Shown here piece after piece: positions 1 through 64,000 of a stretch of DNA of 64,000 nucleotides; position 1 is the stretch's first letter, and the number at the start of each line of letters is the position of its first letter. This DNA is from Takakia lepidozioides (lineage: Eukaryota; Plantae; Bryophyta): contig CM060734.1 of NCBI GenBank assembly GCA_030704615.1, positions 45,074,001-45,138,000 on the forward strand, in the 5' to 3' direction. A program made the translations under genes and the position numbers. The notes beneath the pieces were generated by a model. That model saw only the letters and a program-made list of their open reading frames with translations. It was not told where the DNA came from and made no database searches.

Positions 1-825
1 AGCCAGCCCTAACTTTGAATCTCTTTCGGAACAAGCTTGTATTTTGAACCCTCTTGAGAGGTTGGGTTGGTTGAGGTTGACAACACATCAAGTGGAGAAA
101 CCAGGCTGCTCAAGGAGAGGCTTGCCTCACAGCTGGCCCCAAATGTTGTGCCTGGGAGGTCCCCAACGATGCCCAACTGACTAACTGACCTGGCAGCCAG
201 CACATAAACTCACCTAAGAATGCCTTTGCAGGAGGACGTTCAGTTGAACTTCAGATTCAGGTGAGAATTCCTTCCAAATTGGTATTAAGAATGTGAGAGG
301 TTGTTGGCAGTTTGCCTAGAACTTCTGGTGTTTATTGGTATTATTGGTATATTTTATTCGTGCAGTGCACTGACAAAGGTGAAGAGAAATACCACAGACC
401 CATATTGCATGCTGACAGTGGTTGACATTGTCTAACGAGCAGATGGCAACAGCATGCTATATGGCGTATCAATGGTGAAATGGAAAAACCTCTTACACTG
501 AGACAAAAGGAAATATCAGGGGTAGGATGAAATGTATTTAGCTTGACAAAACTCAGCTGCAGCCTATAGGGATTTTAAAGTATTTCGAAGGGGGTCAGCA
601 ACAGCTGTGAAATCATCCTAATTGGTATTACTCAACAAGTACCTTTTATGTACTCAAAATCACCACCCTTCAGAAAAAAAAAAATGAACCACCTTATCAC
701 ATGGGTGACCCAGTGATTTGCCAACCGACACGATCCTTGCATGAAATTACCACAAGAAAACATTTTACATTGAACTCAGCAACAGACTACATGAAGATCT
801 TTATGGAGAAGTGAGACAACCTTAC

Positions 826-2724
826 CTTCTTGTCATGCAGGTGGAATTGGCGCAGATGACCTTTGTAGCAAAGTTCGTATATCCACCACCCCTCATACTG
901 CCAAATTCAATCAATCAGCGACAGATGTACTGTACTACTTCGACCCTTCCTAAAAGCTAGAATAAAAGAAAGTGAAAGCATGGCAAGCCGAAAGTCAGCC
1001 GCTGTTTGCTTGTCATGGAAGGTGTGTAAAACTGAGCAGCAAAGCTCTGAGCACATTCCAAATGCCCATTGCTTGCCATTGTTCCTTCTTTATTTGGGAG
1101 ATGTAACCCTGCACCCATCCCTGCTGGGTGTGATGGACCCTTGTTGCTCATGCAGGCTCTTGTCGACTCCTACGAGGTGAAAATGTCAACATTGTGGCTG
1201 CAGTCCCAGGGCTGAATTAGGAGGCCAAGAACAGCGAAATGGAAACATCAGATAAGGAGGAAAAGCTTTTCAGCTAAGGAGGAAATGGGAACAGAGGTGA
1301 GACCCACCCGACGAAAACACTTGTCCTTCAGGGCATCAAGCAGGTCTTCAGGTGCCTTGCGGATGGAGCGCTCATCAGCCACCATGCCAATGCTGCTGCC
1401 ATTCAACTGACCCTCCTCCTTTTTCAAACCTTGAGTGGTTTGGAGCGGGGGTAAATTACAACAGAACTTCCTCCCATCTCTATCAGTCATCAGCATTGTT
1501 TCCTGGTCTGGTGCCTGTGTAGCCACCAACTTCAGCATTATGACCAACTCTCAAGTGATGGGAAAGTGCCTGTGCATTCAGCTAGGATTCAGAAGTCTAA
1601 ATAGAATCTCTCTAGATATCTTACTTTGTGCTAGGTCGATTTGAATAGGCTAAGCCCTAAATCCTCGTTGATCCTCCTTATCATGATCGAATGTGCACCT
1701 GTCAGGCACCTTGCCCATCCATTGACCCACTGGTGTATGAATATTTGGATTTGCTTGTCCGTATTTGATATTTCAGTTTCTGACAGAGCATCAGCCCAAA
1801 GTCTGGCGGAACATTGTAAGATCCATCAAGCATGGAGCAGATTAAGAGGTTGGAAGGCATGAAAGAAAAACTTACAGGAGGAATAGGTGATTCCATTGGG
1901 TGGAACTCGATTTTGTACTTTGGGTCTTGCACAGTCTGGACACTGTCTGCTGCTGCAATGCACTCAAAAGGCCCTTGTCAACAGCTAGTGCCTACGGGCA
2001 TGCACATCCAACTTGAAAGCAAAACCCATATCCTGACAGGATGGCTAGGATGGCACTCATTTTTATGTTTCCCACATTTCAACAACATACATGAGGAACG
2101 TTTTACTGAGTTCACAGGTGTGAAAGGGCGATGCAGTGAGGATGTCCTCCAAGCCCCAGCTTTCCTAAGACCACGAAACTACTATTCCTGTACTAGTCTG
2201 ATCGTTACGATGGGATACGCGCATAGAGGACCTATTAGGGGATGGATCCCAGATACACTTGAATTCAAATTAGGCCACTTTCTGAGTCCTTTGACTGGCC
2301 AGAATCAGCTTCATTTGGGCGCTAATTGTTTGTAACAAAAATTCAAGCTGATCTAACTCAAGGACCTGTGAAGCCTCACCCGAAAACGTCACTTGGAAAA
2401 TATAAATCCAGACGTCAACCTACTAGATTCAAGAAAGAAATCCCAAAACCTAAAACTGCTGAAAGTAGAGTTGAAACAGAAAATCCTTTATCCTCTTCCA
2501 TCCGAGAGGATCCGGCGCCAAGAACCACCACAAAATCATGCATCTGAGTGTTAGCAAGAATCCCAATTTGAAAGTAGAACCAGGATGACCAATCTGCGTG
2601 CCCAAGATGAGAGAACAGTACCGGGTTGAGTCGGGCGGATGCGGTCGGCGACTGCGCAATCAAACCCAAGAAGTAGGGGAAAAAAACATAGCGCAGCCAC
2701 CTCCAGCATACAATTCCTGGTCAT
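826..2724 (-). CDS. OS9: OS-9/EBS6-like ER lectin (MRH domain, ERAD), 5' portion only. Exons 2724-2622, 1952-1876, 1514-1308, 897-826; the gene continues beyond position 1
   Basis: GT-AG exons splice in frame: signal peptide MTRNCMLEVAALCFFPLLLGFDCAVA, then DPKYKIEFHPMESP, ETMLMTDRDGRKFCCNLP...PEDLLDALKDKCFRR, and YEGWWIYELCYKGHLRQFH. These match plant OS9 motifs (EPKYSIEF, TPDELL..L..KC, EGWWSYEFC). Confidence 0.9.
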
Positions 2725-3137
2725 GATTCCTCCAAGATCGACACAATCGCTGTGGGAGAATCGGTAAGAGCCTCCCTTCCTGACCTCCCTGAAGCTCAAG
2801 TTCACATTTCACACTGCCCAAAATTCGAGGTCCGTCCGTCAGTCCTTCCTTCCGTTCGGCCGGACGCTGTCCCACGAACTCTCAAAAGTGTGTGGCTAAA
2901 AGCAGGTTAAGCCATACTTCTCTAGAGAGTGTATGGCAAATTATAGAAAATACACTACATATATATTGTAGAGATACCATACGTGTTTCGTTTTTTTTTT
3001 ACTTTTCGATTTTGTAGTAGGTTTTAACTATGGTTGGGTTTAAGAATATGGTGCCATACTAACCGTTTGAAAATATAATGAAAAATGACACAAAAATTAA
3101 AATGGTGGACAGATTGCTATGCATTCTTGCATTTTGA

Positions 3138-3790
3138 CTAGGGTAGCCTGTGCGGTTGACCCAAGTGTCCAGTGTCATCTAAGTCCAAGTGCAAGCCCCT
3201 ATGCATCTGATTGAATCTCCCATGTTGAGGTCCATTTGTGAAAAATTGAAATCGATACACTAAAATGAAGTTGGATGTTTGTTTAGCTACAAAGAATGTC
3301 ACGTTGTACATGAATGAACTAATGTTTAAAGAATAATGTAAATATGACAAAATGAGCAACAATATAATGTGATTCCTATATTGGAATTTGGTGAAAGAGT
3401 TAGAAGTTTATATTAATACTTCTGTATATACAATATTCATTGTTTTTTGTATATTTTATGGGGGAGAAGTGTCTTCAACGAATTTGCTGATGTGATCCGA
3501 GAATGCCACATACAATGGACCATGAGAGAATACGAGTGTTTGGAGATCTAGACCTACATGTTTTACAGATTGTCCCTATGATTGTTGATTGTCATAGCAA
3601 GAGCCATCTTCACAAGAAATTGTCTTCCAGCGAATTTAAAAGGTATTTCTGATGTAGTAGGTTGTAATGTGATTCTGGGATGAATGAAAAAACCAATTTA
3701 TATTTTTCATGAATTTATCAAGTAGTAAGATATCCAATCATTCTTCCAGGAAAGCCCACTTTGCTAAGTTTTGTGAATTTCCAGCAACCA
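3138..3790 (-). mobile_element. Helitron 3' remnant (decayed RepHel Pif1-helicase C-terminus plus CTAG terminus)
   Basis: Minus-strand translation with frameshifts gives IPFKFAGRQFLVKMALAMTIN..GQSVKHVGLDLQTLVFSHGPLYVAFS..NIVYTEVL*. The element ends in a degenerate GC hairpin followed by CTAG|T at 3141-3137. Confidence 0.85.
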
Positions 3791-3794
3791 AAAA

Positions 3795-4196
3795 TACTTG
3801 AAATTCGATATCTCACACACCGCAAGTCCAAAAATCATGAGACCAAGCCGTGCACCCCTCCTCATCGAGGGCTTTCCAATGGTACCAAGCACCAAAGTTA
3901 GGGCCCCGCAGTTTAGGAGATCTCAACGCTACAAAACAAAACAAAAACAAAACAAACAAACTAACTTGCTTCATAATAATGAAGTATCAATATAATATTT
4001 TGTTATGATGAACTCACTATATCAATATATGAAGCGAGGCAGTGTGTTTTGTTTTGTTTTGTTTTATAGCATCGTTGAGATGTCCCAAACCGCGGGCCCA
4101 ACCCTGATGCTTGGTGCCGTTGGAAAGCCCTCGATGAGGAGAGGTGCACGAGCTTTGTCTCATAATTTTTGGACATGCGGTGTGGGAAATGTGAAT
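3795..4196. repeat. Inverted pair of ~180-bp dispersed repeat units (GAAAGCCCTCGATGAG family)
   Basis: 3795-3985 is the reverse complement of ~4020-4196. A related copy lies at ~50400-50510. Confidence 0.75.
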
Positions 4197-6744
4197 TGTC
4201 TTCCAAGTCTTAATTATTTTCTAAATCTCCTATAGGCCTAAACCCACGAGGTACTTATAGCCGGGATCCTCTTGTGGTCCCTTCACAAAGTGCTACCGAG
4301 TTTAGGGAGGAAGAGGGGATACCTCTTCCCACTGCCCCTCTAATTCTTGGGTGCTTAGGATCCAGACAACCCTCACAAAGGGCTAAAAACCGCTTTAAAA
4401 CTCAATTTCCAGTTGAAAGGGGGGTTAGAAACTCCCAAATTCCAATGGCTATTTACTCCGGGATTAAACAATTACAGAAGAACAAATAAAAATAATTAAA
4501 AAAACAAGAAAATTCCTATGGGGGGAGAATCTCCAAAGGATCCCATGGATACCAAAATTACCTCCAGGGGTCAGGCAACACCCTGGGAATGCGCTCCTAA
4601 CCCAGAATGGTGGGGAAATGTTCTCCTCAATGGGAGCGCCCCAAATTCTTGTTCACAACCTTCCATAAATGTTAGTGCGTTGACCAAGGGGTCAATGCTT
4701 CATTGGATGAATGAAATAGCAGCTCTAATGGCCCGGGGCCAGCATGGGCTTGCCTAGCCATTGGGCAGACAGCTATGGCAAAAAACAAAACAAACTAAAA
4801 CCAAAAAAGAAATAACAAACCATATCTAAACTTTCATATCTCACACATGGTCCCAAATTCAGTGAGTTGGACATGTTTGCAACAACACATGATTAGGCTG
4901 TTTTACAAAGGATTGCGATGGTCTATCCTCCTCCTGTCTATCCAGTAGAAATACAGTAATAAAGTAGCTTGACAAAAAAAAAATACAGTGATGAAATATC
5001 ACAAAGTATGACTTGGTTGATTTGCAGGGCGACGGACGATTGGGACAGTTTCAACGAAGTGTGAAAACGTCGTCGAAGCCAGTTTGAAGAAGGAGATGTC
5101 TCCCGCAGGGTCAAAGACCTGGAGAAGCACCACCAAGTTTGATACACAGAAGTTGTAGTCTTATGAAGCGACGGGTCGCAAAGAGTACGTCGACAACATG
5201 AGTTATAAGGCTTTGATTAGCTTGAGTGTTTACTGGGACGTGAAGCAAGGAGCACTCGATTTTAAAAGGTTTATTCATTATCTGATTGGCCGGAGCAGCC
5301 AAGGGAAATTGAAGGATGAGTGGAGGACCTCATCCATCTAGTGCAAATGACAACGTCAACAATCATTCATCCTGTTGGATGAAAATCTGTCCAACCTGGG
5401 CCCAATAAACTGGATTAAAATGTAAAAATGAACTTTTCAAACAATTGGGACAGACGATCACGACCACCGATCAAATGGGACCCTCATGAATAAGCCCAAT
5501 AGAATTGACTAAACTAGTATTATTACTCTTTATTTTAATGAGTATTTTCCATTATTTTATTAGGGCAAAAGTAGTATATAAGAAGAACAATGCCGCCTTG
5601 TTTCCTTATCTAGTTGCGCATCTAGTTTTGCTAGTGTCTTGCTTCCTCTTAGTTTTAGTCTTAGTTTCCTTGATGAGCCTAGGTCCTATGAAGGTTGAAT
5701 TAGAGCATTTGTTTTTGTGGGAGGTAGAGGTGGCTTCTAGCCCCACACCTTGTAGGCCATGGAGTCATTTGATGAATTATGAGCAAGCAGCTCGGGATTG
5801 TTGGAGTGAAGGCCATGTGTGAGATATGAAAGTTTAGATCTGGTTTGTTATGTTGTTTTGTGGAGATCACTAAGAGGCCAGAAGAGCCATGTGTTTAGAT
5901 ATGGTTTGTTATTTCTTTTCTAGTTTTAGGTTGTTTTGTTTTTGGCCAATATAGTTACCAGCCCCCGTGGCTAGGCAGGCCATGCTTCACTTGGGGTTAA
6001 GAGGTTGAAGCTGACCGATTTTAACACCAACATGCCTATAGGATACATTAGTTTATGGTAGAGGAAGATTCTAAGGTTAGGAAAGCCTTGGGACCACTCA
6101 TTTGGTTTAAATGTTGTTTTTGTTGCATGAATGGTTGCTCGTTGAGCCATTAGAGCTACTATTTTGGGCTTCTACCCTTTTTGGGCTCTGTTTAGGCCAC
6201 TCCACATAGTCTATCTTACTACTCGGAGGCATGTATATATCCAAGGAAGCATTGACCTCTTAGTCAATGCACTAACATTTGTGGGAGGTTGTGAACAAGA
6301 ATTTGGGGTGCTCCCATTGAGGAGAGCGGTTCCCCATCATTCCCGATTTAGAAGTGCGTTCCCAGGGTGTTCCCTTGACCCTTTGGAGGTAATTTTGGCA
6401 TCCATGGGATCATTTGGAGATTTTTCACCCATAGGAATTTTCTTGTTTTTCTCTCTTTTAATTATTTTTATTTGATTTTCTGCAATTGTTTAATCCATGG
6501 AATTTGGGAGTTTCTAACCCCCCTTTAAACTGGAAATTGAGTTTTAAAGGGTTTTTAGCCCTTCGTGAGGGTTGTCTTGATCCTAAGCACCCAGGAATTA
6601 GAGGGGCAGTGGGAAGAGGTATCCCCTCTTCTTCCCTAAACTCAGTAGCGCTTTGTGAAGGGACCACAAGAGGATCCCGGCTGTAAGCACCTTGTGGGTT
6701 TAGGCATGTAGGAGATTTAAAAAACAAGTAAGACTTGGAAGACA
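4197..6744. repeat. Long inverted repeat (4197-~4852 vs ~5810-6744): two opposed LTR-like copies or a foldback element
   Basis: Starts TGTCTTCCAAGTCT and ends AGACTTGGAAGACA. Near-identical peptides appear on opposite strands (VVPSQSATEFREEEGIPLPTAPLI). Homology runs >600 bp with indels. No TSD found. Confidence 0.8.
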
Positions 6745-7059
6745 ATCAATGTATAAAAAACCGTAAACAGACCGTAGGACGTAGGAACGCAACCTTGTAC
6801 TGTGAAGAAAATTGAACTCTTCTTTGCCGGTAGAATTAGAATTTTGTTCACTGATTCCGCCTCTAACACGCCAAGGATCCCCTGCACTAACTGCAGTCGG
6901 ATGGGCGGTTCTTCGAGCCCAACCCATTCCGCTACACACCTCGACCTCTCCTAGCTAGTACGTCGTCGCCATGCCCGCACGCGTCTAGGGCTCGGCAACT
7001 ACACATCTTTGAAAAATAATAAGTCAATGTATACCACTCTGTTTTCTATTTTGTTTTTG

Positions 7060-7929
7060 AGCAAGATCTTACAATATTATCTTAACTCTGTCTCTTCATG
7101 GAGTTAAATGCTAGCACTAATGATAATTAGGTGGGATCATTTTTGGCAGTTTCTTAATATGCTCACCTTTCTTACTCTATCACGGTGCTCTTAGTTGCTC
7201 TTAGTTGCAGATCGTGTTACTATTTTTAAAATAAATTAGCACCCGCGGCCTAGCGTTATGGCCAGAACTAGCACATATGGCTTCCACGACTGTTGTGCCC
7301 TTGTATTGCTTTTCATGGTAACGAGATGGTAACTTTCGATTTGGTGGGTGTAAGTCGTCTGAATGGCGGTCATCAACGACATCATTTTTCGAGGGTAAAA
7401 AATAAGATGATTTATTTTATTTTCTTAAAACTTATTCTGAGGGGTAGGAGCCGTCTTGAATTGTGGACGTATTTTTAGAGGGCTATCCCACATAAGGGAA
7501 AGAAATGAATAAATAAATAAAATAAAAATATTTGTTTGATTTTTTCTCTTTTACTTTTCCTTTTTTTATTTTTGCAGGAGCCGTCTTGAATTGCGGTCGT
7601 CAACCAACCGCATTGTTGGAGGGCTATCCCATCCCACCCCAAAAATAAAATAAAATAAAATAAAAAATAAAAATCCATTTTTTAAAAATTTGGGGTAGAG
7701 CCGTCCTGCGATCGTCAACGATCGCATTTTTGGAGGCTATCAAACCCACATAAAATTTATATATATATATTCTTTTTTTCAGCAAGATCTTACAATATTA
7801 TCTGAACTCTACCTCTTCATGGAGTTGGTGACTAGAAATGCTAGCCAAATGATAACTAGGTGGAATCATTTTTGGCAGTTTCTTAATATGCTCACCTTCT
7901 TTACTCTATCACGGTGCTCTTAGTTGCAA
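7060..7929. repeat. ~150-bp direct duplication (7060-7210, 7781-7929) enclosing 3-4 degenerate GAGCCGTCTTGAATTGCGG subrepeats
   Basis: Direct sequence comparison (AGCAAGATCTTACAATATTATC...CACGGTGCTCTTAGTTGC). Confidence 0.75.
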
Positions 7930-8001
7930 ATATCATTTTGTTTGGTCACATGGATGAAAGTATTTTGGTCGACCTTTTGAGCTACAAGTGCTCAGTTAAT
8001 C

Positions 8002-8700
8002 CTATAAAGTCCTTATAGACGCCCTACAGACTGGGCAAACAGCATTATCCAAAAGCCATATGTTGATACAGTGCTGGTGAAACACGTGTATGCAGTAGGG
8101 GAGTAGATGAATACGCTCACCGGCCAATGGAACCTCGAGACAAATGGTACAGATCTCCTCAAAAATAGGAGTCTTTGGGACTACACTATCCGGAAGATAC
8201 CTCAAGATTTCTTCAATTGATGCTCCCCAACTACTCGTTCTGTTTGTGAAAGAGAAGGGTGTTGGGAGTCCGCATTACCTCCTCTTCAATCCCTATTGGA
8301 AGTGGGATTGGCGATGGTTGAAGTTGGGGGCTCCGGTTTGCTTACAGAGGTTTCACTCCAAGTGTCTGGCCTTGACATGGAGGGGCGGAGGCAGTGAAAT
8401 GGGGCACACAGAATGTTGCAAAGCCGACAACTGGTGTGCATATTTCAAGCCCTGGAAAAAGGTAAAGAAGTCCATGAAGACTGATCAAAGGTAGAATTGT
8501 ATCAGATGTCATTTTGAGCATTAATACCTTGGTGGACATGTATGCGAAGGCCGGATGTAGCTCTGCCATGGACAACACACCATCACCATTTGTGTCGAGC
8601 AATTTGAATTATGGGATGAATTTGGTATCGTTTCCTTAAACTCCCTGCGACGAGATGAATTCACGGTCAGATGGTGGGGTCAGTTGCAATACATGTCCAC
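8002..8700 (-). pseudogene. Disrupted EF-hand plus RING-H2 (ATL-like) coding sequence
   Basis: EF-hand loop DTNGDGVLSMAE (ORF 8342-8602) and RING-H2 CTIC..CIHVFHQHC..W....CPVC (ORF 8002-8205) preceded by GASIEEILRYLP. The two are separated by stops/frameshifts, and an LTR is inserted at the 5' side. Confidence 0.7.
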
Positions 8701-9219
8701 CCCCATCTCTCTCAAGTTAATCGACTCTATATTGTCAAGTTATTTTATCACTAGTGTGAAACTAGCTAGGAAATAGCTAGCTTTTACATATTGACATTTG
8801 GGATTGGCCCAAGTGTCAATCCAGGGGTCAAGGCAGATTTAGGCCCTGGAGTGGTTATCTTCACGGCAAGCGCGAGAGGCTCATCTTTCTCGAGTTGAGC
8901 CTCACCGCGCCTAGCTATGGCGCCGTAGTGTGGATTCCCCATGGCGTGGGGTGCACTCGGCTTGACTTGTATTTGAGTGATGAGGTTATATATGCATGAG
9001 TTTATGCTTCAGCTTTGTGAGCTCGCATGAGCTTGTGCTTGTATTCTTCCTCTTTTATCATTGTGTGGACTAGTGACTGCCATAGTGGGCAGTATAGTGG
9101 CAGCCTATTGACTGACTAGTTGTAGCCTAGTGGTTGGACTAGTGGTTGGACTAGTGGTGGACTAGTGTGTTGTGTGCACATGTGTTGTGTGGTTTTGGAC
9201 AGCGATGTAGTTGTGTAGC

Positions 9220-9946
9220 TGTCGCGGCCCTTTGCCTTGAGGGCAGGGGGTCGGGACACATGAGGGGCTGCCCCTATGATGGGGGCAGCGGCAGCGATAG
9301 GTATGGGGGGCTGAAGCACCCTTGAGTGCCCAAGGCACTCAAGGAGGCGGAGGCGCTCACTAGGTGGAGCCCCGTACACCGGGTTGCGGTGGGGGTGGCT
9401 CCACAAGGGGTGGTGGTAGCTTAGTGGGACTTAGTGGGGGTGGCATAGGACTCACCATGGGGGCGGAGACCTCCTGGTGGGAGTCGTGGGGAGTCTTGGG
9501 ACTCATCACGGTCCATAGGGGCCGTGGTGAGTGGGCCAAGACTCACCGCGACTCACCACCGGGAGTCGAGGGTTTTCGTGGTGGTTCGCCATAAAATGGC
9601 ATGGCTGGTTGTGAAACCCCCGCAGACAGCTACAGAAGTATATATAAGGGGAGTAATGACCCCGAGAACGGTGCAAGCCCGTTGGTGACCAAAAACTAGT
9701 GAGTAAGCGAGCGAGCCGGAAAGCGACCAAAGAGTGGGGAGCTGTTCGGACTGCCATCTACCAAAGGGAATTCCACTAGGCCCAAATAGGTGGAGGGTTT
9801 AGTGGGAGAGCGAAGGGGGACCGTTATGTCCCGGTGAGCAGCCGAAGCTCCAAGTTGGTCCGGCGGCCAGGTTGGGAGTCAGGCGCGCGCATCAAAGCGA
9901 GTAACTATGATTTGAAGGGGAGCTTACCGAAGTGAGGTGCGCGACA
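9220..9946 (+). repeat. 5' LTR (727 bp)
   Basis: TGTCGCGG...GCGACA with a TATA-like TATATAA near 9640. By eye about 12 substitutions (mostly transitions) and 3 indel bases versus the 3' LTR. Confidence 0.97.
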
Positions 9947-9948
9947 CT

Positions 9949-9960
9949 TGGTATCAGAGC
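9949..9960 (+). promoter_or_regulatory. Primer-binding site complementary to initiator tRNA-Met
   Basis: TGGTATCAGAGC, 2 nt after the 5' LTR. Confidence 0.95.
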
Positions 9961-10001
9961 TTAGAGTTCAGTACGCGATCGTCCTTGGGATTGGCCTCAT
10001 C

Positions 10002-11177
10002 ATGGGGTCGGGCAAGCCAAAGCGAAAGCGAAACGGCCCAAAAGATGATGATCCTGGTGAGCCCGACGGGGGCGACGTGTCACCGCGGCCGTTTGAGGAA
10101 GCGACGCTGGTTTCTGAAAACGAGGCCGCTCAAGAGCGGGAGGAATCCGAGGAGTCGGAGCCCGAGGAATCCCTAAGAGCTCCGACAGACCAACAGATGC
10201 CTCCCATGCCGGCAGCTTTTTGGGAAGGGTTGTTGGCGCAGTTTGGCGGGACGTTGAAAGACGTGTTGAAGGCGGCTAATGCCACTTACACTAAGGCAAA
10301 GTTCAAGGTGAAGCCTAAGGAACCCGACACCTTCGAGGGCGTCCGAAATCGGAAGGCACTCAACACCTGGCTCTTGGAGCTAGAACAGTACTTCCGGGCG
10401 GCTAAGTTGAGTGACGAGGATCGGGTGGAAGTGGCTCCCACCTATTTGAGGGGCTATGCTCAACAATGGTGGCAGAAACGTCTTCACGACTGAGGTCCAA
10501 GCCCGGAAACCTTGAACTGGAGTGGGTTCAAGGAATTGATGAAGAGACAGTTTGTGCCTCTCAACGCGTCCTGGCTTGCCCGGGACAAGATGAGGAATTT
10601 GAAGCAAACAGACGACATTCGGGGATATGTCCAGGCTTTCAATGTGCTTTTGCTCGAAGTCGCGGACATGGCAGAACCGGAAATGGTCTTCAACTTTGTG
10701 GTGGGACTGGCCCCATGGGCTAGGCGGAAGTTGGAGGAGAAGCCACCTAAGACTTTGAACGAGGCAATTGAGAGGGCTGAATGTTTCTCAGATGTCCCTA
10801 GGGGTGAAAGACAAGGCCGTACGGAGCTTAACCACAAGAAGACCCGGCGGGAAGGTGACTCCTTCCAACCGGAAAAGAAGTGGGATAGGCCACGCGGCGA
10901 CAATGGCACGTGGAAATCAAAGGGAGGGCCTTCACACGTCAAGGCGGCACCCGGTGCTTCGAAAGGAAAAGCGGGTGGAGCGGCTTATGGCGGACAGAAG
11001 GCGACCTTTGATGGAGTGTGTTTCAATTGCGAAGAGCCCGGGCACATGGCCAAGAAGTGCACGAAACCCCGACAATTGAACATGACTCGGGCAACCACGG
11101 AGCTGTCGGAAGATACCATCAGTCGCTTGGTGGAAGCGGTGGTCGCCAGGACTTGCAAGGTAGGCAAATATTCTTGA
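10002..11177 (+). pseudogene. gag: gag with CCHC knuckle and one in-frame premature TGA (10491-10493)
   Basis: ORFs 9948-10493 and 10512-11177 are in the same frame. Motifs PDTFEG..WL..LEQYF and CFNCEEPGHMAKKC. Confidence 0.9.
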
Positions 11178-14100
11178 GTTGTATCAGGAAACTGGCGCAT
11201 TGCGTAAAGGGAGTCACTTATTGTTCGTGGATGGGATAATATCCGGAACTAATGTGTCATTGTTGGTGGACACAGGAGCGTCGCACTCCTTCATGACACC
11301 GGCAACGGCACAAAAGCTGGGACTCCCGACAACTGACGTAGGGGCCTCTATTGAGGTGCGATCTGCCAAAGGAGAACCGCAATTGGCGACGAGGTTGGCG
11401 TTCGATGTTCCTCTTCAACTGGGGAGTTGGGAGGGACGTGAGAACTTCACCGTCTGCGAGATCGATGGAGTGGATCTCATTTTGGGGATGACCTTTTTGA
11501 GCAAATCCGGAGCGGTCATAGATGGCCGCAAGAGGGTAGTCACGCTGCCATGTTGGAATGGTGGCGAGGTCTTACGAGTTTCGGAAACGCCCAAACCCGT
11601 GGGAGGGCGAATAAACCTTCTGTCAGCAAGGGAGTGGGCCGTGGAGGAGGCACACGAGCCCCAATTTTTGCTCTACATTAGAGAAGTGAAGGGAGAAGGC
11701 GATGGAGAGCCGAGCCCAGATTGGATCAAGGGGATTTTGGAGAAATACCATGATGTGATGCCGGAGGATTTGCCAAGCGGCTTGCCACCGCGAAGAGGAG
11801 TTGACCACAAGATTGAGGTGATACCGGGATCGGAACCGCCTGCCAAGGCGCCCTACCGGTTGAGCCACAGAGAGTTGGTCGAGCTGAAGACCCAGCTCAA
11901 TGTCAAAGGGGTACATCCGGCCGAGTAAGTCACCCTACGGAGCCCCGGTGCTATTTGCAGACAAGAAGGATGGGACGCTGCGGATGTGTGTCGATTACAG
12001 GGCTCTGAATAAGGTGACTATCAAAAACCAGTACCTTTGCCAAGGATCGACGACCTTTTCGATCGGTTGGCAGGAGCGAAGTATTTCAGCCGGATCGATC
12101 TGCGCTCCGGCTATCATCAAATTCAAGTGGCGGAAGGAGATGAGGAGAAGACCGCGTGCAGGACAAAGTATGGTTCATATGAGTTCTTGGTGATGCCTTT
12201 TGGGCTCACCAATGCACCAGCGACATTTAGCACGCTGATGAACAGCCTTTTCCAGGAGTGGTTGGATGACTTTGTGATCGTGTACATCGACGACATCTTG
12301 GTGTATTCGAAAACAAAGGAGGAGCACCTGGAGCATCTCAAAAGGGTGTTCCAGAAATTGCGGGAAAGGAAGCTGTATGCCAAAGCTTCAAAGTGCAAAT
12401 TCGGGGTCACAAAGTGGAGTTCCTGGGGCATGTGATTACACAGGATGGGATCAGAATGGATGACAGGAAGGTGAGGGCCATCTTGGACTGGGAGCCTCCG
12501 ACTTCGGTCCCGGGAGTGCGATCCTTCCTAGGACTCGCCTCCTATTACCGGAAGTATGTGAGAAATTTTGCCAAGATTGCGGGGCCGCTGTCAGACCTTC
12601 TGTGTAAATCTAAAGTCTGGGCTTGGAACACCTTTTGTGGCCAAGCTTTTGCTGAATTGAAGCAGCGGATGGCGGAAGCTCCAGTCTTGAGAATCCCGGA
12701 GTTCGATCGTCCGTTCGAGATACATACAGATGCGTCGGACTTCGCGATTGGGGGTGTACTGATGCAAGATGGACGTCCAGTGGCTTACGAAAGTAAGAAA
12801 CTGAATGAAGTGGAGCGACGGTGGCCGACGCACGATAAAGAGATGAAGGCGGTGGTGCACTGTCTTGAGCTTTGGCGCCACTATGTTGGTTCCAACCCAG
12901 TGAAGGTGTTCACGGACAATGTCACGGTAAAGTATTTTGCCACGCAGCCCAAGTTGTCCCCAAAACAACTTAGGTGGCAAGATACTTTGGCGTGTTTCGA
13001 CGTGGATATCCAGTACAAACCAGGACGAGACAACGTGGTGGCCGATGCTCTAAGTAGAAAGCAGCAGCTCTTATTGGTGTATAAGGGCGAGACGGCGCTC
13101 CAAAGGAAGATCCGGAAGGCTTGCCGGAAGGATGAGCTGGCGAAGTCCGTGATGCAGGACTTGAGGATGGGGGTTAAATCGCAGTTCCACTTGCAAAATG
13201 GACTGCTCCGGTATAAGCAAAAGCGTCTCTACGTGCCGAAGGGAGGGATCAGAGATAGCCTCTTGAGATAATGCCATGATAGCCCGCTTGCGGGTCGCGG
13301 CGGAGCCAAGCGCACTGCGGCACTCTTGAAGAAAGAGTATTTTTTGGCCCAAACTGAGGGAGGAGGCAGAGGAGTATGTCAAGACATGCACCACATGCCA
13401 ACAAACCGGAGCAAGTACAAAAGCAAGCGGGGCTGTTACAACCCTTGCCGATTCCAGAGGGGACTTGGGAAAGCGTCTCGATGGATTTCATGACTGCTAT
13501 GTCGCTGTCAAAAGGATTTCGATGCAATCATGGTGGTGGTGGATAGGTTCAGTAAAATGGGCCATTTCATCCCACCAAGGAGACGGCAACGGCGCAGGAG
13601 ACAGGGCGACTTTACTTCGCCCACGTCTTAAAGCATCATGGAGTCCCGAAGGATATTGTCTCTCGACCGCGATCCAAAGTTTACGAGTAAATTTTGGAGG
13701 GCACTTGGAAGAAGATGGGGACGAGGCTGAAGATGAGCACCACCTTCCGACCTACGACCGACGGCCAAACAGAAAGAGTGAATTCCGTAGTGAAGCAGAT
13801 CTTGCGGAATTACGTGTCGGCAGACCAAACAGACTAGGTGGAACACTTAGACGCGGCAGAGTTTGTTATAATAAACACAAACACTCCGCAACGGGAGTTT
13901 CCCCTTTCGTATTGGTCTATGAAAAGCACCTCTGGTGCCGACACGTTGGGCCGCCCAGGACGTTGAGGAACCGGCAGTAGCGGCGGTACTGGAAGAACGC
14001 GAGCGTTTGTTGAAGCTCGCAAAGTACAACATTGCCAAAGCTAGGAAACGGTATGAAAGGTAGGCGAATCGGAAGCGGAGGGAAGTGAAATTTGAGGCAG

Positions 14101-14544
14101 GCACGGAGGTCTAGTTGAACATCAAAAATTTCCGACTACCTCCGGAAGTGAGTCCGAAGTTCGTACCTCCGTATGCGGGACCCTTTCGCATTCGGAAGGT
14201 TATGAATGAGGATGTGTATGAATTGGAGCTGCCGGCAAACAGCAAGGTGCACCCAGTATTCCATGTCTCCCTTTAGAACCTTACTTCAAAGATGAAGCGC
14301 GTCCGAATCGGCATCAAGTGTTGCGTCCGCCACCTATGCTGTTGGATCATGAAAATGAACCTGAGTACGAGGTGGAGGCAAACTTAAGTCGAGGAGGTTC
14401 AAGAACCGAGAAACGGAGTATCTCGTCAAATGGAAGGGCTATCATCATGTGGAGGCATCTTGGGTGCGTGCCTCAGAAATGGGAAACGCATCCGAGGCGG
14501 TCGCAGCTTCGAAGGGCGGACCTCAAAAGCGGAAGAAGCGTTGA
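11164..14544 (+). pseudogene. pol: pol (protease, RT, RNase H, integrase, chromodomain) with many frameshifts and stops
   Basis: LVDTGASHSF; YIDDILVYS; TDASDFAIGGVL; decayed integrase; EYEVEA...EYLVKWKGYHHVEASW chromodomain; ends KRKKR*. Confidence 0.93.
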
Positions 14545-15440
14545 TGGGGACATCAACCTTGGAGCGTGGGGGAGGAAATGCATGCTTAGCCCGGCTTAGC
14601 TAGCTTAGGAATCCGATTGCAAAAACTTGTATTGTACAAAATTGTATAAATGAAATGGTTCCAATGTTGTGCGTCCTATTTTGTTTGGAATGGTGATGCA
14701 TGGTATGGTTGGCTAGTGTGTAGAATGCATGCTAGCTTATAAAAGTGGGAGAGGTAAATTGGGTTAATCGTGTGTTTGCGTAGTGCCGAAATCGGGTGAC
14801 CCCCATCCAAGGGCAAGGAAACTTGCGCCTTCTTTGGGAGTTCACGTGCTAGTGCGCACCTGGCGTGCGCGTACTATAACTGCGCTACCGAGGGGGTTGC
14901 CTTGTAGTGCGGGCTAACGCGGAAGCTACGTGCTTCCGTTCACGTACTATAATCGTGTAGCCTCGGGACGAAGTCGTAGTGCGGCTTCGGCGTGTTCCCG
15001 TACCTCAGGCCAGCATTCCAAGGCGGACCCAATTGTAGTGATTGGGGCGCACGGTTGGTTCAAGGTTATCTTCCTAGTCAAAGAGGGTTCCAGGTGAACC
15101 CTTGCTCAAGGTGATGCCAAAAGCGGCATCATGAGCGGTCGCAAGCAATGTTGTTGCAGTAAGGCGATTCGATCCTCGGGAGGATCGTTCCTTGGCCTTG
15201 AAGTAGGCCAAGAAGAGTGCACTGGGAGGAGCTGGAGAGGCTCCACCCTTGGCCGGGACTTGGAGGAAGTCGGCCGAACTAGCTAGTGGAGAGTAGAGTC
15301 AAGTGTGGGGTTTGGTTCTTTGCCATGGGACGCATGGTACGGAAACAAACTCCTTGATGTGGGACGCCACAACTTGGATGTTCGTTTCTACAAAATGGAC
15401 AAGTCGATGAGGACATCGACTCCCTGTTGGTAGGGGTGTG

Positions 15441-16166
15441 TGTCGCGGCCCTTTGCCTTGAGGGCAGGGGGTCGGGACACATGAGGGGCTGCCCCTGTGG
15501 TGGGGGCAGCGGCAGCGATAGGTATGGGGGGCTGAAGCACCCTTGAGTGCCCAAGGCACTCAAGGAGGCGGAGGCGCTCACTAGGTGGAGCCCCGCACAC
15601 CGGGTTGCGGTGGGGGTGGCTCCACAAGGGGTGGTGGTAGCTTAGCGGGACTTAGTGGGGGTGGCATAGGACTCACCATGGGGGCGGAGACCTCGTGGTG
15701 GGAGTCGTGGGGAGTCTTGGGACTCATCACGGTCCATAGGGGCCGTGGTGAGTGGGCCAAGACTCACCGCGACTCATCACCGGGAGTCGAGGGTTTTCGT
15801 GGTGGTTCGCCATAAAATGGCATGGCTGGTTGTGAAACCCCCGCGGACAGCTACAGAAGTATATATAGGGAGTAGTAACCCCGAGAACGGTGCAAGCCCG
15901 TTGGTGACCAAAAACTAGTGAGTAAGCGAGCGAGCCGGAAAGCGACCAAAGAGTGGGGAGCTGTTCCGGACTGCCATCTACCAAAGGGAATTCCACTAGG
16001 CCCAAATAGGTGGAGGGTTTAGTGGGAGAGCGAAGGGGGACCGTTATGTCCCGGTGAGCAGCCGAAGCTCCAAGTTGGCCCGGCGGCCAGGTTGGGAGTC
16101 AGGCGCGCGCATCAAAGCGAGTAACTATGACTTGAAGGGGAGCTTACCGAAGTGAGGTCCGCGACA
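15441..16166 (+). repeat. 3' LTR (726 bp) preceded by the PPT-like GGTAGGGGTGTG
   Basis: Near-identical to 9220-9946. Confidence 0.97.
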
Positions 16167-16277
16167 GTAGCGATATGTATGCGCACGACATATCTTTTAC
16201 AAATTGTTTGTTCTCTTCTTCTTGAAGCTTCATCCCATGTACCTAGTAATAATTAAAGCTCGTCAGGACTTATATGT

Positions 16278-17027
16278 GCTTCTCATTTAACAATAATAGG
16301 GTCATGAATGCCCGTACATGTGGCAACGACGGGGCCCGCGTGTGGCCAAGGGGGTCGGAGAGGGTGGGAGCGCCCCTACCCGGACCCCGCCAATCGTCTG
16401 TCCGGCAAGCGGGTCTGCTGGGGCCCACAAAACACATGAGTTAGTCTGCTGGGCCCACAATATGCACATAAAACATTAGTTATTGCATAGATTTGCATAA
16501 GCGGTGGGTAGTGTGGTGGTTAAGAGCAATGAATGATACATATGAGGTTTGATGTTGAAATCTCGTTAGGTTGTACTGTGGCAGTAATGTGTGTTTATTA
16601 ATAATATATTTTTCGAAGGTATGCCGGTCTGCTGGAAGGTCCAAGCCGGTCTGCCAGAGGTGCCGGAGGGGGGGGGGTCTGCTTGGAAAGTCTGCCGGTC
16701 TGCTGGAGGGTCCAAGTCGGTCTGCCAGAGGTGCCAGGGGGGTGGGTCTACTTGGAAAGTCTGCCCAGTCTGCTGGAGAGGTGCCAGTCCGCTCGTCGGT
16801 CTGCTGGAGAGTCTGCCTGCCTGTCCGCTAGAAGGTTGGAGTCGGTCTGTTGGAGGGTCTCCCCAGTCTGTTAGAAGGTCCACCACGGTACATGAACAAG
16901 GACTTAGGAAAATTTCAGAATCTCGCCCACCCAGTGAATGGGCGGTGGGCTTATGAGCTCACCCCAAGGGTCGTACTGGCGGGGCCCGCCCGTGCATTCA
17001 TGACCCTATTATTAAAAAATGAGAGCC
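16278..17027. mobile_element. Non-autonomous MULE-type MITE, family copy 1
   Basis: TIR GCTTCTCATT..AATAATAGGGTCATGAATGC / GCATTCATGACCCTATTATT..AATGAGAGCC, 9-bp TSD CTTATATGT, and internal GGTCTGCTGGAGGGTCC subrepeats. Confidence 0.85.
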
Positions 17028-17699
17028 CTTATATGTCCTCATTCGGGTTTAATTTTATCAAATGAAAATGTGGGATTCATACCAACAAAGTGAAAGGACA
17101 AAGCCAACATTTATATCTAAAAGGAAGAAGTGAACTCCAAGGATTAAAAAAAACAATCATCAAACATTCTATTGGTCATATTTCTCAAGAAAAATAATAT
17201 GTACCCCAATCATTCCGAAAAAAAATTAAGCAAAAAACATTGGACATCTAACAAGCTCTCCCACAAAGGTGGCTATAGCATGGGCCAGCATGGCAGCTTC
17301 ATGCAATGTGAGGTAGCAATTGCATATGGGGCCATATGGAATGCACACCAAAGTTGGTTAGTGAAGATTCTAGCTAGATTGGAGGAGGTTCTAGAGGTGT
17401 GGTGAGGTAATTTTGGCAAGCTATAACCAAAGACGGAGCTTGGGAAGAGATGGAGGGTCTAGTAGGGAGCGCATAAGAGGCATGATCAAGAGTGCAAGAG
17501 GAGAAGGAGGGTCGATTTGTTGGCGGCAAAGTGGGCAGGGGTTGCACCACCGGCAATGGAATGGAATCAAGCCATGCTTCATGTCCGGCTCGACTGTACA
17601 TTACCTCTTTCTCTCCCTCTTGAAGTTGAAGTTGTCACTGTGGACCGTTGGCCGCGGACCGGAGACTGCGGGTATATATATATGTGTGTGTGGATCTGT

Positions 17700-18368
17700 C
17701 GGAGGCCAAAAAATAAAATATCCGCCTTCGTTAAGAACCGCCATATATGAAGAGATGAGACAACTAGATTCGGTTGAGAACCGGTGGTTTTGTATATTTT
17801 TTTTATTTGATTTGGATCGGAACTAGTGGTCCACAAGAAGCAGGTATGAACCCATATATCCGGCATTTAAAACATGAGGTTATAATCTGGATAATAGCCT
17901 ATTATTGTATTCACTCCACATAAATGAGGCGAGTCATATTCATGAGCCGGCCCTATCTTCATATGAAGGGGCACGCATATTAATAACTTCATATTTTATC
18001 TTGTGAGATTTGAATGGACACTTTTTTGCATCATCTACAATAGAAATCTCCTAAGAGCACTCTTCTAATTGTATGTATTTTTTATTAGTATTTTTAATAC
18101 ATTAGATTTTTACGTTTGGGTCATTTTATTTTATTAAAATAAACTTGGATTTTCTTGATAACCGGATACTGAACCGCCGGAGGCCATCCTGATTTAAACT
18201 CCATTTGTCCATAACTGCATAAGGTTAAATTTTGTATTTGTTGCAATTCGGCAGATATCAGAAACGGGAAAGCTCAAAAACCCCCGAACTGGAGGATGTG
18301 AACACAAAGTCTAAGTTAAACATCCGGAACCGGCTGATATACGAAAAAATCAAATAACCGCACAACAC
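17700..18368. mobile_element. Degenerate hAT-like MITE remnant
   Basis: Right end AACCGCACAACACT resembles the TIR at 44741-44754, with scattered AACCGG motifs. Left end not found. Confidence 0.45.
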
Positions 18369-18842
18369 TCGTTCGAACTGCATGCTAGTATTTTCCGGTC
18401 CCTGGGTTTATGGGGATCTTATCTCAAGAAACATTTTTGGGCTACTATCAAGACTTAACATGTAGGGATGGTGGATCTTAACCACTTGAATTGAATTTTT
18501 GAGTCCGATAAGGTAGGCCCCCATTATAACCTTCATGGCTGTATCATGTGGCATGTACACGAGCTGGTATAACGACCAATGAGTTTTATGCCCACCCGTA
18601 TTTCTATAATGCCATGCTATTTTTTTATTTTTTTTCATGCTATCCATATTCAAGCCTGAATTTTCTGCTCGAAATTACACCGTCCCCTGTTTAGTAACCA
18701 AAAAAAAAAAACATCTCTAATGCATTATTCTGTATTCAAATACGACGTGATATGCCAATACGATCAATTTTACATGAGATTGGAGTGATTACTTACTTAC
18801 CTCAAACATAAAGATAAAATCTCAAACATAACAAACCACCAC

Positions 18843-18890
18843 ATGTAGCTCAGTTGGGTAGTGGCACTGGGCTCAAATCCTGCTACCTAG
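18843..18890 (+). mobile_element. Degenerate tRNA-derived SINE head
   Basis: A-box-like TAGCTCAGTTGG and B-box-like GGCTCAAATCC. No complete cloverleaf. Followed by a MITE. Confidence 0.45.
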
Positions 18891-18897
18891 TTGTGTG

Positions 18898-19188
18898 CAG
18901 CGTTTTTCTTGGTGGCAAATTTTCGCCAAATTTCGACCTCAGGAAAAAAAAAAAAAAACAATATTCTGTCAAAAATTCCCTGTTTTTTCATGGATGAAAT
19001 CGCCAAAATTCTCCAAATGAGAAATATATTATGGATGAATTTGCCAAATATAGATGATATAAATGGATTTATGTACGGAAATAGATGATTCTGTCCTAAT
19101 TTCAATGGATGAACAGAATGTATGGCTATTTTTTGCCAAACTCTGTAGCCACTCGTGCTGTTTTTCAAATTCCAGAAAAAAAACACTA
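18898..19188. mobile_element. hAT-like MITE (degenerate)
   Basis: CAGCGTTTTTC / AAAAAAACACTA termini and TTTCGCCAAA motifs. TSD not intact. Confidence 0.5.
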
Positions 19189-19309
19189 CTATGTAGATGT
19201 GTGTGGTGTTGTAAATATCTCCCCCTTCAAAAGCCTCGTGGCTCATTTGGATTGCATTAAGTGAAATCCAGTACAGCGTTCACTGTAATTAAGGGCTGAG
19301 GAGCGCCCG

Positions 19310-19680
19310 GTTCTTCTCTGTCACCCTTCTTGTATAGATTGACAATGACCCCCCCTCGCCGGCAAAAGGGTTAGGTTAAAGAGGAGAACTAGGGCCTCTA
19401 TCATGGGATCGCCACCGTGCTTGATAAGCTTGTTGACTATACCATCAGGTCCACCAGCTTTATATCCGTTTAAATGTTCAATTGCTTCCACAAATCTCAG
19501 AAGAACTAATGGGAGCCTTATAAGCCATTGAAATATACTCCAGTTCATCAGGGCTGTTTTGCATCATAGGAACAGTTTTTCCAACTGTGTCCCTCCATTC
19601 AGCAGAAGACCCCTCACTGTTAGACCTAGAAGTTCTGTCTGTTCTCTAAGGAAATTTCAGTGTTGGTCAGACTCTCCGGA
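19310..19680 (-). mobile_element. RTE/RTEX-like LINE reverse transcriptase fragment
   Basis: PISSSEI/VEAIEHLNGYKAGGPDGIVNKLIKHGGDPMIEALVLLFN...GVIVNLYKKGD (frameshifted). Confidence 0.75.
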
Positions 19681-20117
19681 ACAAAATACCTGTAGCAGCC
19701 CTGAAAATCTCACAATAGTCCGATACGAAGGCAAACGTCAATCCAACGGATGCGCGGAAAAGGAGGTGGTGAAAAAGGTGGCGAGTGGCAGGCAGCTGTC
19801 AAGATGGCGGCAGCGCCGTCATGGCCACCCCACTCCTCCGTCCGCCGCTTGCGCTTCCGCCGAATCTTGCTCCGACTCACTCCTTTCATTTCCCGCCATT
19901 CCACGCGTCTAACTCAGTCCTCTCTTCTTCACATGGAGCTCGGCGCTCTGCCACCTTCTGCGTCCTCTTGTGCTTTCTCTGCTACCTTCTCATTACTCTC
20001 TCATGTTTGTACTCTGCTCTCGTGGATCTCGTTTCTCGTTTGCTCATTCTTTGTAAGTATCCATAGCTTTTCTCTTTAGAAGGAGTTGAGTTGGTGTAGC
20101 AACAAACCTTGTCGAGT

Positions 20118-23100
20118 ATGGCGGTGGGGGAGGGGGAGGGGGAGGGTTGCAATGTGGAAGATGAGGCGGGCTTCAAGTGGGGCCCGAGAGTGAGCGAGCA
20201 TAGCGAGAGTTACAAGTCTGTTGTCTATGAGGGTGAAGACTTCTCAGTGTACAACTACGTCTTTTGCAATTCGGGGCTTGTTTTTTGTGATTCGGGACTT
20301 AGTGCGCCGTTCGTTGGGAAATTGATGAGGCTGTGGGAGGACAAGAGTGGGAAGAAATGCCGTATCCGTTGGTTCTTCCGATCGTCGGAGCTCCCTCCAA
20401 AGTTGCCCGGGGTCAATTATGATCGGAGTTCGAAGGAGCTGTACATTGCTGCTGGGAACCAGAAAGGAGTGGAGAATGAGAACCTTCTGGTAAGCAACTC
20501 AGAGCACTAACGGGTTCCAATGCTGAATTCTGCTAGGCTACTCGTTAGCCACAAATTAGTTGATGCTCCTTGTGTTCTTCACCGCAATCATGAGCAAGAA
20601 ACTGAAGCATAGTCACCAAAGCAGATGCAACTTACTCGACCTCTACGTGTATGTTGGATGACTGATTTGTGGACCTTCCAATAACCAGTGTCTTGAACTA
20701 AAGAAAATCGAGGTGCATATGGCAGCAAGTAGAGCGTCCTAGAACTCATGAGCTGTGTTAACGATCAGTCGAAGCTTCAGTAACAACTTCCTGGACTGTG
20801 CAGTTGTGTCGAATCAAATGCGAATTCCGAATTCCGTTCACTGATTGCAAACGTTGGTTTCTAAGATATGATTGCTAGGGGTGGAGGCGTGCTCTGTCCT
20901 GCTTCAGGGGAATTCCCCAGAATGAGTGACTCTGCTTCTGAGATAGCCCTTGTGCGAAACAATTGCGAGCAGTTTAAGAATGTACAACTTTTCATCTGCA
21001 GGCTTGGTAGAGACTTGAGCATTTGTTGACTACTTCGGTTTGAAAAATTTCTTGCTTGATTTATTGCATTACTTCGGTCTCCGTTGACGTGAGATAGAGC
21101 GTCAGAATCAGGGCTGGTCAAATAGCTGTGCAACTGTGCTAGTTGGGCCCGAATTTGGCAATTCATTTTTGCAAGTCTCCAGGCAAAATCTGGCAATACG
21201 TGTAAGTCAATGAAATGGTAAAGCATATGCGTCTTCAAATGTTTGGCTGATATTTCTCACATCCAGAAGGAAATGAGGGCAAGCCCTCATGAATAATCAT
21301 ACGTTCAGTAAGTTAGATGTACCCCATACTGATGTGCTCCCTACTGTAATATTTTCATCTAGTTAGTCGCCTGGTTTCAATGTGTTCAAACATATCCTCT
21401 TTCCTTTGCACTGCAGGATGTGATTCTTAGTAAGTGCAAGGTATTGTGCACTACGAAGAATCCCAAGAACATCATGCCCTCTGAAGTTCAACTGAAGGCT
21501 GCAGACCACTTCTTCAGTAGGGCCTACGACGTAGCCAAGAAGAAGATCGTAACGCTGGACAAGATTCCAGTCCACTTGGGTGAGTAGAGGGGCAAGATCC
21601 TCATTCAAACTGCATACTTAACTTAAGCAGTAAATGATGTTATGGTCTAGAGCTTTCACTGCACTTTACTGCCATAGTGGAGAGGTCTTTCTTTCTGTAT
21701 GTGAGCTTGTAATGAGGGGAATCAGTGGCCAGAATCTTGGAAGTTTACTCCTGTATTAAGTCCCTCCAACCAATATAGGTTTCTAATCTATTTTCTCTTG
21801 AAATGCGGTTTGCCTGCAGCTGAAAAGCTCTACAACAAGGAGGAATGGATGATTTCACCGTTACCACTATGGAACCCTGTGGAACAGGTCAGAATGCATG
21901 AAAAGGAAGCCTGCACACCTCTGTTGTTGGAAGGACCAAAGGGGGCTGAAGTGGTGGGAGAGAGACTTGTGGAAAATACTGAAGGATCTGGAGGAATGGA
22001 GAAGAGATTTGATGGGAAGGGTTCTTTACCAACATCACCAACAAGCCCCAAGATGGGCAAGGCCTCCCAAAAAATCAGAAATTTTGTGGAGCATGAAAAT
22101 TCAGTGATCACTCTGCTGGCAAGCCCACTCCAGCACACCATCAAGCAAAAAAGTGAAGGGTCAACACCACTGCTGTTAGAAGGACCTAAAAGTGTTTCCA
22201 CACTCGGGAAAAGACTCAGAATGAATAGTGAGGAATTGGGAGCAGTGAAGAAGAGTAAAGTTGATGCACACTATTCCTCATCAACGCCGGCAACAGTCCC
22301 AAAAATGGGCAAGACATCTGAAAGAAACGGAAGTTGTCAGGATTGCCAAAGTTCACTGGCAAGCCCACTCCAGCAGGTTATAAAGCTTGCAAGGGAAGCC
22401 TCAACGTCTCGGCTATCTGAACGTCAAAGCAGGGTTGAAGTGGTGGGAAAGGAACAGAGAGAAAATACTGGAGCAATAAAGGATTTGCCACCAGCACTGG
22501 CAAAAGGCCTCGCAAAGAACAAACCCTCTGAAAAAAATGTAACTTGTCTGAAGATTGGAAGTTCACTGGTAGGACTCCAGCAGGCCACGAAGACCCCGGA
22601 AGTTTGTAAGGTGGCAACAAAGATGGAGTTTACCAAGGGCAAATCTGCAAACAAAGACTGCCAGAACAAAGAAAGTTGTGCAAACACAGATATTTGTGGG
22701 GCTTCCAAAGTAGCCGGCTACCAGCACATGTCAGGGAACTATGAGAAAAGTGTAGGTCTGGAGGGTTCTGGTAAGAGGAGGGTCGAGCAATCCTTGGAGG
22801 GCCCAAAAGATGGTGGTTCCCTGTGTCAGGAATGGGCTGGTTTAACCGAGATGCATGAAGCGAAGAAAAGCACGGAAAGGAAACAGGAAAGGAAACAGAT
22901 GGCTGTTGACACCTTCAAACCATTAGTGGATAAAGCCAGGATGGCAGACATCACCGTCAAAGGAGCTACAGTGGGAAACGCAGAGAGAAGCAATACACCA
23001 GGTGTTGAAACTCCTAAGATTTCTGAAGGCAGCAGAGCCTGGGCAGGGTATAAGGAAGGGCCACAGCAGTGTGAAAGAATATGCTCGGAGAATCCCAGCC

Positions 23101-26100
23101 AGCAGGGGTGGAATGGGACATTACCCTTAAGGCCCTCATCGGTCGAGGGCTGGAAATCAAGAGCTGACAAGGATGATGCTGGAACTATTGAAGGCCGTGA
23201 TTCTAGCTGGAAGGAGCAGCTGAACACATCTGGGAATCAGATTGCAGGGAAGGAGGTATATTACATGTCTATCCACATGGGGGTTATTTTTTGTGCTTTT
23301 CTTAAGTTATCTATAGTTGGGAATAGAATCAGCCACATATCTAAGGGCAGGTTATATTGCTGATATTGCAACATGAATTGAAAATTTGAGGACATGCCAA
23401 AGAGTGAATGCTCCGAGGTTTCTTATATGTCCTAAGAAAGTATGCTATGAGGTGGTTTAACCTTACTTATAACTCGACAGCTGTAGAGCTCGAGAGAGTG
23501 GTCGAAGATTGTTTCAGCCTTAGGCAAAGGAGGAGGCAATTCCCAAGTTTCCGCTGACTGCCCAAACTTTGCATAGTCTAGGCCTTTTACCATTTTCTGT
23601 TACAGGGATTTCCAGCAGACTCTTCTATGAGCAGTTAGCCAGAGAATGGTGCATGATCTTCCCAGGCTGTGAAAGTGTTCTTTTCAATAGCTGACACAAT
23701 TTGCCTCATTCAGAGTCCAACCTCTCCATTTTGCTGTGAGTGACAGGGATTATGGTCAATTTTAGTTGGGGTCTATTGCCCTGGTCATGGTTTTGTCTTC
23801 GACAACATCCAACCCAAACTCTCACCCACTGGGCCTGCCGTAGATGAAATAAAGCTGTTCTTCTCTCTACCCATAGAGCTCTCTATTGGGTAGATTCAGC
23901 CAGGTTACCTCTCTTGTCTGCACTCCTATGTAGGGGAAGGGTTCTGAAAATTTCCAGGGCGTGTAGGTGCATACTTGAAAGAGCCGGGCTGATTCCTATT
24001 TTTCAGGCTGTGCCGAATCGCAGTTCTCCACTTTTTTCCTTGACAATTCATCTCTCCCCTCATATTGAGGTGAGAGCAATGCCATCCTGAAGGAGATATA
24101 CTCTTTTTCTGAATTCAAAGCCTAAGGAGGCGATTGGGACTTTGTTTCACTTGGATTCTCTCTAATGCCATTCTAAGTGCTGGGGAAGTTTTCGTAGTCT
24201 GAAACGACTAGTTCATGCCTGCCTTGTAGTGCAGCAGGTTCCTGGTTGACACCTGCAAAGTGAGCCTTTTCCTGGTGGGTGGCCCGGTAGTTTCGCTGGT
24301 GACCAGTGCGTGTCAATTATTCGAACTTTGTTGTCAAACAAGGCAAAATGGTCATTGATCTAGAATTCTTATCGACTTGGTGTCCTTTTGGGCTATCAAT
24401 TCTGCGCAGGCATCACAAGATGCTGAACACATTAACATCATAGGCCAAACCCCTTTTCTCTTGAAAGAAGAGAAATTTTTGACAGGCAGGCTTTGCTGAG
24501 AAACTGATGCCTTCAGAATCACCGATTCTGCTGCAGTTTTCAGTGGTCTTCCTGCGCACTTTGCTGGTGCTGTATACCACTTCAGAGAGAGATCTGGAAG
24601 GTATTTTACCTGGTTTTGCGAGGCTCTACAAACATTTGTCTTCTGTGGCAGGTTTGGTTAATTTCTTTCTATTCCTTCATATTCCTTAGGCTGGGCCCAC
24701 AGAATGTACTCATAAGACGTTGTTTGCCGTAGCCTTCTGGCCATTGACCCTGCGCCCAGTTTGAACGGAACACAAAGGGACAGAACCTACCTTTGTCAGG
24801 GGCTGACACCAGTAGTAAAGACTTACCTTGGAATAAATAATTGATCCGGGTTTTCCACATATCCTCTAGAAATCCCTTAACACAAGCATCAACCTGCTGT
24901 GTGTGGTTTGCCCAATAACTAGGCCCCAAAAGGGCCTGGGCTTTTGGCTCAGCCTCGAGACTTTCAATGTTGGTAAACAGAGGTACAGGCACAAATCCCT
25001 TGATCGAAAATGAATATTGTCTTCAGGTTGCCCACACAACGGGCAATTGCACTCCCCTTTCCTCTCTGCTTCTGTTTGCAGTTCAAAGGTACGCATCCCA
25101 CCCTGAGTTAAGTCTCTAGTGCCAAGAGTGAGTAGACCCTTGAGGTCATCCATGATGTCCTCCCCCATGTCACAGACTGGAAACAAGTTCGCTGTTCCCA
25201 CAGAATTTACTCGTAAGACATTGTTTGCCGTAGCCTTGTGACCATTGACCCCGCGCCCACTTTGAGCGGAACACAAAGGGACAGAACCTACCTTTGTCAG
25301 GGGCTGACGCCGGTAGTAAGACTTACCTTGGAATAAACAACTGCTCCGGGTTTTCCAGATATCCTCTAGAAATCCCTTTACACGAGCATCAATCTGCTGT
25401 GTGTGGTTTGCCCAGTAACTAGCCCCCAAAGGGGCCTGGGCTTTTGGCTTAGCCTCGAGACTTTCAAAGTTGGTAAACAGAGGTACAGGCACAATTCCCT
25501 TGATAGATTTGAGGAGAACCCCGGACAATGAATCAGAAAATGAATATTGTCTTCAGGTTGCCCACACAACGGCAATTGCACTCTCCCTTTCCTCTCCGGC
25601 CCCACAGAGTAGGTTTGTCAGGCAGATGAAACTGGCCCTTAATGAAAACCGAGATCCAGAACTAGATTACAAAAGCAAGGGCATGGTCTTACCATGTTTT
25701 GCTTAGTTGAGCCTTGGTGTTGGTATGCTAAACTTACCGCCTACCTGCAGCCTGTGGGTGATGTCTCTCACTCTCTAAACCAGGCATGAAAATGTGGGGA
25801 CAAACTGCCAGCTGTTAAGTACAGCCTGGTTCAGTGAAGGTTTTTATTCTCCTCTAACAAATGATTGGGTGAGATCCTGGACACATGAGTTGGCTCAACT
25901 CAAAGCTAGAACGACCATCAGGGTTGGTGGACCCCACCTTTCATTTTGAAAAGCAGAATGTAAGATTACCCTTCATATGCACAGGGGGCAGTACCTTGCT
26001 TGGTAGGGGAAGTGGTTCTTATCTTTGCTGGATATGGCTGGGGTAATCTCTCTTACCCGTTGTGTGAAGGATGGCTTCAAAAATATTACGTATTTTGACG

Positions 26101-29100
26101 GGTTATGTATTGGATGGCCCTTCATGCGTTGCTAAAGAGACCGCCCATCACAAACCGGTGTCCCTTGTCCATCTCATAGATTTCACATGCAAACCTACAG
26201 TGCAAATTGGCCAAGGAATCATGTGCTAAAAGTGCACATGGGGCAATCATTCTGTTTTTAGAAGAGGACCATCTCTAAGACTTGTTTGATCATTTAGTGG
26301 TTGGAATTAGTTTGGATTGTGGACTCTTCATGCATGAATTTCTGTAGGCCGATAAAATAAGAAATTGTCTGCAACTTACAAAGGAACTTGGATTATACCC
26401 CAGCTGGATTTAAACACAAATAGAATTATGAGACTTGAGTTGGACTCAGGAACTTCGGCCTCCATAGGTCCATAATAATTTTACCTTATATTTGGCGTTG
26501 CTGTGTGGGGCTGCGGGTAGAACTGTCCGCCCCAAAGCCATGCAGGGGAAAAGCCCCACGTTGAATATTTCAACGTGCGATGAGCAGCAATGGCCCAGCT
26601 TGAATGGGGTTCAGGTTAGCAGTGAGGGGTTTGCTGTTATGTTCATCTGTCTGCACTTACGGCTGGGTCGGGTGTTTTCATGTGGCAGTTACAGAAGACG
26701 TTCTTCCGACCCGTACCTGAAGTAAGCCTCCAACTTTTGACATACGTTCCATTTTTCAGCTTTGCATCTGTTGTAAGTTGAGCATGGTTGCAGGCCCATC
26801 ATGGACGTTTTCTAGTCAACAGCTCACCTATTGTGCATCTGGAGATGTGAAATTGAAACTTTTTAACAGAAAAAATCCCAGGTGACTAGCTCTGTTGGTA
26901 ATATATGAAGATTCCGTGAATAACCACATTTACACAAGTGGTCCATTTTGCTGCTAATTTGGGTGCCCTCCCCATTCTTTGGTTCCAGTAGTATTCTTAA
27001 GTTATTTTGGCTGCCGTGAGCTATGTTCGTGCAGCATGTGGCCCCATTGTATGAAAGGGAGTTCACACCACCGTATTTTTGATCTCAATGAGAGACACCA
27101 TGCTGCACTTTGTTGACAGCTACAAATGTGTGTATGTAACTGGCACAGCCTGCATTCTGACATATTTTATTGTGCTGGTAGCAGGAATGGGATTCGAGTA
27201 TGGGAAGGGCTCGTGAACAGCAAAGAGTGCTTCATCTGAAGAATTTAGACCCAGAATTGGGCTCATTGGACATCATGGTACGCTCCAGTACACTTTACTT
27301 CATTTGAATGTGTGCAAGGAAGATATAATTGTATTAGGCGAGAGCAGTTCCAAAGGTCTGCAAGGTATGAATTATCACTGATCACTTTCCAAGTGAGCTC
27401 CAGCCAGCTGTGGGGTTGTTAGAGGTACACATCCCAGTCTGCTCTTCTATGTGTATCACATTCTAAAGGGGTTTGGTTGGCAGGACACTCTGATTGACGT
27501 CCTGCAAACAAGTTTTGAGGCCCGTTTAATTCCACCGGCTAATTTCACCAGCATTCAGTCTGGTATAGCTCTCCAACTGAACTCTATGCGTTCTGCTCAT
27601 TTCTCTTCCACTGAGTCGGTACTCTGTTTTCCTGAACTCTGGCTTAATTATATGAATTGCCATAGCAACCTGAAGCTGGAAATCTGCCTTACAGCATAGC
27701 AAGAGTCAACCTTAGTTTTGCCAAAGCAGGTCTATGGGAACTGGCCCACATGAAGGCCTTCATTGCGCTTTCTGGCTGTGATTGTCCTATAGAATCTTGG
27801 GAGAACAAAACCGGTCTAGGGATAGGTGCATTTTTCTCAAGATGTCCGGTGAGACCCAGGTCAGGCTATGACATGTCTTCCCCATGCTGTAGATTTAAGT
27901 CTAGAGTTTCTTGGTTGGGAGCAGGGGAGGCATTGCTGAAATTTCCAAATGCTAAGTCAGCTAGCCAAACTCTGAAGAAATTGGAGGACAGTTGCTTGGT
28001 CTTGTCTGGAAGGTATGTTGTAGGTTGCCTTTCAGATCACATAAGTTGTTGCTTATCCTCCCCATACGTTGGATAAGTCGTGGTGTTCAGTTTCTCGGCG
28101 TGATGTTGGGGACTGGAGGAGATGGCTGTTTATGCAGCAATGAGAAGGACAGGACTTCTGGCATGAAGTCTTCTGTGGCACTTTCATCTGTAGTAATCAA
28201 TCATTTAGGATATAGTGGCCCCCTTTTTCTTATGTTTTGGGAGAGGTCCATGGATTTGAAAGACCAGTTACCTGTAGATTCATGAATGAACAACTCTTAA
28301 GATTAGAAGGGATGCCTGAAGCTGGGCTCACTTTGTTCAAAGCATTACTGATCTCTTGCTGTCATGGTTGTTACAGGCCAGTGCTGGCAAGCTTGGCCCA
28401 GCGGCCACATCCAACAGGTCGTTCCAAGTTTTTGGGCCACATTTCCTTAATGGATGTGAAAACCCTGATGTCTGCAGACTATGTGAGTAGAAGGTTGATG
28501 ATACATGTTTGGGGGTAGATGTGAAACCTTGAATATCACATGACTTGTTTGTTGGCCAAGTGGTGCTAATGTGACAACGCTGAATCATGGAATCGCAAGA
28601 CTGTTGGATGTGGTAGAGGCTCTCACAATGTTCCAACAGAGGCAGGAATAAGCTTGTAATATAAGTGTTGTTTGTTTTGCTCCTAGCCTTGGCCAGTGTT
28701 TTTAACAAAACATGTTGGTAGACCATCACAAGATTACATTCTAAGCTATATTTTGATTAGAGATCTGTTCCTTTGTGTCTCACTCTTTTCTTTCCCTCCG
28801 TTTTTCTCGCCCACCTTATATACGGAAAAGATGATTTCAAGTTCAGAAATTGTTTGATTTATGTATATGTATATATTGAAGGAGCTGGCGAGGAGTGTTG
28901 TATGTCATTTTGGTCTTTTTGTTGGGTGAACAGAGAAAGCAGTCGGCAATATCACACTGATGAATTGTCCTTTGTCACTTTCCTTGGATGAAACAGAGAC
29001 GGGCAGTGGCAACATCACATTGCTCGCAACCAAACACATTTGAGTTTCAAATGGGTTTGCAGTGGCGACAGCTTCAAATGCAGCAAGACATGCAGTGGGC

Positions 29101-29441
29101 GAATCTTTCAAAGGTTTGGTTGTCCTCCACCTGACAAAGTGTGCTACGTCCCAATTTGTGTGAAAGAGGAGGCACACGATTGGAAATTCACTTATTCATT
29201 CCTTCATGGTATTTAAACTCAAACTTTAGTCATGGCCAAGACCTCTCAGCGCGCTGAATATGCTGAAGAATTGAGTGGGGATCTGGAACTCCCTTTTCTA
29301 TGGAAAATACTCTTACCTGGGGTCTTGCAGAAGTACGACATATAGAAGTTTACATTTTACTAATTTTTTGTCTCTTGTCTTTAGCTGCATGAGGAGGATG
29401 TGAAGAAACTTGAATGGCGGTTTGGCAAGGGAGCCAAATGA
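20118..29441 (+). CDS. ASI1: ANTI-SILENCING 1 / IBM2 / SG1-like BAH plus RRM protein, ~847 aa. Exons 20118-20489, 21417-21579, 21820-23255, 26689-26721, 27185-27277, 27484-27562, 27925-28012, 28377-28482, 28997-29113, 29385-29441
   Basis: All junctions are GT-AG and phase-compatible. BAH: FKWG..PFVGKLMRLWE..RWFFRSSE..ELYIAAG..KCKVLCTTK..ADHFFSRAYDV. RRM: VLHLKNLDP..GEALLKF..LEDSCLVLSGRPVLAS. Diagnostic C-terminal AVATSHCSQPNTFEFQMGLQW. The boundaries of the 33-nt exon are least certain. Confidence 0.9.
24694..25610 (-). mobile_element. Tandem pair of RTEX-like LINE 3' ends inside ASI1 intron 3
   Basis: Two copies encoding CPLCGQPEDNIHF and FLED.WKTR (the upstream copy ends GRGVNGHKATA). Flanked by TSD-like TCTGTGGG(G)CC on the minus strand. 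Confidence 0.7.
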
Positions 29442-31162
29442 TGGAAGGACAGCAACTTAGCTTGGAGGGCAAAGGAAGTTCAATTCCTATGTTGATGGGT
29501 GAGTTACATATTGCTGATACTGGACTCCCATGTCAGTCCAATGGTGTCTCCATGAATTGTTACAGTTCTTCCATATAAAGGCCTGGCAGAAGTGCACTCT
29601 CTCCTGTGCTGGAGTAATTCTTTCTTAATCTTTGTCCCACATCCATCAGTTCCGACGCACAGCATCACATAAAGGAACCAGTGCACATGGGTTCGCCCAT
29701 AAGCAGGACGGGTCAATTTTCTTAAAACCGTATGGACCTAGAATCAAGCTAGGAGATGTTGGTGGCTTGCTACCGTGGTGTACTGCAGTGGGTGACATGT
29801 CCACTGTCGCATTTTTTGTAACTTCAAGCCATCACCTTGTTGGGTTTTAAAACGTTTCATTTCATACCTTGTACCGTCAGGAGAGGAGGATGGTGCGGGG
29901 ATTGCACCAGGTCCACCTCAGTCGTCTCCATGCTGTAGAATCGAGCTTGAAGTAAAGTCACTCTTAGTAGTCAAATACATATGGTTGTTTTAACTTTGTT
30001 AAAGCGTTTGGGCTTAAGAGGTCTTCAAAACACTCAGTGCCTCGTTGCCTCCTTTTTCTATTTGTTGCTTTGCAGCTGTTATAAACCTTGTATCTGAATA
30101 CTTGCAGGTGCTGGAGATATTAGTTGAAGGTCTGGCTTGGCTTTCACCTGATGCTCACCAACCCCAATAGAACACCGACGTGGGATGGATCTTTTGGTGG
30201 TGAGGAACCCCTGCCAAGGATTTTGCACAGTAAACTTGTCTGCTTAGACATTTTACCATACCTGTCTTGGAGTTTCCTCATATCCTATGGTCATAAGCTT
30301 CCAAGCCCTGCAGAATGCAAGTGGAGAAATGGAGTTGTTGCTACCCCATCGGCCTTCAATTCAGAGTTTGAAGTCAACATTGGCATGTTGTGAATATCAG
30401 TGCAAGATGGATATAAGTGTATGTCCATGACTGGTAAGATTGACACTGTAAACAAATGTAAGTAGCTTGTTGCTCCACATGATCCAATACAGAGTGTGTT
30501 TGGCACATACATACCCAGCCCCCTTCATCAGCCAAGAGAGTCCTTTCAGCTCGACATCTAGCAATTTCTTGATGCGATGGAAGAACTGCCTTTGGTTGTG
30601 AAGACTTCTTTATCATGTCCCTAATTTGCAGGTGAGATGGATATGAGATTGAAGTATGCGTTGGGACTGAAACGAAATTTTGTGAAATGGGAATTTGAAA
30701 TTGGAAAGTGGTTGTGCTATTTTTTGAAGATATGCTGAAACGACGCACTAAGATGGGGATTGTTGGAGCATAAATTGTTTCATTTTGCTGGATATTGCAC
30801 AGGTTTGAAACTGGGAAGGGAAAGATTATAGATGCGCACTTGCCATCATAGGAATGTCAATTCTGTGGATTATAGCTGAGACTGCAAATGCAAATCATAA
30901 GGTCGGCTAGATAATGAAAAAATGATTGTTGAGATGGTACTGAAGCTGGGGATATCTCTAGTCTCTAAATATGACCACCGCACCCATCATGCAGCTTCAC
31001 CCTATTAATTCTCGTTCCGTTATCCACTTTAAACCGTAGGAACCTTCATCTCATTGGATTGAGGTGCCAAAAACTCAGCAGAGCCTTGTGTTACAATCTC
31101 TATGGGTATTGCTGGAGGAAACAAACTTGCTCCTCTACATTTCATCTCATCTCATGATATCT

Positions 31163-31415
31163 AAGTTAAGTTTCATTTGCTGAAATGACTGTGTTGCCCT
31201 TGGGGAGAACAGACCCTTGTTTCTCTGGTTTGCTATGGAAACAGTAAAGTTAGTTTCATTTGCTGAAATGACTGTGTTGCCCTTGGGGAGAAAAGACCCT
31301 TGTTTCTCTGGTTTGCTATGGAAACAGTAAAGTTAGTTTCATTTGCTGAAATGACCGAGTTGCCAATTCTTGGGGAGAACATACCCTTGTTCCTCTGGTT
31401 TGCTATGGAAACGGT
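31163..31415. repeat. Tandem repeat, 83-bp unit x3
   Basis: TTTCATTTGCTGAAATGAC recurs at 31171, 31254 and 31337. Confidence 0.9.
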
Positions 31416-34400
31416 TACATAAGTTCTTTTCAGCGGTCTTGTGAAACGGAAGGTAAGACAAGGAATATTGTTTATCATTGAGACATGTTTTGCATCTTGG
31501 AACGAGTTCACCTTCCTGAGATGTTTCCATGCTCAAGACCCCTGGTGTCTTACTATTTCCGTCAATGTTCCTCCACCATCATCCGCAATACTCAATACAA
31601 TCCGGCACAGAGCAAGCCCAGTTGATATCGAAGTGGGTGCAGATCTATTCACAGTTGTGAAGTCAAGAAAATGCTTCTGGACTCCAGGGAATGCATCAAC
31701 ACACAGCAGGCCACACTAGCAAGTATGCATCTTCAATACACCTGCTGAAGGGAAGTACACAGGATGAAGTTCCTGTCACTCCTTTGCAGTAGACTGGAGA
31801 TGGTAAAGGGCACTCGCACGTCACACCACCTCTCTGTCAAAATTCTGGCAAACCCTCAAAAGAGGGAATGGGGGCGATTTGGTCCGACCTGCTCCACCTC
31901 AAACCTTCCTGAAATCTGCCCACTTCCCAAGATTTCGATCCACTCTATCTGACATTCTATTTACTGTCGGCCCACCCAACGATAGCCTTCAGATCTTCTC
32001 CGTCGCACAAGCTTCCGGCCCAAGTTCCAACCCCCCCCAAGACAGGGCCCAGTTCTCCGTCTCAACAGATTGACGTCCGGTAAAGTTGACGAGAACCTCC
32101 GGCTTCCGGAATCAGGGATTGACTGACGTCCTTTCGTCGTCAGTCTAAAGCGCCGGATAGGCAGCAGGCCTGCAGAGATAAGCCTCACAATAAATGCTCA
32201 CTGACATGCCTGCCTGCAAGTCAGATTTGGATGGCACTCGCTGCTCTTATGTTATCAACTGAGATTAAGTTACCTCGAAACAGCCCGGACGGATTCGCTG
32301 TACATACTCGCAAACAAAGCGGTTGGAAAATCTATGTCTGCTGACCCGAAGCTGAGTTGCGAGAACTGTCTCACAACACAACAAACTCGAGAAATGAAAT
32401 GTAGAGCATCAAACTCGAGAACCCAAGTGACTCAAGAGCTACTGCAAAGCACCGCCTGATTATACACAGACTAAGTTACAAACTGCTTTTATCTGAAGCG
32501 TGGACTGACGGCCTCTGAGTCCGTCAGCTCCGTCGCTAGCCTCGCCGTTACATCCACCACACCAACTCTGACGCCCACTTCTCCGTCAGTCAAACTGTCA
32601 TCAGCGACGACGACTTGCTCGAACGTTTGGTCGAGGAGATCACGGGGGAGAGAGTACCTTCCGACAAAGGTACCGCGCAGGCGGTGGACGTGCCGCGCGG
32701 TGATTGCAGCGCAGCAGATCGCTGCCGGTGCGCCGGTAGACGGACGAACGGACGGAGACATTCTGTTGGGCCTCAGCTTGGCAACCATCAACCATCGTCT
32801 GCTGCTACTCTCGTCGCAAGGCAAACAACTCGTGTTGTTCCGAGTCCGTCTGGGTCAGTGAGAGTGTGTGTGTGGAGCACAATGATGAGAAAAACTGTGG
32901 AATGAAAGGGAGAAAGAGAACGTGGAGACGACGCGGCGGCCACGATGGCGAGAGTGGGCGTTGGGAAACGGACCCCTTCAATGCCCCGCTCAGCAGTCAA
33001 GCGGCCAATTGCCGCTTCGGCATTAATGCCCTCGCCGCCGTCTGTCTTCACAATTACAGCTCCCTCATCTCACACTGCACACCATCTCCGTCCTTGTGAG
33101 CTAGGCGGTGGGGTTTTCCTTCGTTGTAAAATAAGAGCCTTATTTCTAAGAGGAGAGGACTACACTCCACTGAGCACTCCACTCCACTCCATCTTGGGCT
33201 GTGCTAGTTTAGCCGACAGATTCGGCACTCTTGGAAGTTGGGAATATCTGAGGATCTGGGAATGGGTTTTGAATCTGTTTGGGCAATGAGCTGCATATCT
33301 AGCAAGAGCTGCCAATTTGGCCAGGAGATTCCAGTGACAGGAAGAGACGTAGATCTGGGAATGAGTGATAAGTTAGTTAGGGAGCAGACTAGATTCCAGG
33401 GAGGTGTTGTGGGGCGGGGAAGGATTGGCATGAGAGTGGCCATCAAGGCCACGAAGATGGGAGTGGGTGGGTTTGTTCGTTTGTTCAGCTCCCCTCTCTG
33501 TACCCACTCTCTCTTTCGTTCCTTCTTCTGCAAACGGTAAGGTAGGTGATGGAATTGTTTCTATTTTTGTGGCATGCAAAATAATACATGGTTAGTACGT
33601 GTCAACACCGTACAGTACAGAGCACCATCATGACCGAAGTGTTTCAATGTTATTATTATTACTATGTGTTCCACACGTACCAGAGCAACAACAGTTACAG
33701 TAGAACTGGTGAGCAAACAACAAAATTCTGGTCTTTCCGTCACATGGGCCCATGCCAGTTCTACCTGTCATTCATGTTTTTTCAATGAGGGATCCACCCT
33801 TGCAACAGAATCCAACTGGACAACTTTGATGGGACACAAATGTTCATCCACCACAAGCGTGCCTTCAGAGCATGTCTGGCAGGTCTGCCCCCCACCAGCT
33901 GTTTCCTAGTAAGTAATGGTGTACTTGCTGTGGTGTAGCATAAAGAAAACTTGGCTTTGTTGATGTGCAAGGCTTTTGGAGTGCCTCCTACTCGTGTTAA
34001 CACGTTAACATGGACAGAACTGAAGCAGCAGCACACACCGGCCTAGGCCGAGAACCAGAACTGCAAAACCAACCCAAGATCAGGCAGTCCTGTCAATAAT
34101 GATTGAGCTGGTCTGCACTGCTGCTGCAAAGGATGCCCAGCGGTAAATTATTGTCTAGTTGAACCCCTTCAAGTGAATACCTAGTATCCGTCGCCGCACC
34201 AAAGACGCAATTCTCCACCTAGAAAATTCAATGGCCAGACACTGTGGCCTGCTGCTGTTGCTGAAATCCCGATCTGGTGGGGATGCCCAACATCCACACT
34301 GGTGCCAGGACCACCAATTGTGGAAAGACATAGGATAGTGAGCTCACTGTAAGAGGTTCGGCGTTCTAAAATCAGTAAAAATAAGTAACCCGGTCGTCTG

Positions 34401-36654
34401 TAGAGTGGGGACTGCATGTACTTCAAAAAAACGTGGGCTAGCACCACCTGTCCTCGGCTTTCCCAGACTGGCCCACATCCAGTGCGGAGGTTAGTGACAG
34501 ACATCATCATTCCCATGCATGTTAGTGCAAATTGGAAAGATTAGTGCCATGGATTGCAACAATGAGTTTGAGGAAGAGCGGCCTGTTTGAAACCATAGAA
34601 AGAAAGGTCTTCATGTTTGTGAGAGCCTGGTACTTGGAAGCCTGTTCATTGCCCCTAGAATGTTCTTCTCCTGTCTAGACTTCATCATGCAAGTCGCTTG
34701 TGTGGGATAGAGTTAGGCCATCATCATTTCACATGTACTGTAGCTTGTGTGTTACACACACCACCATGTTTGTGAGCAGGAAGTGCTTCCTTGCCTGTGT
34801 GAGAGAGAGGCTTTGCCCTGGAACAATAAGTCTGTTCCATAGTACTTAGCACCTCACTCCACACCTATCCAGTACTTGATCCGACCGTCCAACTACTCTC
34901 CACATAATCCAAACACGACCTTCGTTGGGGATAAATAATAATCATAACGTTTTAATTCCAGTGTTTCTTGAACTTGCCTGTAGCAGCGGTACTGACTCAC
35001 AGGACGTTTCAAAGCAAGCTTTTGTTTCACTTCAAAAACAGCACCCAAATGCATTCATGACTGCCTCAACTTACCTGCACTGCTTGCCAACTTGTTGAGA
35101 CTTGAGAGAACTTTCTTGACAACAACAAACACCTACCTAACTTACTTACACCTTCTTTCCAGCCTCCAAGAAGGGTTCTCAAGCTTTGACTGAACAGTTT
35201 GAACCCAGAGATGGACAAAACAAAATAGGTAAAGTTCATGTCAGGACAGTTTTACAAATGATGTGAATCCTTCTGGTAAATACCCATTTAAATTTTCACA
35301 CGTGGTAAGGGTTTGCAGTTAATGATATCTTGACTTTGAGTTTGACCTGAACAGGACACCTCTTAACACCAAACCCTACCATAATTTGTGCCCCAGCACC
35401 TTGAAAAATCATCACCCAGGGGACCCAGTGGACAGCCGCCTTCTTGAGACATTGTAAATCCAATCGAGTACCTACTCTCATAAGTGCCAAACAATGTTGT
35501 TTCTTCCCTTTCTTGGATCCTGCTTTTGGCCTCCCTGTTGCTGAAATCATTCCCTCCCCACCCCCTCCCTCTTGGGCCCTGCAGACAAACAACCCCTCCA
35601 CTCCATCATCACCAAACATTCCCCTTCATCACTACTTAGCAAACTGCAGTGGTGGTTATGCATGCACGCACATGGATGAATTTCATTCGCTCCGCCGGCA
35701 AGCTGAAAGCCGGAATCGCCGCTGGCGAGAAAGCGCAACCGCGGGCAGGCCAGAAGGGGCAGCGCGGCCCACCGGGTTCGCGGCGCCGTTACACTGCGAC
35801 CCTTGACGGCGGTTAATGGCGCCTCTACCGCGCGGCTAGCCCGTACCGCGGATGGTTCGGTGCGCGGTGCCGCCTGTCTCTACCCCTTTACTGCGCGGTC
35901 AGTCGCCACCCTTTTCGTCGCTACAAAGTGGGTGACACGCACACGGGAACTAATGGCGGACCGCAACGCAGCCCAAAACTTAGGCCGGATGCCTAAATTC
36001 AGGGGATTTCTAATCTCGGCGCTTGGCCTGTGCTGGGATCCGGTTGGATTCCGGTCGTATTTAGCCGGCCAGCCGATATACAGTGTTCATAGTGTTCGAC
36101 TCTGACTCAGTGCAACTTTACGAACTTTCACTTTCACTGGGCGTTAAGCAAACTTTACTTTACTTTACTTACTTTAGCTTTATCATCTTTCACTTTAACT
36201 TTATTGTCCGGGTTCCATCCATTTACCTACTACCAAATGAACCAATTTGGTGAATCTATCTCTGACATTAAAACTATTATAACGATTTTATTTTTATTTT
36301 TATTTTCTTAAAGGGAAACACCTGAGAGTATAACGATATCATTGTTTTGTGTTGGAACATTTTAGCAAGCTTTTACAAGAATTATGACGTCATCCTCCGT
36401 ACTTATAGGAAATTATAAAAATAACCTTGTTTTATCAAACAACAAGAAGACATTTTAAAGTCTTTCATTTTAGATAAAGAAAAAGAATTGAAATCAAAAC
36501 CTTCAACAAGTAATGAATTGATGAATAATATCCTCAACAAACGCAGCAAATGTGATGCTCAATTTATTATAATATACTCTTGTAGCATTAAAAACCCATT
36601 TTTTAGTTTTGAATTTAGTGATTATATATATATAGCTTAGGCCAAAGTCATAAC

Positions 36655-37098
36655 CAGTGTTGGACTGGTGAAGTACTGGTATATGCCCTGGTATTAGGTC
36701 TGGTATCATTTGGGAGATTACTTGGTCATATACCTACCAGACCAGGCTGGTATCAGTTCTTTCATACCAGTCACAATACCAGTACTCCCCCACCGTCTTC
36801 CTCATTTACTCTGGTATGTATACTAAATTAATTTATGTGTACATATGCCTATATATTAATTTGTTTTCTTGATATTTGCCATTTGATAAATCTGTAACTC
36901 AAGATGGCTTTGGAATGATACCAGAGTTGATATCTCATACCAACTGACGAGTATTGTGGTCATGGTACTCATATTCATACCAGTATCTGGAAATAAAATA
37001 CATCCACCATTATATAGACTAGACTGGTATGAAAGTTTTGTACGTATGGTACCAGGACCAGTCTGGTATGTAAAAAACTTGATACCAGTCCAACACTG
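36655..37098. mobile_element. hAT-type MITE
   Basis: TIR CAGTGTTGGACTGGT/ACCAGTCCAACACTG, perfect 8-bp TSD GTCATAAC, and many subterminal TACCAG/CTGGTA motifs. Confidence 0.92.
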
Positions 37099-37374
37099 GT
37101 CATAACTCCTGAAATAGGTAGAAAAGGTCTATCATATGCTACCATCTTCTCCTTGTAGGTACAGTCCCTTTATAATATTTTTCCGCATTTGCTTTTGAAT
37201 TTTATTTAAATTTTTTGAAAAAGGGTACAGGGCCAGTCAAAGCTTATTAGAATATGAATAACCTTTTGAAAAGGCAAAGAAAGAATAACCTTGCAAAAGC
37301 CGTAAGGCATACAAAGACCAAGAAGTAGTCAAAAAGTACTAATTGATTTTCAGTGTTCCAATTTCTAGTTCTGT

Positions 37375-37447
37375 ATGTCCATATATATGTATGTATGTAT
37401 ATATATGTATATGTATGTATATATATGATGTCGTATATATATATATA
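37375..37447. repeat. (TA)/(TATG) microsatellite
   Basis: Direct reading. Confidence 0.85.
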
Positions 37448-37908
37448 GCGAGCCGCAGGAGCCTCTTCCCCTTGCAAGTATACTTGGCATTTTCATGGGT
37501 TGGCTCTACCTCTGTATGTTCAAACTAAACTAACATAACAACCTCACCAGAGCTATAAACTTGGCTAGTCTTTCACCCATGTCCTATTCTTCATATCACA
37601 CATCGTTGTTTGAGGAACAAATTGTTGAGTTTGCAAACGTGAGGAGCAAGAATACACACTTGATTTCATACTTATCAAGTGGAGGATAATCATCACAGGT
37701 GCAACTGTTGCAGCTAGGGATTGTAACCAGAGTTCCAATATGTGTTTTGATTTGTAAGTTTGAAATTGAGCCTTTGAAGGTGTGACTTTGTCTTTGGGTT
37801 GACCATCTGTGGAGGATGCATGTCTGTTGCTTGGCAATCTTCTGTACAGTTTTATTTTTTGACAAACAAGGTATGTCTAAAGTTCTGTTTAGCCAAGGGG
37901 ATGCGAAG

Positions 37909-39695
37909 TGTCATGGTTTTAGTCATGGTTAACTAGAATTACCTACTTCTAGTTAACTATGACATTTTGGATATTTATATTTGTATTTTGTGTGTTGGGA
38001 CTTCATTTGGTCTCACATGCCAAGTGAGGTGTCAAACCTCACTTGGGACATTGGGATGGGTTTTCCCCTTGTGAGTGTTGAGGAGGGCTCATCTTCTTGT
38101 AGTTGAGCCTCCATGAGCCTCTCCCACCTCCATAGCTCTAGGTATTGAGAGGGAGTGTGGTGAGGGCTTTGCAGGGTGGATTCCTTTAGCAAAGGTGCCC
38201 TTGGCTTGACTTAGTTTATGTGATTAACTGGATTCATGAGTAGAGTGTTTCCATTGTGTGTTCACTTCCATTATCACTACAAGAATATCACCTTATGCTT
38301 GTGAGTGCGGAGTGTAAGGATTAGTTTTAGCACTTGTGTTGGTGTACACCAAGGAGTGAGAGAGCTAGGAAAGCTCAAGTATCTCACAAGGCTTGCAAGG
38401 TGTTGCAAGGAGGAGTGTTTTTGCATTGCATCAAAGAGGTGGAGAGCTCAAGGAGAGAGCTCTTGATTACAAGACTTTGTAGAGGTGGAGAGCTTAAGGA
38501 GAAAGCTCTTGTATCACAAAGCTTGCATGGTTTTGCAAGGTAAGTGCTTGTATGTGCACTAAGGGTTTGAGAGCTTGGAAAAGAGCTCTTGCATCACAAG
38601 AGAAGCGTCTTGTGTGTGGAGAAGATAAACACTAGGGTTTCAAGAGCAAGCTCTAGTACTTGTTCATGGTGTGAAAGAGAAGCCAAAGAGCGGCACATGC
38701 TTGGGTTGGAAACACCATAGAAGGAGTACAATAAGGGTAGCTTGAGGAGCATTGAGTAGCTCAAGAGAAGCTAAGAAGTGGTTGTTCTATCTATGGTGAA
38801 ATGAAGCCAAGTGGGGTTTCATTTTGTTGACAAACAAGCAAGCGAAGGCGGTGCTAGAAGGGAGTGCTTTTGCTAGTTCTATGAGTTCTTGGATTGATCT
38901 TGGTGAAGCAAGTGGCGCATGTGTGGAGCATGTTTTCCAAGTGTGGCTTCCAATTCAAGCTTGAGGAGAGCTAGAAGATGAAGTGAGCAAGTTCATTCAT
39001 TGTGTATGAGGTGGTGCATGTTGTGGAAGAAAAGCCAAGGAGCTACATAGGCTAGGGCTTGAAGACAACAAAAGCAACCACTTGGAGAGCATCTAGACGC
39101 TCAAGATGACTCCAAAGGGAAGCATGTGGGTGAGAATTCTATCCATGATGATGTGAAACCAAGCCTAGAGTATTGAAGAGCTTGGAGCACATGTGGGAGA
39201 TCATTGGAGGTGGTCTTCATGAAGAAAGGAGATTGTGGCTCACGGCATGTATAGCAACTTCAACCATACATTAGCATGTGACAAGACAAGGAAGGGGAAG
39301 GTGAAGCTCATGTATTCATTCCTTTTTTGCTTAAGTTTTGTGGTGGATGGTTGATCAAGCAAGTGATGCTTATGTTGAACATGCTCTTTAGGGCTTGTGA
39401 CTTCAAGTTTGAGAAGATGAGCTCTTGAATAGAGGTGTGGATACACATTATGATGAATGAAGACAACACCTAGGTCAAGAGGTGCAAGTGTGTGTGACTA
39501 GCCCATGCAAGGGAAAGCACATGGAAGATGGCATACAAAATTCAAATTAATTCAAGCAAGGTGTGGCGCTTGTCATTGGGCACATTAGCGTGCTATGAGT
39601 TCCAAGGAGATCAAGAAGAACTTGTCAATTTGGGATGAATGCATTGCAAAGTAAGATAATGCAATCTCGCATGCATGTTAGGGGGGAAGATACCA
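37909..39695 (+). mobile_element. Degenerate non-coding LTR-retrotransposon remnant (same LTR family as 8733 and 41591)
   Basis: Starts TGTCATGG, shares LTR motifs, has four GAGAGCT..AGCTC..CACAAG subrepeats at 38350-38600, and ends near the purine tract TAGGGGGGAAG. Confidence 0.55.
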
Positions 39696-40349
39696 TGAAG
39701 AAGGTGTTTCTTACTATACTCTACAAACCCTAGTCTCCATACTCTTCAAGAAACTGTGTACAAAACAAGAGAAAATAAAACAAACTACCTTGCTTAAGAG
39801 ATAGATTATGACAATGAATGATGAAATCCATTGCACACCCGGTACCTTGAGTTGTCCTCTTATTATGCCAATATTCTTTTTCCAATTATCATATTTCCAT
39901 ATATGCTCATCAGATTGACTGTATGCTTAATTTGGACACGTTAAATCATTCATGAATAGGAGATATAATTTGCAAGTCAAAAATTTCCCTCAACCTCTAA
40001 TTGTTTCAATCGAAAATTGGCTCACTATTATAGTACTGCATGTTGTCATTCTCCAATTAGAAACAATGGAGAATTTTCTTGATTATCACAACAACTTATT
40101 CTATCACTTTTCACTCAATTTTAGGGCTGTTACTAGCATACTTAGCCATACAAAACATGCCTTAAAGTCTCTAAAAATATAAATACCTATCCATGCAACT
40201 TATCTAATATCATACACACTATCTTTATACTAGTTTTCCTTCATAATGTAGATGAATGCCAACTGACACAACCTTGTGATGTTTTACTTTCAATGTCATT
40301 GATATCGTATTGAGGTGTCATTCTTCCAACAATGTTGTGAATTGTTGTG

Positions 40350-42421
40350 TTAGTTAATGTCAATGCCGTTAGGGCAAATATTAGAAGGTGGACCTATGCT
40401 TCCATCCAAATTGATGTTTGGACCTTGGCATGTTCCTTCCCAACATGAAACCGGAACATTGTTACCATCGTAGTCATGCTCAATTATGCCGCCGTTGATA
40501 ACGTTCAGAACAAAGTCCGGGACATACGTGTAGCCAATGATATTTGCTATGAGACTTGCAGCATCCGATGGCATAAGGTCACGATACTCAAAAGATATCT
40601 CTGTGCCTTGAAAATTTGTTATCCAAGTTATAATTTCGCCATTGGGGAACATGGAATTTAGGTCCATTATGAGAGTTGCAACTTCTCTTAAAACTATTGC
40701 TGCTTCCACCTCTGTCAAATCGATTTGATACTTAAAGATGGCAAATGCAGTTGTTCCGCATCGATCGATACTCGGATAATTGACGTTTGTTGAATCCACG
40801 AAAGTACAATCAGAGTCTCTCCAGTTGCAGCATGCAAAGCCACCCGCAGGTACAATAATTTTGAAAGATTCTGATGTCACTGGGAGCTGTAGACATAAGG
40901 TGAAGATGATTATGTGAATACTATATGGTTACATGCAATATCAATATAACTTATATTGAAGCAGTAAAATGCAATAGTATTATATTTTTAATCCTTCAAA
41001 ATTGAAAAAATATGTACATTATGAGAATTAATTTCAAACTTTGATTTGATTGTCATTTCAAACAGCGCATCCTGCTAGTAGATCTCAAACCTATAAGCAG
41101 AAGTAGTCAAAACTAGTCTTATGTTCACTTCATACTAATCTAAACAGTTAAGAAAATTCTTGTAGCTCATGATAACCTATAGAGTATTGTTGATTTTAGT
41201 ATAGGATATATAAACAACATCCTTTTCAATCTATCTAGTATCAAGACCATGATCAACATAGAGACTTGAAGATTTTTCAAAGAATTGTCAGAGTACGAAT
41301 GGGGATATGAAAAAGTTGTGGAAGTCGTGAGTATTTTTTCACGTTCTTTCCGTTGAGAGAAATGATATAGTTCCCCTATGTGAAGTGGAGTATAGTCTTG
41401 ACAACTATTTCTATACTTTAGAATAATTTCAAATTGCTTTACGGATGATATCGTAACTATTAACTCATGAGTACCTCTAAGGCGGAGATATCGTAAGAGG
41501 CATCGTTAAACACACAGTAAGCATATGCGTTATTCAACAAAAATATTGGCGTCAAAAACACCACCAAGCAAAGCCAAGCTGCAACCATCATGTCGTGGGG
41601 CGCCTAAGCATTACGTACTCGAGTTGCAATATGCTCTCAAGCTCTCCTATGTACTCAAGTTTGCTTCTCTCAGATCGGGGATCTCTCCTTTACAAGTGCA
41701 AATCACTTACTCTATCACATAAACTAAGTGAAGCCAATGGCACCAGGTTAGAGGAATCGACCAGCTATTAACCCTCACCACACAACTCTCTCTCAAGAGC
41801 TCGTGCTATGGAAGCTCAACTAGAAGAAGATGAGTCTCCTCCACCCACTACATGAATATTTAAGGTTGTCCATGTCGCAAGTGAGACTCAACACTTTCAC
41901 AATACATGGACCAAATGAAGTCGAATTAACACCACCAAAAAATACAAATAAGTATAAATAGACAACTAGAAATAGACAAGACTTAAGTACTATTTGAACT
42001 AACCATGCCCAAATATATGACATGTGACAAAGCTTTGAAACATTTGTGCCATAATAGTATGATAGGCGAACCATGTCTAAAGACAAAAAATGGTAAAATA
42101 AGCATAAATTACTGTATCGTTTCATCTAAATCAAAGCTGAGTTTCCAAAGTGAACATCTTCTAGCTGTCACAGTCAATGCAACGGTCTAAGTAACAGCGA
42201 TGATCATTTGAGAAAATGATATTTTAATGTATCCATACTTGGTCCAAGGTCAAAAATTGGTCCTCCAAACCACATATGTTCTTCTTTTGGTCCCTTAACC
42301 AACAGTCTCCTGCCATAGTCAATGCCCACTTACAGGCCATATCATTCTTAACTTTCTTGGGTCTTGATCCGTAGTGTAAAGCCAATATAACCAAAAAAAT
42401 GCCCCCGGCCAATAGGATCAT
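40350..42421 (-). CDS. Putative orphan Cys-rich secreted protein. Terminal exon 40886-40350 (178 aa); candidate signal-peptide exon 42421-42239
   Basis: 537-nt stop-free frame in AT-rich DNA, preceded by a phase-0 acceptor (TCTACAG). The upstream hydrophobic MILLAGGIFLVILALHYGS exon ends in phase 0 at CAA|GTATGG. No family recognised, and the first exon is uncertain. Confidence 0.45.
41591..42022 (-). mobile_element. Solo LTR (same family as 8733-16190)
   Basis: Minus strand reads TGTCATAT...CCCACGACA and shares GACTCATCTTCTTCTAGTTGAGCTTCC. TSD not recognised. Confidence 0.65.
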
Positions 42422-42819
42422 TGCAATTTGATTTGGTCTTGGTCTTGGTGTGTAGTCTAAAGTGGCCCTAAATTACCGTTGTGATGCATTCAAATCCACC
42501 CTGATGATTTTTTTATTTTTATTCATTATGATTGATAGAGTATGTACTTTGCTGAAAAGACAGTACCTACCGTTAATTATGTTAATTTGGACCGTCCCTA
42601 CGCATATGGCGGTTTGGCTTATTTCTAGCGTCGTATACTAAATTCTAAGTGAAAGCGTGAACGAAGTGGATGAACATATTCAACCCTTCCAATTGAAATG
42701 ACACTAAAAGTTGCACAAGTGTTCGGCACGATTCTTCTTCTCTTCTTTGGAATCTAGATGAACATAGCATTTTTGGTGTCATCTTTGTATATGTTGCCCA
42801 CTTCTCTAACAAAGCACTA

Positions 42820-45509
42820 GAGGGATGCTAGTCCGTGAGCAGCTCACGTGAGCAGGAAATCTTGTGAGCAGAATTCTGCTCACGTAGGATGACGTGGACC
42901 TGCTTGGGGCCTATAACCGCGGACCTTAAAGCCAAATAAGGCCTATTCCCGCGGACAGTAGACGTGTAAATCTAGGCAGTAGTCCCAGATACTATCTGGA
43001 ACATTTATGGACAGATCTGGAATATTTTGTCTGATAGAGGATGAATGATGGATGAATTCTGAATGAATGTTGGATGAGTAATGGATGAAAAACATCCCAA
43101 TTGGAGAATATTCTTGACTCGAACATTTTTTGATTTACAACTGTTTGTTTTTCACTTCTTCTTTGGTAGACTGTTTAGTATGTTTGAAATTAGAAGGTAA
43201 ATTGCAGAGTGACCATTTCCAGTACAGACTGAATGAACATGATATTTTGATTTTCTTTTTCACCTCTTCTTCTATAGATTGTGTAATATGTGCCGTCATA
43301 TGAGGGTCGGACACATGGAGCCGAGGCACAATGTACAAGAAGGAAACAGTTCAATTGACAGTGGGAGCGTCCACTGTATATCACGAGTTATTTTAGTCCC
43401 TTCTTCTTCTCCAGAGAGTGGCGAACTGTAGCATTGTACATCACATATCATATTTGAAGTTCACATGGAAACCAGCATAGAGTGAATTGCAGAGCAGAAC
43501 CCCACACGGTGTTAAAACGAAAATATGTTTGCATTTAAAGGAAAACGTCAAACATAGGTGGAGTCACTGCCACTACTCTCCGAAGTCATGTTATCCGCGG
43601 ACGACATTGCAATGTCGTCAATGTAGACACTAGCCCTATGACTAGAAAATTTGATCCTGGACTTGCGAGGACCAGGTAAGGGAGAGGGCATGGAAGCCAT
43701 TTCGTTTGTAATTAAGCTTGCTTTAAAAAACTGGCTTGGAGTCATGCTTGCGTTGACGCAAGCATAATTTCTAGGCCTCCTCAAAGGGAACTTTGGGGAG
43801 GAAAAAAAAAAAAAAAAAAAAAAACTGGCTTCGAATCATGTCAACGCAAACATGATTTCTAGGCCTCGAAGGGAACATTGGGGAGAAAATAAATAAATAA
43901 ATAATAAATAATAAAAACTGACTTCGAATCATCAACGCAAGCATGATGTACAGACCAGTGTTGGGCGGTTACCCGCCGGGACCCAAGTTAACCGCCGGTT
44001 CACATTCAGGTTAACGGGAACCGGGCCTATTCCTGCAGAACCTGACCCTGCCAATGGGGATCGGCATAGAACCGAACCGGTGGTTCATGCTGGGTGTGAG
44101 AACTGGAGAACCGGGCGCATGGGGATAAAAACAGGTTCAAGTTCTTGAACCTTTGGTGGGGCTTGGCATAACATGGCATAACCCTGGAGAGCTGGTGGGC
44201 CCCATGGCAAAACTTATTTAATGCTCTCAAGCTCCATGAGATCCTGGTTCAATGCTTCAACGCCATGACATTCTATGTTCAATGCTTCAACGCCATGAGA
44301 TCTTGGGTTCAATCTCCAGCTCCATGATATCCTGGCTAAGTTCATTAATGAGAATGTTAGAAGATGCCAATACTTGCCAGATAGCTGAATAGTAATTTTC
44401 ACCCATAAAATGTTACCCATTTTCTTCTACCAGTTTATTTAGAGTATTTTTGTTTTTATTTTTGGTGTTAGTGAAAATTAATAAAATCGTTGGATTTTAG
44501 TTCAAACATGTGGATGCATTGCTATTTAATCTCCCGGACTGATAAAATATTTTAAATCTAATTAAATTAAAAAAATTAAAAAAGAACCGGAACCGTGGTT
44601 TTTATCAGCAACTAACCGGTAACCGGAACCGCCCCAATGTTTAAAAGTTGGATCCGGAACCGGCTCAATATAAAAAAAACCGGAACCGTCTCTTGAAATA
44701 ATTGTGGAACCGGAACCGAAGGTTCCTTCACAAATGCAAGAACCGCCCAACACTACAGACCTTCTCGAAGGGAACTTTGAAAAAAAAAACTTTGAAGGTA
44801 GAGCTGGCTGGGAATTATGCTTCCGTTCACGCAAGCACAATCCCAAGGTCTCTTCAAAGAAAACTTTGGGGTAAAAAAAAAAAAAAAAAAAAAAAAACTT
44901 TGTAGGGACTTTGGGCACTTCCAAGTCCACCATATCTCATACCTAAATTATGTTTGCTTTGAAGCAAGCTTAAATTCTGTCCACTTGCAAGTTCAACATT
45001 TGTCTGGTCTCAATCATCCACTGTTGCTCCTAATATTGATGGTCTCTTCTTGGACTTCAAATGGTGCAGAATATGTCTCTGCAAGATATTGCGAACAGTT
45101 TTTGCAGCCTTCCCAATGTACCTCATATGATTGGTTTTGCCATCGCCATGTGCAATGATGTTGACATTTGCATTGCACATTCAAACTTCTGATGGTTCCA
45201 TTCAGTCATCCATGTTTCGTTCATCCAGCCATTTTTCATCCAACATTCATCCACCATTCATCACTTCCCATATTTCCTTCGTCCATATTTCATTCATCCA
45301 ACTGATTTTCATCACACATTCATGTCATATTGCATGCATGGAGCTCAATTCCTTTGGTCTCGGACGGCTTATGTTTCTTTCCATCTCACACGAGTTTGTG
45401 TGCACGGCATTAGGCTCTGCTTCTTCCTCGGTTATAGGCTCCGCTTCCCTGATCGGCTCACGCTTAGTGGAATTTGCTCACGAGATCTGCTCACGCGCTA
45501 GCTTCTCCC
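42820..45509. mobile_element. Non-autonomous Mutator-like element (2.7 kb) with a nested hAT MITE and poly(A)-linked ~95-bp tandem units
   Basis: 10-bp TSD CAAAGCACTA (42810-42819 and 45510-45519), imperfect TIR GAGGGATGCTAG..CGTGAGCAG / CTGCTCACGCGCTAGCTTCTCCC, and inverted GGATGAA/TTCATCC subterminal arrays. Confidence 0.8.
43956..44754. mobile_element. hAT-type MITE nested in the MULE
   Basis: TIR CAGTGTTGGGCGGTT/AACCGCCCAACACT, flanking TACAGAC(C) duplication, and subterminal AACCGG motifs. Confidence 0.85.
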
Positions 45510-46039
45510 CAAAGCACTATACGGCCCCTTGACATCTAAATACGTTAATAGAAGAAGCGAATCTAGATTAGTAAGTTAAGAAAGTTGACGGTGGAGACGT
45601 CGAGTAGTTTAGAAGCACTTGGTCTTTCATCCACGAATTGCAAATATTCACTGGTACTAAGCAGTTTTCATCCATGATTTTTGAATGAAAATCGTCAAGT
45701 GTCATATAACATTAACGATGGATGTATCTTTGCATCATGCTCATGTTTTCTCTCTACATAGCTAATGCTCTCATGATTAATGACCTATTTAATAATTAAT
45801 CATGTGTAATTTCATGAGACAGAAATATCGTATGACAAAATGATCTTTGTGAATGTTTTTATAGAGATTAAACCTACAAGGAGTGATTGAGTATTGTGGA
45901 TGCGAATCATGAGGTTCTTGCGAGAGTTTTGAATGAAGCAGCTTCAGCTTAGAACTCCATAATTTAGGTGCACAATGAATCATGAAGGCGTTAGTTTTGT
46001 TGTGCTGATGGATAGCCAAAACCAACACACACACACACA

Positions 46040-48010
46040 CATAAGACACCAACCAAAGTTAGCGTAAATAAGAGTCTCTTCTCCAAGTGGGTACCACCTT
46101 AGCTGCCCTAGAGCCAGATTCCAGTTCAAACTCCAGGCAGCTAGTACACTCAACCAATCCCTCAGTGAACAAATTGCAGAGGCACGTAAAAAGAGGGTGA
46201 AAGCCCTCCAGAAGTGTTTGTCTGGGTGTGTGTCAGAAGTGGATCGAACAAAGTTCATGTGATGACCACACATTCCAGACCTACCTTGAAGCGCGTACCA
46301 ACTTGGGAGAATACCAGGTCCACTTAGAGCAGAAGATGAAAATGCAAGTGGGGTTAATTGGTCCGCCAAGTTAGAGAAGATGTCCAAATAAATCTTCCAA
46401 AAAGTCAAACTCATAAGGGCACTTCAATCCATCCCCGAGCTCTACATAGACAATCTAGGTAATAAATCCTCTAAACCCAAAGAACTCTGTGAGATGGCCT
46501 TCCTGCACTTTAGTGCTCTTTTCCATGCTGACTCTGGGGCACTTCTTCTAATGAGTAATGGGAAGACCCCTGGGATCGACGGGATGCCTGTTGAATTTTT
46601 CAAGTCTTTGTAGGAGCATATCTCACAAGATTTCTATGATATGGCTAATGAGATCTGGATCAATGGAAGTATGCCAGGCCACATGGCGTAGGGAGTGATC
46701 ACTCTTCTGTTCAAAAAAGAAGACAAGGCTGATATAGGCAACTACAAACCAATCACCCTCCTAAATGTGGCATATAAGGTAATTGCTAAGGCTCTTGCCC
46801 TCCGCCTCCAGCCCCTTCTCCCCTCCCTGATCAGAACTGGCCAAACAAGATTCATTACTTAAGGGCAGGTATATCCTGGACAACGTGCTGTTGGCCCAAG
46901 AGGCAGATACCTATGTTCTGGCTTATAATCATGCCCTGGCATTATGGCTTCTAGACTTCGAAAAAGCTTTGACAGGGTGGACTGGGATTTCCTTGTAGCT
47001 GTTCTCAGGAAAACAGACCTCCCGGAGACGAAACGAAATTCGTTCGGTGGCCCAACGGATGGTTGCCCATCCAAACGGTTTTCGTTCGCTTCGAGACTTG
47101 GCCAGCATGTTCATCGTACCATCTGATAGGCCCCAGAGTAATATGAGATCAATCGAAATTTGTTCGATGGGCCAATGAGGCGTTCACTTGTCATCCAGTT
47201 TTTGTTCATTGCGGAAAAATAAAATAAAAAAATGCTCCTCAACTACATTCAAGTTTGTAAAGGAAAAATGAATAACTGCCCGGTGGTTGAAGCCCTTCGA
47301 GCAGCAACTCTCTGGAACATTTGGAGGGTCTGCTGCAGATGGTCCAAGTGAACAATCTCAATTTTAACCCATATTTTAACTCATGTTTTTTATGACCTCA
47401 CGGTCGCTGCTAAACTTGTCTGGGCTAAGCTTTGTGCAGAAATTGACAGGAGACCTGAGCACAGGGCGGCCCTCCTCACCACCTTCGCTTCTTCATGGGG
47501 AAGACAGGGAATCATCTGCAGTTGCGCTGATGTTGACTCCATCTCTTGGCCAGACTATTCATGTCCTCTGGCAACATCATCGAGCCCCCATCTTTAGCAT
47601 CCCCCGAGTTTGATAGATCGGAAATAAATTGGAAGCATATTAGGACTATAGCCAAATCTAGGCTTCATTTTCCCAGATAGGTTGTTGTTCCTTCCTCTGA
47701 TCCTTATGATTTCGCTCAGCCTTGGTGCTCTTTTTGGAACTATCTGCTCTAGGGTTCCAGCTTGACACCCATACTTCCAAAGGTTTCAATTTCCCTTTTA
47801 TGGCTACCTTTCGCTATAGCATATTTTAGTGAGACCTTGGTCTCTTAGTGTTTGTTCTTCTGGTATCTCCTACACGGTCCCCGTGTGATCAGGCCTCATG
47901 GCAGCCTTCGGGCATGTAAGGGTTTTAATTTTTTTTCCCTTCAATAATATTAATAAAGCTCTAAAGGGCTACCTCCCCTTTTATCAAAATAAAATAAAAA
48001 AATAAAAAAC
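46040..48010 (+). mobile_element. Decayed L1-clade LINE (RT fragment, internal deletion, 3' UTR and A-rich tail)
   Basis: KTPGIDGMPVEFFK..GVITLLFKK..NYKPITLLNVAYKVIAKALALRLQPLL..FDRVDWDFL, then AATLWNIW, ending CCCCTTTTATCAAAATAAAATAAAA. Confidence 0.85.
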
Positions 48011-48264
48011 AAATGAACAAGTGTACATGTATCGGTAAGAGATTGTGAAAGCAAGAGAAGCTATGAGAATGATCCACTACAAATATTCCAATATTTTTAG
48101 TGACGACAGCTGGTTTAGACAGCCATAGGATCCATTAATCATCAAAAAAAAAAATTTCTGCAGCCGACATGACAATTTCAAAAATTCACAACAATTTCAG
48201 GAGAAAAAAGAAACCCTTAAAAACCCCTAGAAAGTTCCTTAAAAATCGTTGATACATTTTCTTA

Positions 48265-48350
48265 GAGAGAGAAGACTCCGACCGAAGCCGGCGTAACTAA
48301 GAGCCACTTCGCCTTGCGACTACTGCCCCCTTTCGGGAGTGGGCCCTATA
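48265..48350 (-). mobile_element. ~86-nt structured SINE-like element, copy 1 (complete)
   Basis: 11-bp TSD ACATTTTCTTA and a (CT)n 3' tail on the minus strand. Homologous to 59041 and 61887. Confidence 0.75.
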
Positions 48351-50616
48351 ACATTTTCTTACTTTCATATTTCTTTTCTTTTGTTATCGAGTTTTCTATG
48401 TTGTCATTCTTTACTTTCACATTTTGCAAAGATGACCATAAGGGAAATAGTTGTCATAGTTTCATAACTTTGGGAAAGAAGGGAAGCTCGTGAGACAGCA
48501 GGAGCTATACATAAGTATCGAACCACTTTTTATACTTTCTGTTCATGTCACATGAATAATGACACAATGAGTTTGATCTACGCATTGCTGGATATTTCTC
48601 TAAAATGTGACCATAGAATTGCAAGAAGCACCTATTTGTTGGACATAAAGAAAACTTTATAATTGCATATGCAACCGATTTTGCATTTGGAAACAACCCT
48701 GAACACTTGCAATAAATTACATAAAAACAGATCCCACACTAGGGACTGTACATTATATACCAAATTCGACATACCATCCCCAAAATACACATGATAGCCA
48801 ATTAAAAGTTTAACATCTCGTCAGTGGTAGTGTGAAGGAACATGAAAACCCTAGTTTATGATATTGCAATACAACTTGTAGCAATAGTCCAAGTTTTAAC
48901 CTCCATAAATGGGTCAAAAAAAAAAAAAGTCCAAAATGAATGGCATTGAACATTTTTCCTTTTAATTTTACTTTCCTATTTTACTACATATATTTTTAAT
49001 GGACCGATCTCACATCCGTCAAACACCATTCACAACAATTTGTACATTCACTAATTGTTGGTACTAGCTGCAAATAGGACATACATTGCATATAATTATA
49101 TGCCCACATATAGAATGTCGGATTTTGTAGTTAAGTTTAGTGACCAAAACATCAAGATTCACAAATACAATGCAAATCCCCTAAAATACTGCAAAACCAA
49201 ATCTATTAATGATAATTGCATGAATGAGATTACATTTTCTTAAAAAAATATGACATAGATGTGAGTATGTAAAAGGGGTAATTTGTATGGGGGTATTATT
49301 TTTATTTTGCTCTTTATTGGCCACCCTATATTTACATAATTTTGTAAAATGCTGGATTTTCTGACAGGCTATGTTAATTATATTTTACTGTTGCTAGCAA
49401 ATTTCATGCACGCTATAGTAACAATAAAATATATGTACTATGTAGAGAGTAGAAACGTTCATATATCACTCACATCGGTGTGTGTGCCTAATGGTGTACC
49501 CGAGGGTTTTAAAAAATTTCCCTCTAATAATTCCAAATAAAATTCTATCAGGGCATGTGTCCCATATTTATTTAAAAAACAATTTAAAAACAATTACAGT
49601 AAAAAATAGGTCATTACTTGGTCGAAAAAAACTCATCCAAAGCTTGGGCATCAATAGCATTCATGCTGCAAGCATTCTGAACTTTGTCAAAAGTCATAGT
49701 AACTGAACTAATGATTGAATCCATATCTATCCATTTATTATATATTACATCATACTTGACAACGCGAAGGCCAACCCTAAACTCAAACTCCCTACGAACC
49801 AAGTGTCATCAACAGTTCAGGTCCCTAAATCCAAGTCTAACCCACCTGATGAACTAGTAACTAGACGACACGTGTCCCAAGTATTTATCATATGACCCTA
49901 TTGGTAGTTGTAAAAAAACGAAAAAAGAAAAAATATTCTAAACCCTATATTCATTTAAATTCCGAAACCACGATATATTGGTACCCATATTTATTTCTAG
50001 TTGTTCTCTAAATTTTATCTGCCAAGAATATATTGTACCATATTTTTCCTTGCACGTAGTGTCGGAATATTTGGAAGTCTCCTCCCCCCCCCCCGCGAAG
50101 AACATCCAAGATACACCTATTTGACTAGTTTAACTTTTAAGGCGGTCTTGTATCAAAACTACTCGGCCATTTATTGAATGCTCTATCACTACAAATTTTT
50201 TATATCCAAACCACTCATCTTTGGCCAAAATTTGTATGGGACATTTGAACCCAAAACCTATACACTCATTCCTTTTCAATGTCATCAATCAAACACACAT
50301 ACTACCTCATTGATATGCCTCGAAACAATATCAATATATTTAGCAAGGTAGCTTGTTTTGTTTGATTTTTCACGTTGACATCTCCCAAACTGCAAGGCCT
50401 CCACCCGGGTTCTTTATACCGCCGGAAAGCCCTCGATGAGTAGGGATGCATCGAGGTGGTTTCAAAATTTTGGACCTATGGTGTGTGAGATATTGAATTT
50501 CCAGTATGTTTTGTCACTAAAAATTCATAAAAATAACAAAATACCTCTTTTATAATTGAATTTGTGCTCAATGACGTACGCCACACTAGTATATGTAAAA
50601 TTATTGCAAAACAATA

Positions 50617-51008
50617 AAGTTATCCGTTAAGTCAAGGGGATGCAGGGTGAGTTCGGCCAATTTGGCCAAAACACAGGTGAACATCTATGAAGCGGGCCCA
50701 CAAAGTACAAGCGAAATAAATAGAGGGCCAAACTCGAAATAGCAAGAAAAAACAGCGCAAATGTGTTTGATCCCGTCTTCCTCCGCGCGGCGCCCCGCCA
50801 TGGGACAAGTGGATGAGTCCTGACGCGGGGCCCACTCTCCATCATGTTGACCCCCTTGTGCTACATGTAGACGACTTTGTTCTGCTCCCCAATTTACTCG
50901 AATTGTGCCCAATTTACTCGACTTAACGGATAGGCTCAAACTGCCCACCAGAGCCGGATGTGGGGATGGATCAGAGGGTCAAATAGGGTGGGACTTAACA
51001 GATAACTT
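50617..51008. mobile_element. MITE
   Basis: TIR AAGTTATCCGTTAAGTC/GACTTAACAGATAACTT, flanked by TA on both sides. Confidence 0.7.
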
Positions 51009-51970
51009 TAATATGTGTTGGCTGTTAGAAGGTATAGACCTTCCAAATGAAAGTAAGTAGCCATCTAGGATAAATTATATTTACTTCAGCAAGAGTTACT
51101 ACTTATTTATTGGCTCATCTTCATTCTAAAGAAGAGACTAGGTACACACCACTGTCAGAAAGCGCTAAGCCACTGTACTTCTGCCTTCCCCATGTATCAC
51201 CTCCTCATTTACTGAAAACTACTTCCTAATTTTCCTACTTGAGGTAACACCTCCCTCATGTAACTTCTATCTTATTGAACAATTTATTAAATATAAGTGG
51301 ATGAATTATCAAGTTTATTATGGATGGAGTTGTTGCAGATGCCAGAGGGGGGAGGGGGCGATGGCGGAGCCCAACGACCTCCAACGGTCGTTTTCGTTCT
51401 CTCTCTCCAAGCTTTCTAAGCTTTCTCTCATTGCAGTTTGTGATCAACGGAATCTCACAGCTTTGCTATTCTTCGGCGTTTCAGGAGCTTCTTTTTCATA
51501 TAATTTTCATGCGAGGATGGGCTTCAAAATTCATCATGGAAAGGGTGTTTTTTAGTTCATCCTTGTTTTCTCTCTTCCTCTTTCATCTCCTCTAGCCAGC
51601 CTAAATCCCTAGCAGTAAGTTCTGGAGCCGCCAAAATCCTTCAATCACCCCATTTCTCCCGCCCTAGCTTTCAGATCCTCCACCACTCTTCCTCGTATTT
51701 CTTCTGCCACTTTGCTCCTAATCTATCGTTTAGCACTGATCACAGGATTAACCAAGGTGCTGATCTCTTCCGACAGCCCCCATCTATTTTTTCTGCTTTA
51801 GCGACCTCCTCTTCCGTCAGTCAAATCCGCATTTTGCTAAGTAAGTTTGTTTAGTCCAAGAGTTTTTTCCTTTCTCCAGTCAAATCCCTCCCTCTCTTCA
51901 TCATCGTCTTAGTTTAGTTTAGCTTTTTTTTCAATGGCCCCTGGATTCTTCAAATCCTAGCTTAAAGATT

Positions 51971-54900
51971 TTGATGGACTCAAGGTTCTCTAATGGAGGA
52001 CCTTATCAACAGCAGAGGAGAACTCAGCCCTCAAATGGGACCCGGGTTTTCCAGGCCCACCAAGAGCGCTCCAGGTTTCTCTCCAACAGTGCCCCTGTAA
52101 GATTCTCCTCCCCCAACACTTCTAGCCCGATTCCCCCCCTTCAGCCTTTCTTCAAAATTCCACGACTTCATTCTGCTCTAGAGGAGAACTCCCTCCCCCC
52201 GGCGACAGATGACGATTGGTCTAATGGTACAATAGCGCATCAGGACGAGCTGGACAAGGACTACCCTCTTATCTTACTGAATGTTTCTGACCTTCAAAAA
52301 AGAGTAACTTCAATGGAGGAGCATGGTATGTTAATCCATTTTCCAGGGAAAAAATTTGATAGGGCCATAGTTCGTGACTGGGCAATAAGACATCTTGGAG
52401 GTTCGGGAGAACTCAATCAGATGTTTTGTCAAGCCAAAGGCCGTGGTTTTTTCTCCATAGTCTTTGAAACCAAGGAAGCTGCCAACGAAGCCCTTGCGTT
52501 CAACCCGCACACAAAAGGGTTCAATGTCAACATCTTCCCGTGGTCCTCTAAAATGGGTCACAGAAATGGCAAATTGTGGGGGCCAAGGATCGTATCGGTG
52601 CCCTACATTCCATCAATACTTTGTGAACTTACCTGACATAGGCAATCACTTCAGCTCTTACCTTGGATGTTTGGCTGTATTTGATCCTCAAATGTGGACA
52701 CTAAGCCTAAGACAGGATCTGGCTTGGAGCTCAGTCACTATTGCATCCAGACTCAATGAAATAGGATGTCCAATGAGGAGGCCCTGCCATATTATGTCAG
52801 ACTGCCAATCGACAACGAAGGCAACTACTTCACTATACAGCTAATTGAGGATTCTACCTATGCAACTTGCTTCAATTGTGGACATATCAAGCTCAACTGC
52901 CCTTCTGTAAAACGAAAGAGATCACCACCTTCTAGCCAAGTGGTTGAACCATCTACAGATCACCGTAAGCCACCAGTTGCAGGCACCTCCAGTGCTCTAG
53001 GATCCTCCTCAACCTGTCCACACCAAGTTGAGCCACAGGGGGGGTCAACCAACTAGGTTATTGCCGATCAACAATCATGATACCTTACAATCCAGCCCTA
53101 GACCTGCCTCTCCTCCCAATATGGACATCAATAGAGATCCAATGCAAGAGGAAATCAAAGCCCATCTACAAAAGAAACGGAGATTCTCTATGTCCAAAGG
53201 TAAAGACAAAGTGGTGGAACGCCATTCTACTCCATAGGTCCAGCTCACAAGCCCCACACCCAAAGGAGGCCCACAGATAACAACAGGTATATCTTGCAAT
53301 ACATCCTTCGCCAATCGGTGTCTCAACACATGCACATTCCCAAACCTGGACCTCATTGGTTGTTCTGCCCTAGAGATATTTGCAGTTCCCCAGGCCGCTG
53401 ATATTCAGGAAAGGCAAGCCCCCCGCAATTCTCATCACATCTGATTCTGATGACTTGGAGTGTGTTGAATCCCTTTGGGTTAAAAACCTCGGATGTCAAA
53501 ACACTTTTTGAGAACGAATCCACCACTACTACGTTTGGGGGGGAGGGGGGGGGGGGTTAGCGATGCCCCAACGACCTCCAACTGCCGCGATTAGCGACGG
53601 AAATACTCTACGGCGCCCGGGGCGCGCCCAGGGCATTTTGCAACGTTGGGAAGTCGCACAGACATCGCAGCGACGTCGGGGAATCGCAAACCCCCCGAGA
53701 CCCCCTGGCCGCGGCGCCGGCGTGACTTGCGACGTCCGGGCATCGCAAAAATAAAATAAAATAAGATATGCGATGTCGCATTAGGGACGTCCGGGGGTCG
53801 TAAATGCGACCCCTAGACGTCACAGTAGGGTGGTACATTTGAATTTAGGTGAAAAAATTTGAATTTGAATTTGAAATTGAAATTTCAAAAACTAGTTGAC
53901 CATTCACTCGGCGTTGACCATTGACTCCGGTTTTGTCCAATGGCAGTTCATGCATTGTTCTATATATATTAGACAATGCATATTTGAACCTAGGACCTCC
54001 ACATTATAACATTTCTAAGACACTGCACATTAACCAACAAATCTACAATACATCTATGTATCACAGTCCAAGTATATATATACATATCAAGAGTTAGCTC
54101 CTAGTGACTACCACTATCTCAATCATATCATTGTGTTGCAGATTATGCGTACTCTACAGGAGCTCTCACAGCTGAAACTTACACCGAGACTTGTCCCCAG
54201 AGTTCTTCAAGAACAAATATCTATCAATGGCCTAAGTTTTGCAAAGCTGCATTGTAACTTATTGTTGGACAATGGCTATAGTCTGAGGATGCCAAGCCCA
54301 TTATGCTCTACAATCTACTCCCAGAATCAATTTTCCGCAACGCCCCCAGGACGTCGGGGAATCGCAGCGCCGCAACCCCAACAACGCATTTGTGAAGGCA
54401 ACGGGCTCCTACGACGGAGGGGAATCGAAAAAAAAAAAAAACGGGTTTTTTTTTTTTTTTTTTTTTCGGGGCATTGCGATTCCCTGCCGTCGCAGGAGCG
54501 CCCGGCCGTCGCAAAAGCGTCGTTGCGACGCCTTGTTGCGATTCCCCGGCATCGCAGCATCCGGGGGCGTCGCAGCAAATTGTTGCGATGTCAGGGTGTC
54601 GCAACCCCCCTAGTGCGTTGGCGGGGAAATGGGGTCAGGCCCCTTTCCGGCGACAGCATGACGTCGCAAGATGCCACAACGTCATCCGAGCGTCGGCGTT
54701 ACGACGCCCCGACGTCGCAAGTCCCGAGCCGGGCGCATGTGCGACGTTGCAGACGCAGGGGGGTCAGCGCGTCCGGCGCGCCCGGGGTCCTGACGTCGCT
54801 AACCCCCCCTAAACATAGTAGTGCACCCAACACTGGCCCGGAGATCATATTCAAGTATAAGATTCACCTGGGCATTCTTTGAAGCCTCTCTACCTCACTA

Positions 54901-55400
54901 CTTCTTGTCTCCCTCTACTAGAATTTCATGGGGAGCCTACTTGGAAGATCATCTTGGTTTGAGTTGCAGACCATCTACTCAGGTTCTGGCCCTTATGAAA
55001 GAGGCAGACATTTACAACACGCAACCCCCTCTCGGAACAATCTGGACTTACAAACAATAGCTAAAGCCCCCTAGGGGAAGCCACCCGCTCCAAATAAAGA
55101 ATCAAGATAATTTTATTAATGGTTTCCAGCTTTTGGATCAGGAAATGGACGAAGAAAACCATAGGATGGAACTACAAAGGACTAGAGACTACATCAATGG
55201 AGTCACGGTTCACTATGCCAACACAGAAGCAACATCAGAGTCCACGGAAATCAATGACATCTCTTCTCCAAATGATATCAGCTTAGACAAAGACAACCTG
55301 GCGGCAACAGTCACTATCATGCACATCTCCCCTCCAATTATTGAGGTGACCAGCCCTGCATCCCCCCCAACCATTGTGGATGCATCTCAATTTCTTCCTA
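51971..55400 (+). mobile_element. Decayed L1 LINE ORF1 region (DUF4283-like plus zinc knuckle), interrupted by a CACTA element
   Basis: AKGRGFFSIVFETKEAANEAL..IFPWS motif and CFNCGHIKLNC knuckle, with frameshifts. The right boundary is approximate. Confidence 0.7.
53524..54823. mobile_element. Non-autonomous CACTA (En/Spm) element, 1300 bp
   Basis: CACTACTACGTTTGGGGGG...CCCCCCTAAACATAGTAGTG termini, perfect 3-bp TSD CAC, and GC-rich GTCGC/GCGAC subterminal repeats. Confidence 0.95.
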
Positions 55401-55699
55401 TTGAGGATCTCTCTCCCACAGTTCGGCTTCACAGTCCCGCTTCACAGCCCCACGCATGTCCCCTACCAGTTCTTCACCATTGGGTCCTCGCCCTTGGTCT
55501 ATTCGGGGATTATTTCTATAATCCTTATTCCCTGGCTGGTAATTCCCCCTTGGATTACCCTGATAGTTGCCTCCGGGATTGCCTTAGTAATTCCCTCTTG
55601 GATTACCTCTTCCTGTCATACCATTGTTATATCCACCAGGCCTATCATAGAGGTCCTGGTCATTGTTTCTTCTTGGCTGGGGTTGCACTTGATGCACCC

Positions 55700-56150
55700 T
55701 CACTTGCCTAGGTTCCCTTGCAGTTGTTTTCCTGTTGTAATAACAATTCTCAGTGGAATGTTATCCATCTTACAGATAGCACAGTATTTTCTTTCATGTG
55801 GCACTCAGCTGTGGTATGGCCTTCATTTTGGCATTTTGAACAGTAGACGCCCTTCCTCCAATGGGTTGTAGCCTCTGTTGCATATTTCTTCAAGATTTCT
55901 TCCAATCTCTTTTCATAGTTGTCCTTCTTCAACTTTTCCTTCTTCTTGTTCTTCCTCCTGAGCTCTTGCTCTTCTTCCTCATCTGACTCATCTTCAGAGT
56001 CATCATCATCCCTCTTATCATTCCTGAGCATTCCTAATTGCTCAATTCTGTTGGCTGTTTCGAATGCTTCATCCACTGTATGATGGGGTAGCATATCCAC
56101 TTTCTTTTGTAATTTCAGTCTTAGTCCATGCATAGCAAGCATAGGTGTAA
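55700..56150 (-). pseudogene. Retrotransposon gag fragment with CCHC knuckle(s)
   Basis: GL...LQKKV..P.TVDEAFETANRIE and CSKCQNEGHTTAEC, then a frameshifted second knuckle (CAIC..). Confidence 0.7.
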
Positions 56151-58049
56151 AAATCAGTTGGACCTGCAATTTAGTGGGGTCATAGCCACTCCACTATTGA
56201 TTTGGAAATGGTGGGTCTTGGGGCAAGCAAAATTGGATAAAGCTAGGTTTTGATTTGGTCAAACCTATTTCTTTCTCACTTTTTCTTTGGGACCTAATAT
56301 TTGAGGTCCGGGCCAACGCTATAATCTCACAATTTCCACGGTGGACTTGGCTCATTTTTTGGTATGTCATGCATAAATGAGCTGGGCCCATTGCTATAAG
56401 GCTGGAATCTCCATATGATTTTTGGTAGGTTTCTAGGGGCAATTTACTGCAGCTGGGTACCCAAAATTGGTAAAAAGTCAAAAAAGGGCTTGGGAACTTT
56501 AGGGTTAATTGGGAATCCACATTGTAATCACATGAAATATAGGTACCAAAAATTATTGGTACAAGGAAAATATTAGTGGCATTAAATCCCCCACCTACAT
56601 GTTAGGGCTTTGGTGGGAGAGGGTTGTAGCTGGGTAATAAGTAGCGGGAGCACCTATGCTAGACTTGGATTTTGTTGAATAATCGCAGTAAAATGAGTCT
56701 ATAACTTTGAGTCTTCATAGTTTGTGCTTCTTTTCGAATTTGTTCAATACCTTATGGAGGTTGTGCAAGACATTGATATTTCCAATATTGTCTTTAAACT
56801 ATGTCCTATCAAGAATTTATCATATGAGGATCATATTCGTTTGTGAGGGATTTTTTTATTGAATGAACAATGTGACAACAACTACCATTAAGTTGAATAA
56901 CGATCATGAGTCTTGTTGTCTATTAAAGTTTTATATAAGTATACATATATTGCATATATGGTGTGACTTCAAAACTTAGTATTATACATTGTAGGGATGG
57001 AATGTGTGGCAAGCTAGTTCCACAATTGAGTTCTTATTGCATTGATATATAACATGGTATTGTACAATAAGATGTATTTTTGCACTTAGGGACTCACCAT
57101 TTTTCTAAGTGTGTCTGACTTATGTATTGGGCTTTCAAAACTCATTTGCCAATTTCCAGCAACAAATCCTTTGTTATTGTGTTTTCTTGGGAAAACATAG
57201 AGACTTAAACCTCTTAGGTTTGAAATGACATGTTGGATTTGACAACAATAACAAAATTCCAATGGAGTTTTGGAGTAGGGAGTGAAGATGAGTTCTGCCC
57301 TTTAAAAAATGAAGGGTGAGCTTATGTCAGAATCTGGGTGGCCGGACAAACCATGTAAAAGGTGGCAGGGACTTACATGGGTCTAGGGACCCCGACGATA
57401 CACAAAGCTATATGCCAAGAAACGGCGGGTTTACAATTGACAAGTGGCCTCCACTTCGGACAAAGGGACCAAATTTACCAAAAACTTATTGGATGGACTT
57501 GCACATTTTTAAAGATGTGACATAGGGTTACAAGACAAGGATGGGTGGGAACGATTGGATATCAATGCTGAATTTTGTTTGGTGGAATATTTTATAAATA
57601 ATAGTATCATATCAAAAAAATCAAGAAAGGTGTTTCAGAATGTAAGTAATATTACAATAAAAGGTCTAAGTGCATAACTGTTTTTCAAATGGGAAGACAC
57701 GAGACATAGGGTGGGAGTTGATGCGCACGTGCGAGCCTATCGTGGTCGACATAGCTCACGAGACATGGGACACCCTTGGCGGGGCCTGCAGTCAAATCCC
57801 CACCCCCTAGCCTCGCCCTTGTGCCTCTATTACAAAATAAAACATTGAAATTTTGGATGATAGCATGTACGCAGTAGGGAGCTTGTGGGATGGGTACAAT
57901 AATTGATTTTGTAGGGGCATGGGGTTAAAACCTCGACCAAGGTGTGATTCAATTGGTATGTTCAATGATTTAAAGAAGTTAATATAATATTTTTGCATCT
58001 CCAAAACAATTCTACGTCCTTGAAGCGGATCTCCACTACCTTGTTCCCA

Positions 58050-58400
58050 ATCGCAGCTCACCTGTTTCCATTCCCCTGTTACTTACGGCTTCCGCTCCCT
58101 AGTGTTATTGCTCCGCCATTCCCCTGTTATTGCTCTTGATCCCCTGTGTTCGTGCTTTCCTGTTACTTCTCGGGGGCTCTCTCCTTTGTTCGTGCTCCCC
58201 TATTACTGCTCCCCAGAAGGAGGGAAAAGAAGTTCGAGAACAGAGCTAGAGCATGGGAGCTGTAACATAGGGGAGCCGAGAGCAACAACAGGGAGCGGGA
58301 GAGCAGAACTAGGGGAGCTAGTGGGAGCAAAGGAGCTAGGAACATGGAGCATGGAGCATGGGACCTTGGGAGGGACGTGAAGCACAAGGGAAGCGCTGGA
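58050..58400. repeat. Fold-back low-complexity repeat (CTCCCCTGTT units opposed to AACAGGGAG units)
   Basis: Abrupt switch from pyrimidine-rich to purine-rich sequence at ~58215, with complementary subunits. Confidence 0.55.
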
Positions 58401-59040
58401 CTGGAAGGGGTGGGTATTTGACTACGGGCCCATGAATGGCCTCTCCGGCTAGCTTTGGTGATCGTACCAGCAAGGCTCGCACGCACACATTCAACTCCCT
58501 TCCTCTGTCCAGTGCAAACCTTTCAAATGCATGATTTTGTTTTCTTTCCCTAATCAAATATTACAATTTTGAATAGGGAAGATTCGATTTCCTTAGATCT
58601 TTTGCTGAAAACTACTTCCATGATGAGCCTAGATAAATATACCTCCCTTAGGTGACATCTCTGCTATAATTGAACAACTTTTGAAAATAAATGGATGGAT
58701 TGTCAAGATTACTATGGATGAAAGTAGATTCCACTATTCACTAGGCGGAGCCATACGCAACTCGCTGCTTGTTTAGAGGTAGGTGGGGTATACGGCCTTA
58801 CATTCTATTGGTCAGTTTTACAAAAGTTGACAATTTCAAAGAGAAAAAGAAGAAAAACACCGGAGATAGGATCGTAGTTTCCAACAAGACAATGAATTAA
58901 AAAAAACTTCAGGTGCTTAAAAGTTAAAAACCACATGATATTCGAAAACAACTAATATCATAAAATAAAATTAATAAATACACATATCCAAAACCGAAAG
59001 TATATATGTATTATATACCTGAAACCGACGAGTATTGATG

Positions 59041-59085
59041 AGAGAGAAGACTTTGGCTGAAGCCGACATAACTAAGAGCCATTTC
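59041..59085 (-). mobile_element. Structured SINE-like element, copy 2 (5'-truncated, diverged)
   Basis: AGAGAGAAGACTTTGGCTGAAGCCGACATAACTAAGAGCCATTTC. Confidence 0.65.
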
Positions 59086-59896
59086 AAACTTTTGGCTATT
59101 GCTCTTTTCAAAGGTGTGTCCGAGAAGAAGAGAGAGAGGGGGAGACTCTTGCCAAAACAAACATAACTTATGGTGTCACCTCACTTGGAAGGGCTACTGC
59201 ATTCGGTTTGGAATGTGGACACCTTCTAAAGGTCATATCCCAAGCAACGTAGTTGCGCAACCCTCCCCCAATTACTCGATAGTCCCTAGGTACCCACACA
59301 TTAAGTAACCGGTTGACCCAGTTACTCCCGTTCAAACAGCTTGGTTGGCCATTGTTGGATGCCAGGTAAGTCCTCTATCATTGACACTAGACATACCTTG
59401 AGTGTAAAGAAGTTGGGTAATGTTCTCTAGCTTATGTTTGTTCGTAATGATCGTTGTGAAGGAATATATAGCCGTGAGATATATAGCCTTGAGGCGAACA
59501 AAGATTGTGTATTGAGGGAGTCCAATGTTATTATGAAGTGAAGACTGCAAGTATCGATACCGCCATAGATGCCTCCTGTAATGACAGAGAGGGTCAGCCT
59601 TCCATCCTTGATGTTTTAGTGTGAGAATTAACAAGACACATTTTACTTAAGATTGCATGGTTTGTTCTTGCCAGTATCGATCGTGGCTTGGGCTAACAAT
59701 TGATGGTTCCACCTCATCAAATGCTACCTTCTTACCTTTCATTTTGATGTTATTTCCATCATCATCATGGACCACCTTGGCAATATTGTGGGCAACCTTT
59801 TTTGTTTTCGAAAATCCATTAGCTCCTTATGCGAAAAAGAGGATTAAGAGTCATGTGCCACAAACCCTAATATGTGAAATCTATGTATTTTATGCC

Positions 59897-60662
59897 GCTT
59901 CTCATTATAAGATAATAATGTCTTCAATGCGCACTCGTGTGCATGTGGCGGGGGCCACGTGCAGCAAAGAGGATCGTGGAGGGTGGGAGCACCTCTACCC
60001 GTTGGAGGGTCTGCTCTAAAGGGTCCACCGCTGCTGGGTCCGTTGCTCGGTCTGCCACAGCTAGATCCGGGCAAGCGGGTCCACTGCGGTAGGTCCCAGC
60101 CAAGAGGGGCCCATGACCTGCTTGAGGCGCTGGTGGTGCACAAGATTAAATAGTTCCAAGGTTTTCAAAAAGTAGTGGGTCAAGAACAATGAATAAGATG
60201 TATGAGGTTTGGTATTCAATTTCTTGTTAGGTGGTAAAGTGTTTGGTATTCAATTCTTTTCAGGTGGTAATGTGTGTTGTTAATTAAACATTTTGTACAC
60301 TTGTTCTTTCTGAAATTTTCGAAAGTCCTTGTTCGTCTACGGTGGGGGACCCTCCAGTGGACTCTGCAGACCTTCCAACAGACTCGCTTGGCACTGTAGA
60401 GTGGACCGTCCAGCAGATTCTACAGAGTGGACTGGACTGTAGAGTGGACCCTCTCCAGTGGACTCTAGGTCCATCAAACCCTAAAGAGTGGGTGGACCCT
60501 CCAGCAAACTCTCTAGAACGGACTGGAGTGTCCAATGGACCCTTCGGCGGACCCGATGGATAGGCGCTAGATGGGTGTTGGGCTTATGAGGTGACCCCAT
60601 GGGGCCGTACCGGTGGGGCCCACATGTGCATTGAAGACGCTACTAGTAAAAAAATCGTTGGC
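59897..60662. mobile_element. MULE-type MITE, family copy 2
   Basis: 9-bp TSD TTTTATGCC, TIR core GTCTTCAATGC/GCATTGAAGAC, homologous to 16278-17027. Confidence 0.85.
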
Positions 60663-61644
60663 TTTTATGCCTTGGTGACGTTGGAGCCCTTATACCAATG
60701 GTATGTCCGAACATAGGCAGGTTGGGCAACTGCAGGGGGGCAAACAGTAGCAATATGGTAGTATCCAGTTCCAGGTGGTATGATCCGGGGGCCTTCCTTG
60801 CAGATAGGAGGTACCTGCACAATAGTGGTGGGGACCTTAAGTGCATTATAATGTTTCACGTTGAACTTTGGAGGCTATTATTCTTATCAAGTTTCTATTA
60901 GGCTGTTATTTACGCTAACTTCAGCCACAATGTTCTCTCTTAATATTACTTCTCCCCAAAAAATTTCATTACTACAACAACACATCATATTCTATGTTGT
61001 GATATGACAAGATATTGATACAATTTAGATTCATGAAACGAAACACGTGGTTTGAATGCCCTTGCATATGTCGTAGTCTTTTCTATCAACATGAAGAAGA
61101 AAAAGATTCTTTTGCTAGGTTGTTTGTCATTGTTCTCAAAGGAGTTGTGAATGACATGTTATTTTTTGATGTTTTGACATAGTTCATCTTGAAAAATGAA
61201 TATTGTTGCATAGACGCAAACTTGCAACTAGAACTGGTTGGACGTCAATATTGGATGGATAATCTGACATTGGAAAGCCTTTGCAGTATTGTCGGTTGTT
61301 ATATGTGCCAATTGTCGAAACATATATTCAAAAATAAAAAAAGAGGATTACTATATAATTATAGTGTATATAGAGTTTTCCGGTAGTTTTCCAGTAGGTG
61401 CGTGTATGGGGTGTGATGGGCCAGATTGTTGTAGCAGGCAATAGATTTTTTTTTGCTAGTTGCTGCCATATGTCATGGCAAGCGCAGTCGAACGATTGAA
61501 ATCGGCCTAGTTATGTATCGATCAAATATGATGATTTTATCCTACAAAATAACAACTGAAGAAGACATGTCATGTGTGAAGAATAGAGCCATGGTAAGGA
61601 ATTTTAATATTAGATGAATTTAATTCTTGCAACCTAAGAAGATT

Positions 61645-63966
61645 GGGCCCTCATTTTAAGATAATAGCATCTTCAATGCACTTATGGGCCCCACCAATTC
61701 GGCCCATGGGGTCACCTTATAAGCCCAGCGCCCATCCATTGTCCATTGGGTACGCCGGAGGTCCATTGGACAGTCCAGTCCGTTCTGGAGAGTTTGCTGG
61801 AGAGGGTCCACTCTGCAGTCCAATCCACTTTGCAAAGTCTGCTGGAGGATCCATTCCACAGTGCAGAGTGGATTCACTCTGTAGAGAGAGAAGACTCCGG
61901 TCGGGGCCAGCGTAACTAAGAGCCACTTTGCCTTGCGGCTACTGCCCCCTTTCGGGGGTGGGCCCTATAACTGCAGAGCGTAGCTTGGGCTCCAAGATTT
62001 TTTTTTAAATTTTATTTATTTATTTATTTTTTCGCTCGTCGGGCTTCGGGCCTCGGCCCTCCCTCCCAGCGGAACTGGTTTATCATCAAACCAAGATCCG
62101 ACGGCCTCGAAACCCGTAAACCAAATCTTGTGGCATTCGTGAAGCACTCTATTCCTGCACTCGCGTAAAATTCACTCGTTTACCGAAGCTAATGACTACC
62201 AAGAGGCGGGGACGGGCTCGAAGAAGATTTTTTTTAATTTGTTAAATATTTCTTCAGCATCTGGAAGGTGTAGCAGAATTGGAGAAGCGATTTGCGATAA
62301 TGCCAATAGAGACTGCCTAGCTGATTGGGTTTTTTTTTTTTTTTTTTTTTTGATGAGTGTAACTAACTTTTAGCCTCATACTAATGAGACTTCCTACGTC
62401 AATATACCAACCTGGATAAAAAGATAGGTGTCATGTGGGACACCATGTGATCGTAGAAATAGAGGGGTTTGTAGGACCGTGAGTACCCAGGGGTACCCTG
62501 GGAGACCTAGTGTGCGTTTGAAGAGTCAAATTCTAGTTGGCGTTTGTTGGTGATAATAGCTATGAGTGAGCGGAGTGCCGTGGGATGAATTGCTTTAAAA
62601 CATTTATAAATGGGAAGAATGGGGATTTTGAAGTTATCATGTATATCATTGATGCTGACGTTATGAATGCCGCCTCGAGTACCAGCGGTGATGACGGTTA
62701 ATGGGCAAGTTTTCTAGCCACGCCGTCGGATTGCAAGGATAAGCGAGGCATATTTTTGTCGTTTTTCTAAGATCGAGTCGTTAGGGTATCAATCATGGCA
62801 AAATGTAAATTCAATGAAGTGAATGGTGATTTGTGGGGATGGTGAGGAGGGGGGCAGGGTGTTGATTCACTCCGTAAGGTAGATGAACCTACTCTGGTTC
62901 ATTTAAGAAACACAACAGAATTGAGAGACGCACCTTTGGTACCGATATTTTTCTAACGTTGGCAAATGTAAATAAGAATTATTGCAAAAAAACAAAAAAA
63001 ACAAATGATAAAAATCGTAATTTTATCATTGGTGAATATTGAGTAGATCAGAGTGAATATTCAAAATATCAACAAAGTATCAAAGTATCAAAGTATCAAC
63101 ATTCAAAGTATTGAGTGATACTGAGTTGGTGAATATTCAAAGTGAAAATATATAAAATACCCATTGTGGGCTAGTAGAGGGTATTATTCTGGACCAGATA
63201 TCAACCCAACAGTGACAACGTAATGTCCTTAAAGTGCAAGCTTTTAATCCCTTTACTGCCTAATCTGTCCTCATAATGTGATCAAGTCCTGCCAGGAAAC
63301 TGCTCATGCAGTTTATAAAATAAACCTTTCACTTCTAGTAAACTGAGCTCGAGTAACTAGTACTGAACCTGTCCATCTCGATATGCATGGTGGTCCACCA
63401 CTGTCCCAAAACTGACCACGAACTGCTTAAAACTACTCGAGTAGAGTGTACAGACTAATCGTTGGCTTCCTAGAACTGAACAAGATGAAACTCAAACGTG
63501 ATCAGCGATCATGACATGTGATCCATAACACCTTAACTGTTCGGAGGCGTTCCCAAATATTAACTAATACTTCTCTCTAACTGTGCAGTAGTATTTGAAA
63601 TATGGACCACCGGTAATTATTAATCTATCCACTAAGTGATGTCATTATGATCATCTTTGAGTTGAAAGGGTTTACTGCCATTTCCATCCTGGCCCAACAC
63701 GTGACCTAATCTGGACCACTCATAATGAAAGCGCATCTGGTTGGTTTCATGTATTTTTCAAGGGTTCCATTTTAGAAAGTGGCTCGAATTAGGTTTATCT
63801 ACCTTATTAGAGTCTGGCCTTCTACTCTACAGTGCAGAGTGGTCTGCAGGGTCTGCTGGAGGGTCCACTCTACAATCTAGTCCACAGTCCGCTGTAGGGT
63901 CCGCCGCCATAGAAGAACAAGGACTTCGGAAAATTTTCAGAGAGAAACAATACAAAATGTTTAATC
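61645..63966 (-). mobile_element. MULE-type MITE, family copy 3 (reverse orientation, partial, interrupted by insertions ~61887-63820)
   Basis: Begins GGGCCCTCATTTTAAGATAATAGCATCTTCAATGC. 61660-61880 and 63823-63966 are the reverse complement of the right half of copy 2. Confidence 0.75.
61887..61970 (-). mobile_element. Structured SINE-like element, copy 3 (complete)
   Basis: Same ends as copy 1, flanked by CTGTAGAG/CTGCAGAG (8-bp TSD, 1 transition). Confidence 0.75.
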
Positions 63967-64000
63967 TCGCCGTATCCATCTCCTCCTTCATTTTGCTTTC

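Follow-up and report, generated by a model that had tools for sequence, protein, structure and literature searches.

An 86-nt retrocopied element, probably a stand-alone LINE-type 3′ module, in a 64-kb window of Takakia lepidozioides DNA

Short non-coding elements derived from the ends of LINEs include the R2 SIDEs, the Bov-A units of BovB and RIME of ingi, all of which have no small-RNA head and retain a 5′ part of the LINE (ribozyme or promoter) together with its 3′ end. In stringent LINEs and SINEs, as studied in eel and zebrafish, a common 3′ hairpin is critical for retrotransposition (PMC1636434, PMC4176376). Among the Repbase families surveyed, non-A 3′ repeats are found in flowering-plant RTE and in green-algal RTEX and RandI LINEs (PMC3472496, Table 1). 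Here we describe an 86-nt unit present in a 64-kb stretch of DNA (hereafter the window, which means the whole stretch analysed). The unit is a real retrocopied element made of a folded RNA and a short TC repeat. We consider it probable that it is a head-less SINE-like retroposon, consisting of a 3′ recognition module of the stringent-LINE type alone and copied by target-primed reverse transcription.

Copies of the element and their ends

A repeat search of the window grouped copies 1, 2 and 3 into one family, all on the minus strand (Table 1), and the family and its coordinates confirmed the ~86-nt element in three copies that an earlier note on this DNA had described. Read on the minus strand, copy 1 starts with TATAGGGCCCAC and ends with GAGTCTTCTCTCTC; after the helices P1, P2, P3 and P4 come the spacer AGUCU and a tail, (UC)4. 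The first base (TATAGGG) is identical in copies 1 and 3, and copy 2 begins within four bases of it; the fixed 5′ end is based on three close copies in this window only. That the two copies with a common first base carry different TSDs had also been noted, and this was found again (11 bp for copy 1 and 8 bp for copy 3). The TSD of copy 3 (CTCTRCAG) is weaker than that of copy 1, since it is 8 bp long with one mismatch. The two ends of the element (TATAGGG... and ...CTTCTCTCTC) do not form an inverted repeat. TSDs with a simple-repeat tail and without inverted termini are the signature of target-primed reverse transcription and not of a DNA transposon; a MITE or other DNA transposon was rejected on the lack of terminal inverted repeats and the unequal TSD lengths.

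Table 1. Positions in the window of the element copies, their TSDs, the related modules and other features
Feature	Position	Strand	Remarks
Copy 1	48265-48350	(-)	86 nt; covariance model 109 bits
Upstream TSD of copy 1	48351-48361	(-)	TAAGAAAATGT; exact 11-mer adjoining the element
Downstream TSD of copy 1	48254-48264	(-)	TAAGAAAATGT; exact 11-bp duplicate
A-box-like string in copy 1	48304-48314	(-)	AGGCGAAGTGG; positions 37-47 of the copy
Copy 2	59041-59125	(-)	Covariance model 86 bits; about 62-70% identity
Copy 3	61884-61969	(-)	Covariance model 107.9 bits; 90.6% identity to copy 1
Upstream TSD of copy 3	61971-61978	(-)	CTCTGCAG; read directly
Downstream TSD of copy 3	61879-61886	(-)	CTCTACAG; overlaps the end of the TC tail
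Diverged full-length module (c4)	59135-59226	(-)	27.6 bits, E=3e-5; C/T-rich tail
Diverged module (46 kb)	46037-46112	(-)	27.9 bits, E=3e-5; (TG)n tail
Probable diverged three-way junction alone	37447-37510	(-)	15.5 bits, E=0.04, borderline
Probable diverged relative	25961-26053	(+)	14.9 bits, E=0.06; sequence-only model 16.9 bits
Weak partial match	60885-60940	(+)	10.9 bits, E=0.67
Decayed L1-like RT start	46392-47100	(+)	Three frames; typical motifs around several stops
Weak RT start, RVT_1	46692-46859	(+)	E=5.9e-5
Gypsy-type LTR retrotransposon	9220-16166		gag, protease and RT-RNase H ORFs
LTRs of the Gypsy element	9220-9946 and 15441-16166		~730 bp
Long imperfect inverted repeats, GGTCCAC/CTGCAG-rich	60283-60645 and 61662-61864		~1 kb apart
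Further repeats of the same motif	63821-63965 and 16845-16920
Long inverted repeats	4195-4850 and 5813-6746		229, 104, 67 nt and more; 88-95% complementary
96-nt repeats	43731-43826 and 44804-44899		83% identical; 1073 nt apart
83-nt unit, three tandem copies	31162-31414		95% and 61% identity to the first
Tandem duplication, ~500-bp unit	24690-25596		91-93% identity
RING-H2 finger coding stretch	8026-8151	(-)	zf-RING_2, E=5.5e-11

Copies 1 and 3 differ at eight positions, all of them transitions. Copy 2 has 25 changes, with G>A or C>T accounting for 15, and a CpG count of two, compared with seven in copy 1; by its sequence, it is an old copy decayed by deamination. It had been taken to be 5′-truncated. 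In register, however, it reaches GGACAC, the decayed equivalent of GGGCCC, and is barely truncated, as at most the first four bases are missing. Directly upstream of copy 2 lies the C/T-rich (TC)n tail of the older module c4, and copy 2 was therefore inserted into a relative's TC tail. In copies 2 and 3, tail and target share TC; in copy 1 the identity does not go beyond one base. Copy 3 is located just outside one arm of the GGTCCAC/CTGCAG-rich inverted repeats, which resemble a TIR element or foldback arms; in an empty-site comparison of these paralogous arms, they diverged before the insertion point. A second set of long inverted repeats in the window flanks a centre of 1–2 kb and is a large foldback or TIR element.

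The position of the 5′ ends bears on the origin of the copies as well. They could be extreme 5′-truncated by-products of a longer LINE or SINE with the module at its 3′ end, without any self-sustaining 86-nt lineage, if reverse transcription or the template RNA stopped preferentially at the 5′ base of the module. An element without a recognisable promoter would agree with such an origin, as would the related modules with other flanks that are present in the window. However, all three close copies end within four bases of each other and two of them at the identical base, which is unlike random truncation, and no longer copy of the element's subfamily occurs in the window. We regard the by-product origin as unlikely.

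Diverged relatives and the four-helix fold

By MFE, copy 1 folds into a three-way junction with an additional 3′ hairpin, as first proposed: a closing stem P1, hairpins P2 and P3 capped by GAAA and GCAA loops, respectively, and a separate P4 with a UUCG loop. Both the three-way junction plus C(UUCG)G hairpin and the sequence details quoted in the earlier note (the GAAA, GCAA and UUCG loops, and AGUA...GAA around the second hairpin) were thus recovered in copy 1. In folding energy the three copies did no better than dinucleotide shuffles (z = 0.62, -0.85 and 1.18), and the same held for the diverged relatives described below (z about zero). Copies 1 and 3 differ at five stem positions, and base pairing is retained at four of these; each of the five is a single transition (GU versus GC), as might result from decay alone.

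The three copies, together with the proposed fold, were used to make a covariance model, which was run unfiltered on both strands of the 64-kb window. Besides copies 1–3, the search returned four further diverged modules (Table 1). Module c4 is a diverged full-length module of another subfamily, in which double substitutions, some of them transversions (in P1, G-U to U-A; in P4, G-C to U-A), preserve P1, P2 and P4. The 46-kb module has lost most of P2 and has C(UUUG)G as P4. The borderline junction retains GAAA, GCAA and AGUA/GAAG, is without P4 and is followed by (TA)n, and the plus-strand relative, whose likeness is mainly in sequence, retains GGCAGUA ... GAAGUGGUUCUUA, the 3′ hairpin and a TC-rich end. 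The tandem duplication of a ~500-bp unit is located just upstream of this plus-strand module; the window also holds a shorter tandem array, of an 83-nt unit.

Covariation was analysed in the seven sequences, two of them borderline, with an alignment partly fitted to the model. In the model-fitted alignment, 85.8% of the cells were paired, compared with 40-52% in slid controls, and 12 pairs had changed on both sides, compared with 2-5 in the controls. As a model-fitted alignment leans towards the model, MAFFT and RNAalifold were run independently of it; the same four helices were obtained, and 11 of 17 pairs were compensated. A sequence-only model made from the same alignment was then scored against the structure-aware covariance model. 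Module c4 rose from 9.0 bits to 27.6 bits with structure (a gain of 18.6 bits) and the 46-kb module from 15.2 bits to 27.9 bits (a gain of 12.7 bits), showing that pairing contributes 13-19 bits for these two modules. Stem covariation beyond C-to-T decay, proposed earlier as a check on the fold, is seen in this seven-sequence set as double changes, with transversions in c4. Taken together, the four-helix fold is moderately well supported and probably real.

Across the modules, the GAAA loop is kept in four and the GCAA loop in three. Four modules from different subfamilies have UUCG, UUCA, UUCA and UUUG as the P4 loop, and copy 3 has CCCG. UUCG is probably the ancestral P4 loop, since UUCA and UUUG are its two possible CpG-decay products. 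AGUA and GAAG, which flank P3, are among the best-conserved parts of the module. With AGUA/GAA strands beside a short GNRA-capped stem, this part may resemble the sarcin-ricin/loop E (bulged-G) motif; the consensus is matched at the sequence level in copy 1 and most relatives, copy 3 having AAA for GAA.

A comparison of the regions upstream of the seven modules revealed no common DNA or protein-level similarity. No common body was found 5′ of the modules in the window, where the 5′ boundary of the old copies is not fixable. That no module runs into a common body is the opposite of what is seen with ordinary truncated LINE copies; likewise, copies running 5′ into a LINE ORF with scattered ends, which the earlier note had named as the mark of an ordinary LINE 3′ UTR, were not present in the window.

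RNA families, promoters and the source of the 5′ end

An Rfam search over the window gave no match at the gathering score. With the limit relaxed to E<=10, the surroundings of all copies gave only chance matches (rsmX, 17 bits, and DLEU2_6) and none to a ribozyme, tRNA, 5S or SRP RNA; ARAGORN reported no tRNA over the window. A Pol III-derived head (tRNA, 5S or 7SL) was rejected on these ARAGORN and Rfam results. A 5S or tRNA ancestry, based on resemblance by eye, was rejected with no model match. Copy 1 contains an A-box-like string with 10/11 of TRGCNNAGTGG (Table 1), and the P4 hairpin contains a TTCG core resembling a B box. As an internal Pol III promoter these were rejected, because the A-box-like string is too deep for a start at base 1 and the B box is not convincing. 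No source of transcription for the element was evident.

The A-box-like string, together with the fixed 5′ end and the compact conserved fold, would also suit retropseudogenes of a cellular small structured RNA. In that case one or a few externally promoted master genes would fix the 5′ end at the transcription start, and the RNA would be copied by a LINE enzyme owing to the resemblance of its 3′ part to the LINE tail. We consider such an origin highly improbable: the string is too far inside for transcription from base 1, the Rfam search at E<=10 gave no family and there is no tRNA. Furthermore, the module occurs with other tails, and therefore fits a part of a transposon better than a gene.

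A type III hammerhead requires a CUGANGA core, GAAA with an A15.1-U16.1 pair and, at the junction, a cleavage triplet; an HDV-like ribozyme has a nested double pseudoknot and cleaves itself at its 5′ edge. In the element, the junction reads CAGUAGU and departs from CUGANGA at the invariant positions U4, A6 and A9, a G-C pair stands beside GAA in place of the A15.1-U16.1 pair, and the cut would come after base 11, inside the element and not at base 1; the type III hammerhead was rejected on each of these points. The HDV-like ribozyme was rejected since the two hairpins between the P1 strands misfit the double pseudoknot and Rfam gave no match. Around the copies, Rfam matches at E<=10 were absent for hammerhead, HDV-like, twister, pistol and hatchet ribozymes. 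Hence the junction sequence and Rfam bear out what had been seen by eye, i.e. that the CUGANGA core is absent and that HDV, twister and pistol do not fit.

The RNA might still set its own 5′ end, as a new self-cleaving ribozyme or as a substrate mimic for an RNase P-like processing enzyme. The element begins a few bases 5′ of the closing stem, and the strand order of the junction and the approximate loop sizes are those of a type III hammerhead. However, no known ribozyme family matched at E<=10, and the three hammerhead positions, the place of the cut after base 11 and the HDV topology all speak against it, so that we give this explanation very little credence. Of the two readings offered in the earlier note, the small SINE of neither tRNA nor 5S origin is upheld by the variable TSDs, the repeat tail and the lack of a Pol III head, whereas the self-processing RNA found no ribozyme match.

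Our preferred explanation remains target-primed reverse transcription of the head-less module. A stringent-type LINE reverse transcriptase would bind the folded module, and priming would occur on nicked target DNA, often reading TC and helped by its TC identity with the tail. The short RNA would then be copied to its own 5′ end, giving TSDs of variable length. An RNA starting at base 1 might arise if longer transcripts, from a LINE, a SINE or by read-through, were processed at the foot of the fold; otherwise it might come from an externally promoted master gene or from self-cleavage.

Search for a partner LINE and comparison with known systems

The element was most likely moved by a resident LINE enzyme. 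We scanned all stop-to-stop ORFs of at least 55 aa in the window against Pfam, with the Gypsy element excluded, and a single weak RT start (RVT_1) was found, within a decayed L1-like RT start (Table 1). This remnant is on the opposite strand, with copy 1 ~1.2 kb downstream, and no module is present at its 3′ side. It is the only non-LTR trace in the window, where the RTE/RTEX fragments mentioned in the earlier note were not found. Neither a LINE carrying the module nor one with the same 3′ end, the latter being a check that had been proposed, was detected within the 64 kb. Clustering of the 120-nt stretches preceding each of the 62 TC tracts brought out only the three copies, with no second family ending at a TC tract.

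Other coding and repeated sequences of the window are listed in Table 1. The Gypsy element is young, because its LTRs are 96-99% identical, and the best public protein relatives of its RT-RNase H are just 65% identical. The RING-H2 finger stretch is probably part of a host ATL-type gene. Each of the two 96-nt repeats contains a palindromic hairpin (ATGCTTGCG...CGCAAGCAT) and ends in ~23 A; they may be retroposons with a poly(A) tail or else mark both ends of a duplication.

Outside the window, scans of metagenomes for the module gave ten matches, all without the rest of the module and attributed to chance, and scans of viral and prokaryote genomes gave none. The phrases 'headless SINE' and 'promoter-less SINE' were not found in a literature search.

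If the 86-nt unit truly multiplies itself, it would mark a lower size limit for a LINE-dependent parasite. Such an element would be an RNA surface gripped by the reverse transcriptase plus a priming repeat and nothing more, and would show in compact, natural form which RNA element a plant stringent LINE recognises. It raises the question of how an RNA with a fixed 5′ end is made without a promoter. Were the RNA to set its own 5′ end, any read-through transcript holding a copy would become a ready template, and the multiplication of a promoter-less 86-nt element would be explained. For annotation, a high-copy short repeat of this type would escape standard SINE-finding programs that search for a tRNA, 5S or 7SL head.

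Compared with SINEs headed by tRNA, 5S or 7SL, the element would be alike in size class, TSDs, LINE-type tail and dependence on a LINE enzyme. It is, as they are, a retrocopied insertion with TSDs, but has no Pol III head. It differs from the R2 SIDEs, Bov-A and RIME in being the 3′ module alone. In form it is like the tails of eel UnaL2/UnaSINE1 and zebrafish L2, in which a short folded RNA also lies upstream of a simple-repeat tail (PMC1636434, PMC4176376); there too, the fold is common to otherwise different elements and is recognised by the LINE protein, and TSDs are present. In contrast with the single stem-loop of these tails, however, the module here is a three-way junction plus a hairpin, and it also stands alone, without a LINE body or a SINE head. 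A non-A simple-repeat tail, a feature associated with 3′-end-specific recognition, is shared with flowering-plant RTE, which has (TTG)n, green-algal RTEX and RandI/Dualen (PMC3472496, Table 1). On our best reading, the element is a SINE-like one reduced to a LINE-type tail and unusually minimal.
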